Shown here: piece by piece, positions 1-37,318 of the stretch
Layout: each line of letters starts with the position of its first letter
Numbering within the stretch: position 1 is the first letter of the stretch
From: Syntrophorhabdus sp. PtaU1.Bin058
GTDB taxonomy: Bacteria > Desulfobacterota > Syntrophorhabdia > Syntrophorhabdales > Syntrophorhabdaceae
Assembly: GCA_002067975.1 (NCBI GenBank)
Contig: MVRS01000239.1
Location: forward strand, 1-37,318
Reading direction: 5' to 3'
Length of the DNA stretch: 37,318 nucleotides
Translations under genes and position numbers: made by a program
Notes under the pieces: generated by a model
The model's database searches: none
The model's input: the letters and a program-made list of their open reading frames with translations, nothing else
What the model was told of the DNA's origin: nothing

Positions 1-601
1 CTGATGCAAGGGCAACGGTGCCATTGGTTGCCGTTATCGTCCCTTCATTCGTAATATGGGGGGAGAGGAAGGCGACGTAGCCGCCGTTTACGGTCCCCTG
101 GTTGAGGAGGGAGCCTGCGCTTCCCGTATGCTCAAAGAGGTATTTTCCTGCAAGGAAGTTCTCATTGGTAAGATTAAGGGATGAGGCGACAAGCCCTCCT
201 ACGTCCACCCGGGCAGTGGGACCGAAGTACACCCCTGCGGCATTGAGGAGGAAGACCTGTCCGTTGGCGCTTAACCTCCCGTAGATCAGGGAGGGGTTCT
301 GGTCGAGGATACGGTTTAGGGCCACGCTGGATGCACCGGGCTGGTTGAAGGTGACCAAGGCGTTCTGACCGATGTTGAAGGTATTCCAGTTGGCGATCAT
401 CCTGTCGGTTGCCTGGTTCACGGTCATGGAGCTGCCTGACTGGGAGATGGTGCCGGTGCCTGATACGATCTGCCCGCCTGTGGGGAGGGCGGCGGGGTCG
501 AGGGAGAAGGCAGGCATATAATGGGCAAGAACACAGAGCAGGGTTATGCATAGGGTAATAAAGAACCTGGATATCGTTTTCGTATCGTATCTCTTCTTCA
601 T
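1..601 (-). CDS. Two-partner secretion exoprotein TpsA (filamentous hemagglutinin family), N-terminal ~200 aa only; gene continues beyond the window start
   Basis: Hand translation of the reverse strand from ATG at 601..599 gives MKKRYDTKTISRFFITLCITLLCVLAHYMPAFS... then a TPS secretion domain (TISQSGSSMTVNQATDRMIANWNTFNIGQNALVTFNQPGASSVALNRILDQNPSLIYGRLSANGQVFLLNAAGVYFGPTARVDVGGLVASSLNLT). Open to position 1 with no stop. This frame is absent from the ORF track because it lacks a stop inside the window. It lies 12 bp downstream of tpsB on the same strand. Confidence 0.75.
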   Translation of the reverse strand, partial: MKKRYDTKTISRFFITLCITLLCVLAHYMPAFSLDPAALPTGGQIVSGTGTISQSGSSMTVNQATDRMIANWNTFNIGQNALVTFNQPGASSVALNRILDQNPSLIYGRLSANGQVFLLNAAGVYFGPTARVDVGGLVASSLNLTNENFLAGKYLFEHTGSAGSLLNQGTVNGGYVAFLSPHITNEGTITATNGTVALAS

Positions 602-612
602 GGTCATCCCCT

Positions 613-2346
613 TTATAGCCATATGATAAGCTGGAGCCAGAAGCGTCCGTTGTCATTCAGGTTGTCGGCGTCGTTGCCGGATACGCTCCTGCCGTCGTTG
701 GGACCTACCTTGTGGGCGTAGGATGCCCTCACGCTGTAGAGACCGGGCTTGCCTACGTTGATCCCCACGCCTGCCCCGGAGAGGACATACTCGTTCTTCC
801 CGCTTGCGCTCGTGACGGAGCCGGGCCAGGGACTCCGGTGGAGCTTCACCCACCCTGCGTCAATGAAGCCTGTCAGCTGGGTCGCTGCCCATGAGGGCAT
901 AAAGGGTACATCGTAGCGGGTCTCAAGGGTGAGGGTGTGGCCTTCATCGCCCGGCGCCTCTCCCACGGGATAGGCACGGATGCCCGTGGGGCCTCCGAGG
1001 ATGAACTTCTGGGAGGAGTCGAGGTTGTAGGAGGCGAACTGTCCCTTGAGGGAGCCGAAGAGGGCGACCCTCTGGGTTATGCGCTGGAGACGGGCGAGAG
1101 AGTAGGTTGCCCGCATGAAGGTCCCTTGTGTCCTCGGTCCTGCATCATCGTTCTCCTTGTTGGCGGTAAGTCCCGAGAGGTCAACGTTCCCCCCGGTTAT
1201 GAGAAAAGAGGCGCTGGTGAGCCCCCCGCCCCCGAAGGTATCGAAGAAGCTCCCTGAGACAGAGGCGGTGCCGGTGGAGATCCTCCTGTCCCTCGTCTTC
1301 TCCCCGTTCGCCTCGTCGTTGAGCATCATGTACTCGGCCCCCATGCCTGTCCAGATGCTCGTGTTCCTGGTGCGGACGAGGGGATAGCTTATGCCGGCGG
1401 AGAGGGTGTCTGCCCAGCCCTTTGCCTTGAGGTCGGCGAGGTCCTTGCCCAGCTCATAGGTGAGGCCCGTATAGGCGGCGTTTACGGTAAGGCCCGTTGA
1501 CCCGACGGGGAGGTCGTATGCGGCCCTCCACTGGCTTAAGTGCTCTGCATAGGTGGAGGAGAGGGTCATCTGGTCCCCGAGGCCGAAGGGGTCGTAGGCC
1601 GATACCTGGCCGGTACCCCGGTAGGTGCCGGTATAGCGGTCGCCGAAGGTGTCCCCGGAGAGAAGTCCGTGGAAGACGGGGCCTTCATCGGCATTGATCA
1701 CGATCCGTGTGGTGCCCGGGGCTGCACCGGGTTCAAGGGATGCCCTGGCAGTGATGCCGGGGAGGTCGTTCATGAGGAGCACGGCCCTCTCTATCTGCTC
1801 CATCCTGGCAGGGCCGCCGGAAGGGACGGAACGCTCCGCGATGCCTGCGAGCAGGGAGGGTCTGATCCTTTTGGGCTCCTCCATGTTGATCCTCACCTTC
1901 CCGTCGATGCGGCCCGAGATAATGGCGATGGTGACGATCCCCTCGGTTATGTCCTGTTTGGGGAGGTATGCCCTGGCAAGGAGATAGCCCTTCTTCTCAC
2001 GGAGGTAGGCGGTGACCCGGGAGGCTGCCTCCTGGAGGTCGGCAAAGCCCAGTTCCTTGCCTATGTTGTCCTTGACAAGCTCCTGAAGCTCGGCGTCCGT
2101 TGCGATCGTGTCGAGACCAATGAAGCGGAAGCCCTTGACGAGCACCTTTATGCCCCTGTCGGTCATGGGAGGGGCTATCGTCTCCTTCTCGCGGTCTGCG
2201 GGGAGGCGGTCAGGGAGGGCAGCGCCGGGCTGTCTTTGTTCCTGAAGAAGGATGCCTGCGTCGGGTCTGGTCTGGGCTGTGGCGGCGGTGCATAGGAAAA
2301 GGACAATACAGGTGAAGCAGAAGAATATTCCGGCAGGATGTTTCAC
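613..2346 (-). CDS. TpsB outer-membrane transporter/activator of the ShlB/FhaC/HecB family (POTRA + Omp85-like beta-barrel)
   Basis: 594-aa ORF with signal peptide, POTRA-like segment (LLARAYLPKQDITEGIVTIAIISGRIDGKV) and a C-terminal barrel ending in an aromatic residue. The likely real start is the GTG at 2346 preceded by GAGGGGGAG; the ORF track extends to 2397. Confidence 0.85.
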   Translation of the reverse strand: MKHPAGIFFCFTCIVLFLCTAATAQTRPDAGILLQEQRQPGAALPDRLPADREKETIAPPMTDRGIKVLVKGFRFIGLDTIATDAELQELVKDNIGKELGFADLQEAASRVTAYLREKKGYLLARAYLPKQDITEGIVTIAIISGRIDGKVRINMEEPKRIRPSLLAGIAERSVPSGGPARMEQIERAVLLMNDLPGITARASLEPGAAPGTTRIVINADEGPVFHGLLSGDTFGDRYTGTYRGTGQVSAYDPFGLGDQMTLSSTYAEHLSQWRAAYDLPVGSTGLTVNAAYTGLTYELGKDLADLKAKGWADTLSAGISYPLVRTRNTSIWTGMGAEYMMLNDEANGEKTRDRRISTGTASVSGSFFDTFGGGGLTSASFLITGGNVDLSGLTANKENDDAGPRTQGTFMRATYSLARLQRITQRVALFGSLKGQFASYNLDSSQKFILGGPTGIRAYPVGEAPGDEGHTLTLETRYDVPFMPSWAATQLTGFIDAGWVKLHRSPWPGSVTSASGKNEYVLSGAGVGINVGKPGLYSVRASYAHKVGPNDGRSVSGNDADNLNDNGRFWLQLIIWL

Positions 2347-2458
2347 GGTCTCCCCCTCGATTTCGTTAACCCGTTGATCGTACCGCTTTCTTCGCACAAC
2401 CCTTAGATGTAGGCAAAGAAGCTATCCGGATTTTAAATAGTATAATTTTTAATAGTTT

Positions 2459-2495
2459 ATTATATTCCGACGTTCCCCACAGATCGCCCACAGAT
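2459..2495 (-). promoter_or_regulatory. Candidate tpsB promoter: minus-strand TATAAT (2464..2459), then 11 bp, then two direct repeats ATCTGTGGG with 11-bp periodicity (plus-strand CCCACAGAT at 2476-2484 and 2487-2495) overlapping the -35 region
   Basis: Read directly from the sequence. The repeats have exact 11-bp spacing and sit about 105 nt upstream of the tpsB start. Confidence 0.3.
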
Positions 2496-2536
2496 TAAAA
2501 AAAAACGAAAAAAAGAGAGCGATTCAGGAGATGGTT

Positions 2537-5500
2537 TTACAGCCCTTGGAGTATGGAGGAATAGATGGCCTGGGTCTCAGCGGAAGGGTCTATACTGAGA
2601 TCGTCCCTGAGCAGGCTGCAGCAGCGGTTGTATGTCTTGACGACATCCGCCTTCCTGCCGAGTTTCCCATAGCATTTCATGAGCCTCTGATAGAATTCTT
2701 CGGCGAGATGATCGGTGTCCAGCCCCTGCTGATAAAATTCTACTGCCTGTTCCCATTGTCCGGTTTGCTCATAATGACGGCCGCTTATGCTGATTGCACG
2801 CAACAGGTTGTTTTTCAGCAATTCATGTCTGTGTACAGCCCAGGGCAGGTTGGTGTCAGCCGGAAGGAAAGGTCCTTTATGCAGACCGGCGGCCTTTTCG
2901 CAGAGTTGCACGACCTGATCGGCCGGTGATTTCCTGATCTTTTCGAACACGCGTTCCAGCACCATGCTGTCTACCCAACAATAGAGGGGGTCCAGACTTA
3001 CCTGTCCGGCGCCGTATTTTACAAAATTATCTCCGCCCAGCAGTCGACGCAAACGGCTCATGGTCATTTCGAGGGACTTGTGCGCAAGGTCGCCGTCCGC
3101 ATCGGGCCAGAGCGCCTGGGCCAAACGTTCCACCGGAATGTTGCTGCCGCCATAGGCAATGACGGCCTTGAGCATTTCCAGGGGTTTCTTCTGCACCTTT
3201 CCTGTAAACTCAAGGGGCTTCCCATCCTTGACGATCTCAAATCTCCCGAGGGTGTATATTTTGATGGGATAGGGCCAACATTCAATGAAGGATGCAGAAG
3301 TTGCGAAGGGTAGGTGCAGAGGAGGAGTCAGCCCCAGCTTTCCGATCAACCCCTTCACATATTCCGGTTCTATCCCTTCCGCAAGGGCCCTCGCATAAAG
3401 GAATTGCATGACCGAAGGCTGGTAGAACTCGAGATGGACATAACCATGTTCCCTGCCCAGCAAAAGCCCGCGACGGAGCGACACCAGCCCTTCCTTTTCC
3501 TTTCCTCCCTGCAAAAGGAGATAAGCATCGATCAACAGACCGTACCACTCCATGACGTAGCTCTTCATTCCCAGACCGATCCGGCGCACAGCTTGAACAT
3601 GTTTCTTCGCATCCCTCGTACGGCCTTGCAGAAAGGTCACCTGCGCCATGCCGATATGCCATAAGGCCCGGTAGTAGGGTGTTCCCATGTTCGCCACTTT
3701 GGTGGAGATTGTTTCCATATGTTCGGCGGCAAGGGATGCGTTTCCCGTGAGCATTGCATGCCAGGCGGAATTGATGTGATAAAAGAAAATATCCAGTGCC
3801 TTTGACATGCTGAGAGATGCCGTCCTCTGATTCTGTAGCGATTTCTCCGCAAGCACCATATCGCCGGAGGCCATTTCCGCCGCGGCGCTGAAGCTCCACA
3901 ACAGAGAATCAAAAACATGCACGCCGCTCTTATCGGCGAGACCCAGCCCTTCGGATAGAATCCGCAAGGCGTTTTCATACTGTGCCGTAACCCAGTAATG
4001 AATACCCTTCATCAACTTTATACGGATGGCGGCAAAGGGAGCGGGGCTTTGATTCAGGATTTCAGTCTCGGCCCTTTCAAGCAGAATTTCATTTTTCTGA
4101 TACTCCCCTTTCCACAAATAATAGATACTCATACAAAAGACGGTGTCGATCTGGATATCGACAGAGGGGTTTTTCTGCAACAGAACGGGTATAAGCTTCA
4201 ACAATTCATCCACTTTCTGCGGCTGGTCCGTTTTCCGCAGCGTAAGGCATATCAGCATCCTCGATGATGCGATAAGGTCTACTTCGCTTGAAGGGAAGGA
4301 TGGATAGGCGCTTCTCAGGTTGTTGAAGACCGTGATGCAGTCGTCGAGGTGCTTCCAGTCGTCGAGCTCAAAGGCATAGGTATCCACAATGCCGGCCCAG
4401 GAAAGATACTGGCCCGCTGCATCATCGCCGTCCCTGAACAATGAAAAGGCCAATTCAAGGGCTTCCCTGGTGCGGGGTATGTCGAAGGGGAAGAAACACA
4501 TCCCTTCCCAGTACAAAAACCATGGGTTGCCTGCGGCCGTCTCGCTGGGAATACCCGCGATCCATTCGGCGACGGTTTTGTTCCTTCCCTGATGCAGAAA
4601 TTCCCTTGCGTGGCCTATGACCATCCGGGCGAGATGTTGTCCCTCTCCGGCATCGAGATAAAGCCTGGCAGCACCTTCAATCTGTCCCGACTCTTCCAGC
4701 ATCTGCGCCGCCTTTTTCCTGAGCTTAGCCAGTTTTTCGGGACGATAGAACGTCTTTGCCCGGCTCATCAGGTAATCCCTGAACAACGGATGATAACGGT
4801 AACCCCTGCCGCCGGAAAGTTTCTCGGTAAAATAATTCTGACGGTTCAACTTCGAAAGGATAGACTCCGCAAGGCCCTCGCCCGTAAGCCTTTCTGCCAG
4901 AGGAACACTCAGGCTGGGCAGGAAGGCGGTCTTGAGAAGAAACTCCTGCACCCCTTTTTCCGTTTTTTCAAAGATCTCACCTGCGAAATAATCGAACACG
5001 CGGCCATAGGCAGCATCCGTATCCAATAAGGTTTCCGTTTTGTCGAATCTCGCCCGCTCCAGCACCAGGACGATCCCGGCAGCCCATCCCTCCGTATTTT
5101 CATGTATCTCCTTTATGGATTGATCGTCCATCTGCGGGATGCGTCCCCGGACAAGCTCCCTGGATTCTTTAAACGTAAAACGAATTTCACTATACTCGAG
5201 CACGTTGATCTTTCCGTTGGCTTGCAGACGGGCCAGTGCGGTCGGCGGATCGCTGCGGCTGACGACCACGATTCGAACGCCTTCAGGGACACCGTCGAAT
5301 CCGTTTGCGATCATGTCGTGAAACGGAGAGCCGGCGGGTACATCCTGGTAGTTGTCCAGGACGATGAAGAAACCATTCGGAGTGATGTGTGGTGGGTATC
5401 GGGTTGCGAGACGGTGGTAGAGTTTCTCAAAATACCTTCGGGTAAAGGTAGGAATGCCGGCAAGATATTCCCGTGTCAGAAGCGGGAGGCTCTGCTTATA

Positions 5501-5776
5501 CCGCGGTGCGGCCTTCTTGGCGGCAAGACCCATGTAATAGAAGAACGTTGCAAGGTCTGAATCCCCTTCGTCACATTGATACCAGATGCATGGGAGTTTG
5601 CGGGAATCCAGATAGCTCGAAACAAGGGTTGTCTTCCCGGAACCGGCGGGCGAGGACACCCAGACGACGGACTTCCCCACTTTGCCGTCCAGAATGCCAA
5701 AAACCCTCTGCCTTTGCACCACCCGGGAAAGGTCCGGACGTGTTATTTTAAAATAATTGGGTACAGGGACATCCAT
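2537..5776 (-). CDS. Large STAND/MalT-like signal-transduction NTPase with a C-terminal SARP-type DNA-binding module (OmpR/PhoB winged helix + BTAD)
   Basis: 1079 aa. N-terminal P-loop NTPase (Walker A SSPAGSGKTTL, Walker B FFIVLDNYQD) resembling the MalT/LAL N-domain; a long helical/TPR-like middle region; C-terminal OmpR-type wHTH (YTLGRFEIVKDGKPLEF...LLKAVIAYGG) followed by a BTAD helical domain. The start is 7 bp after the upstream YiiX-like gene stop. Confidence 0.7.
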   Translation of the reverse strand: MDVPVPNYFKITRPDLSRVVQRQRVFGILDGKVGKSVVWVSSPAGSGKTTLVSSYLDSRKLPCIWYQCDEGDSDLATFFYYMGLAAKKAAPRYKQSLPLLTREYLAGIPTFTRRYFEKLYHRLATRYPPHITPNGFFIVLDNYQDVPAGSPFHDMIANGFDGVPEGVRIVVVSRSDPPTALARLQANGKINVLEYSEIRFTFKESRELVRGRIPQMDDQSIKEIHENTEGWAAGIVLVLERARFDKTETLLDTDAAYGRVFDYFAGEIFEKTEKGVQEFLLKTAFLPSLSVPLAERLTGEGLAESILSKLNRQNYFTEKLSGGRGYRYHPLFRDYLMSRAKTFYRPEKLAKLRKKAAQMLEESGQIEGAARLYLDAGEGQHLARMVIGHAREFLHQGRNKTVAEWIAGIPSETAAGNPWFLYWEGMCFFPFDIPRTREALELAFSLFRDGDDAAGQYLSWAGIVDTYAFELDDWKHLDDCITVFNNLRSAYPSFPSSEVDLIASSRMLICLTLRKTDQPQKVDELLKLIPVLLQKNPSVDIQIDTVFCMSIYYLWKGEYQKNEILLERAETEILNQSPAPFAAIRIKLMKGIHYWVTAQYENALRILSEGLGLADKSGVHVFDSLLWSFSAAAEMASGDMVLAEKSLQNQRTASLSMSKALDIFFYHINSAWHAMLTGNASLAAEHMETISTKVANMGTPYYRALWHIGMAQVTFLQGRTRDAKKHVQAVRRIGLGMKSYVMEWYGLLIDAYLLLQGGKEKEGLVSLRRGLLLGREHGYVHLEFYQPSVMQFLYARALAEGIEPEYVKGLIGKLGLTPPLHLPFATSASFIECWPYPIKIYTLGRFEIVKDGKPLEFTGKVQKKPLEMLKAVIAYGGSNIPVERLAQALWPDADGDLAHKSLEMTMSRLRRLLGGDNFVKYGAGQVSLDPLYCWVDSMVLERVFEKIRKSPADQVVQLCEKAAGLHKGPFLPADTNLPWAVHRHELLKNNLLRAISISGRHYEQTGQWEQAVEFYQQGLDTDHLAEEFYQRLMKCYGKLGRKADVVKTYNRCCSLLRDDLSIDPSAETQAIYSSILQGL

Positions 5777-5783
5777 AAAATTA

Positions 5784-6356
5784 TCAATATCTCCGATGCT
5801 TGCAGCCGTCCCATATCTCCTGGGGAAGGATGATGCTCTTCGTCCCCGGAATGTTAAAGACCCTTGCCCCGGTGTTGAGGTCGATCCCGTTCCTCAGATA
5901 CGCCTTGTACGCAAGCTGGCTGCAATAGAAGGCGTCCTCGGTGGATGAGTTGAAAAAATTGATGTTGTACGGTTTTTTGAGCTCTGCCTGCTTGAGGCAG
6001 TATGCTGCGACGTCCTCCCGTATCGCCGCCTCCCGTGCAGTGCCAATATCTCCTGATGCAAGGGGATATGCGATGCCGTAGAGAACATCGGCAAAAGGAC
6101 CCCGCCTGCGTCTCATCTTTTTTGCGTCCCACCTGTGGTCGATAATATCGAAGGTTATCACCTTCCCCTTGGCGCCCGCTTCAACACATCTCCCTTCGGG
6201 GCCGACATAGATAACGATGTGGTCCACGTCCCCCGGTATGAGCTTGCCGATGAGGCGCCAGAACTGCCCGGTGATGTCCTCGGTGCCGCCGTCGGTAGTG
6301 CAGATGAGGTCTCCCGTCTGAACGGCCAGTCTCTCTATCTCATAGGCGTGAACCAT
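5784..6356 (-). CDS. YiiX/YaeF (DUF830) family permuted papain-fold (NlpC/P60-like) hydrolase, cytoplasmic
   Basis: 190 aa. Motifs match E. coli YiiX: TGDLI...DHIVIYVG (His region) and KPYNINFFNSSTEDAFYCSQLAYKAY (catalytic Cys C-terminal to the His, i.e. permuted order). No signal peptide. Confidence 0.65.
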   Translation of the reverse strand: MVHAYEIERLAVQTGDLICTTDGGTEDITGQFWRLIGKLIPGDVDHIVIYVGPEGRCVEAGAKGKVITFDIIDHRWDAKKMRRRRGPFADVLYGIAYPLASGDIGTAREAAIREDVAAYCLKQAELKKPYNINFFNSSTEDAFYCSQLAYKAYLRNGIDLNTGARVFNIPGTKSIILPQEIWDGCKHRRY

Positions 6357-6585
6357 CTCTGCTTTCTATACGCCATTATAGTATCATAATTTTGAATATC
6401 AGTGGATAAAAAAACAGATGCTGGTACTCGATGCCGGAGCATAGCGCAAAGCGCATGGCGCATAGCGGAACAACCAAGCCGTAAGGAGTTTTTTGACTCT
6501 CCACCCTAAGCTCTCCCCGCTTTCTGCTGCAGTTTCCCCTTACGACTCACGCCTCACAACTTACGGGTTTATGCCTCTCACTATC

Positions 6586-6703
6586 TACTATTCACTATCG
6601 ACTGACTTTATTTCAGCTATCAGCAAAAGCTTTTTTGTTTCAGCTGGCAGCTGATTGCTGACAGCTATCTACTATCTACTATTCACTATCGACTATCGAC
6701 TGC
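6586..6703. repeat. Two arrays of tandem heptamers TATCTAC / TATTCAC / TATCGAC: 3 units at 6589-6609 and 5 units at 6667-6701. The nearby run GCGCAAA-GCGCATG-GCGCATA at about 6443-6466 is a separate imperfect repeat.
   Basis: Read directly: ...cTATCTACTATTCACTATCGACtgac... and ...TATCTACTATCTACTATTCACTATCGACTATCGACtg... The second array overlaps the stop codon of the thioesterase gene. Confidence 0.6.
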
Positions 6704-7130
6704 CTTTATATTCTTCCAGCGCCTTTAGGAAGGTCTTAGGGATGGGCGCCGTCTTGCGACGGTTGTAATTGAAGGCCGCAAAACCAGTTTCCATCAAGGC
6801 GATCGGCCTGCCTGCCTTTGATATGCGGTGGAAGAGCCTGAACCTGGTCCCGGAGATCTCCCCCACATGGCTCTCGACGGTCACCTCTTCGAAGAGAAAG
6901 GCCTCTTCCTTGAACGTCACCACCAGGTCGCTCATGATGATACCCGTCTCCCCGTCTCCCAGATCAAGCTCCGTAAGGCCCAGAAGGCGAAAGAGATGCA
7001 CCCTCGCTTCCCAGACCATGGCGATGACAGCATCATGACCGATATGGCCTGAATAGTTCAGATGGCCGATCTGCGCTTCAAGTTTATAGGTAAACTCGTA
7101 TTCCTTCTGTTCCTGCAGGACTACCTTCAA
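6693..7130 (-). CDS. Hotdog-fold acyl-CoA thioesterase (4HBT/YbgC-like)
   Basis: 145 aa with a GHIGHDAVIAMVWEARVHLF segment typical of 4HBT-type thioesterases. Sits downstream of the molybdoenzyme gene on the same strand. Confidence 0.6.
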   Translation of the reverse strand: MKVVLQEQKEYEFTYKLEAQIGHLNYSGHIGHDAVIAMVWEARVHLFRLLGLTELDLGDGETGIIMSDLVVTFKEEAFLFEEVTVESHVGEISGTRFRLFHRISKAGRPIALMETGFAAFNYNRRKTAPIPKTFLKALEEYKGSR

Positions 7131-7177
7131 TATCGTCTCCTCGCGTTTCCGGTCTTTCCCTGACGGCCGTTTCTTTT

Positions 7178-9247
7178 TCAGGCAAGCGAAGGCCCTTCAG
7201 CCCTTCTGATGCTGCACAGCAATCCTTTCCATTGGGGATAACCCATGATGGGCTCCCTGCAGTTGCAGTCCGTCAACCTGTTGCAATTGCCCTCATCAGG
7301 CCACCCGTGAGGCACGAGGACCACGCCTTCCATGACCCTTTCATCCACGTGGGCCTTCATCTTTACCCAGCCGCGGTCAGTCTCAACGATCACGTCGTCC
7401 CCGTGCTTGACATCATACTGTGCGGCTGTTTTCGGTCCTACTTCCGCTTTGGGGAAAGGCGACCACATCTGGAGGGACTTTACGTTGTGGAGCATGGAGC
7501 CGTTAAAATAGAAATCCCGTGTGCCGGTGGAAAGAATGAGAGGATATTTCTCTCCCAGTTCGGCCCAGCGCGGTCCCTGCGGGCTCTTGTCGGGTTCGCG
7601 GTAGGTGGGCAGAGGATCAAACCCCACCCGTTCAAAGGCCTCGCTGTATATCTCGATCTTGCCCGTCGGCGTTGCAAAGGAACCCTGGCGGGTAACGTAT
7701 TCCTTGTTCTGGTAAACGTCGCCCTCCGGTTTTGCCATGAGCGCATCGAAATTGAGCGCACAGGGCTCAAGTTCGAACTTAACCACCTCTGCGTCCGATT
7801 TCCAGGGGAATGTATCGCCGAAACCGCATCGCTGCGCAAGGTCGGTAAAGACTTCGCGGATGGAACGGCATTCATAATAGGGTTCGATGATCGCAGGCCG
7901 GAGCATGAGATACGGGAGGCAGTGGCACACGTTGTAGTTGTATGCGAGGCCCCAGAACTCGAGCTGGTTCGAAGCGGGCAACACGTAATGCGCGTATTCG
8001 GCGGTCTCCGTCATGAACTGCTCGTAGACGACGACGAGGTCCAGTTTCCTGAAGGCGTCCCGCAAGGCGTTGGAATCGGGCATGGTGACGAGAGGGTTGC
8101 CGCCCGCGACAATAAACGCGCGCAGCTTGTCCGGCACGCTCTCCGGAACCATGTTCATGACCGCATAAGGGCTCGTCCTTCCCCAGAGCTCATAGAAAAG
8201 CGGGTACTCTTCCGCACCCAGCGGCTTGCCGGGAAAGGGAAGGCTTGCATCGTTGAGCCTGAGCCTCGGACTGATCACCCATCCTCCGGGGACGTTTATG
8301 TTGCCGCTTAAGACCTGGAGGATGGCGAGGGCGCGGTCGTTCTGGCTGCCGTTGGCGCACTGATCCTGCGTGCAGGTACCGTGGAAGATGCTCGCCCCCT
8401 TCGTTGTGGCAAACCTGCGGGCGAGGGTCCTGATGTCATCGGCCTTGATCCAGGTGATCTTCTCCGCCCACTCGGGGGTATAGGGCTGCACGTGGGGGAC
8501 GAGCCTGTCGAAACCGTAGGTCCACTGCTCGACAAAATCGGCATCATACAGCTTCTCGTTGATTATCACGTTCATCATTGCCAGGGCAAGGGCCCCGTCG
8601 GTGCCCGGCCGTATGGCCAGGTACATCTCTGCCCTGTCTGCAAGAGGGATCCTTCTCGGATCGACGACGATCACCTTTGCGCCCTTCTTCAGGTTCTCTT
8701 CTATAGCGAGCGACAGGGGGAAATCCGAGGCGGCGGGGTTGTGACCCCAGAGCAGGTAGAGATTGGAGTCCATCTCCTCTACGGGGTATTTCCCGAAGGT
8801 GATCTGCCGCGCACGGATCCTCATCCTGTAGCAGATACTTTCAACGGAGAAGAAGTTCGGCGAACCGAAGGCGGCCTTGAACCTGTGCGTCAGCGAGACC
8901 ATCTCCAGGTTCTCAACACCGATGGACCCGCAGAAAAAGGCCACGGCCGCAGGCCCGTACTTCTCCTTCAGGTCATTCAGTTTTCCGGCTATCTCGGACA
9001 TGGCCTGATCCCAGGAGACCCGCTGCCATTCCCCGTCTACCTTTTTCAGGGGGTATTTCAGCCGGTCGGGGTGGTAGAGGTGTTCTATCATTGTCTGTCC
9101 CTTGGGGCAGAGCCTTCCCTTGTTCAACGGATGGGATGCCTGCCCCCGGACCGCCACTGCCTTCCCCTGATCGACGGTCACCTCCACACCGCAACTGTGG
9201 TAACAGAGGGCGCATCCGCTGAAAGCCGTTTTCGTATCACTTTTCAT
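7178..9247 (-). CDS. Molybdopterin (bis-PGD) oxidoreductase family catalytic subunit, cytoplasmic (no Tat signal)
   Basis: 689 aa. N-terminal 4Fe-4S cysteine motif CALCYHSCG...RLCPKG, then the large molybdopterin oxidoreductase and dinucleotide-binding regions. AGGAGG RBS. No in-frame TGA/selenocysteine. Confidence 0.85.
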   Translation of the reverse strand: MKSDTKTAFSGCALCYHSCGVEVTVDQGKAVAVRGQASHPLNKGRLCPKGQTMIEHLYHPDRLKYPLKKVDGEWQRVSWDQAMSEIAGKLNDLKEKYGPAAVAFFCGSIGVENLEMVSLTHRFKAAFGSPNFFSVESICYRMRIRARQITFGKYPVEEMDSNLYLLWGHNPAASDFPLSLAIEENLKKGAKVIVVDPRRIPLADRAEMYLAIRPGTDGALALAMMNVIINEKLYDADFVEQWTYGFDRLVPHVQPYTPEWAEKITWIKADDIRTLARRFATTKGASIFHGTCTQDQCANGSQNDRALAILQVLSGNINVPGGWVISPRLRLNDASLPFPGKPLGAEEYPLFYELWGRTSPYAVMNMVPESVPDKLRAFIVAGGNPLVTMPDSNALRDAFRKLDLVVVYEQFMTETAEYAHYVLPASNQLEFWGLAYNYNVCHCLPYLMLRPAIIEPYYECRSIREVFTDLAQRCGFGDTFPWKSDAEVVKFELEPCALNFDALMAKPEGDVYQNKEYVTRQGSFATPTGKIEIYSEAFERVGFDPLPTYREPDKSPQGPRWAELGEKYPLILSTGTRDFYFNGSMLHNVKSLQMWSPFPKAEVGPKTAAQYDVKHGDDVIVETDRGWVKMKAHVDERVMEGVVLVPHGWPDEGNCNRLTDCNCREPIMGYPQWKGLLCSIRRAEGPSLA

Positions 9248-9295
9248 TCTTACAAGCCTCCTTTCGATATCACCCTGCTTTTTAGCCTGTCGGGT

Positions 9296-9979
9296 TCACG
9301 CTTTGTGCAACTCCTTCCCGGAGGCCGGACTTCTTTCAGGTCTCTTCTTCCGGACACTCCCACGATTTTCCCCGGAAACTTCATCGTTCCTGATCCCGTC
9401 TAAAACCAGCTTTACTATCTGTGTATGGAATTCCAGCAAATCCCCCTTTTCACCCTTGAGGAGCCAGCGCGCCACGCCATGTTCCAGCACGCCCAGAAGC
9501 AACTGGCGTATAATATATGGGTTTATATCGTCCCTTATTGTCTTTTCCCTCTGACCCTCCTTTATGACGTCAAGAACCATGGATGCAAATCTCCTGAGCA
9601 GATTGTAGCCTTTTGCCTTCAGAAAGCTCTTGCTCACACGCATATCCAGCATTACGATCCGCGCATACTCAGGATTTGTCTTAAAGAAATACAGGTAGTA
9701 CCACACGAATTTTGCTATCTTGTTCGGGGTGTCCTGTATCCCCTGGAGGTGCAGATCAAGCCCCTCAAGAAATTCATGTGTCTTTTCCTGCGGTATAAAG
9801 AAAAAGAGGTCTTCCTTGTTCATGAAGTGCTGATAGATCGTCCCCTCTGCAACGTTTGCCTCTTTTGCGATCTCGGATATGTTCGCGTCACGATAGCTCT
9901 TCCTTCCGAATACCCTGATCGCCGCCTCGACTATCTGCTGTCTTGTCACAACCTTCTTCATCATTAAAACCATATTCAA
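9296..9979 (-). CDS. TetR/AcrR family transcriptional regulator
   Basis: N-terminal TetR HTH (QQIVEAAIRVFGRKSYRDANISEIAKEANVAEGTIYQHF). The 9979 start is a TTG; the real start is probably one of the ATGs a few codons in (MVLMMKK). Confidence 0.8.
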   Translation of the reverse strand: MNMVLMMKKVVTRQQIVEAAIRVFGRKSYRDANISEIAKEANVAEGTIYQHFMNKEDLFFFIPQEKTHEFLEGLDLHLQGIQDTPNKIAKFVWYYLYFFKTNPEYARIVMLDMRVSKSFLKAKGYNLLRRFASMVLDVIKEGQREKTIRDDINPYIIRQLLLGVLEHGVARWLLKGEKGDLLEFHTQIVKLVLDGIRNDEVSGENRGSVRKKRPERSPASGKELHKA

Positions 9980-10155
9980 TTATTTTATGAACAATATTTT
10001 AAAATAAATCAAAACTATGTCAAGGAAAATATATCGAAAATTTCATTAAGGTCCTTGCCTGCCATTCCTTTGTAGCTCATAATATATTGAAATATAAAAT
10101 AATTATAATTATTAGTAATAGTTTCAATATCCATTGTAGATGCTTTATCATAAAT

Positions 10156-10300
10156 ATGAATGTAATTCATTTTTATTATGAATTTTATTCAATTTTGTGA
10201 GAATGATCTTCATGGGAAATGATCCGATTCAATCCCCCTCGGCCCTTTCGGGAAATATCCGGAGAGATAAAAAATGTTTCGGTTCACATATCGATACGTG
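10156..10300. promoter_or_regulatory. Candidate operators in the divergent TetR-TetR intergenic region: inverted repeats ATGAAT-gta-ATTCAT (10156-10170) and TGAAT-ttt-ATTCA (10179-10191); near-palindrome CACATATCGATACGTG (10285-10300); possible -35 TTGACA at 10317-10322 and -10 TATTTT at 10340-10345
   Basis: Read directly. The 380-bp spacer 9980-10359 is about 75% A+T in a 60% GC genome. Confidence 0.3.
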
Positions 10301-10359
10301 CGTATAATTATAATTCTTGACATGGCGTAATAACTTTTATATTTTGAACATAGGTTCAC

Positions 10360-10935
10360 ATGAACAGACGTTCAGCTAAAGATTCGAAGAGCAGCATCCT
10401 CGACGCCGCATTGAAGGCATTCTCGGAACACGGGTACAGCGGTGCAAACATGAGGACGATCGCCGGCAATGCCAATATAAGCGTCGGCGGTCTTTATCTC
10501 TATTTCAAAAGCAAGGAGGCCTTGTGCCTGAGCCTCATGAAGGAGCGGCTGGAAGAACTCTCCTCAAAAACTGAACGGATTGTCAAGGATACATACAACC
10601 CCGCTGAGGCAATCGAGAAGTTTATCTCAATCAACCTTGACTATACAAAGGAGCACAGGGAGATCATCCTGACACAGGGCAGGGATAAAGGATTTACATT
10701 CGGGGCTGATGTAAAAAAAAGATTTTTCAGACAACAGAGAAAGTTTGTGGAAAAGATCATCAGGGAGGGTGTACGGACAGGTGTTTTCCTTGAATGCAAT
10801 GTACCGGAGACGGCGAAGATTGTAACCGCTATGCTGCGCGGATTCGTTCTTTCTGTCCTCCTCGAACCCGATGGTCTTTTCAACGTCAGGGGTTGCTGCG
10901 AGTTTGTGCTGCGGGGGTTATTAAAGAACGTATGA
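10360..10935 (+). CDS. TetR/AcrR family transcriptional regulator (probable regulator of the downstream RND pump)
   Basis: TetR HTH: ILDAALKAFSEHGYSGANMRTIAGNANISVGGLYLYFKSKEAL. Directly upstream of the mdtA-like gene. Confidence 0.85.
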   Translation: MNRRSAKDSKSSILDAALKAFSEHGYSGANMRTIAGNANISVGGLYLYFKSKEALCLSLMKERLEELSSKTERIVKDTYNPAEAIEKFISINLDYTKEHREIILTQGRDKGFTFGADVKKRFFRQQRKFVEKIIREGVRTGVFLECNVPETAKIVTAMLRGFVLSVLLEPDGLFNVRGCCEFVLRGLLKNV

Positions 10936-11069
10936 GCCGCAGGGTATCAACGGCCTTTTCAAATTCAGCAGGCGGCAGGGCAATGCGGGCGGATAAAGCG
11001 CTCTTCTCGGTATGGTGCGTGTTTCGACACAACACCCTTACCACACAACCTTAGGAGGACACGGATACG

Positions 11070-12290
11070 ATGCGTGCGCAGGAAACTAAGAAAAACGACA
11101 TTACGAAGAAGGTCTCTTTTACTCCACTTTTGAGACGCTGGTGGGTTTTGCCGGCAGCGGCCTGCATCATTATCCTGGGGGTATACGTATTTCTGATAAA
11201 ACCTGGTATGGCGCAATCAGATGCCTCCAGGAAAAAAACGGGTGCCCAGATGCGCAGCATACCGGTTACAGTAGCGGCGGTTAAGAAAGGGGACATGTCC
11301 GTGTACCTCACCGGACTGGGTACGGTGACCCCGCTCAATACCGTGACCGTCAGGACCCGGGTGGACGGACAGCTCATGGATGTCTATTACCGGGAAGGCC
11401 AAACCGTCAACAAGGGGGACATGCTGGCGCTCATCGATACGAGGCCTTTCGAGGTGCAGCTGGCACAGGCAGAGGGACAACTGGCACGTGATAAGGCGAT
11501 CCTCGCCAATGCACGGATTGACCTCGACCGCTATCGTGTACTCTGGAAGCAGGATTCCATCTCAAAACAGCAGCTCGATACCCAGGAGGCGCTGGTCAGG
11601 CAATATGAAGGCGTTGTAAAGGTCGACCAGGGGTTGATTGATAGCGCCAGGCTCCAGTTGTCCTATTGCCGGATTACCTCACCGATCACGGGCCGTATCG
11701 GGCTTCGTCTTGTGGACCCGGGCAATATGGTCCACGCGAGCGATGGAAGCGGCCTTATTGTGATTACCCAGATCCAGCCGATGACGGTCGTGTTTTCCAT
11801 CCCGGAAGACAGCCTTCCGCAGGTACATCGCCGGTTCAAAACGGGCGTGCAGTTGCCGGTGGAGGCCTATGATCGTGAACAAAAGGAGAAACTTGCCACA
11901 GGGTACCTGTTGACGATCGACAACCAGATCGATACAAGCACGGGGACCGTTAAGCTCAAGGCAACCTTCCCGAACAAACAGAACGAGCTGTTTCCCAATC
12001 AGTTTGTGAACGCCCGGCTGCTTGTCGACGTCCGGCGGGGGGCCGTTATCGTGCCGTCATCCGCTATACAGCGTGGTCCCCAGGGGACCTTTGTTTATGT
12101 GGTGAAGGAAGGCCGGACGGTCACGGTGCGCCCGGTCAGTATCGGTGAGATCCAGGGCGGTGAAGCCTCAATAAAGACAGGTGTCTCGCCGGGTGAATCG
12201 GTCGTGACGGACGGCGCAGACAGACTCATAGAGGGGGCAAAGGTAGAGCCAAAACGCGGGGGCGGCGAAACCTCTCAAAAGGACCGCTGA
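11070..12290 (+). CDS. mdtA: RND efflux periplasmic adaptor (membrane fusion protein), MdtA-like
   Basis: 406 aa with N-terminal TM anchor, lipoyl/beta-barrel MFP motifs and AGGAGGA RBS. The stop overlaps the next start (TGATG). Confidence 0.85.
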
Positions 12291-15200
12291 TGAACCTTTC
12301 CCGCCTTTTCATAACCCGGCCCGTAGCGACAACGCTGCTTATGGTCGCGATCTTTTTAAGCGGCGTTGTAGCATACAAGCAGCTTTCGGTATCCGCCCTG
12401 CCCCAGGTGGATTATCCGACCATTCAGGTGCGGACCTTCTATCCCGGCGCAAGCCCTGACGTCATTGCCTCTTCCGTAACGGCCCCGCTGGAGCGTCAGT
12501 TCGGCCAGATGCCCGGCCTGACCCAGATGACCTCGACAAGCTCAAGCGGCAGCTCTATCATCACGCTCCAGTTCTCTCTGAACTTAAGCCTTGACGTTGC
12601 CGAGCAGCAGGTCCAGGCGGCCATAAACGCCTCCTTCACCTATCTGCCTCGCGATCTTCCGATCCCCCCGGTGTACAGCAAGGTAAACCCTGCTGACGCC
12701 CCGATCCTGACGCTCGGCTTGACCTCCGAAACGATGCCGCTTACGCAGGTGGAGGACCTTGCGGATACCAGGTTTGCACAAAAGATCTCACAACTCCCCG
12801 GGGTGGGGCTGGTAAGCATCAGCGGCGGGCAAAGACCGGCCGTGAGGGTCCACGCCAACCCAGCGGCCCTGGCGGCGTACGGCCTGACCCTGGAGGACCT
12901 GAGGGCCGCTATTGCGGCTGCAAACGTCAACCAGGCAAAGGGGAGCTTCGACGGTCCCCGCCTCTCCTATATCATAGGCGCCAACGATCAGCTTTTCTCG
13001 AGTAAAGAATACCGGTCCCTGATCGTCGCCTACCGTAACGGTGCGCCTGTCAGGCTGTCCGATGTTGCCGAGGCCGTCGATGACGCCGAAAACATAAAGC
13101 AGGCCGCCTGGATGAACGCTTCCCCTGCGGTTATCGTCAACATCCAGCGGCAGCCGGGTGCAAACGTCATAGAGGTAGTTGACCAGATCAAGAAGGTGCT
13201 CCCGCAGCTCCAGAGCGCCCTTCCGCCTGCCGTAAAGGTCTCCGTGTTGACCGACCGCACCACCACGATCCGGGCGTCGGTCCATGACGTCCAGTTTGAG
13301 ATGATGCTTGCCGTGGCGCTTGTCGTTATGGTCATGTTTCTCTTCCTTCGCAACCTCGCTGCAACGATCATCCCCAGCGTAGCCGTACCCCTCTCCCTCG
13401 TGGGAAGCTTCGGCGCCATGTATCTCATGGGATTCAGCCTGAACAACCTCTCCCTGATGGCCCTCACCATCTCCACCGGCTTCGTGGTGGACGACGCGAT
13501 CGTCATGATCGAGAACGTGGCCAGGTATATTGAGGCAGGGGACCCTCCGCTCCAGGCGGCCCTGAAGGGCTCCAAGCAGATAGGCTTTACCATCCTGTCT
13601 CTCACTGTCTCGCTCATCGCCGTGCTCATTCCGCTTTTGTTTATGGGGGACGTGGTAGGCCGTCTGTTCAGGGAGTTCGCCGTCACCCTCGGCATTACCA
13701 TAGTGATCTCCGCCGTCGTATCACTCACACTCACCCCGATGATGTGCGCGAAGCTGCTCAGGCACGGGGACGAGGTCCGGCAGGGAAGATTCTACCGCTC
13801 GTCGCAGAGGGTCCTTGACCGGGTGATCGGGTTCTACGGAAGGACGCTGGCATGGGTGCTGAGACACCAGAGAGCCACCCTCTGGGTGGCCGTAGGCACA
13901 CTGGTCTTTACGATCCTATTGTTTTATTACGTGCCCAAGGGCTTCTTTCCGGTCCAGGATACCGGGCTTATTCAGGGGATATCGGAAGCGCCCCAGTCGA
14001 TCTCCTTCACGGCCATGGCCGAGCGCCAGCAGGCCCTTGCCCGGGTGATCCTCAGGGACCCGGCGGTCGAAAGCCTCTCGTCCTTCATCGGCATAGACGG
14101 GACGAACGTTACACTCAACAGCGGTCGGATACTTATCAACCTTAAGCCCCTTGCAAAGCGGAAGATAGACGCAAGCGAGGTGATCCGGCGCCTCCAGCCC
14201 GAACTTGCCAGGGTCGAAGGGATCACGCTGTTCATGCAGCCCGTACAGGACCTTACCGTCGATGCACGGGTGGCCCGTACCCAGTATCAGTATACCCTCG
14301 AGGACCCCGACATCGATGAGCTGAATGCGCTGGCCCCCAGGCTTGTCGAATCGCTCCGCAGCAATCCCGGGCTTCGCGACGTGAGCAGCGACCAGCAGGA
14401 CAAGGGGCTGCAGGTCTTTATTGAATTCGACCGCAATACCGCCTCACGGCTGGGCATTACGCCGCAGATGATCGATGACGCCCTCTATGACGCATTCGGA
14501 CAGCGTCAGGTCTCCACCATCTTTACCCAGTTAAATCAATACCGCGTTGTCCTTGCCGTTAAGCCCGATTTTCAGAAAGGCCTGGAGGCGCTGCAATCCA
14601 TCTACCTTCGCAGCGCAAACAACGGGCGGGTGCCCCTCGGGACGCTCATCAAGACCTCGGAGACCACGGGGCCGCTTGTTATCAGCCGCCAGGGACAGTT
14701 TCCCGCTGCCACGATCTCCTTCAACCTGGCGCCCGGAACAGCCCTCGGACATGCGGTAACGGCTATAGAATCCGCCGAGAGCAAGATGGACTTCCCGGCC
14801 AGCATCAGGGGCAGCTTCCAGGGGACCGCACAGGCCTTCAGGGCCTCCCTTCAAAATGAATTGTTCCTGATCCTCGCGGCCCTCGTGACTGTCTATATCG
14901 TCCTCGGGATACTCTATGAGAGCTATATACACCCCATAACGATCCTGTCCACGCTGCCGTCTGCAGGAGTAGGGGCGATCCTCGCGCTCCTGATCTGCCG
15001 CTCAGAGTTCAGCGTCATCGCTCTCATCGGCATCATCCTGCTCATCGGCATTGTGAAGAAGAACGGCATCATGATGGTGGACTTTGCCCTGGAGGCGGAG
15101 CGTACGGAAGGGAAAAGCCCCCGGGATGCGATCTACCAGGCCTCTCTCCTCAGGTTCCGTCCCATCATGATGACCACCATGGCGGCGCTCCTCGGCGCCC

Positions 15201-15406
15201 TCCCGTTGGCCATAGGGACAGGTGTGGGATCGGAACTTCGCCACCCCCTGGGCATTACGATCGTCGGCGGGCTGATCATCAGCCAGTTACTGACCCTCTA
15301 CACGACGCCCGTGATCTACCTCGCCTTTGACCGCTTAGCACAGCGGGTGCGGCTATGGCGGTCCGGAAAGGCAGGCGGAGAGAGGGAAGGCGCGGACCGT
15401 CAATGA
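12290..15406 (+). CDS. mdtB: RND multidrug efflux transporter permease, MdtB-like
   Basis: 1038 aa, 12-TM RND architecture with two large periplasmic loops and conserved AcrB/MdtB-type segments. First of two tandem RND paralogs following an MFP, which is the mdtABC arrangement. Confidence 0.9.
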
Positions 15407-18400
15407 ACTTCTCGGCGATCTTTATCCAGAGACCCGTGGCCACCACCCTCATCACCCTCGGGATAGTGCTCTCCGGGATAGTTGCCTTTCATATGCTGCC
15501 CGTCGCCCCGCTGCCCCAGGTCGATTTTCCTACGATCCAGGTATCGGCGGGACTGCCGGGTGCGGACCCCGAGACCATGGCAACATCCGTTGCCGCACCG
15601 CTCGAGCGCCAATTCGGGCGCATAGCGGGTGTAACTGAAATGACATCCACAAGCTTCCGCGGCACGACGAACATCACGATGCAGTTCGACCTGAACCGCA
15701 ATATCGACGGCGCCGCCCGCGATGTGCAGGCGGCGATCAACGCGGCCAGGGGGTTCCTGCCGCCGAACCTTCCCAACAATCCGACGTACCGCAAGGTCAA
15801 CCCTGCCGACGCGCCCATCCTTATCGTTGCCCTCCAGTCCGACGTGATAGGCACGCCCCAGTTGTATGACGCCGCATCGAGCATCATGCAGCAGAAGCTC
15901 TCGCAGGTGGACGGCGTGGGCCAGGTATTCGTCGGGGGCAGTTCCCTCCCTGCCGTCCGCGTGGAGGTTAACCCCAAGGCGCTGAACAAGTACGGGATCA
16001 GTCTGGAGGACGTGCGCGGCGTGCTGGCCTCCACCAACATAAACAAACCGAAAGGACAATTGTCGGACGATACGAAGACGTGGGAGATAAAGGCCAATGA
16101 TCAGCTTCGAAAGGCCGTTCAGTACCGGCAGGTGATCGTTGCTTACAAGGCCGGTGCTGCGGTACGGCTGCCGGACGTGGCAAACGTAGAGGATTCGGTG
16201 GAGGACGTGCAGACCGGCGGTTTCGTGAACGGCAAACCGGCCGTCATGGTAATCATCTTCCGTCAGCCGGGGGCGAATATCATCGAGACCGTGGACCGCG
16301 TTCGCGACCTCCTCCCTCAGCTGGCAGCCTCCTTGCCAGGGAGCGTCAGGGTGTCGGTCGTGCAGGACCGCACACCGCCCATACGCGGCTCCCTGAAAGA
16401 CGTTGAGAAGGCGCTCATCATCTCCGCGGCCCTTGTGATCCTCGTGGTCTTCGGCTTTTTAAGGCACATCCGCTCCACCATTGTCCCCGCCGTTGCAGTA
16501 GGCGTGTCGCTCATCGGTGCATTCGGGATCATGTACCTCTGCAACTATAATCTCGACAACCTCTCCCTCATGGCACTCACCATAGCCACCGGATTCGTGG
16601 TGGACGACGCTATCGTCGTCCTTGAGAACATTACCCGCTATATGGAAAAGGGACTGTCCCCCGTGGAGGCTGCGCTGCGGGGATCCAGGGAGATCGCCTT
16701 TACGGTCCTCTCAATGAGCATCTCCCTTGTAGCCGTATTCATCCCTATCCTCCTGATGGGCGGCATGGTGGGCCGTCTGTTCCGAGAGTTTGCCGTGACC
16801 CTTTCTGCCGCGATCATGGTCTCCCTCGTGGTCTCCCTCACCACAACACCCATGATGTGTGCCGTATTTCTCAGGCCTGAAAAAAGCTATGTCCACCACG
16901 GGCTTCACAGGGTAAGCGAGAAGGTCTTTGGCTGGATGTTAAACCGTTACGACCTGACGCTCAGGTGGGCGCTGCGCCACTCACGCTTCATGCTCGCCGT
17001 AACGGTGGCCACGTTCATGGTCAATGTCTTCCTCTTCTTCGTCGTCCCCAAGGGCTTTTTTCCGGAAACGGATACAGGGCGCATTCGGGGCACCATTCAG
17101 GCGGAACAGGATGTGTCCTTTCAGGCCATGAAGGCCAAGCTGGCGACCGTAATCAACATCATCAAAGAAGACCCCGACGTGGAACATGTGGCCGGCCATA
17201 CCGGTGGCGGAAGGGGCGGCAGCGCGCTGAATACCGCATCGATGTTTATTACGTTGAAACCCTTTGAACAACGAAAAAGCAGCTTGAGCGACCTGATGTC
17301 AAGGCTCCGGAAGAAACTTGCAGTATTGCCCGGGGCAGCCACCTATCTCCAGCCTGTACAGGACCTCCGTATAGGAGGAAGAGGCGGCAACGCACTCTAT
17401 CAGTATACGCTCCAGGCGGGTGAAATATCGGAGCTGTATGCATGGGGTCCGCGCATCGTCCAGAAGATGCGTACGTTACCCGAACTGGTGGATGTAAGCA
17501 GCGACCAGCAGGTAAAGGGGCTGCAAGCCACGCTGGTGATCGACCGGAATACGGCCTCACGGCTCGGGATCACGGCTGCCATGATCGACAACACCCTCTA
17601 CGATGCCTTCGGCCAGCGCCAGGTCTCTATCATCTACTCGCTCCTGAACCAATACCGCGTGGTCATGGTCGTCGATCCCCGTTTCTGGCAAAGCCCGGAT
17701 ACGCTGAAGGAGATTTATATAAAGTCCACCAACGGGGCGATGGTCCCGCTCAGCGCCTTTGCGAAGTTCGAACGGACCGCCACTTCCCTTGCCGTTGCCC
17801 ACCAGGGCCAGTTTCCTTCCGTCACGATCTCCTTTAATCTGGCACCGAAGGTGCCTCTCGGGAACGCGGTGGCATCGATCGAGCGGGCCGGACGGGAGAT
17901 GGGTTTCCCTTCCACTATCAGGGGGAGTTTCTCGGGCACGGCCCAGGCGTTCAAAGACTCGGTGGCCAATCAGCCGCTCCTGATCCTTGCGGCCCTCGTG
18001 ACTGTCTACATCGTCCTCGGCATGCTCTATGAGAGCTACATACATCCCATAACTATCCTGTCCACGCTGCCGTCCGCCGGGGTAGGGGCGCTTTTGGCGC
18101 TGCTCATCTGCCGCACGGAGTTGAGCCTGATCGGCCTGATCGGTCTCTTCCTGCTCATCGGCCTTGTGAAGAAGAACGGCATCATGATGGTCGACTTTGC
18201 ACTGGAGGCTGAGCGCAGGGAAGGAAAAGGACCCGGAGAGGCGATCCACGAGGCCTGCCTGCTGAGGTTCCGCCCCATCATGATGACCACCATGGCGGCG
18301 CTCCTCGGCGCCCTCCCGTTGGCGCTGGGCATGGGGATAGGGTCCGAGCTTCGCCGGCCCCTTGGCATCACGATCGTAGGCGGGCTGTTGATCAGCCAGA

Positions 18401-18501
18401 TGCTTACCCTCTATACGACGCCGGTCATGTATCTCTACCTCGATCGTTTCAGGCTATGGTGCAAACAAAGAGGAGGTCAAACAAGACCTGTTAAGAACTG
18501 A
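15403..18501 (+). CDS. mdtC: RND multidrug efflux transporter permease, MdtC-like
   Basis: The real start is the ATG at 15403 ([15 protein letters not shown]), overlapping the mdtB stop as ATGA; the ORF track extends to 15355. About 1030-aa RND paralog of the preceding gene. Confidence 0.9.
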
Positions 18502-18513
18502 TAGGAGAGTGCT

Positions 18514-19956
18514 ATGAGAACTTTACACAGACTGATTACCGCAGGAACAGCGGTTGCAGCGGTCCTGGTCTTGACCTCTGCCTGTGCGGTGGGTCCTGAC
18601 TACGTGAGGCCCGCGGTTCCTGTGCCGGAGTCCTATAAGGAGAGCAAAGGCTGGAAGGTCGCGGAGCCGAGGGAAGACAGGTTTCACGGCCCCTGGTGGG
18701 AGATCTATAACGATCCCCGGTTGAACAGGCTTGAAGAACAGGTCAATATCTCGAACCAGAACATCGCCGTTGCGGAGGCGCAGTTCCGTCAGGCAAGCGC
18801 CCTCGTTCAGGCCGCCACGTCGGGTTTTTTTCCTACCATCACGGTAAACCCTGCCGCAACGCGCTCCTTACGGTCGTCGAATGCCGCCCAAGCCGGCACG
18901 CCGCCCGGTACGAACACCACCTATACTGCGCCCCTCAACATGTCGTCATGGGAGCTGGATATCTGGGGCCGTATACGCCGTTCCGCAGAGGCGGCCCGCG
19001 CAAGCGCCCAGGCGAGCGCAGCAGACCTCGAAGGCGTCCGGCTCAGCGTTCAGGCCGCTCTTGCTCAAAACTATTTTCTCGTATGCGCACTGGACAGGCA
19101 AAAGCAGCTTCTCGATGCAACGGTAAAGGCCTACGAGAGATCGCTCGAATTAACTAAGAACCAATATGCAAGCGGCGTCGCCTCCAGGGCGGATGTCCTC
19201 CAGGCGGAAACCCAGCTCAAGGCAACGCAGGCCCAGGCAATCGACGTAGGCGTTCAGCGCGCCCAGACGGAGCACGCCATCGCCCTGCTTGTGGGAAAAC
19301 CTGCCTCCGATTTTTCCATCCCCGTTACACCCCTCGACGCGGTCCCGCCTCCCATACCGGGCGGAGTACCATCGGAACTCCTCGAGCGCAGGCCCGATAT
19401 AGCTGCGGCTGAACGGCGGGTTGCCGCTGCAAACGCCCAGATCGGAGTGGCCAGGGCCGCCTATTTCCCGACCGTCACGCTGACCGGATCGATGGGTTAT
19501 CAGAGCACGGAAACGTTCAATTGGTTTTCCTGGCCAAGCCGTTTCTGGTCCGTCGGGCCTGCAATCTCTGAGACCATATTTGACGGGGGTCTGAAAAGGG
19601 CGCTGAATGATCAGGCCCGTGCGGTTTACGATGCGAACGTGGCGTCTTACCGTCAAACCGTGCTCACCGGATTCCAGGAGGTGGAGGACAATCTGTCTGC
19701 CCTCCGCATCCTCGAACAGGAGATGCTGGCGCAGGATGAGGCGGTGAAGGCGGCCCGGAGGTCCGTGGAGATTGTTCTAAACCAGTATAAACAGGGTACT
19801 GCAAGCTATGTCGCGGTTAACGTGGCGCAGACAAATGCACTGAACAGCGAAAGGACGGCGCTTAATATCCTCGCCCGCCGGATGACCGCCAGCGTTCTCC
19901 TCATCAAGGCCCTTGGCGGAGGGTGGGAAAAAAACAGTGAAAAAGAAAAACAATAG
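18514..19956 (+). CDS. Efflux outer membrane factor lipoprotein (NodT/OprM family)
   Basis: 480 aa. Lipoprotein signal ...LVLTSAC, GPDYVRP motif after the lipid-modified Cys, and two OEP repeats. Confidence 0.9.
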   Translation: MRTLHRLITAGTAVAAVLVLTSACAVGPDYVRPAVPVPESYKESKGWKVAEPREDRFHGPWWEIYNDPRLNRLEEQVNISNQNIAVAEAQFRQASALVQAATSGFFPTITVNPAATRSLRSSNAAQAGTPPGTNTTYTAPLNMSSWELDIWGRIRRSAEAARASAQASAADLEGVRLSVQAALAQNYFLVCALDRQKQLLDATVKAYERSLELTKNQYASGVASRADVLQAETQLKATQAQAIDVGVQRAQTEHAIALLVGKPASDFSIPVTPLDAVPPPIPGGVPSELLERRPDIAAAERRVAAANAQIGVARAAYFPTVTLTGSMGYQSTETFNWFSWPSRFWSVGPAISETIFDGGLKRALNDQARAVYDANVASYRQTVLTGFQEVEDNLSALRILEQEMLAQDEAVKAARRSVEIVLNQYKQGTASYVAVNVAQTNALNSERTALNILARRMTASVLLIKALGGGWEKNSEKEKQ

Positions 19957-19978
19957 CGGAGGGTAAGGCGATTCCCAA

Positions 19979-20025
19979 TTGACGTTTGCCCGTTTTTTTG
20001 CTAATCTATGTTGAACAAGTGTTCA
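19979..20025 (+). promoter_or_regulatory. Sigma70-type promoter TTGACG-17-(TGc)TAATCT (19979-20007) with a perfect inverted repeat TGAACA-ag-TGTTCA (20012-20025) over the predicted transcription start. Candidate autoregulatory operator of the downstream TetR.
   Basis: Read directly. 17-bp spacer. The palindrome lies between the -10 and the ATG at 20029. Confidence 0.4.
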
Positions 20026-20028
20026 GGA

Positions 20029-20646
20029 ATGAGCAGACAACCATCACCATCGGTGCGAAGGAAGATTCTTTCGGCAGCCCGCCGGATATTCGGCGACAAG
20101 GGCTATAAGGAGGCAACCATAAGGGAGATAGCCAAGCTCGCGGGTGTGAGCGTCGGGGGCCTTTACCCCTATTTTGGGAATAAGGAACAGCTCTATGTGG
20201 AGGCCCTGGAGGAGGGGGCAAGGATGTATAAAGAAGGTCTCCTCGGGTTGGAAAATGAGGATCCGGAGGTTGCGGTCAGGCGCTACATCGAAAATCATCT
20301 CGAATATACGGCTTCGAGGAGGCAGATCGTTTCACGCCACTTCAAGGACTACGACCTTGAATTCGTTAAGCCCTTCAGAACTCAGTTTTTCACATATCAA
20401 AAAGGGCTTCTGGGGGCAATTATCCGCAAGGGTTCGGAGCAAAGGATATTTTCTGTCGTCAATTACGGGGATGCGGCCCTCTTCATCCTCTGTGTACTGA
20501 AAGGCGCTATCTTTAACGACCTTGCGGGCACAATAGACCTCGGCAAATCGGGAGATGCGCTGTGTCGTCTGGTCTTAAGGTTCCTGAAACAGGAGAAAAC
20601 AACCGAAGACCTGACTGTTGTGCATCAGAAAAAAAACCGCTCCTGA
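20029..20646 (+). CDS. TetR/AcrR family transcriptional regulator
   Basis: MSRQPSPSVRRKILSAARRIFGDKGYKEATIREIAKLAGVSVGGLYPYFGNKEQL gives a TetR HTH. The ORF track start at 20008 abuts the -10; the ATG at 20029 is preferred. Confidence 0.8.
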   Translation: MSRQPSPSVRRKILSAARRIFGDKGYKEATIREIAKLAGVSVGGLYPYFGNKEQLYVEALEEGARMYKEGLLGLENEDPEVAVRRYIENHLEYTASRRQIVSRHFKDYDLEFVKPFRTQFFTYQKGLLGAIIRKGSEQRIFSVVNYGDAALFILCVLKGAIFNDLAGTIDLGKSGDALCRLVLRFLKQEKTTEDLTVVHQKKNRS

Positions 20647-20711
20647 TGGAAATCTCTATGGTGGGACGGGTATTGAACCCCTCAAGGAAGGGAAGACAGA
20701 ATTATGCGGCA

Positions 20712-22073
20712 ATGAAGGCGGCGAGGAAGTTTGCAGGACATAATAACCGGTTCCCTTCACCGGTGCGGACAATTGTGTGTAAGTGTCTCTTCATCGTGGC
20801 GGCCATAATCTCTTGTCTGGCGCCTGTAGCCGCCTGGGCGGAACCCCTTACCCTTGCTGATGGATTAAAGATAGTGACAGAGGAAAACCGTCTGGTCAGG
20901 ATCAGACAGCAGGAAGAGAAGATGTCCCATGCCGATACCCTCGTTGCCCGGTCGAGACTCCTTCCCAGGGTCAGTGCCTCCTACGGACAGACCTTCCTTG
21001 AACACCAGCCCGGGGTAATATTCGATTCTGCGGCTGCGCCGACTGCCGAAAAGAGCTACTACACCTATCAGCTTATGATCCAGCAGATCCTCTACGATTT
21101 CGGTGCTGCCGGCTCCCTTTACCAGGCAGCTAAATTGACGGAGGATACAAAACGGCTCGAAGCAAAGCGAACGAGGAATGCCGTTGCCCTGGATTTTTCC
21201 GTTCTCTATTTCGATGCTCTCGAGTCGGAGAAGCTGATAATCGTCGCTGAAACAGAGGTAGGAAGCCTTGAATCGCACGTCCAGGTTGCAACAAACCTCT
21301 ACCATAACGGGTTAATAACCAAGAACGACCTCCTCCAGGCCACGGTAAGACTTGCCGATGCGCGGCAGAAGCTCCTCACCGCGCAAAACATAAGAAAGAT
21401 AAACGGAGCGAGGCTGAACAACATGCTCACCCGGCCGCTTTCCATCCCCATCGAGGTGGTTGAAGTGACGAGGCCGTATCCGGACATGCTGCCCTACGAA
21501 GAAGCTGCCGATATCGCGGAAAAAGAACGGCCCGAACTGCAGATAGCCGATGCCACGCTGCAAGCACTTAAGTATGAGGAAACGGCCAAGAAGTCAGAGT
21601 ATCTGCCGAAGTTCCTCATACAGGGTCAGTACGACTATACGAAAAACAAATACCTGACCTACGAGGACAATACAGGGCTCAGCGTTTTGATGAATCTCAA
21701 TCTCTTTAACGGTGGGAGCACAAAGGCCGAGGTACAAAAAGTGCAGACTGCCCAGTCGAGGCTCCGCATTGAGCGGAAGAAGCTGTCGGACGAAATAGGA
21801 CTTGAGCTGGAAAAGTATTACCTTGATACGGTGAATGCGCGCGAAAGGATCCGCGTGGCGAAGGGAGCGATTTCCCAGGCAGAAGAGAATCTGAAGATTA
21901 CGAGGCTTAAATATGCGGAAGGGGTCGGCATCGCGACGGATGTCACCGATGCGATTGCCCTTCGCACGCTTTCTGAGACGAACTATTACCGCGCCCTTTA
22001 CGACTACTATCGTTCCGAGGCAGGCTACCTCTATGCTATGGGCAAAAACCTGAAGGAAAAATATGGGAGATGA
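20712..22073 (+). CDS. TolC-family outer membrane efflux protein
   Basis: Start at ATG 20712 gives signal peptide MKAARKF...CLAPVAAWA|EP. Two OEP repeats. The ORF track N-terminal extension to 20562 overlaps the TetR gene. Confidence 0.8.
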   Translation: MKAARKFAGHNNRFPSPVRTIVCKCLFIVAAIISCLAPVAAWAEPLTLADGLKIVTEENRLVRIRQQEEKMSHADTLVARSRLLPRVSASYGQTFLEHQPGVIFDSAAAPTAEKSYYTYQLMIQQILYDFGAAGSLYQAAKLTEDTKRLEAKRTRNAVALDFSVLYFDALESEKLIIVAETEVGSLESHVQVATNLYHNGLITKNDLLQATVRLADARQKLLTAQNIRKINGARLNNMLTRPLSIPIEVVEVTRPYPDMLPYEEAADIAEKERPELQIADATLQALKYEETAKKSEYLPKFLIQGQYDYTKNKYLTYEDNTGLSVLMNLNLFNGGSTKAEVQKVQTAQSRLRIERKKLSDEIGLELEKYYLDTVNARERIRVAKGAISQAEENLKITRLKYAEGVGIATDVTDAIALRTLSETNYYRALYDYYRSEAGYLYAMGKNLKEKYGR

Positions 22074-22110
22074 AGACGGGGAAGGCAATGTACATATCGA
22101 GGAGAAGTAC

Positions 22111-23169
22111 ATGAAGAGGCAGATGAATAAATGGGCCCTCAGAGGAGTGGTGTCGCTGATGATCGTGGGAGGGCTTATCTACGGGGCTTTTTACCTCGCT
22201 TACTCCCTTTCCCACGAAAGTACGGACGATGCGTACATCACCGGCGTGATCGTGCCGGTGGCGGCCGAGATCAAAGGGAGGGTGGTCAACGTCTACGTCA
22301 GAGATAACCAGTACGTTTCAGCCGGCAACCCTCTGCTCGATATCTTCCCCCAGGACTACTCGGACGCGCTCAAAGAGCGAAGCCAGACAGTTGCCACATT
22401 GACCGCGGAAAGACTTGAATTGGAGGCATCCCTTATGCAAAAGCAAAAGGCCCTCGCCCGGGCGCGGGCAAACCTTGCGGCAGCCACGGCGGAGGAGGCC
22501 CTCGCGGAAAAGGAACTGAAGCGATACAATCGACTCGTTCGGGAGGAAGCAGCCTCACAAAGCCAGTATGATCACGTAGAATCCCGCTCGAAGGTAGCCG
22601 GCGCCCGGACAAAGGCTGCCGAGGCAGCCCTGGCCGAAGCCGAGGGGGCCATCGAGGTCGCCAGGGCCAAGCTGAACACCCAGCATTTCAAGATCAAGGA
22701 AGCGGAAGCGGCCCATAGCCTCGCCGAACTGAACCTCAAGAGGACGACCCTCGTTGCCCCTGTCTCCGGAAGAATCGCCAAGAAGAATGTTGATCCGGGG
22801 AAGTATATACAGCCCGGGCAGGCCCTCCTCTCCATCGTGAAGGAGAGTACATGGGTGATCGCCAATTTCAAGGAGACACAGGTGGGGAAAATGGCCGTGG
22901 GACAGCCGGTGGACGTAAAAATCGACGCCTATCCCGGCATCATCTTTAAGGGCCACGTAGACAGTCTCCAGGCCGGAACCGGGGCGGTTTTCAGCTTACT
23001 TCCCCCTGAGAATGCAACGGGCAATTTCGTCAAAGTCGTCCAGCGTCTTCCCGTGAAGATCGTCATAGACTCCACTTTTGATCCTGTACATCCCTTATGG
23101 CCCGGACTGTCCGTCATCCCCACCGTGGACGTAAGCCGGCAAACAGGTTCCAAGTTGTCCGGGCGGTAG
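22111..23169 (+). CDS. emrA: HlyD/EmrA-family membrane fusion protein
   Basis: Start at ATG 22111 (GAGGAG RBS): MKRQMNKWALRGVVSLMIVGG, single TM, then HESTDDAYITG...V motif and a long coiled-coil. Typical EmrA. Confidence 0.85.
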   Translation: MKRQMNKWALRGVVSLMIVGGLIYGAFYLAYSLSHESTDDAYITGVIVPVAAEIKGRVVNVYVRDNQYVSAGNPLLDIFPQDYSDALKERSQTVATLTAERLELEASLMQKQKALARARANLAAATAEEALAEKELKRYNRLVREEAASQSQYDHVESRSKVAGARTKAAEAALAEAEGAIEVARAKLNTQHFKIKEAEAAHSLAELNLKRTTLVAPVSGRIAKKNVDPGKYIQPGQALLSIVKESTWVIANFKETQVGKMAVGQPVDVKIDAYPGIIFKGHVDSLQAGTGAVFSLLPPENATGNFVKVVQRLPVKIVIDSTFDPVHPLWPGLSVIPTVDVSRQTGSKLSGR

Positions 23170-23173
23170 TCCC

Positions 23174-24733
23174 GTGGAGAGCTACAAACCTCACAAATGG
23201 CTCGTTGCGGTCACGGTAATGACCGGAACCCTGATGGCCGCTTTAGATACCAGCATAGTAAACGTCGCACTGCCCCACATGAGCGGGACGTTCGGGGCAT
23301 CCATCGAGGAAATCACCTGGGTTTCGACAGGCTATATGCTCTCCCAGGTCATCATTATGCCTATTATCGCGCTCCTGAGTTCCCGGTTCGGACGCAAACG
23401 GTTTTATATCTTTTCAGTAGCCCTCTTTACGTGTTTTTCCATGCTTTGCGGGGTTGCCTGGGACCTGTCGTCAATGGTCATTTTCCGTATCGTTCAGGGT
23501 TTCGGAGGCGGTACACTCATACCCTTGTCGCAGGCGATCTTGCGGGAGACCTTCCCCAAGGAGGAACAGGCAACGGCAATGAGCCTCTATGGTCTCGGTG
23601 TTATCCTGGGGCCGGCTTTCGGACCAACCCTTGGCGGGTGGCTCACCGACAACTACTCCTGGCCATGGATCTTCTATATCAACGTTCCCGTGGGTATCAT
23701 CAATATCCTCCTGATCATGCGTTTTATCGATGATCCGCCATACCTCGTCAGGGAAAAAGGAAAGCTCGATTTCACCGGGCTATTCCTCATGTCGGTCGGG
23801 ATCGGGGCCCTGCAGATCATGCTGGAGAAGGGCGAACAGAAGGATTGGTTCGCATCGAATATGATAAAGTACCTTGCCGTTGCTGCATTCATAGGCATTG
23901 TATTGTTTACGATACGCGAACTTACCACCGACAGGCCCGCGGTCAATCTGCGGATCCTGAAGGATATCAATTTCAGCCTGGGAAGTTGCCTCGGCGGTGT
24001 TCTGGGAATGGGTCTTTTTTCCAGCATCTTTATCCTGCCCCTCTTCCTGCAGCAGCTTCTCGGCTACCCTGCTTACGATTCGGGGCTGGCGCTTATACCA
24101 AGGAGTATCGCAATGGCAATAGCGATGCCTATCGGGGGAAAGACATACAACAAGGCAGGGCCGCAGGCATTGATAGCGCTCGGGCTTTTCGTGAATGCCG
24201 TTTCGTTTTACCTGCTTTCGCGTCTCTCTCTTACTGTGGGGTACTGGGACATATTCTTTCCCCAGTTTTTGCAGGGTCTGGGTTTTGGCTTCATTTTCGT
24301 TTCCCTGAGCACTGCCGTGTTGTCGACGATAGAAAAATCCCTCTTGACTGCCGCCTCCGGGCTATATAATGTAATCAGGCAGATATTCGGGAGTGTCGGC
24401 ATTGCCTTAGCCGCCACGTTTCTGACACGCGGAGAAAACCTGTACCGGGCGCTGCTTGTAGAACATGTAACCATCTTCAGGGATGTCGTGCCCGAATCGT
24501 TGCATCGGCTTTTGTCGTTGTTGTCGTCTCAAGGGGCAAACGTGAGCGGCACCGACCTTGAGGCCCTGAAGTTTCTGGAAAGGATGGTCATGAAGCAGGC
24601 AAGTATGCTTGCCTATAATCATGTCTTCTTTCTCATCGCCGCCCTTTTCCTTCTCTCGGTGCCCCTTGCCTTCTTAGTCAGGGACCCGCAACGAGGCAAA
24701 GGCGCGGAGGTCATGAGAGAGGAATACGATTGA
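23174..24733 (+). CDS. emrB: MFS drug:H+ antiporter, DHA2 (14-TMS) EmrB/QacA family
   Basis: 519 aa. GTG start. LMAALDTSIVNVALPHM and multiple MFS motifs. Follows emrA-like and tolC-like genes. Confidence 0.9.
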   Translation: MESYKPHKWLVAVTVMTGTLMAALDTSIVNVALPHMSGTFGASIEEITWVSTGYMLSQVIIMPIIALLSSRFGRKRFYIFSVALFTCFSMLCGVAWDLSSMVIFRIVQGFGGGTLIPLSQAILRETFPKEEQATAMSLYGLGVILGPAFGPTLGGWLTDNYSWPWIFYINVPVGIINILLIMRFIDDPPYLVREKGKLDFTGLFLMSVGIGALQIMLEKGEQKDWFASNMIKYLAVAAFIGIVLFTIRELTTDRPAVNLRILKDINFSLGSCLGGVLGMGLFSSIFILPLFLQQLLGYPAYDSGLALIPRSIAMAIAMPIGGKTYNKAGPQALIALGLFVNAVSFYLLSRLSLTVGYWDIFFPQFLQGLGFGFIFVSLSTAVLSTIEKSLLTAASGLYNVIRQIFGSVGIALAATFLTRGENLYRALLVEHVTIFRDVVPESLHRLLSLLSSQGANVSGTDLEALKFLERMVMKQASMLAYNHVFFLIAALFLLSVPLAFLVRDPQRGKGAEVMREEYD

Positions 24734-24746
24734 GGAGGAACCCCGC

Positions 24747-25376
24747 ATGAATAAGTATGCAGCCATAACCGTATCGAGACAGATGGGGAGCGGTGGCACA
24801 TATATCGGCTACCAGGTGGCGAAGGCGCTTGGCTTTTCATACGTAGACAGGCAAATCCTCCGCCGGGCGGCAAGTCTTCTCAACAGGGATGAGGTGTCCC
24901 TGGAAGAATACGAGGAAAAATCGTCCGGCCTTATCCAGAACCTCCTGAGGACATTTCTCCTGGGGACCCCGGAAACCGCCTATATACCAAAAGAGCGGCC
25001 GATCTACGACAAGGATCTGTTCCTTCTTGAAAGCAAGATCATAAACGAGATTGTGGATAAGCATAACGCCGTCATCATGGGTCGTTGTGGGTTCTGCCTG
25101 TTGAAAGACCGCCCGAAAACGGTACATCTGTTCATCTACGCCCCTCGCGATTATCGAACAGAGCGGATCATGAAGGCCGACAGTACCGCCGATCCGCGGG
25201 AGGCACAAGCCAGGATAGATGAGTCGGACCGGAGAAGGACCAAATTCATCAGGGATATGGTCGGAACAGAATGGACAGATGCACGGAATTATCATCTCTG
25301 TGTCGACTCGAGCACTGTCGGCCTTTCCGAAAGTGTACAGATGGTCATCGGCTTTGTAAAAAAGGCTCTGGGCTGA
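24747..25376 (+). CDS. Cytidylate-kinase-like family P-loop protein (Cytidylate_kin2-type), function unknown
   Basis: 209 aa. N-terminal AITVSRQMGSGGTYIG P-loop-like motif characteristic of the family. 13 bp after the emrB stop. Confidence 0.6.
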   Translation: MNKYAAITVSRQMGSGGTYIGYQVAKALGFSYVDRQILRRAASLLNRDEVSLEEYEEKSSGLIQNLLRTFLLGTPETAYIPKERPIYDKDLFLLESKIINEIVDKHNAVIMGRCGFCLLKDRPKTVHLFIYAPRDYRTERIMKADSTADPREAQARIDESDRRRTKFIRDMVGTEWTDARNYHLCVDSSTVGLSESVQMVIGFVKKALG

Positions 25377-25410
25377 AATTCAGTTGATGATATTCCTTCT
25401 CCCTGCGCCA

Positions 25411-25460
25411 GGCTCCTTCATTCCAGTCGAATGTAGGTTGCCCTGAATCTGCGCAAATGA
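25411..25460 (-). pseudogene. Remnant of the 3' end of a paralog of the methyltransferase gene at 30951..31616
   Basis: About 80% nt identity over 49 bp to 30942-30990. In the same frame it encodes ...LRRFRATYIRLE* versus the intact gene tail ...VRRFRAAYIRPK*. Similarity continues past the stop (tgaAGGAGCCtgg versus taaAGGAGCCgga). There is an in-frame stop a few codons upstream, so no intact ORF. Confidence 0.5.
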
Positions 25461-25505
25461 TACCTCTTGCCGACCGTTCAAAGGATAGAACTCCACCGGA
25501 AAGCA

Positions 25506-26309
25506 TTATCTCGATAGCCGGAGGATCCTGAAGGCGCCCCTGCCCACAAGTATGAACACGATCGTCCCTACGATCAGGTCAGGCATCTTCGATCCTGTGA
25601 GGTACACGCATATGCCTGCAACAATAACGCCGAAGTTCACGATGACGTCCATGGACGTAAAGATCATGCTCGCCTGCATATGCACCTCCCGGCTTTTCGA
25701 CCTCTGAAGCAGATAGAGGCACGTTGCATTCCCTGCAAGGGCGAGGGTAGATATAACGATCATCGTGTAAAAATCCGGGGTCTCTCCATATCCCAGAAAG
25801 CGGCGGATAACCTCCGCGAAACCCAGTACTGCCAGGGCCAGTTGGAAATAACCTGCGGCCCCGGCGATCTTCTTCTTCCGGACGGCAGTCCCGCCCACCG
25901 CGAACAACGAAAGCCCATAGACGATGCTGTCCGCCAGCATATCCAGACTGTCCGCCACAAGCCCCATTGAGCCGGCGATGAATCCCGCCAGCATTTCAAG
26001 GACAAAAAAGAAGAGATTGATTGCGAGGACCTGCCACAGGATACGCCTCTGTTGGCGGCTGTCCTCCTCTGTACCCACCGGCTCTATCTCTTCGGTAAAG
26101 ATGAGTTCCGTATCGAGCCGAAGGTCCTCAAGGGCCGTCAATATCCTCTCGTAACCGCCTGCGTGATACACCTCCAGCCTGCGTCCCGGTATGTCGAATT
26201 TCAGGTTCCGGATATCATCCACACCCTCCAATCTCACCCGTACCATCTGTTCTTCCGAAGGACAATCCATCTTCGATATTCTGAATGTCGTTTTGAACAT
26301 ACTCTTCAC
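25506..26309 (-). CDS. CDF-type cation efflux transporter (TM domain only) fused to an N-terminal HMA-like domain with a degenerate metal-binding motif
   Basis: 267 aa. N-terminal ferredoxin-like HMA fold with MDCPSEE (one Cys where MxCxxC is usual), then about 6 TM helices with CDF signature LVADSLDMLADS in TM2. No C-terminal cytoplasmic CDF domain. Confidence 0.55.
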   Translation of the reverse strand: MKSMFKTTFRISKMDCPSEEQMVRVRLEGVDDIRNLKFDIPGRRLEVYHAGGYERILTALEDLRLDTELIFTEEIEPVGTEEDSRQQRRILWQVLAINLFFFVLEMLAGFIAGSMGLVADSLDMLADSIVYGLSLFAVGGTAVRKKKIAGAAGYFQLALAVLGFAEVIRRFLGYGETPDFYTMIVISTLALAGNATCLYLLQRSKSREVHMQASMIFTSMDVIVNFGVIVAGICVYLTGSKMPDLIVGTIVFILVGRGAFRILRLSR

Positions 26310-26343
26310 GGGGTCGTCCTTTCAGGCCGATGCCGATCCCTGA

Positions 26344-26802
26344 TTATACACCATGATCCGGTGAATAAGGGTTCTCCTCTTCAAATTCAAACAACTCGAA
26401 GCCGACTCCTCCCGGGCCCGTAAAGAAGGCCAGCCGGAGCAGGCCCAATTCGGTGTGCATAAAACCGGTCTCGGGAAATGGCTCGGAGACGGTGTATCCA
26501 CATGACTGAAGTTTCTGCCGCCAGGCAGGTATATCCGTCACCCTCAGACATATATGAGGGATCCCAACCACGTGGCCCGCGGGATGAACGGGGAAATCGG
26601 GGCGCGGCGTGACGTTCGGTTCCGTGAGCAGTTCCAGCATCTGTTGGTCGCCGATATGGATGATCGCCCGCTCCCCCGGCCCGATGCTGCCGCGCGGATT
26701 GCGTGTCAACAGACGAAATCCCATGACATCAATGTAAAAAGAGATCGCCTCGTCCATGTTATCGACCCATATGCCCACGTGATGGATATTGATACACTTC
26801 AT
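26344..26802 (-). CDS. VOC (glyoxalase/bleomycin-resistance/dioxygenase) family protein
   Basis: 152 aa with INIHHVGIWVDNMDEAISFYIDVMGFRL, a typical glyoxalase I-like N-terminal beta-alpha-beta-beta-beta module. Confidence 0.8.
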   Translation of the reverse strand: MKCINIHHVGIWVDNMDEAISFYIDVMGFRLLTRNPRGSIGPGERAIIHIGDQQMLELLTEPNVTPRPDFPVHPAGHVVGIPHICLRVTDIPAWRQKLQSCGYTVSEPFPETGFMHTELGLLRLAFFTGPGGVGFELFEFEEENPYSPDHGV

Positions 26803-26877
26803 TTCGACCCCCTTTTCTCAATCGTCCCCTGGAGGAGCTCTCCGGGGCATGCCCGAGCCGGGCCACCCCCTCCTTTT

Positions 26878-28581
26878 CTAAAGCCTGTGCATAATATTCA
26901 CGATCAAAGAGCCCCAAATGGTCAGCACCACGTTTGCTACCGCGTAAGGGGCTGCATATCCGAGAACAGGCGTAAAGCTGCCCGCCTGTTCCTGCAGCAC
27001 AAGGAGCGCAGCGGTAATATTTCGCGAGCCTGCCAGCGAGCCGAGTATAAGAACCGGATTCAATTTCAGCACCACCTTTGCAAAGATCAGGCCCACCAGC
27101 ACCGGAATTATCGTGAGCAGAACACCGGCAAAAAAGACCGAGACCCCCGTCGTCTTCAACGCCGCCAGTGCCTGGCTGCCGGCACCCAGTCCGACGCAGG
27201 CGATGAAGAGGTTTAATCCCAGGTTCTGGAGGATCCACCGGCTTGCCGATGGGATCTGCCCGTAGGTGGGATGCAGGGTACGTACCCATCCGAATATAAG
27301 TCCGGAAACCAGGACCCCTCCGCCGACCCCGAGCGTAATAGAGATGCCGCCGACATTGACCACCAGCAGACCGATCAGTGTGCCGATCACGCACCCTCCG
27401 CCGACTACGATCATATCGGTTACATCCGTAGGGCGTTCGGGATATCCGAGCCTTTTAACGGCACGTTCCACATCCGTTTTTGCACCTGCCAACTGGATAA
27501 TATCGCAGTGCTCGATTATTGTTCCGGGAAGAATCGGCACCGCATTGCCCTGTCTCGTAATCCTGCGGAGAAACAGACCGTGAGATTCCTCCCGTTTCGC
27601 CAGCTCGGCTATGGTTTTCCCGACAGCCTCCCTGTTGAGCACGCAGACATCCATTACCTCGCCGACAATATCCACCATACCCTTGATGTCCTGTTCCGGG
27701 CCGATCAGGTCGGACGCCGCTATCATATTCGTCCGGAACGAGCTTCCTATAACGAGGATGTCGCCCGGCCTGACAAGGAGATCGGGCTGGGGCGCCAGGG
27801 GTTGCCCGTCTCTTCGAACGGCTTCGACATATGCCAGATGCTCGAACATGCCTTCGACATCCTTGAGCGTTTTTCCGACAACCTTTTCATTTTTCACGAG
27901 GTATGCGCGCAGGGACAACTGTCTGGTCCACAAAAACAGTTCCGGGCTTTTGTCGAGGTCGTCTTCTCCCCCTGAATAACTTTCTTCGAGCTTCTTCGCT
28001 TCCGCCTTCAGATCAATGCCGATTATCCGGGGCAGCAAAGAGAACATGAGAATGCCGCCTACTGTCCCGAAGACATACGTGATGCCGTACGCGACGGCAA
28101 CATTCGTTTCCATGGCAACCTTGGCTGCATCGGACAATGCCGGCAGATGGGCAATAGCACCTTCGGCCGTCCCTATCGCAGACGATGTAGTCAGGGCGCC
28201 GGCCAGCAGCCCTGCCGTGGTGCCGGGGTCGAAAGAGAAGAGTTTGCCGAGCCCGAGGACGGTGACCAGCGCCGCCACTGCTACAACCAGGGCAACCCAG
28301 ATGTAGCTTAAGCCCTGTTTCTTCAATGCCCCGAAAAACTGGGGTCCCACACTATAGCCGATACAGAATACAAACAAGGCAAAACTGACGGTTTTCAACA
28401 GGGCCGGGACCTTAACACCGGGGATCTGTCCGAGGGCGAGGGCAACAAGCAGGACCGACGCGGTGGACCCCAGACTAAATCCTTTAAACCTGAGCTTGCC
28501 GATGTAATAGCCGGCAGCGAGCGACAGAAACAGCAGCATCTCAGGTTGTTTACGGCAAATCTCCAAAATATCATTCATCAT
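26878..28581 (-). CDS. AAE-family exchanger (YidE/YbjL/AspT-like putative aspartate:alanine antiporter) with central tandem TrkA-C (RCK_C) domains
   Basis: 567 aa. Two homologous 5-6 TM halves (GQIPGVKVPA..., GLNLFIACVGLGAGS) separated by two RCK_C-like cytoplasmic domains. Immediately downstream of asdA. Confidence 0.85.
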   Translation of the reverse strand: MMNDILEICRKQPEMLLFLSLAAGYYIGKLRFKGFSLGSTASVLLVALALGQIPGVKVPALLKTVSFALFVFCIGYSVGPQFFGALKKQGLSYIWVALVVAVAALVTVLGLGKLFSFDPGTTAGLLAGALTTSSAIGTAEGAIAHLPALSDAAKVAMETNVAVAYGITYVFGTVGGILMFSLLPRIIGIDLKAEAKKLEESYSGGEDDLDKSPELFLWTRQLSLRAYLVKNEKVVGKTLKDVEGMFEHLAYVEAVRRDGQPLAPQPDLLVRPGDILVIGSSFRTNMIAASDLIGPEQDIKGMVDIVGEVMDVCVLNREAVGKTIAELAKREESHGLFLRRITRQGNAVPILPGTIIEHCDIIQLAGAKTDVERAVKRLGYPERPTDVTDMIVVGGGCVIGTLIGLLVVNVGGISITLGVGGGVLVSGLIFGWVRTLHPTYGQIPSASRWILQNLGLNLFIACVGLGAGSQALAALKTTGVSVFFAGVLLTIIPVLVGLIFAKVVLKLNPVLILGSLAGSRNITAALLVLQEQAGSFTPVLGYAAPYAVANVVLTIWGSLIVNIMHRL

Positions 28582-28592
28582 AAATCCCCCGG

Positions 28593-30188
28593 TTATTTAC
28601 CGGATCTCTTCCAGGTGTCATAATATTCGGCGAGCAGTTCGCTGATCGCCTTACCTATTTTCGTATAATCATTCTTGAAGAGGTTCGCGAGAGAAACACG
28701 GACAGACATCTCCGGTGCCGCAAAACCGCCGCCGTCCATCAGGACAACGCCCTTTTTATCGGCAAGGTTCCAAACGAAATCAATCGGTTCGTACGCTGAT
28801 TCGAGCCACAGCACAAAGTCTTTTCCGAACCGCCTTTCGGCAAGTCGCGGGATGTCGATCGTCGTATAATACATGGCGTAGCAGGGCAATTCCGGCGCCT
28901 CGATGTTGATCGATTTATAGAGCGCCTCATAGCGTTCTCTCACGATGTCCTGCACCTCTTTCCTGTAAAGGTGGCTGTCGGAGTCGAGGAGTTCCTGAAA
29001 CGCAAACAGAACCATCATCACCTGCTGCGGCGTCGAGAGACCGGCGGTATGGTTCAGTGCGACCGCACGGCTGTCTGCTACCAAGCGGTCAATGAGCTTG
29101 ATGTTGTCCGGATCGGGTGAGATGGATTCATAGCGCCTATGCATGCTCCTGCGTTTGTCGCGGGGAAGACCCGCAATCATCCTGTCCATTACGTTGTCCC
29201 GGTATATCCCTATGACTCCCAGCCTCCAGCCGGTAGCTCCGAAATACTTGGAGAACGAGTAGACCAGGATGGTGTTTTCAGGGGCGATGGTCGCCAGAGA
29301 TTTAAAGCCGTTCACGAACGTCCCGTAAACATCGTCCGTAAGTATTATAAGGTCCTTTCTGCGGGTTTGAACCAGGTCCGCGATCTTTTCGAGAGATTCC
29401 CTTGCGACACTGGTAGAGGGCGGATTTGACGGATTGACGACAAAGAAGGCCTTCACGGACGGATCGCTCAGCTTATCGAGTTCCGAATCGGGATACTGCC
29501 AGTTGTTGTTCTCATCCATCCTGATATCCAGGACTACCAGCTCATAATCGTTAAGGGTGGGGATTTCCAGATAGGGCGTAAAGATCGGTGTGCCGAGGGC
29601 GATCTTATCCCCGGGATTAATGAGGAAATTTTCCTTCAGCGTATTAAAAATGTATGTCATCGCCGCAGTCCCTCCCTCTACCGCGAAGATGTCCATAGTC
29701 CCTTCCGGCGGTTCGCCGTTGCACATTGTGTTATCAAGATAGGCGCGGAGGATCTCCTCGGTGTTCTTTAGCACGCGGTCCGGAGTGGGATAGTAATCGC
29801 CGAGTATACCGTCAACCATCTCTACTACGAAGGAGTCACCCTGGAGCCCGAGTGTTTCTGTAGCATATTTGTATGAATCTGCAAGAAATTGCGAACCGAT
29901 TAATTCGGAGTGGTTGCGGCAGAAGTCGAGCAGGCGTCCCCCGATGCCCTTTGATTCGGGAGTGCCGGCTATCCCGGGGCGGCTCAGGACCAGATGCGCC
30001 TCTTCAAGGGCGAAGGTGCCCAGCAGAAAAAAGGCATATCTCGGAATTGTCGCGACCCAGTTCGGATTTCCCCTCCCCGCATTCAACATCATCCGCTCCG
30101 GATCTGAGCCTGCCATTTCGATCAGCTTGTTCTTCAGTTCAAAAGGGCTTAATCCTTCATAACGTTTCTCTTCCGTCGTTTTTGCCAT
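28593..30188 (-). CDS. asdA: Aspartate 4-decarboxylase (L-aspartate beta-decarboxylase), PLP-dependent
   Basis: 531 aa. Near-colinear with known AsdA motifs: LSPFELKNKLIEMAGSD...MLNAGRGNPNW, VEGGTAAMTYIFNTLKEN, NWQYPDSELDKL, VVNPSNPPS, TDDVYGTF, YSFSKYFGATGWRLGV, DRLVADSRAVALNHTAGLSTPQQV. Confidence 0.9.
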   Translation of the reverse strand: MAKTTEEKRYEGLSPFELKNKLIEMAGSDPERMMLNAGRGNPNWVATIPRYAFFLLGTFALEEAHLVLSRPGIAGTPESKGIGGRLLDFCRNHSELIGSQFLADSYKYATETLGLQGDSFVVEMVDGILGDYYPTPDRVLKNTEEILRAYLDNTMCNGEPPEGTMDIFAVEGGTAAMTYIFNTLKENFLINPGDKIALGTPIFTPYLEIPTLNDYELVVLDIRMDENNNWQYPDSELDKLSDPSVKAFFVVNPSNPPSTSVARESLEKIADLVQTRRKDLIILTDDVYGTFVNGFKSLATIAPENTILVYSFSKYFGATGWRLGVIGIYRDNVMDRMIAGLPRDKRRSMHRRYESISPDPDNIKLIDRLVADSRAVALNHTAGLSTPQQVMMVLFAFQELLDSDSHLYRKEVQDIVRERYEALYKSINIEAPELPCYAMYYTTIDIPRLAERRFGKDFVLWLESAYEPIDFVWNLADKKGVVLMDGGGFAAPEMSVRVSLANLFKNDYTKIGKAISELLAEYYDTWKRSGK

Positions 30189-30459
30189 TTTACTGACCTC
30201 CGTTTTATTCTCTACTAAGCCTTTTGATCTTTCAAGGCTTCCAGGAGATAGAGATATTGCTTCATCGCTTCCTGTTTCCTCCGCATGAAATATTAATCAG
30301 TATTGCTGCAGAACCAGCCTCGTTCGCAGGCCCGCTCTTTCATGTCCTGATGCGTTCCTGATCGTCTGTTGAACTCACCAACGAGCTGTTGTAAATGTTG
30401 TTATAAGATCATTGTTATCCAATTCCGATCTAATTTCAAGGATAAAATCTCTGACGGGA

Positions 30460-30615
30460 ACAAAGATCGCCTCCGGCAACACGGCGCAGGCAAAGGCGCT
30501 GAGCAGCGAAAGGACGGCGGTGAACATCCTCGCCCGCCGGATGAACACCGGTGTTCTCCTCATCAAAGCGCTTGGCGGAGGCCGGGAAAGAAAGGGTGAA
30601 AAAGAAAAACGTTAG
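30460..30615 (+). pseudogene. Diverged remnant of the 3' end of an efflux outer-membrane-factor gene (paralogous to the OMF gene ending at 19956)
   Basis: About 85% nt identity to 19820-19956. Encodes ...SERTAVNILARRMNTGVLLIKALGGGRERKGEKEKR* versus intact ...SERTALNILARRMTASVLLIKALGGGWEKNSEKEKQ*. No upstream OMF body. Confidence 0.65.
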
Positions 30616-30647
30616 CAGGTCAGGCATTACACGCCGGCGAACTATGT

Positions 30648-30869
30648 TCACCACCAATACCAATACCTTATCGCTTTTCGCCAGAAATTGTCTCCGTATC
30701 TCATGGCGAGAAAACCGCATACCACGGCGCCCACAAGACAGGGTATGATCCAGGACAGGTGGCCTAAGAAAAACCTGAAGAAAACAATAATACCGAGACC
30801 GATCCCCAGGAGGCTACCGCAACCGAACCGGATCCCTTTCTCTAATCTGTCAGGCCGCATCTCGTCCAA
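30648..30869 (-). CDS. Hypothetical small membrane protein (73 aa, 2 predicted TM helices)
   Basis: Hydrophobic segments LLGIGLGIIVFF and IIPCLVGAVVCGFLA. Downstream of the methyltransferase on the same strand. No homology recognised. Confidence 0.3.
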   Translation of the reverse strand: MDEMRPDRLEKGIRFGCGSLLGIGLGIIVFFRFFLGHLSWIIPCLVGAVVCGFLAMRYGDNFWRKAIRYWYWW

Positions 30870-30950
30870 GCGGGAACTCCTTTATGATTGATAACGGTAT
30901 AGATTGCGGGCGGCTGCAAATTATCCTCTGCATCCTTTTATCCGGCTCCT

Positions 30951-31616
30951 TTATTTTGGTCGGATGTAGGCTGCCCTGAACCTGCGCACCGGCGGCTCTT
31001 CTTTGTCGATGTAATCTTCAAACGATATCTCGTTTAGCCCGCGGGTCAGGAAGAGCGACAGTTCTTGCTTTGTAACCGGCCACGGCATCTCCCCTTCGGG
31101 CTCATCCGGTTCCCTCCCCCGGGCAATGACGAGCAGCGTACCGCCGGGGGCCACGAATGATGCTATGCGTCGCACCGTCTCGGCCCGGAGATATTGCGGG
31201 AGCACCTGAAGGGTGTACGATTCAAGCACAAAAGAGAACCTGCCCTGCCAGTCATTCGGCGCAGAGAACAGATCCGCAACGACATAGGACACGGAGGACT
31301 TTGGGAAACGCGCCTTGGCCCGTGCAATGGCCGATTCCGAGATATCGAATGCCGTTGTTTGAAGTCCCGTTCGCGCCATCTCCTCCGCATCATCACCCAG
31401 ACCGCTTCCGACCTTGAGCGCAGGCCCCGATACAACGGATCCGTTTTGTCTCAGCCATTCGACAAGGCTGGGATTCGGCTTCAGGTCGGCCCAGGGAATG
31501 ATCGAGCTGTCTTCGCCTGCCAGCAAGTAAAGGTCTTCAAACCAGCCAAGGGGGTCGCCTGCTTCAAGGTGCCTGTGTGCGAGTTCCCTGGCCGTTGTCC
31601 TGTCTCTTCCGTTCAA
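30951..31616 (-). CDS. Class I SAM-dependent methyltransferase (small-molecule MTase-like)
   Basis: 221 aa. Rossmann motif I-like VVSGPALKVGSGLGDDAEEMA and post-I acidic residue FDISE. 25 bp downstream of the flotillin-like gene. Confidence 0.6.
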   Translation of the reverse strand: MNGRDRTTARELAHRHLEAGDPLGWFEDLYLLAGEDSSIIPWADLKPNPSLVEWLRQNGSVVSGPALKVGSGLGDDAEEMARTGLQTTAFDISESAIARAKARFPKSSVSYVVADLFSAPNDWQGRFSFVLESYTLQVLPQYLRAETVRRIASFVAPGGTLLVIARGREPDEPEGEMPWPVTKQELSLFLTRGLNEISFEDYIDKEEPPVRRFRAAYIRPK

Positions 31617-31641
31617 TGATACCTCCTGACCCCTTCACCTC

Positions 31642-33735
31642 TCACGTCTGCGCGTCTTTCGGCGCGTCCGATCCCTGCCCGGAAGATTCCGGGGTCCTGG
31701 GCGGCACTGTAATGATGCTGGTCAAAAAGGCGGACAGGAGCCCCCCTATGTTATCACCGCCCTGAACAAGAAAATCGGGTGTCACCTTCACGTTCCCCGA
31801 CGCGATCTGTTTGGCAATCTCGATTGCCGTGACCCCTTGCTGTCCGACGGCCTTGTTCTGAAGTTCATAGGCCTTTGCCGTCGATTCGCCGATGGCGAGG
31901 ATCCGCGACCCTTCCGCCTCGCCTTTTGCCTTAATACCCCTTGCCTCGCCCTCTGCCCTCAAACGAATGCTCTCGGCCTCCCCTTCGGCAAACCTGATCG
32001 CCTTCTGCTTGTTCTGCTCGGCTATCTTTACGCCGATCTCTGCCTCTACGAGGTTCTTCTGCTGGTCGGCCTCCGAGCGGGTCTTCTCGGTGGCTATCCT
32101 CGTCTGCTCGGCCCGCTGCTGTTCCTCGTACATGGCTTGCTGCTGCTGGGCGATAATCTTCTTGGTCTGGGTGTCCATGAGGTCCTGAGGCAGGTTGATC
32201 TGGCATATGAGCACCGACACGCATTCGACGTGGTATTTCTCCAGTTCCGCCTTCGCCCTCTCCTCCGCCTTCCGCTGCTCTTCCTGGCGGTCCTGCATGA
32301 AGTTCATGGCAGACGTGGAAGACGCCTGATTGCGGAAGCTGGAGTCGATCATGGGGTGGATCACATGAAGGATAAGGTTTTCGATGGAGCCTATCTTGGC
32401 TACCATATAAGGCGCCTGGTCCGGCCTCACCCGGATGACCACCTTCACGGAGACGCTGATGGCGAAACCGTCTCTCGATATGACCTTGAGCGGATCGAAA
32501 CGCGTCTCCTTCGAATCATCCCAGTCTATGGTAATGTTCGTGGTGTCTACGATATAGACAAGATAGGCGAGGCGGTTCAGGTAGTAAACCCCCGGGCCGG
32601 CCACCTCCTGTTGAATCCCCCGGAAACCCTTGGGGACCACGTAGCGCTCGATGCCGGCGTCATATCGTTTTTCTATTGCACTGTATGCGTCGCTGCCGGG
32701 CATTGCGCCTTCCTGTTTTGCTATCTCCTCGATGACCCTCCGTATCTGTATCGGTTCCTCTCCCACGTTCGAAACAACGACGGCCACCTGGCCGCGCTCG
32801 ACCACTGCCACATCATCGAGTTCGATCTTGAAGATCATCGGGTTGATATAGTAGGTGCCCGGCCTCAGCACATCGAATTGGGGACCGCGCTGGCCCCCGG
32901 CAAATAGGAATTTGGACGCGTCCTGGAAGTCGTTATGGCCGGACACGGGCTTGGCCACGTATTCACCTTCGGGCAGGGGTTCACCGTCCAAAGCGGTTAT
33001 GAGGCCGACCTTGCCCGCGGGCACGACTGTGGCATCTTTGATCTCTATGTGGAACAGGTCGGTATTGATACGATAGGTGCCGGGAAGGAGTATCTCTATC
33101 TGGGGCCCCTTCTGACCGCCATTGGCCAGAAAGATCTCGCCATTTTCGAAATTCGAATGACCCTCCACCTTTTTCCCCAACAAACGGCCGGGAGGGATCG
33201 GACTGCCGTCCATAGAGGTGATAATCCCTATCCTGCCTTTCTCAATGATCAGGGCAGACTCCTTTCTCGTGTGGAAAAGGATAGGATTGATGCGGTACGT
33301 GCCTGGAGGGAGTATCTCTATCTGGGGCCCCTTCTGGCCGTTGTTTTTCAGAAAAGTGCCGCCGTCCTGGAATGAATTATGTCCTTCCACGACCCTTGCG
33401 AATATCTTTCCCGGCGGAACCGGGTCGCCGTCGATCGATTCTATTACCCCCACTTCGTTCTCCGCGATGGAGGTGAACGGGTATTTCCTGGGTAGATACA
33501 GAAAGGGGATGAGAAGGTGCAGGCCCGGCCCAAGGGTACGCGCCTGGATGCCTACTTCATTGGGCTGCGCGATAACACGCCCCTGGGGCATTGCCCTGCC
33601 GAGATACTTCCGTTCTATGACAGCAAGCTCGGTCCCACGGACCAATACGATGGATTTCCGCACAAAAAACAGCAGCACTACCACCCCCAGGACATAAAGC
33701 CAGTGCGAGAAAACAAAGGAAAACAATCCATCCAT
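31642..33735 (-). CDS. Flotillin-like SPFH/band-7 protein (YqiK-like) with N-terminal TM anchor, 3-4 internal tandem repeats and C-terminal EA-rich coiled coil
   Basis: 697 aa. TM helix, then SPFH N-segment (LGPGLHLLIPF), then three about 75-aa repeats each ending ...GGQKGPQIEILPPGTYRINP..., then the SPFH remainder and a flotillin-type coiled coil (AEGEARGIKAKGEAEGSRILAIGES). Strong RBS AAGGAGGT. Confidence 0.8.
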   Translation of the reverse strand: MDGLFSFVFSHWLYVLGVVVLLFFVRKSIVLVRGTELAVIERKYLGRAMPQGRVIAQPNEVGIQARTLGPGLHLLIPFLYLPRKYPFTSIAENEVGVIESIDGDPVPPGKIFARVVEGHNSFQDGGTFLKNNGQKGPQIEILPPGTYRINPILFHTRKESALIIEKGRIGIITSMDGSPIPPGRLLGKKVEGHSNFENGEIFLANGGQKGPQIEILLPGTYRINTDLFHIEIKDATVVPAGKVGLITALDGEPLPEGEYVAKPVSGHNDFQDASKFLFAGGQRGPQFDVLRPGTYYINPMIFKIELDDVAVVERGQVAVVVSNVGEEPIQIRRVIEEIAKQEGAMPGSDAYSAIEKRYDAGIERYVVPKGFRGIQQEVAGPGVYYLNRLAYLVYIVDTTNITIDWDDSKETRFDPLKVISRDGFAISVSVKVVIRVRPDQAPYMVAKIGSIENLILHVIHPMIDSSFRNQASSTSAMNFMQDRQEEQRKAEERAKAELEKYHVECVSVLICQINLPQDLMDTQTKKIIAQQQQAMYEEQQRAEQTRIATEKTRSEADQQKNLVEAEIGVKIAEQNKQKAIRFAEGEAESIRLRAEGEARGIKAKGEAEGSRILAIGESTAKAYELQNKAVGQQGVTAIEIAKQIASGNVKVTPDFLVQGGDNIGGLLSAFLTSIITVPPRTPESSGQGSDAPKDAQT

Positions 33736-34087
33736 GTCTTAACCTCCTTTTTTAGGTCTTGCGAACTTTTTTTATTATTATTTAACGGCCCATCATATCC
33801 TTCTTTGCTTGATACACGACTACCGGGGGTTGTATTTACCGGCAGAGACGCGCGATACGGCCGCACTACCTCGTTGGGTGTCTTTCCGTCACCTCTCTGA
33901 CCGGACAAAGTTTTCACTGAGTCGGATGGAATGCGCTGTTGATTGATCCCCCACGTATCCGCCCCGCCTTAATCTTCCTCCAAAAGCCATAAAAATGCAA
34001 TGAAATTTTATCGAGGTGTCGACAGGTTAATTCATCCCCCTGTTTTGCCGATTGGCAGGGGTGATCGGTTGGTCCCTTTGACCGGTT

Positions 34088-34113
34088 TCTTTGGCTGGCG
34101 TCTTTGGCTGGCG
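34088..34113. repeat. 13-bp tandem direct repeat TCTTTGGCTGGCG x2 immediately 3' of the methyltransferase stop
   Basis: Read directly. Confidence 0.5.
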
Positions 34114-34115
34114 TC

Positions 34116-34970
34116 TTATACGGTGGCGCACATTATGTGCGATAAGCTCCCGACCCTGAGGCCGTCTTTCCTGTCCTTGAAGTACCTTTCATTGATCTCT
34201 TCCTGCCCATTGTCCACGGCATATCCGAAACCCATCGCTTGCAGGTCTCCTGTCAGCAATCCGGGATCGAAGAATGTATGCCACGGCTCCCCTATCGATG
34301 CCACATGCCTTGCAATGGCGTCAAAGCGTGACCGTTGGGCAGGGGTCAGCAAAGACGGGGAGAGCATATAGTCAAAAACTACTCCGCTCCCCGCCGGCAT
34401 CGACGCAATGAAACGCAATATCCTCATCACCGCCTCGAAAGACAGGTATTCTGTCGCGCCGAGCCATGAAAAGAACGTACATTTTCCCTGCTCGTACCCT
34501 GCGTCCAGAAGGCCTTCTGCAAGCGTCTGCCTTTCGAAGTCTACACCCGCAAATGTGAGACTGCCCGGAAGGGCGATATTGGCCTCTTCCAGGCGTGTTC
34601 GCTTCCACGCCTGCGTCCCCGGGTGGTCGACCTCGAACACGCGCAGGACGTCATGAGGATAGGGGTTCCTGTAGGCGAACGTGTCGAGACCTGCTCCCAG
34701 GATGACATACTGGCATACACCGCGGCGAATGCCGGCGGCGAGCTCATCCTCGGCATAACGACTGCGTGCCGCCACAAAGGCCCGGAGGTAAGGCGACAGA
34801 GGACTTCCTTCAAACCGATGTGGTTCAGCCTGTAATGCCGAAGAATCTTCTTTCCCGATAATATGAAGCGCTACGGGGTCATTGAAGACCCTTGGGTCGT
34901 CAAGGAGTTGATGTGCTGCACGTTTCATTGCAGCACGCTGTGCCGTTGCGCTTGGCCGTAATTCTTCCAT
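34116..34970 (-). CDS. SAM-dependent methyltransferase of the TIGR00027 / leucine-carboxyl-methyltransferase-like family
   Basis: 284 aa. Conserved VILGAGLDTFAYR and VFEVDHP motifs. N-terminal pattern typical of the mycobacterial-type putative O-methyltransferase family. Confidence 0.75.
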   Translation of the reverse strand: MEELRPSATAQRAAMKRAAHQLLDDPRVFNDPVALHIIGKEDSSALQAEPHRFEGSPLSPYLRAFVAARSRYAEDELAAGIRRGVCQYVILGAGLDTFAYRNPYPHDVLRVFEVDHPGTQAWKRTRLEEANIALPGSLTFAGVDFERQTLAEGLLDAGYEQGKCTFFSWLGATEYLSFEAVMRILRFIASMPAGSGVVFDYMLSPSLLTPAQRSRFDAIARHVASIGEPWHTFFDPGLLTGDLQAMGFGYAVDNGQEEINERYFKDRKDGLRVGSLSHIMCATV

Positions 34971-35122
34971 CGGTATCTCCTTCTTTCAGTATACACAATA
35001 TTAATACAGTCATTCTATCGTACTCTCCATGGATGCGGGTTTCAAGGGCAGACTTCCTGCGTTCTTTTCGAAGGCCCCGGTGAACCCCGGGGCCTTCCTC
35101 GAACTCGTCCCGTATTATCCTG

Positions 35123-35380
35123 TCAGTCTGTTGATATGGCAGGACCTACGTACTTAACCCATTCGAAATCCAATGCCTTGCAGTCTGAGTCGTTTTGCAC
35201 TGCCGCTGTCCCGGTACCCGTTGGTGCGGGCTTAACATAGTTTGGATGGCTTGCAGGATAGACCGACGTATCAGCCGTATCGGCTGCCTCAACCCGCTCA
35301 TAAACCAGCCCTGCTGTCGCAACGGCGCCGAAGCCGACAATCAGTGCCATTACCAGAAGCTTCGAAATAAATCTTTTCAT
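35123..35380 (-). CDS. Small secreted protein of unknown function (85 aa, Sec signal peptide)
   Basis: MKRFISKLLVMALIVGFGAVATA signal peptide, AAGGAGGT RBS 7 nt upstream, one Cys in the mature part. Preceded by a sigma54-type promoter. Confidence 0.5.
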   Translation of the reverse strand: MKRFISKLLVMALIVGFGAVATAGLVYERVEAADTADTSVYPASHPNYVKPAPTGTGTAAVQNDSDCKALDFEWVKYVGPAISTD

Positions 35381-35422
35381 GATTACCTCCTTAATTCATT
35401 TATGTTGCTGTCAGATACCTAC

Positions 35423-35437
35423 GCAGAAATCGTGCCA
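35423..35437 (-). promoter_or_regulatory. Sigma54 (RpoN) -24/-12 promoter TGGCAC-gattt-CTGC on the minus strand, driving the small secreted-protein gene
   Basis: Minus-strand read of 35437..35423 is TGGCACGATTTCTGC. Perfect -24 element and correct GG-to-GC spacing. Predicted TSS near 35411, about 30 nt upstream of the ATG. Divergent from the bEBP gene. Confidence 0.5.
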
Positions 35438-35601
35438 TTCAAAATCATGCATAATATCAAGCAGATGGCTTTAGACGGTCGGACAAATTGCTAAATATAA
35501 CGAATTTTATTGCTCCCGTTCGCGGTTTAGTAGTATAATTGCGAAATATCGTAATAAGACAATCCCGGCATATTAAAAAGGATTGTCAACGCGAGGGTTC
35601 G

Positions 35602-37197
35602 ATGGTAATTGAAAACAAGGATCTGATGGCGGTTGAGAACGAGTTATTCAGGGAGGTGACGCTGCACGTCTGCAGCAGTCTCGACATGGTGACGGCGATG
35701 CAGCGCTGCCTCCCGGTAATCGCGCACGTCATACCTGTAGACCGCATGGGGATACATCTCTACGATCAAGGCCTCGGTTCGGTGCGAACCACCTTTCTGG
35801 CAACCCGCGAAAGGGCTGTCAAGCTCAACGTCCTCACCACGCTTAAGGCCCGGTCCGGAAAGAAGCCGGAAGGGGATGATCCAAAGGACCTGCTGATTTC
35901 AACGCAATCCCACCCCGACCCCGTGGCGGTACGGATCATTAATAATCCCACTCGCGATCCTGTGGCTGAACAGGTGCTTTCACACTTTGGCGCATCATTC
36001 AACTCGTCGCTGCTGGTTTTGCGGCTCGAGAGAGGAGGCAAATGGCTTGGAAGTCTCACCCTGGCAGTAGAGGGGCAAAACAGGTACACAGAGAAACATG
36101 CCAGGCTGTTGGCGCTTTTGCACGAACCCTTTGCGATTGCCCTGGCAAACGCCCTGGAGCACGGAGAGGTGCTGAGACTTAAGGAAATACTGAATGACGA
36201 CAATCGTTACCTCCGCAACAGGTTGTCTCCTTTGGCCGGTGAGGAGCTTATCGGCATGAAATCCGGATTAAAGGACGTAATCGATATGATAAAACAGGTA
36301 GCCCCTCTCCACAGCCCGGTGCTGCTCCGCGGAGAGACCGGCGTCGGCAAGGACGTCGTTGCCAATCTGATCCATTATTCATCGCCGCGCAAGGACGGTC
36401 CGTTTATAAAGGTAAATTGCGGGGCCATTCCTGAGACCCTCCTCGACAGCGAACTTTTCGGGCACGAGAAGGGCGCGTTCACCGGTGCAGTCGCCCAAAA
36501 ACGCGGCTGTTTCGAGCGGGCACACAATGGGACAATATTTCTGGACGAAATCGGAGAGCTGCCGCCGGCTGCACAGGTAAGGATGCTCCGCGTGATCCAG
36601 TACAAAGAGATCCAGCGGGTCGGAGGTTCGGCATCAATATCGGTGGACATAAGGATCATCGCAGCAACGCATCGCAACCTTGAAGACATGGTCAGCGAGG
36701 GCCGCTTCAGGGAGGACCTTTGGTTTCGGCTCAACGTCTTCCCCGTCTTGATCCCACCCCTGCGGAGCAGGAAGGCAGACATCCCCGCGCTGACCGATCA
36801 TTTTATCCAGAAGAAATCAAAGGAACTGAAGCTCCCGACGCCCCCGACACTCGGCCGTGATGCCATGGATCGCCTTGTACGCTATGACTGGCCCGGGAAC
36901 GTTCGTGAGCTGGAAAATGTGATCGAACGTGCGCTGATCCTCAGCAAGGGCGGGCCGCTGGTATTTGATCGCCTTTTTCCCTTTTATGAGTCCGCCCATA
37001 TCGATCTTCCCCTGCCCTCCTCTCGGCAAAAGGAACGCCGGTCTCTCGATGAAGTCGTCTCAGATCATATCCGGCAGACCCTCGTTGAAACGAAGGGAAA
37101 GGTCCACGGACCCGGAGGTGCAGCCGAATTGCTGGGCATGCACCCCAGCACGTTGAGAAGCAAGATGAAAAAGCTGGGTATCGCACATAAACGATGA
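35602..37197 (+). CDS. Sigma54-dependent transcriptional activator (bEBP): N-terminal GAF-like sensor, AAA+ sigma54-interaction domain, C-terminal Fis-type HTH
   Basis: Walker A GETGVGKD, GAFTGA loop (HEKGAFTGAVAQKRG), Walker B FLDEIGEL, R-finger region, C-terminal HTH (AAELLGMHPSTLRSKMKKLGI). Start ATG 35602 with GAGGG RBS preferred over the ORF track start 35539. Confidence 0.9.
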   Translation: MVIENKDLMAVENELFREVTLHVCSSLDMVTAMQRCLPVIAHVIPVDRMGIHLYDQGLGSVRTTFLATRERAVKLNVLTTLKARSGKKPEGDDPKDLLISTQSHPDPVAVRIINNPTRDPVAEQVLSHFGASFNSSLLVLRLERGGKWLGSLTLAVEGQNRYTEKHARLLALLHEPFAIALANALEHGEVLRLKEILNDDNRYLRNRLSPLAGEELIGMKSGLKDVIDMIKQVAPLHSPVLLRGETGVGKDVVANLIHYSSPRKDGPFIKVNCGAIPETLLDSELFGHEKGAFTGAVAQKRGCFERAHNGTIFLDEIGELPPAAQVRMLRVIQYKEIQRVGGSASISVDIRIIAATHRNLEDMVSEGRFREDLWFRLNVFPVLIPPLRSRKADIPALTDHFIQKKSKELKLPTPPTLGRDAMDRLVRYDWPGNVRELENVIERALILSKGGPLVFDRLFPFYESAHIDLPLPSSRQKERRSLDEVVSDHIRQTLVETKGKVHGPGGAAELLGMHPSTLRSKMKKLGIAHKR

Positions 37198-37205
37198 TCC
37201 GAATA

Positions 37206-37268
37206 CCGGATGCTGGATACTCGTCACCGGTCGCTCGATACTGGATACCGGTCTCTCGATACTCGTTA
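37206..37268. repeat. Three tandem copies of a 21-bp unit (CCGGATGCTGGATACTCGTCA / CCGGTCGCTCGATACTGGATA / CCGGTCTCTCGATACTCGTTA) plus a partial fourth, just 3' of the bEBP gene
   Basis: Read directly. Units start at 37206, 37227 and 37248. Confidence 0.6.
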
Positions 37269-37318
37269 CTGGATGCCGGCGATAAACCCCTAAAACCTGT
37301 TCAACGTTCTATGTTCAA

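What the first reader, a model, noticed from the sequence alone, without database searches (positions are those of the whole stretch)
2459..2495. 11-bp-periodic direct repeats overlapping the -35 of the tpsB promoter, which is the binding-site geometry expected for a SARP
On the tpsB-coding strand there is ATCTGTGGG, a 2-nt gap, then ATCTGTGGG (exact 11-bp period), 11 bp upstream of a perfect TATAAT. SARP-family activators (ActII-ORF4, DnrI, AfsR) bind direct repeats with 11-bp periodicity that overlap the -35 and end about 8-12 bp from the -10. The only SARP-type DNA-binding domain in the window is in the STAND protein whose gene ends 40 bp away. This suggests the STAND-SARP protein directly activates the two-partner-secretion operon tpsB-tpsA.
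Basis: partly seen in the sequence, partly recalled or inferred. Interest (0 to 1): 0.55.

Follow-up and report, generated by a model that had tools for sequence, protein, structure and literature searches.

The report
Regulator-linked direct-repeat promoter for tpsBA
Two identical 9-base repeats one DNA turn apart, just upstream of a secretion operon, are very probably the docking site of the large sensor-regulator encoded next door, because the same repeat-plus-promoter layout follows this regulator's gene in dozens of other bacteria.

Summary
On the minus strand, ATCTGTGGG (2495-2487), CG, ATCTGTGGG (2484-2476), 11 nt and TATAAT (2464-2459) lie between a STAND regulator gene and tpsB-tpsA. 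In the window alone the repeat is not significant: 12% of shuffles give such a repeat. The evidence is comparative.

- **Period:** 36 of 73 loci encoding relatives of the regulator carry a near-perfect period-11 repeat within 250 nt of its stop codon. Other periods give 0-7 loci.
- **-10 element:** a TAnnnT hexamer starts 11 nt after the second repeat in 15 of 39 anchored loci.
- **Footprint:** the repeats hold 1.7-2.0 bits per position, the flanks 0.2-0.6.
- **Covariation:** the repeat sequence changes with one recognition-helix residue.
- **Fold:** the C-terminal 250 residues model as an AfsR/EmbR-type SARP domain.

The box travels with the regulator, not with tps. TpsB orthologues of 71-88% identity elsewhere have neither box nor regulator.

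- the SARP domain is C-terminal to a MalT-like NTPase;
- the gap to the -10 is 11 nt, not 8;
- the host is Syntrophorhabdus.

Binding and activation remain inferred. I rate it a new variant of a known kind.

The parts
2487..2495 (-). Upstream direct repeat (DR-up), ATCTGTGGG. It would lie at about -43 to -35 if the start site is near 2452.
   Evidence: It is conserved in L001 and in 66%-identity relatives. Mean information is 1.73 bits per position in 13 loci of the close subfamily.
2476..2484 (-). Downstream direct repeat (DR-down), ATCTGTGGG, exactly 11 bp from DR-up, at about -32 to -24.
   Evidence: It is the most conserved element of the region, 1.96 bits per position.
2485..2486 (-). 2-nt spacer (CG) between the repeats. 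It is variable among relatives (TA, TC, CG).
   Evidence: 0.98 bits.
2459..2464 (-). TATAAT, the predicted -10 hexamer, 11 nt after DR-down.
   Evidence: GGAATATAATAA is identical in L001. TAnnnT starts at offset 11 in 15 of 39 anchored loci and at offset 10 in 3; no other offset has more than 4.
2497..2519 (-). T-rich tract (CTCTCTTTTTTTCGTTTTTTTTT) directly upstream of the repeats. It may be an UP-element-like region. It is not a terminator tail, since no hairpin precedes it.
   Evidence: Sequence. Comparable T-rich tracts precede the box in most relatives. No terminator-like site and no significant fold, z = 0.14. The role is inferred.
2350..2452 (-). Predicted transcription start (about 2452) and about 100-nt 5' UTR of tpsB. 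It contains a stem GCTTCTTTG / CGAAGAAAGC at 2422-2414 and 2393-2384.
   Evidence: The start site is inferred from the -10 position. There is no Rfam match and the fold is not better than shuffles. The stem arms are conserved and the loop has diverged in L001.
2537..5776 (-). Gene for a 1079-aa STAND regulator: MalT-like P-loop NTPase (residues 12-418), helical repeat sensor region, and C-terminal SARP unit.
   Evidence: MalT model E 5e-51. The Walker A motif GSGKT is in the sequence.
2540..3265 (-). SARP unit (residues about 838-1079): OmpR-type winged helix with recognition helix ...KSLEMTMSRLRR..., followed by the BTA domain. M904, S907 and R908 align with AfsR T88, S91 and R92.
   Evidence: AfsR contacts are from PMC10936776.
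613..2349 (-). tpsB (Omp85-type transporter with POTRA_2 and ShlB domains). It is 100% identical to a protein of Syntrophorhabdus sp. PtaU1.Bin058.
1..601 (-). 5' part of tpsA (signal peptide and TPS secretion domain). The gene runs off the window.
5784..6356 (-). 190-aa permuted papain-like (YaeF/YiiX-type, weak match) gene ending 7 nt before the STAND start codon. It is probably co-transcribed with the regulator. Its role is unknown.
   Evidence: Among all fetched loci it is conserved only in L001.

Best explanation
The two repeats are the operator of the STAND-SARP regulator encoded immediately upstream. Together with the TATAAT they form an activator-dependent promoter that lacks a -35 element and drives tpsB-tpsA.

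Proposed sequence of events, with each step's status:
1. The MalT-like NTPase and sensor part of the protein responds to an unknown ligand plus ATP and changes its conformation or oligomeric state. This is inferred by analogy with MalT and AfsR.
2. Two C-terminal SARP units sit side by side on the same face of the DNA, one per 11-bp repeat, over about -43 to -24. The geometry is shown; binding is inferred.
3. The recognition helix ...EMTMSRLRR... reads the repeat. This is supported by family-wide covariation.
4. The bound dimer replaces the missing -35 contact and recruits the RNA polymerase holoenzyme to the -10 hexamer. Transcription then starts near 2452 and reads through a roughly 100-nt leader into tpsB and tpsA. 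This is inferred from AfsR transcription-complex structures.

The box belongs to the regulator, not to the tps genes. In most relatives it drives a 62-80-aa protein and/or genes for exported proteins. In the window's lineage the tpsBA operon has been placed behind it.
For: **Position and periodicity**
- In 73 loci picked only by protein similarity to the regulator, 36 have 9-mers identical at 8 or 9 positions at period 11 within 250 nt after its stop codon. Periods 8-10 and 12-15 give 0-7 loci each.
- Anchored on the GT core, 39 loci align. TAnnnT starts 11 nt after the second repeat in 15 of them and 10 nt after in 3.

**Footprint**
- In 13 loci of the close subfamily (52-94% identity), information is 1.73 and 1.96 bits per position in the repeats. 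It is 0.98 in the spacer, 0.44 in the 11-nt gap, 0.70 in the -10 and 0.24-0.58 in the flanks.
- Relatives of about 66% identity (L082, L083, L085) keep the box although their downstream genes are unrelated to tps.

**Regulator identity**
- The AlphaFold2 model has pLDDT 93.9.
- The six best PDB matches are all AfsR chains from transcription complexes (8k60, 8hvr) or EmbR chains (2ff4, 2fez), E 1e-9 to 8e-9, TM 0.63-0.69. The next hits are TPR-only, E above 4e-4.
- Sequence profiles agree.

**Covariation**
- The residue aligned to AfsR S91, next to the base-contacting R92, is S or A where repeat positions 7-8 are GG (14 of 16).
- It is H or F where they are AA (10 of 15).
- It is Y where they are C followed by A or G (5 of 6).

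**Promoter logic and alternatives excluded**
- The -35 position reads GCGATC, 2 of 6.
- No terminator, RNA family or stable structure is found between the genes.
- The small ORF found in other loci is absent from the window, so its product is not encoded beside this box.

**Sites away from a regulator gene**
- L158 and L193 have no regulator gene within the fetched locus (about 7 kb on each side of the site in L193).
- L099, L111 and L163 carry the same promoter and the same secreted-protein gene as L120, which lies next to a regulator gene. This is what a trans-acting factor predicts.

**Literature**
- SARP dimers bind two 11-bp direct repeats overlapping the -35 and act by sigma adaptation (PMC10936776).
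Against: - No experiment exists: no mapped start site, no binding data, no expression data.
- In the window alone the repeat is within chance.
- The gap from repeat to -10 is 11 nt, not the 8 bp of described SARP promoters. The box therefore sits about 3 bp further upstream than the afs box.
- The covariation follows clades, so it represents only a few independent events, and it has exceptions (L035, L077, L015, L017).
- Regulators of 52-91% identity share the same box. A paralogue elsewhere in the genome could therefore be the factor that acts here.
- The tps link rests on two closely related sequences (window and L001, 88% identical in the intergenic region).
- TpsB orthologues of 71-88% identity have no box.
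- Read-through from the regulator gene could also express tpsBA, because no terminator separates them.
Confidence: 0.72

Rival explanations
1. The box is a real operator and promoter element, but the factor acting on it in this genome is not the adjacent protein. It could be a paralogous STAND-SARP with the same specificity or an unrelated DNA-binding protein.
For: Relatives of 52-91% identity from different organisms use the identical ATCTGTGGG box. Paralogues in one genome could therefore cross-react. The family is large, with 1539 proteins at E<=0.001 among the 8000 scored candidates, and includes several Syntrophorhabdus entries. Boxes also occur away from any regulator gene.
Against: The box is physically coupled to the regulator gene in most loci, and its sequence tracks that protein's recognition helix. 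No other SARP, OmpR-type or BTAD protein is encoded in the 37-kb window.
Confidence: 0.12
2. The adjacent protein binds the repeats but not as an activator. It acts as a repressor or roadblock, for example limiting read-through from its own gene, or as a 3' autoregulatory element.
For: The site lies 41 nt after the regulator's stop codon with no terminator between. It also overlaps the core promoter region, where repressors commonly bind.
Against: There is no usable -35 (GCGATC). In the family, the -35 position always falls inside the repeats, which is the hallmark of activator-dependent promoters. The -10-like hexamer keeps a fixed 11-nt distance from the box. Every SARP whose action is described in the papers read here for the SARP domain mechanism (AfsR and the small SARPs) is an activator using this layout (PMC10936776). 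The same box stands in front of genes with no regulator gene upstream.
Confidence: 0.08
3. The repeat is a chance duplication in an AT-rich intergenic region, and tpsBA is read from a constitutive TATAAT promoter or by read-through.
For: Within the window, 12% of shuffles give an exact 9-mer repeat at period 11, and other periods have similar repeats. A second TATACT and an antisense TATAAT lie nearby.
Against: There is family-wide recurrence at period 11 only, a strong footprint, and conservation at 66% protein identity with unrelated downstream genes. The degenerate family pattern occurs once in the window against 0.04 expected.
Confidence: 0.03
4. The repeats mark a recombination or cassette-exchange site, since the genes downstream of the regulator differ from locus to locus.
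For: Synteny breaks right after the box. Downstream lie tpsBA here and, elsewhere, a small ORF, giant proteins or fusexin-like genes. Homology to other tpsB genes begins only at about 2294-2310, inside tpsB.
Against: No integrase or recombinase gene is found nearby in the window. A fixed distance to a -10 hexamer and covariation with a DNA-binding helix are not expected of a recombination site. The break with other tpsB genes lies about 170-185 nt downstream of the box, not at it.
Confidence: 0.03

Closest known systems
AfsR and the afs box of the afsS promoter (Streptomyces coelicolor), a large SARP with NOD and TPR domains
   Same: The SARP fold is shared: the best PDB matches are 8k60 and 8hvr. 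Both use two 11-bp direct repeats bound by a side-by-side dimer and overlapping a poor -35. In both, only the first 8-9 bp of each 11-bp unit are conserved. Both couple the DNA-binding unit to a STAND/NOD ATPase and helical repeats. In most relatives of the window protein the box drives a small protein (62-80 aa). The afsS promoter is a target of AfsR (PMC10936776). That AfsS is a small protein encoded next to afsR is from my memory, not checked here.
   Different: The domain order is reversed: here NTPase, then sensor, then SARP; in AfsR SARP, then NOD, then TPR. The NTPase is MalT-type. The conserved repeat core ends 11 nt from the -10, not 8, so the box sits about 3 bp further upstream. The repeat sequence is unrelated. 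The host is a Gram-negative syntroph, and the target here is a two-partner secretion operon. The small proteins show no detectable similarity to any family.
Small SARPs (ActII-ORF4, DnrI, RedD) and SARP-LAL regulators (PimR type)
   Same: They have a winged helix plus BTA unit. They bind heptameric direct repeats at 11- or 22-bp spacing next to the -10 and act as activators (PMC10936776; title and abstract of PMC5930380).
   Different: They are actinobacterial, pathway-specific for antibiotic clusters, and carry the SARP at the N-terminus with an 8-bp gap.
MalT (E. coli) and MalT boxes
   Same: The N-terminal 400 residues match the MalT model at E 5e-51, and WHD_MalT and TPR_MalT domains occur in relatives. 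From general knowledge, MalT is a STAND activator switched on by ligand and ATP that binds repeated boxes at promoters lacking a -35.
   Different: The C-terminal DNA-binding module is a SARP unit instead of a LuxR-type helix-turn-helix. The box sequence and spacing are different.
GSU1771 of Geobacter sulfurreducens
   Same: It is a SARP-type regulator outside the Actinobacteria with the SARP unit at the C-terminus (PMC10599522).
   Different: It has a receiver domain at the N-terminus, not a STAND NTPase. No operator comparable to this box is described in the passages I read.
EmbR of Mycobacterium tuberculosis
   Same: It has the same winged helix plus BTA fold (2fez, 2ff4).
   Different: It carries a C-terminal FHA domain and is regulated by phosphorylation. 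It has no NTPase.

Membership tests
SARP family (DNA-binding unit) | OmpR-type winged helix followed by a BTA (BTAD) domain, folding as in AfsR and EmbR | tested here: met
   BTAD E 1e-20 to 6e-21 and Trans_reg_C E 1.2e-3, below its cut-off. AfsR model region 32-267 matched at E 5e-7. Profile hits to EmbR 3.9e-5 and AfsR 5.5e-5. AF2 pLDDT 93.9, with the six best Foldseek hits all AfsR or EmbR chains, E about 1e-9, TM 0.63-0.69.
SARP family (target site) | Direct repeats spaced by 11 bp (or 22 bp) | tested here: met
   Exact 11-bp period in the window. Period 11 is specifically enriched across relatives, 36 of 73 loci against 0-7 for other periods.
SARP family (target site) | The 3' repeat lies 8 bp from the -10 element | tested here: not met
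   The gap is 11 nt in the window (10 if the frequent trailing T is counted as part of the unit). Eleven is the modal value in the family. The rule is quoted from PMC10936776.
SARP family (target site) | The box overlaps a weak or absent -35 element | tested here: met
   The -35 position reads GCGATC, and no sigma-70 consensus promoter was scored. The repeats span about -43 to -24.
SARP family (architecture) | SARP unit at the N-terminus, with any extra domains C-terminal (large SARPs) | tested here: not met
   The SARP unit occupies residues about 838-1079 of 1079, and the NTPase is N-terminal.
SARP family (function) | Binds the repeats and activates transcription | not testable with these tools
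   Only indirect support is available: co-localisation, footprint and covariation.
MalT-type STAND regulators | N-terminal P-loop NTPase of MalT type with winged-helix and helical-repeat sensor domains | tested here: met
   NCBIfam MalT model E 5e-51 over residues 12-418. Walker A GSGKT is in the sequence. WHD_MalT and TPR_MalT are recorded for close relatives.
MalT-type STAND regulators | C-terminal LuxR-type helix-turn-helix | tested here: not met
   There is no LuxR/GerE hit; the C-terminus is a SARP unit.
Two-partner secretion operon (the regulated genes) | TpsB with POTRA and ShlB barrel, followed by TpsA with an N-terminal TPS domain | tested here: met
   POTRA_2 6e-15 and ShlB 2e-21. 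TPS domain 4e-28.

The most novel reading that the evidence does not exclude
The window shows one instance of a widespread, uncharacterised regulatory system of Gram-negative bacteria (Desulfobacterota, Nitrospirota, Beta- and Gammaproteobacteria). Its parts are a MalT-like STAND sensor fused to a C-terminal SARP unit, and the sensor's own portable promoter box placed right after its gene. The box follows a readable recognition rule, in which the residue aligned to AfsR S91 pairs with repeat positions 7-8. The ancestral first target is an unannotated protein of about 70 aa, an arrangement reminiscent of AfsR and AfsS. The output is exported or surface proteins, including two-partner secretion adhesins and, in some Geobacterales, tandem HAP2/GCS1 (fusexin-like) proteins.
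Probability: 0.45. Interest if true: 0.75.

Novelty: new variant of a known kind. Interest (0 to 1): 0.6.

Why it matters
SARPs are studied almost only as antibiotic-pathway activators of actinomycetes. This case has a SARP unit working with reversed domain order behind a MalT-type sensor in anaerobic Gram-negative bacteria. Its operator can be recognised from sequence alone, which has several consequences.

- Regulons of hundreds of unstudied regulators become predictable from genomes.
- The system gives a natural test of how far the sigma-adaptation mechanism tolerates a 3-bp shift of the box.
- It offers a simple specificity-swap experiment, S907 to H or Y.
- For Syntrophorhabdus, it names a candidate switch for a large surface or secreted protein, a class of function that is hard to approach in uncultured syntrophs.
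- It shows how such a module captures new output genes.

Tried and rejected
**Leads that gave nothing**
- RNA element or riboswitch in the leader: no Rfam match at E<=1, and the fold is no better than shuffles.
- Terminator of the regulator gene: no terminator-like site, and z = 0.14 for 2455-2545.
- ECF-type or sigma-54 promoter: GGAAC and CGTC lie adjacent in the 11-nt gap but are not conserved in L001. No GG-N10-GC arrangement fits. Rejected by reading the sequence.
- Further copies of the box in the window: none.
- The small ORF that follows the box elsewhere: absent from the window. It has no Pfam, NCBIfam or PDB relative.

**Look-ups that failed**
- Exact-protein look-ups for three window proteins found nothing.
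- The source was identified only through TpsB: 100% identity, contig of 37318 nt, Syntrophorhabdus sp. PtaU1.Bin058.

**A prediction that failed, informatively**
- I expected tpsB orthologues to carry the box. Loci L206-L209 (71-88% TpsB identity) have neither box nor regulator, and homology to the window starts only inside tpsB. The box therefore belongs to the regulator.

**Metagenome scan**
- The scan for the exact 20-mer returned a mixture. About 30 hits have the family signature. The rest are unrelated tandem arrays and two other recurrent elements. Raw hit counts therefore say nothing about a regulon.

**Literature**
- No characterised member of this architecture turned up.
- One apparent hit was a false lead: 'btad' occurred inside journal DOIs.

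Full report
**What is in the sequence**

On the minus strand, the region between a 1079-codon gene (2537-5776) and tpsB reads, 5' to 3':
- TAA stop at 2539-2537, then 17 nt;
- a T-rich tract at 2519-2497;
- A, then ATCTGTGGG (2495-2487), CG, ATCTGTGGG (2484-2476);
- GAACGTCGGAA (11 nt), then TATAAT (2464-2459);
- about 100 nt, then GAGGGGGAG and GTG (2349).

The downstream gene has POTRA_2 and ShlB domains. The next gene (ATG at 601, running off the window) has a TPS secretion domain. The tpsB-tpsA call is therefore right.

The hexamer at the -35 position is GCGATC, and the consensus scan scores no sigma-70 promoter. No other BTAD or OmpR-type regulator is encoded in the window. The other regulators are three TetR proteins and one sigma-54 activator.

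TpsB is 100% identical to a protein on a 37318-nt contig of Syntrophorhabdus sp. PtaU1.Bin058, which identifies the source.

**Is it more than chance?**

Not within the window. An exact 9-mer repeat at period 11 appears in 12% of dinucleotide shuffles. Periods 9, 12 and 13 each also have one such repeat in the window.

**The regulator**

- The N-terminal 400 residues match the MalT model (E 5e-51).
- Residues 841-1077 match the SARP region of AfsR.
- Pfam finds BTAD (1e-20) and, below its cut-off, the OmpR-type winged helix.
- A profile of the winged-helix and early BTA region hits EmbR (3.9e-5) and AfsR (5.5e-5).
- An AlphaFold2 model of the last 250 residues has pLDDT 93.9.
- The six best PDB matches are all AfsR chains from transcription initiation complexes (8k60, 8hvr) or EmbR chains (2ff4, 2fez), at E 1e-9 to 8e-9 and TM 0.63-0.69. 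The next matches are TPR-only, above 4e-4.

The protein is thus a chimera of a MalT-like STAND NTPase and a C-terminal SARP unit. This is the reverse of AfsR's domain order.

The family is large. 1539 proteins score E<=0.001 among the 8000 candidates scored, and the best 120 are at 52-91% identity, most over 97-100% of the query (a few at 92-96%). All but one have both the BTAD and the WHD_MalT domains on record.

**Comparative evidence**

*Close and intermediate relatives*
- A metagenomic contig with a 91% identical regulator (L001) has the same gene order. It keeps both repeats and GGAATATAATAA. The spacer (CG to TA) and the 11-nt gap differ.
- Three relatives of about 66% identity (L082, L083/L084, L085) have no tps genes. 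They still carry ATCTGTG(G/A)G-N2-ATCTGTGGG after a T-rich tract, just downstream of the regulator gene. A TAnnnT hexamer follows 10-11 nt later.

*80 genome loci chosen only by two peptide motifs of the regulator*
- The 140 nt after the stop codon show a two-unit repeat of period 11 in most members, and sometimes a three-unit repeat. This holds down to about 30% identity, in Geobacter, Syntrophorhabdus, Nitrospira, Desulfobacteraceae, Burkholderiales and Gammaproteobacteria.
- 36 of 73 loci have 9-mers identical at 8 or 9 positions at period 11. For every other period from 8 to 15 the count is 0-7.
- Anchored on the GT core, TAnnnT starts 11 nt after the second unit in 15 of 39 loci and 10 nt after in 3. 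No other offset has more than 4.
- In the 13 loci of the close subfamily, information content is 1.73 and 1.96 bits per position in the two repeats. It is 0.98 in the spacer, 0.44 in the gap, 0.70 in the -10 and 0.24-0.58 in the flanks.

**Covariation**

The profile alignment places AfsR T88, S91 and R92 on window residues M904, S907 and R908. In AfsR, T88 and R92 contact bases and S91 contacts a phosphate on the recognition helix (PMC10936776).

R908 is invariant in the family. The S907 position varies with repeat positions 7-8:

| Residue at the S907 position | Repeat positions 7-8 | Count |
|---|---|---|
| S or A | GG | 14 of 16 |
| H or F | AA | 10 of 15 |
| H or F | GA | 3 more of the 15 |
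| Y | C then A or G | 5 of 6 |

The classes largely follow clades and there are exceptions. This is supporting evidence, not proof.

**What the box drives elsewhere**

- In at least 37 loci the first gene after the box is a 62-80-aa protein, with motif ...SFIVRIYR...ITG.VE..DGS...F...EL..L and a basic tail. It often starts only 9-15 nt after the -10 hexamer. It has no Pfam, NCBIfam or PDB relative.
- Further downstream lie genes for proteins whose N-termini look like signal peptides (judged by eye from the translations): a PPIase, a BACON lipoprotein, an Ig-like protein, beta-propellers, a carboxylesterase, an 11778-aa protein, and three tandem HAP2-GCS1 proteins.
- The window has no copy of the small ORF.

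**The box belongs to the regulator, not to tps**

- TpsB orthologues of 88, 81, 74 and 71% identity sit in unrelated contexts. L206 follows a sequence that looks like a tRNA gene. None has a regulator gene or a box upstream.
- Nucleotide homology to the window begins only at about 2294-2310, inside tpsB.
- The promoter, the leader and the first 15 or so codons are therefore specific to the window and L001. The tpsBA operon was placed behind the regulator's promoter in this lineage.

**Sites away from a regulator gene**

- A metagenome scan for the exact 20-mer gave 120 stretches, a mixed set.
- About 30 have the family signature. Fourteen of those have a regulator gene directly upstream.
- L158 and L193 follow a gene I read as MogA/MoaB-like, and L193 shows no regulator within about 7 kb on either side.
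- L099, L111 and L163 repeat the promoter and secreted-protein gene that in L120 lie 560 nt after a regulator gene.
- This fits a trans-acting factor with several targets. I could not show that these contigs share a genome with a regulator.
- The other hits are unrelated tandem arrays and two other recurrent elements.

**Mechanism**

*Shown*
- A SARP-fold DNA-binding unit is encoded 41 nt upstream.
- Two repeats lie one helical turn apart, covering the -35 region of a promoter that has a perfect -10 and no -35.
- This layout is conserved family-wide and co-varies with the recognition helix.

*Inferred*
- Two SARP units bind side by side, replace the -35 contact and recruit RNA polymerase, as in the AfsR complexes (PMC10936776).
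- The MalT-like part makes this depend on ATP and an unknown ligand.
- Transcription starts near 2452.

*Differences from described SARPs*
- The domain order is reversed.
- The gap is 11 nt rather than 8 bp, which places the box about 3 bp further upstream.
- The box sequence is different.
- The host is a Gram-negative bacterium.
- The output is a secretion system.

**Rivals**

| Rival | Main counter-evidence | Weight |
|---|---|---|
| Chance repeat | Excluded by the comparative data | 0.03 |
| Recombination site | Fixed distance to the -10; the break with other tpsB genes lies about 170-185 nt downstream of the box | 0.03 |
| Repressor or roadblock role | Absent -35; boxes occur in front of genes with no regulator upstream | 0.08 |
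| Another protein, especially a paralogue of the same specificity, acts here | Cannot be excluded | 0.12 |

**Comparison and novelty**

- The closest system is AfsR with the afs box of afsS. MalT is the closest relative of the sensor half.
- GSU1771 shows that C-terminal SARP units exist in Desulfobacterota, but behind a receiver domain.
- My literature searches found no characterised member of this NTPase-SARP architecture and no description of its box. The library covers only open-access papers, so absence is not proof.
- I rate it a new variant of a known kind, with interest 0.6. The mechanism is an expected one for a SARP. The reversed architecture, the family-wide readable operator, the shifted geometry and the class of output genes make it a directly testable entry into an unstudied regulator family.

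Noticed in passing
L056:9548-14374 (Geobacterales MAG, JBBRBA010000051.1) and L186: Three tandem genes (538, 532 and 526 aa, 56-63% identical to each other) match Pfam HAP2-GCS1 'male gamete fusion factor' at E 2e-60, 3e-58 and 3e-66 over nearly the whole model. They lie right after a STAND-SARP gene, its repeat box and the small ORF. L186, a metagenome contig found only through the box sequence, carries at least two homologues (about 50-69% identical) in the same arrangement. Moi et al. 2022 (PMC9259645) treat bacterial assignments of fusexin genes with caution. Here the neighbouring genes are of a family found in bacterial MAGs.
   Followed up: partly
L082:9317-9520, L083:9342-9551, L007, L004, L012, L015 and about 30 further loci: An unannotated family of 62-80-aa proteins is the first gene after the box in at least 37 loci. 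It has invariant R, Y, R, G, E and F residues in ...IVRIYR...G.VE...F...EL..L, followed by a basic tail. The gene often starts 9-15 nt after the -10 hexamer, which suggests a leaderless or near-leaderless mRNA. There is no Pfam, NCBIfam or PDB match. The arrangement recalls afsR-afsS.
   Followed up: partly
window 2294-2452; L206:5590-5670: Homology between the window and other tpsB genes starts only at about 2294-2310, inside the coding region. The promoter, leader and signal-peptide start were therefore swapped in. In L206 (TpsB 88% identical) a sequence that looks like a tRNA gene, read by eye and not run through ARAGORN, lies about 330 nt upstream of tpsB.
   Followed up: partly
window 2384-2422 (minus strand): A stem in the predicted tpsB leader is formed by GCTTCTTTG and CGAAGAAAGC. 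Both arms are identical in L001 while the loop between them has diverged. Only two sequences are available, and the overall fold is not better than shuffles.
   Followed up: no
window 2441-2446 (plus strand) and 2446-2441 (minus strand): A second perfect TATAAT lies on the opposite strand, pointing into the 3' end of the regulator gene. A TATACT lies on the tpsB strand 13 nt downstream of the first -10. Neither is conserved in L001.
   Followed up: no
L115, L117, L137, L139, L151, L157, L176, L191, L194, L200, L202; and L091, L097, L130, L169, L178, L192, L195: The same 20-mer sits inside two other recurrent metagenomic elements of unknown nature. One is ...GGCGACCACCATAGGAG[box]CTTTC(G/T)GTGGC..., the other ...CCCATG...CATGGGACG[box]AGGCTCATATGGTGCATAAC.... 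It also occurs in tandem arrays of the 11-mer (L100, L102, L180).
   Followed up: no
L029, L037, L047, L018: Some relatives (Burkholderiales, Casimicrobiaceae, Smithella) have three units of the repeat at period 11 instead of two.
   Followed up: no
window 5784-6356: A 190-aa gene with a weak permuted papain-like (YaeF/YiiX, C92) match ends 7 nt before the regulator's start codon. It is conserved only in L001 among about 200 loci.
   Followed up: partly
window 11070-24733: Two efflux clusters lie side by side, each preceded by a TetR gene. The first has an MFP, two RND pumps in tandem whose ORFs overlap by 52 nt (12290-15406 and 15355-18501), and an OEP. The second has an OEP, an MFP and an MFS transporter.
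   Followed up: no

Follow-up and report, generated by a model that had tools for sequence, protein, structure and literature searches.

Organisation of the locus

The window, by which we mean the whole 37,318-nucleotide stretch of DNA analysed, carries on its minus strand, in this order, a YiiX-like gene, a regulator gene, tpsB and tpsA. The YiiX-like gene (5784–6356) encodes a 190-residue protein tentatively placed among the permuted NlpC/P60 (C92) cysteine hydrolases, and the regulator gene (2537–5776) encodes a 1079-residue protein that joins a STAND NTPase to a SARP output domain and whose start agrees with the N-terminus of its family. Both open reading frames, and the 7-bp gap that separates them, are as the earlier note had described. 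The gap (5777–5783, minus strand) runs from the YiiX-like stop codon to the regulator ATG, and a GGAGA sequence is located 13 nt ahead of this ATG. Together these two features make co-transcription likely, and the YiiX-like gene is probably on the same transcript as the regulator; the translational coupling that had also been claimed is only plausible. Just 5' of the YiiX-like gene, a consensus scan identifies a sigma-70-like promoter candidate, CTGATA-16-TATAAT (6375–6402, minus strand; 10 of 12 matches), which is a possible promoter of the YiiX-regulator transcript, the count of such sites in the region being not above shuffled expectation.

The next two genes form a two-partner (type Vb) secretion locus, in which a TpsB protein with POTRA and Omp85/ShlB barrel domains adjoins a TpsA protein with an N-terminal TPS domain. 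The Omp85-type TPS transporter gene tpsB (613–2397, minus strand; POTRA_2, E=6e-15; ShlB, E=2e-21) is 85% identical to the corresponding gene of the closest relative, contig L082. Its reading frame opens at GTG 2397; the true start is likely to be GTG 2346, which is preceded by GAGGGGGA and is the start called in L082. The 5' part of tpsA (1–622, minus strand), encoding a secreted exoprotein, runs off the window; the fragment contains a TPS domain (PF05860, E=4e-28) and matches the L082 TpsA at 82% by tblastn, and this orthologue has a TPS domain (E=1.5e-35) together with GLUG repeats. The candidate start codons of tpsA (ATG 622, 607 and 601) indicate tight linkage to the tpsB stop codon at 613–615. 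No terminator-like site was detectable between the regulator gene and tpsB (2398–2536), so that read-through from the upstream transcript could also express tpsBA.

Domain architecture of the two upstream proteins

The N-terminal part of the regulator, residues 10–418 (4523–5749, minus strand), is a MalT-type nucleotide-binding oligomerisation module comprising a P-loop NTPase, a winged helix and an arm. Residues 12–418 align with positions 8–409 of the NCBIfam MalT model NF003420 (E=5e-51), residues 10–418 align with the solved MalT NOD (PDB 8bob, E=6e-32), and regulator homologues carry precomputed matches to PF25873, WHD_MalT. The Walker A sequence SSPAGSGKTTL (GSGKT, residues 45–49) corresponds with TSPAGYGKTTL in MalT, and the IVLD of the Walker B sequence IVLD141-N142 aligns with LVID. 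Both the Walker motifs and the homology across NOD, winged helix and arm thus place the protein in the MalT clade of STAND NTPases. Its score of 174 bits, however, falls well short of the 537 required by the MalT equivalog model, and it is not a MalT orthologue. The second acidic position of Walker B, D-D in MalT, is occupied by Asn142, as in at least 90% of the family, so the protein may not share the ATPase cycle of MalT. The module is followed by a helical-repeat sensor region, residues 419–830 (3287–4522, minus strand), in which residues 600–798 resemble TPR_MalT (PF17874) weakly (E=0.0024; 17.6 bits, cut-off 45); the same match is flagged as weak on regulator homologues. Family conservation in this region is 59%, equal to that of the NTPase.

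Residues 841–1077 (2546–3256, minus strand) form the SARP output domain, an OmpR-type winged helix (about 841–935) followed by a BTAD (939–1076, E=1e-20). Taken alone, the winged helix matches Pfam Trans_reg_C only weakly (E=0.007, under the cut-off). A profile built from the family's last 254 residues, on the other hand, aligns end to end with the SARP domain of AfsR (residues 30–265, E=5e-13) and with EmbR (residues 19–257, E=6e-10), and an AfsR model matches the regulator over its SARP part only (model 32–267 on residues 841–1077). As modelled by AlphaFold (pLDDT 90.6), the region superposes on EmbR and on the AfsR SARP domain with TM scores of 0.67–0.70 and E~1e-10. A LuxR/GerE-type helix-turn-helix is absent from the C-terminus, no GerE match being found in the protein, and the recognition helix reads K900-S-L-E903-M-T-M-S907-R-L-R. 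Profiles and fold thus bear out the earlier description of a MalT-like STAND NTPase with a C-terminal SARP domain. The domain order was recovered by HMM for the MalT NTPase and BTAD, whereas TPR_MalT and Trans_reg_C stayed under their Pfam cut-offs.

More than 120 full-length homologues of the regulator, 52–91% identical to it, were found, and the family extends to over 3,000 clusters at 50% identity. It is very common, annotated yet uncharacterised, and occurs in Gram-negative anaerobes (Desulfobacterota, Nitrospirota and others).

Identification of the 190-residue protein as YiiX-like is a weaker call, yet an acceptable one. Its Pfam C92 score (PF05708, 25.5 bits) falls just under the 27-bit cut-off, although many orthologues carry a precomputed PF05708 match. 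YiiX/YaeF of Escherichia coli are the best sequence and fold match, but the relationship is very distant, at 15% identity; the best PDB match is YiiX (2if6; Foldseek probability 0.98, TM 0.40, E=0.016), for a model with a pLDDT of 78 and two low-confidence segments. His46 and Cys145, the latter in the sequence YCSQLAY, are invariant in 20 orthologues and occur in the permuted His-before-Cys order common to YiiX and YaeF; by analogy, they would be the catalytic residues. The window protein differs from YiiX and YaeF in falling within a tight subfamily of its own (members 60–88% identical), which has distinct gene neighbours.

A conserved tandem repeat and candidate promoter behind the regulator gene

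Just 3' of the regulator gene, 41 nt past its stop codon, is a tandem direct repeat, ATCTGTGGG-cg-ATCTGTGGG (2476–2495, minus strand), which we predict to be an operator. The upstream copy is at 2487–2495 and the downstream copy at 2476–2484, giving a period of 11 nt, and the general form is ATCTGTGGG-NN-ATCTGTGGG. The exact 20-nt box has a single site in the 37-kb window, where 0.04 are expected with up to 3 mismatches. With a strict definition, which requires two copies spaced exactly 11 nt apart and allows each no more than 2 mismatches, there are 30 matches on the coding strand within 700 nt 3' of the regulator gene, spread over 29 of 79 genome loci; elsewhere in the 1.28 Mb covered, both strands included, there are only 9. 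Of these nine, two lie directly ahead of the small ORF (L004, L020), and some of the others fall in loci where regulator paralogues stand in tandem (L054, L063). Under a relaxed definition the box is present in 51 of 72 loci, against 3 of 72 on the reverse strand and 2 of 76 in upstream regions. It is found also in L082 and in L163 and L164, whose regulators are 66–69% identical to that of the window, and it persists across differing downstream genes, which encode autotransporter, cadherin-like, FG-GAP, BACON, HAP2-like and TpsB proteins.

A -10 element, TATAAT (2459–2464, minus strand), follows 11 nt past the box. No -35 consensus precedes it; the box sits in its place, and 9 bp separate the end of the downstream 11-bp unit from the -10 element. 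In the family alignment, TAnnnT occurs exactly 11 nt past the box in 22 of 30 informative rows. Target sites of SARP proteins are tandem repeats 11 or 22 bp apart that overlap the -35 region, 8 bp lying between the 3' repeat and the -10 element (PMC10936776), and by computation the box and TATAAT have this geometry. Directly 5' of the box is a T-rich tract (2497–2514, minus strand) whose position is conserved in the family, with the alignment consensus ttTtttcc. It is not an intrinsic terminator, since no hairpin precedes it, and it may be an UP-like element.

The box also varies with the protein. Wherever the box is GGG-type (23 cases), residue 903 in the recognition helix is Glu; of the 12 AAC-type boxes, 11 go with Lys or Arg at this position, mostly together with His at 907. 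Box types segregate by clade, however, so that phylogeny confounds this covariation.

Proposed mode of action and alternatives

The conservation of the box, its geometry and its covariation with the recognition helix suggest that the regulator most likely activates the promoter that lies behind it, here that of tpsBA, under the joint control of a signal and ATP. We assign a probability of about 0.7 to the reading, drawn from sequence and fold comparison, that it is a MalT-type STAND activator in which a SARP domain has replaced the LuxR-type helix-turn-helix and that it switches on tpsBA through the box. By analogy with MalT and AfsR, a signal at the helical-repeat region, together with ATP, would release the NTPase module and allow it to oligomerise. 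Two SARP domains would then occupy neighbouring positions on the pair of 11-bp direct repeats (ATCTGTGGGnn, twice) that stands in for a -35 element, and RNA polymerase would be recruited to the TATAAT 11 nt onward to transcribe the tpsB-tpsA operon. What the comparisons show is the domain architecture, the box and the -10 element with their position and their conservation across the family, and the covariation of box and recognition helix; that the regulator binds DNA, oligomerises and activates instead of repressing is inferred, as are the kind of signal and the transcription start.

The regulator combines features of two known types. As in MalT of E. coli, the NTPase, winged helix and arm, homologous over ~400 residues, are followed by a helical-repeat sensor and then by a C-terminal DNA-binding domain, and the protein would likewise be expected to oligomerise in response to ligand and ATP and so to bind repeated sites cooperatively. 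The output domain, however, is a SARP (winged helix and BTAD) in place of the LuxR/GerE helix-turn-helix of MalT, and its predicted operator is a tandem 11-bp repeat replacing the -35 element, not MalT boxes. With AfsR, the 'large' SARP of Streptomyces coelicolor, it shares the combination of SARP, STAND NTPase and repeat sensor, and the SARP domain superposes on that of AfsR with TM 0.67–0.68. The NTPase of AfsR is of the NB-ARC/AP-ATPase type, and a small-protein gene, afsS, is immediately downstream of afsR; this arrangement parallels the ~70-residue ORF found behind the box in most relatives of the regulator. The AfsR-type box of 22 bp consists of two 11-bp direct repeats that overlap the -35 region near the -10 element (PMC10936776), and the 22-bp box described here likewise has two 11-bp direct repeats at -35. 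Unlike AfsR, in which the SARP domain is N-terminal, the regulator carries it at residues 841–1077 of 1079, confirming the reversed order reported in the earlier note; its NTPase is MalT-type, with no NB-ARC NOD C-terminal to the SARP domain, and its hosts are not actinomycetes. The predicted target here, moreover, is an operon for secretion, and the window lacks the small ORF. Among fold matches to the last 254 residues, EmbR of M. tuberculosis (PDB 2fez/2ff4) ranks first (TM 0.70, E=1e-10); EmbR and the small SARPs of the ActII-ORF4/DnrI type share the winged helix and BTAD unit and the tandem-repeat logic, but consist of a SARP domain alone or with an FHA domain, without an NTPase switch.

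Binding of the box by the regulator is a prediction from sequence, and the box could be real but read by another factor, such as the product of the small ORF, or serve as a repressor or roadblock site, with the true targets of the regulator elsewhere in the genome. In 29 of 79 loci the repeat is followed by a conserved ORF of ~70 residues with a basic tail, whose product might be a nucleic-acid binder in its own right. We consider this unlikely, since the box is retained in the window and in L082 where the ORF is missing, and its variants track the recognition helix of the regulator itself; its position at -35, at a fixed distance from the -10 element, is the layout of a SARP activator site (PMC10936776) rather than of a roadblock, and apart from the nine outlying matches no box occurs elsewhere in the 1.28 Mb of flanking sequence. 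The proposal that the regulator controls the TPS operon is strengthened by a conserved SARP-type operator within 2398–2536, whereas its companion, that the YiiX-like enzyme supplies the ligand, is not. A two-gene module in which the hydrolase makes or processes the ligand sensed by the STAND-SARP protein would account for the common strand, the 7-nt gap and the presence of the pair in L082. The pair, however, is retained solely in L082, which is ~90% identical to the window in DNA across the region and so is not independent evidence. By tblastn, none of 81 regulator loci (79 genome loci plus L163 and L164, up to 10 kb) has a YiiX-like gene nearby, a family-profile search giving one marginal match (E=8.5e-4) about 6.7 kb away. 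Conversely, no regulator is found near the YiiX-like gene in 82 orthologous loci (59–88% identical; 61 with at least 1 kb downstream), where DUF6765 and metallophosphoesterase genes are instead the recurrent neighbours. Non-adjacency of the orthologues in other genomes, named beforehand in the earlier note as grounds for giving up the module, is thus what was found, and we regard such a module as improbable. On this distribution the YiiX-like gene is a lineage-specific upstream neighbour, a local accident with no conserved functional link to the regulator.

STAND NTPases with repeat sensors form the core of Avs systems, and the adjacent hydrolase gene could suggest an anti-phage system of the Avs/NLR-like kind, in which the regulator is the sensor and the hydrolase the effector. 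This reading, of which the earlier note had proposed the defence-like sensor, has very little in its favour: the NTPase is of the MalT type, not the Avs or NACHT type, the fused output is a DNA-binding-type SARP with a conserved predicted cognate operator, the hydrolase is not a conserved neighbour, and the surrounding genes are metabolic and secretion genes rather than a defence island. No PADLOC system model fits either protein; the PADLOC models gave only a generic TPR match to the regulator (E=1.5e-6), nothing for the YiiX-like protein, TpsB or a 160-residue ORF, and thus nothing that points to a defence system.

For an activator acting through the box, the target appears to differ among genomes. 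In most relatives the box is predicted to drive the small ORF together with variable surface or secreted cargo. Absence of this ORF from the window and L082 marks the link to tpsBA as a lineage-specific rearrangement seen only in these two, which could in principle have lost function. In a second, distant member of the family (L059, 34% identity) the regulator gene is likewise followed by a TpsB gene, and the tandem repeat there is divergent.

Gene layout and domain order of the regulator

The regulator ORF (1079 aa, 2537-5776, minus strand) follows the 190-aa YiiX-like ORF (5784-6356, minus strand), which ends 7 nt ahead of it; upstream of the YiiX-like gene, on the same strand, lie genes for a 4HBT_2 thioesterase (6693-7130) and a molybdopterin oxidoreductase (7178-9247). 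Downstream of the regulator, an AT-rich spacer of 139 nt (35% GC) leads to the gene for the TpsB transporter (613-2397, minus strand; POTRA_2 and ShlB domains), after which the 5′ part of the TpsA exoprotein gene extends on the same strand from ∼622 down to 1 and runs off the window. The gene layout drawn in the earlier note is correct. The TpsA fragment matches the Pfam TPS domain (E=4e-28) and shares 82% identity with the TPS-domain protein encoded on L082, a related contig with ∼90% DNA identity to the window. An ORF of 160 aa (174-656, minus strand) that is rich in Arg and Pro was rejected as a gene: it shadows the 5′ region of tpsA out of frame, and the 71% 'match' it has in L082 is read in another frame than the TPS-domain protein.

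Compared with L082, the region between the thioesterase and YiiX-like genes (6432-6672) contains ∼210 extra nt, flanked by ACTATCTACTATTCACTATCGACTG-like direct repeats (6580-6611 and 6664-6709), that look like a local duplication or small insertion. Further along the window are a TetR regulator (9296-9979, minus strand), a second, divergently oriented TetR (10360-10935, plus strand), an HlyD-type membrane-fusion protein (11070-12290) and two ORFs of ∼1040 aa that look like RND pumps; this region (9296-19956) bears no relation to the regulator finding. No Rfam RNA family was found in the whole window.

Residues 12-418 of the regulator align with the first 409 positions of the NCBI MalT model (E=5e-51), with a score so far under the equivalog cut-off that the protein is MalT-like but not MalT. 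Its N-terminal stretch also matches the solved MalT NOD structure (8bob, E=6e-32), with which the Walker A (GSGKT) and Walker B (IVLD) motifs align. The second acidic residue of Walker B is replaced by Asn142 (window 5353-5355), whereas MalT has D-D; Asn occupies this position in at least 90% of the family, and ATP hydrolysis may be slow or absent, giving a switch driven by binding. The middle region consists of helical repeats, with a weak TPR_MalT match. At the C-terminus, BTAD is found at residues 939-1076 (E=1e-20); the winged helix matches Pfam Trans_reg_C weakly on its own, and a profile built from the final 254 residues of 21 family members matches the entire SARP domain of AfsR (E=5e-13) and EmbR (E=6e-10). 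Modelled with AlphaFold (pLDDT 90.6), the region superposes on the EmbR and AfsR SARP domains over ∼252 residues (TM 0.67-0.70, E∼1e-10). The order is MalT-type NTPase, then sensor, then SARP. Together these matches bear out the earlier proposal of a MalT-like STAND NTPase with a C-terminal SARP, and of an order opposite to that of AfsR, in which the SARP domain is N-terminal (PMC10936776).

The family is abundant: the matches listed include over 120 clusters of full-length proteins, 52-91% identical. An exact-sequence search of the contig index with the regulator gave no match. At E≤1e-30, a search with residues 700-1079 returned 3,024 cluster representatives (clusters at 50% identity); among the best 150, full-length (∼1,070-aa) proteins have the match at their C-terminus, and the shorter ones look like fragments. 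The 79 regulator loci sampled come from species-representative genomes spanning the Desulfobacterota, Nitrospirota, Acidobacteriota, Beta-, Gamma- and Zetaproteobacteria and Chloroflexota, and two metagenome contigs with 66-67% identical regulators were added. Since databases carry such names as 'BTAD domain-containing putative transcriptional regulator' and 'MalT/SARP family', the architecture itself is already annotated; in the literature we found no description of the reversed MalT-SARP architecture or its operator, nor of SARP control of two-partner secretion.

The box and predicted promoter behind the regulator gene

Read directly from the window sequence, the spacer behind the regulator gene carries a T-tract, a tandem repeat ATCTGTGGG-cg-ATCTGTGGG (2495-2476, minus strand; the box), 11 nt, and then TATAAT (2464-2459). 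The regulator-tpsB spacer has no −35 consensus. SARP operators are described as direct repeats one helical turn apart, bound by two protomers side by side, with the box overlapping the −35 region and the 3′ repeat ∼8 bp from the −10 (PMC10936776). Counted in 11-bp units, the window's box lies 9 bp from its −10, and the predicted promoter geometry of the window and the family matches this layout. Within the 37-kb window the 20-nt pattern has a single occurrence, where 0.04 would be expected (up to 3 mismatches). No terminator-like site was found between the regulator and tpsB, so some read-through into tpsB is possible.

The box recurs behind the regulator gene in relatives. In a strict search (repeats at exactly 11-nt spacing, at most 2 mismatches per repeat), 29 of the 79 loci have it on the regulator strand no more than 700 nt past the regulator gene, with 30 matches in all. 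Over both strands of the 1.28 Mb searched there were only nine further matches; two (L004, L020) directly precede the small ORF described below, and others belong to loci that have tandem regulator paralogues (L054, L063). L082 and the relatives L163 and L164 also carry the box. Under a relaxed definition (two 9-mers 11 nt apart, at least 7/9 alike, with an ATCnGT core) it was found in 51 of the 72 loci with enough downstream sequence; the controls gave 3/72 on the reverse strand and 2/76 upstream. Distant members have the variants ATCyGTAAC and ATCyGTTAC, and one, L059, a CTAACC pair. TAnnnT stands exactly 11 nt past the box in 22 of 30 informative alignment rows.

Box and regulator covary. 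All 23 regulators with GGG-type boxes have Glu at residue 903, in a recognition helix K-S-F/L-E-x-T-L-S-R-L-R, and 11 of 12 with AAC-type boxes have Lys or Arg in that position, most of them together with His at 907, counts that overstate independence because box types follow clades. The pattern is that expected if the regulator's winged helix reads the box.

Tandem regulator paralogues (two or more) or fragments are present in some genomes (L015, L054, L058, L063, L065), and L054 and L063 have further copies of the box whose repeats differ slightly in sequence, which suggests duplication and divergence of regulator-operator pairs.

The YiiX-like protein and its neighbours

The 190-aa protein scores 25.5 bits against Pfam C92, just below the 27-bit cut-off, and its family profile matches YiiX (2if6) only marginally. 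His46 and Cys145 stand in the permuted order, His before Cys, and do not vary among 20 orthologues; the best PDB fold match of its model (pLDDT 78) is YiiX itself (Foldseek probability 0.98, TM 0.40); the label 'YiiX-like' is acceptable, though distant. The subfamily is tight, with 60-88% identity among members.

The earlier note had proposed that this enzyme and the regulator form a module, a proposal that would fail if orthologues of the two were never adjacent in other genomes. By tblastn of the flanks, no YiiX-like gene was found near the regulator in any of the 79 loci or the two metagenome contigs; the YiiX family profile gave a single marginal match over the regulator loci, ∼6.7 kb off. 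Conversely, tblastn and family profiles found no regulator beside YiiX orthologues in 82 loci. Of these, 61 have at least 1 kb of downstream sequence, and one, with an 88%-identical orthologue on a contig of 193 kb, has a cation-efflux gene as the next one downstream. The pair is kept on the L082 contig only, in the window's order of thioesterase, YiiX, regulator, TpsB and TpsA; with its ∼90% identical DNA, L082 represents the same lineage. In L164 a gene of 191 aa, upstream of a regulator with 67% identity, was considered as a candidate YiiX and rejected, its product being an unrelated His/Met-rich protein. Outside this lineage, orthologues of the two genes were adjacent in none of the loci compared. 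We conclude that the YiiX-like enzyme is not part of the regulator system and that the proposed module is not real. Clustering the neighbours of the 79 regulator loci gave no conserved protein partner besides the small ORF.

The YiiX-like subfamily has recurrent neighbours of its own, DUF6765 proteins and metallophosphoesterases, suggesting a different functional context. Among the YiiX loci (L083-L162) they lie on the same strand, mostly immediately upstream (e.g. L096:1109-2086, L126:3340-4428); a DUF6765 protein (E=1.5e-68) occurs in 15 loci and calcineurin-like metallophosphoesterases in 14, with possibly more in two smaller unannotated clusters.

Genes behind the box and the proposed mechanism

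A conserved ORF of ∼66-88 aa is the first gene past the box in 29 of the 79 loci (examples are L014:3573-3788, L007:8721-8930 and L163:10317-10520). Its product carries the motif SFIVRVYR...GLVE...DEL and ends in a basic tail (consensus MTE..t.eSFIVRVYRvD..Dp.kitGLVE..DGSG...pF.d.dELg..L, followed by a stretch rich in Arg and Lys). The ORF has no Pfam family and is absent from the window and L082. In most loci its ATG stands 23-28 nt past the box, at or adjoining the predicted transcription start, so that the mRNA is probably leaderless. We take its position behind the box to recall that of afsS behind afsR. The genes behind the small ORF, or directly behind the box, differ greatly, and most encode proteins that are secreted or at the surface: a cadherin-like protein of 1953 aa (L002), an autotransporter (L016), two HAP2/GCS1 homologues (L026), TpsB (L059), and FG-GAP, BACON, CBM96, beta-helix and PPIase proteins. 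In the window the predicted box promoter would lead straight into tpsB, for which GTG 2346, behind GAGGGGGA, is the likely start.

Starting from the observed architecture, operator, promoter geometry and box-helix covariation, we consider it probable (roughly 70%) that a MalT-style switch with SARP output, presumably signal-responsive and oligomerising, binds DNA and activates the promoter directly behind its own gene, here expressing a two-partner secretion system. The earlier note had offered two readings. One, a regulator of the TPS operon with the YiiX-like enzyme as partner, keeps its first part, in view of the conserved box and −10 before tpsB, and loses the partner, which lacks conserved adjacency. 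The other, a defence sensor, is not supported: PADLOC gave no match to a system model, the NTPase belongs to the MalT type, and the output domain is the DNA-binding SARP.

Beyond activation of the adjacent promoter, a wider reading is tentative and, taken as one piece, rather doubtful. Regulator gene, T-tract, box and −10 might form a portable, self-contained cassette, spread over several phyla, that places very different surface and secreted proteins, from two-partner secretion systems and autotransporters to giant cadherin-like adhesins and even HAP2/GCS1-like proteins, under one conserved signal. Conservation of the sensor region (59% across the family) equals that of the NTPase (58-60%) despite the differing cargo, which suggests that the signal is shared and not particular to each cargo. 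The ancestral first product could have been the leaderless, basic-tailed protein of ∼70 aa, acting as an AfsS-like relay, and the window may be a derived form that lost the relay and brought tpsBA directly under the box.

The regulator shares with MalT the switch and the position of the DNA-binding domain, but is without the LuxR-type HTH. With AfsR it shares the DNA-binding unit and the box logic, and some relatives have a small ORF behind the regulator; however, its SARP is not N-terminal, and its NTPase is MalT-type whereas that of AfsR is of NB-ARC type. Because of these differences it is a member of neither group. To our knowledge, SARP regulators have been studied almost only in actinomycetes, as N-terminal domains controlling antibiotic genes; here the unit is C-terminal on a MalT-type switch, in a family of thousands of members from anaerobic Gram-negative lineages, and its operator can be read straight from comparative sequence. 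This gives a candidate promoter-regulator pair for hosts that are hard to study and in many cases uncultured (Syntrophorhabdus, Smithellaceae, Geobacter relatives, Nitrospirota), and an entry point to the regulation of their surface adhesins and exoproteins. As a second, independent SARP-STAND NTPase fusion, it also allows comparison of how NLR-like switches gate a sigma-adaptor-type activator. Placing the YiiX-like enzyme outside the system removes a false lead.

The two HAP2/GCS1 (gamete fusogen) homologues are full-length and in tandem (L026:13548-15161 and L026:15188-16783; JBBRBA010000051.1, MAG Geobacterales bacterium), directly behind the regulator, box and small ORF on a bacterial MAG contig. 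Archaeal fusexins were reportedly described in 2022; in literature covered at title and abstract level we found no description of bacterial homologues. The pair covers nearly the whole of Pfam PF10699 (E=2e-60 and 3e-58) and, by plain phmmer, matches the eukaryotic HAP2 structures 5ow4, 6dbs, 5ow3 and 7s0k (E=1e-16 to 1e-24).

What the first reader, a model, noticed from the sequence alone, without database searches (positions are those of the whole stretch)
25411..30990. A 5.5-kb block (CDF-VOC-AAE-asdA) bracketed by diverged direct copies of a methyltransferase gene 3' end
A 49-bp segment at 25411-25460 is about 80% identical to the last codons plus 3' flank of the intact methyltransferase gene at 30942-30990, in the same orientation. 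It still translates in frame to ...RRFRATYIRLE* versus ...RRFRAAYIRPK*. Similarity continuing past the stop codon shows this is DNA homology and not convergent peptide similarity. The 5.5 kb in between carries the metal transporter, VOC protein, AAE exchanger and asdA. This pattern is expected if that block was inserted into, or recombined next to, a second copy of the methyltransferase locus that has since decayed.
Basis: seen in the sequence. Interest (0 to 1): 0.55.

Follow-up and report, generated by a model that had tools for sequence, protein, structure and literature searches.

The report
Leftover gene ends mark locus reshuffling
The 45-base repeat is the real leftover tail of a second methyltransferase gene whose body was deleted; with a second, overlooked leftover gene end it shows that two versions of one gene junction were joined in series, which is an ordinary scar of recombination between strains and not a mobile element.

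Summary
In detail: 25411-25455 matches 30944-30988 (38/45, E 1e-6), there are only two copies in the window, and in 1.8 Mb of related loci it matches only methyltransferase (MT) gene ends. Close relatives (L054/L148, about 91% DNA identity) have VOC-CDF-MT contiguous. In the window the CDF-MT spacer, ribosome-binding site and start are still present behind CDF and are fused to the last 12 MT codons, so this is an in-place MT gene that lost about 626 nt. A second interleaved repeat was missed: the last 139 nt of OMF1 (19819-19957) recur at 30478-30616 (84%), 327 nt from the intact MT. The window therefore holds two versions of a convergent OMF1>/<MT junction in series. The "5.5-kb block" is not an inserted unit. 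AsdA-AAE and VOC-CDF are separate modules, and a 94%-identical strain (L147+L150) has LCM-AsdA-AAE-VOC-CDF|OMF1 while lacking 30494-34082 (OMF relic, spacer, intact MT, SPFH) and 19928-25502. There is no integrase, transposase, tRNA, terminal repeat or compositional deviation. The most likely cause is a recombination scar with one illegitimate join. Which copy is older, and whether the second copy came from a diverged relative or from an old duplication, remains unresolved. Interest is low.

The parts
25409..25455 (-). M1 relic: the last 38 nt of a methyltransferase ORF (11 sense codons plus TGA at 25420-25418) and 10 nt of its 3' flank
   Evidence: 38/45 to the intact MT tail. 41/47 to the L054 MT tail and 39/47 to M2. 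Translation is given. It hits only MT tails in other loci.
25456..25505 (-). Conserved CDF-to-MT intergenic spacer with RBS (AGAGG) and the first bases of the MT start codon. The deletion junction lies between 25456 and 25455. A TTG (25456-25454) is in frame with the tail.
   Evidence: Alignment to L054 5380-5520 and to the upstream region of the intact MT.
30951..31616 (-). Intact class I SAM-dependent methyltransferase (M2, TTG start). Its tail at 30944-30988 is the other member of the 45-nt repeat.
   Evidence: Pfam Methyltransf_25/11/23. 94% aa to P0001/L054. Homology to L054 runs 31628-30864.
30617..30950 (.). Spacer 's' (327-334 nt) between the OMF1-tail relic and the intact MT. The 87 nt next to MT (30864-30950) are conserved in L054/L148.
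30478..30616 (+). O2 relic: the last 44 codons plus stop of an OMF1-type gene. The frame and stop are kept, there is no indel, and homology ends abruptly on the 5' side.
   Evidence: 85% over 134 nt. 139 nt at 84%. Codon table. 113/133 to O1 against about 69% to the orthologues L061-63.
18514..19956 (+). Intact OMF1 (NodT-family outer-membrane efflux subunit), the last gene of the TetR1-MFP-RNDa-RNDb-OMF1 operon. Its tail 19819-19957 is the other member of the 139-nt repeat.
   Evidence: Pfam OEP. TIGR01845 at 457 bits. Repeat.
19958..25410 (+). X segment: TetR2, OMF2, HlyD-type MFP, MFS (EmrB-like) and a cytidylate-kinase-like gene. It fills the gap between OMF1's stop and the M1 relic and is absent from the T1 and T2 strains.
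   Evidence: Pfam. Absent in L147 (join 19927|25503) and in L054/L148.
25506..26802 (-). VOC-CDF two-gene module (VOC 26344-26802, CDF 25506-26309).
   Evidence: Pfam. 91.5-92.4% DNA identity to L054/L148, where MT follows directly. The pair is also found in L141/L142.
26878..30188 (-). AsdA-AspT module (aspartate 4-decarboxylase 28593-30188, aspartate:alanine antiporter 26878-28581).
   Evidence: NF006755 at 761 bits and TIGR03802 at 582 bits, both above cutoff. The same pair sits in unrelated contexts in L053 and L144-146.
30494..34082 (.). 3.59-kb segment present in the window but replaced by 64 unrelated nt in the 94%-identical strain L150. It contains the O2 relic, spacer, intact MT, SPFH gene (31642-33735) and promoter-like segment B (33968-34009).
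   Evidence: L150 1-210 matches 34292-34083 and L150 275-4515 matches 30493-26259. Junction alignments. The private 64 nt have no similarity to the segment.
30472..30497 (.). Left junction of the 3.59-kb segment: a short GC-rich patch shared imperfectly by the window (GCGCCGTGTT), L150 (GCACCGCGTT) and OMF1 (GCGCCACGTT).
   Evidence: It is either a microhomology join or a remnant; this is not resolved.

Best explanation
The 45-nt repeat is a footprint of locus rearrangement and has no function of its own.

Shown:
- The copy at 25409-25455 is the tail of a methyltransferase gene that once sat directly downstream of CDF, as it still does in relatives L054/L148.
- That gene lost about 626 nt of its body in one clean deletion. 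Its upstream spacer, RBS, start remnant, last 12 codons and 10 nt of 3' flank remain.
- The intact methyltransferase lies 5.5 kb away, inside a 3.6-kb segment (30494-34082: OMF1-tail relic, spacer, MT, SPFH).
- A 94%-identical strain lacks that segment, and the segment carries its own truncated copy of the OMF1 3' end.
- The window therefore contains two versions of one convergent junction 'OMF1> <MT' in series. Version 1 is intact OMF1 - X operon - dead MT - CDF - VOC - AspT - AsdA. Version 2 is dead OMF1 tail - 327-nt spacer - intact MT - SPFH. Each version has lost the gene that the other keeps.

Inferred:
- A second copy of the junction, from a diverged relative or from a paralogous locus, was joined in by recombination. 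One end was an illegitimate join, or a join at very short homology, at about 30472-30497 inside the OMF1 tail. The other end lay on the LCM/SPFH side. This resembles homology-facilitated illegitimate recombination.
- The now-redundant methyltransferase behind CDF was deleted either before or after that event.

No site-specific mobile-element machinery is involved.

The stated confidence applies to the structural reading (relics of two stacked versions of one junction). The specific source of the second version, a diverged relative rather than an old duplicate, I put at only about 0.5.
For: 1. Relic in place. L054 and L148 (98.5% identical to each other, about 91.5% to the window) have VOC-CDF-56 nt-MT. 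The window keeps that spacer, the RBS and 'TATCATT' and then runs straight into the MT tail.
2. Second interleaved repeat. The OMF1 tail 19819-19957 matches 30478-30616 (84-85%, no indel, frame and stop kept), giving the order O1 (intact) - M1 (relic) - O2 (relic) - M2 (intact).
3. The OMF1>/<MT neighbourhood is also seen in L001. In L054/L148 the MT 3' spacer (87 nt) is joined to the region that lies upstream of the RND operon in the window (10236 downwards). This fits an ancestral MT-spacer-OMF1...TetR1 arrangement from which those strains lost the operon.
4. Strain L147+L150 (100% overlap, about 94% to the window) lacks 30494-34082 and 19928-25502 but keeps LCM-AsdA-AAE-VOC-CDF|OMF1-RNDb.
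5. O1 and the O2 relic are each other's closest relatives (113/133, against about 69% to L061-63), so the relic arose within this lineage. O1 and L147 differ at 2/104 sites, while the relic differs from both at 14/104. With L061-63 as outgroups the changes split 7 on the O1 stem, 8 on the relic and 5 ambiguous. So the relic was probably part of a constrained gene for much of that time. This favours a diverged allele or paralogue over a copy that was dead from birth.
6. Nothing points to a mobile element. The Pfam-scanned ORFs include no integrase or transposase. There are no tRNA genes, no Rfam hits, no terminal inverted repeats at the segment boundaries and no GC or codon-usage deviation.
7. 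The mechanism class is documented: a homologous anchor plus an illegitimate end, leaving orphaned 3' gene regions (PMC5361080; PMC3240628, which also reports 109-950-bp duplications of the homologous segment after single-crossover integration).
Against: - No contig showing the proposed source arrangement (full OMF1 - spacer - MT - SPFH) was found.
- The direction of the 3.6-kb difference from L150 is not settled. L150 retains an OMF1-tail-like patch of about 20 nt at the junction, which could equally be the remnant of a deletion from a window-like ancestor.
- The branch test rests on 15 polarised sites and on outgroups only 69% identical.
- Relic-branch changes fall mostly at codon positions 1-2 and at conserved residues (GGGW to GGGR). 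That indicates real decay and therefore some age.
- A hoped-for drop in identity across the junction disappeared at protein level: LCM is 92.3% identical, against 91-97% for the other shared genes.
- OMF1-MT adjacency is rare. It occurs in 1 of 82 OMF1-orthologue loci, so the L001 case could be coincidence.
- The window is a metagenome-assembled contig, and the junctions were not checked against reads.
Confidence: 0.72

Rival explanations
1. An old duplication within the genome, followed by reciprocal loss. A segment spanning the OMF1 tail, the spacer and MT (with or without neighbours) was duplicated inside the same chromosome. One copy then lost MT and its spacer, which were replaced by the X operon. 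The other copy had been truncated in OMF1 from the start. Strain L147+L150 later deleted both variable segments.
For: - The two repeat pairs have the same identity (84% and 84-85%), as expected from a single event.
- Both relics are closest to their partners in the window.
- L150 retains about 20 nt resembling the OMF1 tail at its junction.
- L147's OMF1 has clearly lost its native last 29 nt, so that strain does carry deletions.
- No donor lineage needs to be postulated.
Against: - A copy truncated at birth should evolve neutrally and accumulate several times more changes than the intact gene. The observed split is 8 against 7.
- The duplicated unit would have to contain OMF1 tail-spacer-MT-SPFH-B, an arrangement the resident locus does not have, because MT follows CDF there.
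- L150's 64 private nucleotides are not derived from the 3.6-kb segment, so a simple deletion does not explain L150.
Confidence: 0.22
2. The 5.5-kb CDF-VOC-AAE-asdA block is a unit that was inserted into, or next to, a methyltransferase locus, and the two MT 3' ends are the duplicated or split target that brackets it, in the manner of an island.
For: Direct repeats in the same orientation flank the four genes. All four genes are on one strand.
Against: - The block is two independent modules.
- VOC-CDF-MT is the contiguous arrangement in L054/L148, so the relic belongs with CDF and is not an insertion boundary.
- The block is present and linked to OMF1 and LCM in a strain that lacks both repeats.
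- There is no compositional deviation.
- There is no integrase or tRNA gene.
- The repeats are only 84% identical.
Confidence: 0.04
3. Assembly artefact. The MAG contig is a chimera of two co-occurring strains, joined at or near the OMF1-tail relic.
For: The window is a metagenome-assembled contig of Syntrophorhabdus sp. PtaU1.Bin058. Related strains with different arrangements exist. No second contig with the window's exact arrangement was retrieved.
Against: - The sequence shared at the junction is only about 10-20 nt and is imperfect, far below assembler k-mer sizes.
- The two repeat copies are only 84% identical, with short exact runs, so they would not collapse or bridge in an assembly graph.
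- The M1 relic is a deletion allele, not a join between strains.
- A 99.7%-identical SPFH protein exists in an independent assembly.
Confidence: 0.05
4. The 45-mer is conserved because it is functional, for example as a terminator, a regulatory RNA or a recombination site that overlaps the gene end. On this view it is not a relic.
For: A short motif after the stop codon (AAGGAGCC / AAGAAGCC) recurs in several MT orthologues. MT homology boundaries recur at about -12 and +7..10.
Against: - There is no Rfam family.
- There is no terminator-like site at either copy, and the terminator count in the region is at background.
- Substitutions are spread evenly over codon positions, [3,3,4].
- The flanking spacer, RBS and start remnant show that this is a deleted gene.
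- No attC-like repeats were found in the L055 array.
Confidence: 0.03

Closest known systems
Homology-facilitated illegitimate recombination (HFIR) and related one-sided homologous integration (de Vries & Wackernagel 2002; Prudhomme et al. 2002; Meier & Wackernagel 2003, as cited in PMC5361080; E. coli conjugation study PMC3240628)
   Same: One end of the extra segment lies in sequence shared with relatives (the LCM side). The other end is an abrupt join inside a gene (OMF1, 134-139 nt from its stop) at a short imperfect GC-rich patch. The result is a net insertion that leaves a truncated duplicate of a resident gene. PMC3240628 reports duplications of 109-950 bp of the homologous segment in such integrations.
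   Different: Nothing here was observed experimentally. The donor arrangement has not been found and the direction of the event (insertion or deletion) is unresolved. The organism is an uncultured syntroph with unknown competence or conjugation capacity.
Orphan 3' fragments left by module displacement in Rhs, CDI and T6SS effector-immunity loci (PMC5361080 and the references in it)
   Same: Successive versions of a locus are stacked in series. The displaced gene survives only as a 3' fragment next to the newly arrived, intact version. The copies are diverged alleles from relatives and not young duplicates.
   Different: Those arrays are polymorphic toxin systems under diversifying selection, with a constant 5' region that acts as the anchor. 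Here the genes are an efflux outer-membrane subunit and a generic methyltransferase. There are only two versions, and there is no sign that keeping the fragments is selected.
Genomic islands or integrative elements flanked by att direct repeats
   Same: Direct repeats of a gene's 3' end lie in the same orientation on either side of several accessory genes.
   Different: There is no integrase and no tRNA or tmRNA target. The repeats are 84% identical rather than near-identical. There is no compositional deviation. The bracketed genes are resident in a sister strain that lacks the repeats. The repeats interleave with a second pair, which att duplication does not produce.
Segmental duplication followed by reciprocal gene loss
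   Same: There are two copies of a junction, and each retains a different member intact. The identity of the two repeat pairs is equal.
   Different: The relic branch is not accelerated relative to the intact gene, and the second copy is embedded in genes (SPFH, B) that the first copy does not have.

Membership tests
Gene remnant (pseudogene fragment) of the class I SAM methyltransferase at its orthologous position | Sequence homology to the parent gene that exceeds chance and is specific to that gene. | tested here: met
   38/45 with E 1.3e-6. 41/47 to the L054 MT tail. Hits only MT tails in 1.79 Mb of loci.
Gene remnant (pseudogene fragment) of the class I SAM methyltransferase at its orthologous position | Conserved flanks: the same upstream neighbour and spacer as the intact gene in a close relative. 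| tested here: met
   The CDF stop, 43-nt spacer, RBS and start remnant align to L054/L148 CDF-MT.
Genomic island / integrative element with att direct repeats | An integrase or recombinase gene within or next to the element. | tested here: not met
   Pfam scans of 24 of the 26 large ORFs listed for the window found no integrase, recombinase or transposase. The two RND pump genes were identified by homology to efflux-operon loci, not by a Pfam scan.
Genomic island / integrative element with att direct repeats | Integration at a tRNA/tmRNA gene or another recognised att site, with near-identical direct repeats. | tested here: not met
   No tRNA or tmRNA gene in the window. The repeats are only 84% identical.
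Genomic island / integrative element with att direct repeats | The bracketed DNA is absent as a unit from related genomes (empty site), often with deviant composition. | tested here: not met
   AsdA-AAE-VOC-CDF is present in strain L147+L150, which lacks both repeats. The modules occur separately elsewhere. GC content and codon usage are unremarkable.
IS element or composite transposon | Transposase, terminal inverted repeats and a short target-site duplication. | tested here: not met
   No transposase. No inverted repeats at 19958/25410 or 30494/34082.
Integron gene cassette (for the methyltransferase) | An attC site downstream of the ORF and an IntI/attI platform. | tested here: inconclusive
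   No IntI in the window. No attC-like imperfect inverted repeats in the cassette-like array of L055. No dedicated attC model was run.
HFIR-type insertion | One junction inside extended homology and the other at non-homologous sequence or microhomology. | tested here: inconclusive
   The left junction at 30472-30497 has only a short imperfect patch. On the right side, homology to L150 resumes at 34083. The crossover point within the homologous side could not be located, because LCM shows no identity step.
HFIR-type insertion | An identifiable donor arrangement, here full OMF1-spacer-MT-SPFH. | not tested
Candidates that could show it are the contigs carrying P0380 (SPFH, 99.7%), P0365 and P0362 (MT).
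Dispersed intergenic repeat (REP/MITE-like) | Many copies at unrelated intergenic sites. | tested here: not met
   Two copies in the window, and only MT tails in 146 loci. The rest of the source genome was not available.

The most novel reading that the evidence does not exclude
The methyltransferase could be a discrete, self-contained mobile gene unit. Its homology boundaries recur at about 12 nt upstream of the start and 7-10 nt downstream of the stop, in the window's two copies, in L054/L148 and in the unrelated array of L055. It is about 70% identical across many phyla. It sits in cassette-like co-directional arrays with toxin-antitoxin genes. It is repeatedly found intact, frameshifted or deleted at operon ends. 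It might move by an undescribed mechanism that recognises a short motif after the stop codon (AAGRAGCC), without an integron integrase nearby.
Probability: 0.05. Interest if true: 0.55.

Novelty: new member of a known kind. Interest (0 to 1): 0.17.

Why it matters
The finding matters mainly as a worked example. Two short leftover gene ends, read together with three related strains, reconstruct how an efflux/aspartate-decarboxylation region of an uncultured syntroph (Syntrophorhabdus) was reshuffled at the scale of single genes. It shows that 'repeat-block-repeat' patterns in raw sequence need not mean that the block is the insert. It flags this OMF1/MT junction as a strain-level hotspot of gene-content change. 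It also cautions annotators that 25409-25505 and 30478-30616 are pseudogene fragments. It does not reveal a new kind of element or mechanism.

Tried and rejected
1. Exact-product look-ups of the window's MT and AsdA failed. For MT this is because the TTG start is translated as L; the NCBI protein differs only at residue 1.
2. Tandem duplication of one large unit. The two copies differ in almost all of their content, so the duplication junction and the flanks do not fit. Rejected on the geometry.
3. Campbell-type integration into a genome of the O2 relic's lineage. RNDb-OMF1 is 94.4% identical to strain L147, like the AsdA...CDF block, so OMF1 and the block belong to the same background.
4. An identity step at LCM as evidence of a mosaic. 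The DNA piece looked low (86.7%, 28/210), but one of 135 sliding windows also reaches 28 mismatches, and full-length LCM is 92.3% aa, within the range of the other genes. Dropped.
5. Segment B as a sigma-54 promoter. The TGGCA motif is not conserved in the window and its spacing is wrong.
6. The 47-aa 'OMF1 cluster' member P0383 on L149, tested as a possible dispersed OMF-tail element. It has no DNA similarity to the window and is a spurious cluster member.
7. Integron cassette idea for MT. No attC-like repeats in L055 and no integrase.
8. Functional RNA or terminator at the relics. No Rfam hit, and terminator-like sites are at background.
9. Remnants of the spacer 's' beside O1 or M1, or of OMF1's 5' part upstream of the O2 relic. 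None was found at word size 7.
10. A DNA-folding call on the 3' flanks failed on a length limit and was not repeated.

Full report
**1. Observation**

The claimed repeat exists.
- A self-comparison of the window at word size 7 recovers 25411-25455 against 30944-30988 as a direct, ungapped 45-nt match. It has 38 identities (84.4%) and E = 1.3e-6. The repeat finder reports the same pair (D6).
- On the minus strand the downstream copy is the end of an intact 221-aa class I SAM methyltransferase (30951-31616; Pfam Methyltransf_25/11/23).
- The two copies translate as ...PVRRFRAAYIRPK* and ...HLRRFRATYIRLE*, and similarity continues 7-10 nt beyond the stop.
- The window has only these two copies. 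In 146 related loci (1.79 Mb) the relic matches nothing but methyltransferase 3' ends.

**2. Setting**

The window is a complete 37,318-bp contig of the MAG Syntrophorhabdus sp. PtaU1.Bin058. The gene order follows from Pfam and NCBIfam.
- Plus strand: TetR1-MFP-RNDa-RNDb-OMF1 (10360-19956).
- Plus strand: TetR2-OMF2-HlyD-MFS-cytidylate-kinase-like ('X', 20008-25376).
- Minus strand: CDF (25506-26309), VOC (26344-26802), aspartate:alanine antiporter (26878-28581), aspartate 4-decarboxylase (28593-30188), a 762-nt gap, MT (30951-31616), an SPFH protein (31642-33735) and an LCM-type methyltransferase (34116-34970).
- The Pfam-scanned ORFs include no integrase or transposase. There are no tRNA genes and no Rfam family.

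**3.

The same self-comparison shows a second, longer direct repeat. The last 134-139 nt of OMF1 (19819-19957) recur at 30478-30616, inside the gap between asdA and MT, at 84-85% identity.
- This copy keeps the reading frame and the stop codon over 44 codons and has no indel. Its homology ends abruptly on the 5' side.
- The order along the plus strand is therefore O1 (intact OMF1 end), M1 (MT relic), O2 (OMF1 relic), M2 (intact MT end). This is an interleaved pattern.
- In both places an OMF1 end and an MT end face each other. In the first they are separated by the 5.45-kb X operon, and in the second by a 327-nt spacer.

**4. The MT relic is an in-place deleted gene**

Contig L054 (MT 94% aa, DNA about 91.5%) and contig L148 (98.5% identical to L054) carry VOC-CDF-56 nt-MT on one strand.
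- Aligned to the window's minus strand, the CDF-MT spacer of L054 is conserved downstream of the window's CDF. The conservation runs through the RBS and 'TATCATT'. The sequence then continues directly into TGCGCAGATTC..., the last 38 nt of the ORF.
- The junction lies between 25456 and 25455. Compared with the intact copy, about 626 nt are missing. A TTG at 25456-25454 happens to be in frame with the 11 remaining sense codons.

**5. The 5.5-kb block is not an insertion unit**
- AsdA-AspT occurs as a pair in unrelated contexts: L053 (86% DNA over 30234-26875 only) and L144-146.
- VOC-CDF occurs as its own pair, followed by MT in L054/L148 and by a VapB gene in L141/L142.
- GC (0.54) and GC3 (0.65) of the block lie within the range of the neighbouring genes, and the codon-usage distances simply track module length.

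**6. Three strain-level arrangements**

Cluster members at 90% identity or more led to further contigs.
- **T1 (L054/L148):** B-VOC-CDF-MT-87 nt of spacer, then directly the window's 10236 to 5792 region (TetR0, molybdopterin oxidoreductase, thioesterase, C92 peptidase). T1 has no RND operon, X, AsdA-AspT or SPFH.
- **T2 (L147 plus L150):** the two contigs overlap by 2,495 bp at 100% identity, so they are one strain, about 94% identical to the window.
  - The LCM end (window 34292-34083) is followed by 64 private nt and then by window 30493 downwards through the AsdA upstream region, AsdA, AspT, VOC and CDF.
  - The CDF stop (25503) is joined through 8 nt to OMF1 at 19927, followed by RNDb.
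  - T2 thus lacks 30494-34082 (O2 relic, spacer, intact MT, SPFH, B) and 19928-25502 (the last 29 nt of OMF1, X and the M1 relic).
- **T3:** the window itself.

The block itself is the resident part.

**7. Reconstruction**

Three observations fit an ancestral junction ...RND-OMF1> spacer <MT <CDF <VOC.
- CDF-MT-spacer adjacency in T1.
- MT-spacer-OMF1-tail adjacency in the window's second copy.
- In T1 the proximal spacer abuts the sequence that lies just upstream of the RND operon in the window.

A distant relative, L001, also has OMF1 convergent with this MT. However, it is the only one among 82 OMF1-orthologue loci. The window then holds two versions of the junction in series, and each has lost the gene that the other retains.

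**8. Where did the second version come from?**
- O1 and the O2 relic are each other's closest relatives: 113/133, against about 69% for either one to the 80%-aa orthologues L061-63. They also share a lineage-specific C-terminus.
- O1 and T2's OMF1 differ at 2 of 104 sites, while the relic differs from both at 14. Polarised with L061-63, the changes split 7 on the stem leading to O1, 8 on the relic and 5 ambiguous.
- A fragment that was non-functional from birth should have accumulated several times more changes than its constrained partner. The near-equal split suggests that the relic spent much of that time inside a working gene, either in a diverged relative or as a working paralogue. The truncation would then be comparatively recent.
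- The relic-branch changes do hit conserved residues (GGGW to GGGR), so some decay has occurred.
- For MT, the 47-nt comparison is star-like: L054-M2 41/47, L054-M1 41/47 and M1-M2 39/47. Two of the 'M1-specific' states match the family consensus. That is uninformative but does not suggest a young duplicate.
- I therefore favour integration of a second version of the junction with one illegitimate join, over an old in-genome duplication. The join lies at 30472-30497, where the window, L150 and OMF1 share only a short imperfect GC-rich patch. I hold this preference with moderate confidence only.
- L150's 64 private nucleotides show no similarity to the 3.6-kb segment. The T2/T3 difference is thus a replacement and not a simple deletion. 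However, L150's OMF1-like patch of about 20 nt leaves the direction open.
- The mechanism class is documented. It involves a homologous anchor plus an illegitimate end and leaves orphaned 3' gene regions (PMC5361080 and the primary papers it cites). PMC3240628 additionally reports 109-950-bp duplications of the homologous segment after single-crossover integration.

**9. Checks that weakened my own argument**
- The LCM DNA piece shared with L150 is only 86.7% identical, against 93.7% for the rest. That looked like a mosaic boundary. However, one of 135 sliding windows in the AsdA-VOC part is equally divergent. Full-length LCM is 92.3% identical at protein level, inside the 91-97% range of the other shared genes. 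I do not use it.
- The source arrangement (full OMF1-spacer-MT-SPFH) was not found, and the contig look-ups were exhausted before the SPFH- and MT-bearing contigs could be fetched.
- The window is an assembled metagenome contig. A chimera is unlikely, because the shared sequence at the junction is far shorter than an assembler k-mer and the repeats are only 84% identical. Even so, the junctions have not been verified against reads.

**10. Comparison with known systems and verdict**
- The locus fails the tests for an att-flanked island, a transposon and a dispersed repeat. An integron-cassette origin for MT is unsupported (see the membership table).
- It resembles, in outcome, homology-facilitated illegitimate recombination. 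It also resembles the 'orphan 3' fragment' arrays of Rhs and T6SS loci, but without their toxin biology and with only two layers.
- It is a new instance of a known kind of recombination scar, and it has no function of its own.
Interest is low, with a small residual chance that the methyltransferase is a discrete mobile gene unit with recurrent boundaries.

Noticed in passing
window 12290-15406 and 15355-18501: Two tandem paralogous RND pump genes (74% DNA identity over 17491-18435 against 14378-15322), in the MdtB/MdtC style. They are conserved as a pair in about 30 related loci.
   Followed up: partly
window 33048-33168 and 33270-33390: Internal 121-nt direct repeat (73-84%) inside the 697-aa SPFH/Band-7 gene. 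NCBIfam has no family for this protein.
   Followed up: no
window 6580-6603 and 6671-6694: Perfect 24-bp direct repeat in the intergenic region upstream of the 4HBT thioesterase gene. L148 aligns to only one copy.
   Followed up: no
window 9980-10359: AT-rich (about 39% GC) divergent TetR0/TetR1 intergenic region with palindromes at 10084-10130 and 10127-10220. It is conserved at 79-88% in the T1 strains even though they lack the RND operon it precedes here.
   Followed up: partly
window 30951-31616: The deposited name 'Mg-protoporphyrin IX methyl transferase' is not supported: the BchM/ChlM model scores 22 bits against a cutoff of 158.9. It is a generic class I SAM methyltransferase of unknown substrate. 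Its TTG start made the exact-sequence look-up fail.
   Followed up: yes
P0364, P0366 (cluster of the window's MT); L055-L058: Frameshifted 187-aa variants of the same methyltransferase exist in other strains. Orthologues about 70% identical occur in many phyla. In L055-L058 the gene sits in co-directional arrays with toxin-antitoxin pairs, a GNAT acetyltransferase and barnase/barstar. An 18-nt similar motif follows the stop codons of MT and of the preceding gene in L055 (4849-4866 and 5603-5620). No attC-like repeats were found.
   Followed up: partly
L147 1531-1660: In the T2 strain the last 10 codons of OMF1 are replaced (...GGGWGGTALSR*), and the gene overlaps the convergent CDF gene's end by 12 nt. 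The conserved GGGW motif is retained, so the truncated-tail protein may still work.
   Followed up: partly
L053 11607-13311: In the 420-kb relative, the aspartate:alanine antiporter gene is called as two ORFs (266 and 305 aa), suggesting a frameshift or a split gene.
   Followed up: no
window 37205-37253; L054 3863-3911: A short run of GTATCSAG-like units downstream of the sigma-54 activator gene. It is 92% conserved in L054, where it lies only 72 nt from segment B. The sigma-54 activator and LCM genes are absent between these two segments in L054.
   Followed up: partly
L001 11004-11705: The 233-aa ORF between MT and OMF1 in the Syntrophobacteraceae MAG matches only the middle domain of acyl-CoA dehydrogenases. 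It is probably another gene fragment at the same kind of junction.
   Followed up: no
L149 2333-2476: A 47-aa ORF between ribosomal protein L15 and SecY genes is clustered with OMF1 in the protein collection but has no DNA similarity to the window. It is a spurious cluster member.
   Followed up: yes
L143 4709-7247 and L053 18699-21472: Two Syntrophorhabdus-type contigs share a Lactamase_B - patatin - class II tRNA-synthetase-like neighbourhood, next to CDF in one and a few kb from AsdA-AspT in the other. This hints that these modules lie in one larger variable region in other species.
   Followed up: no
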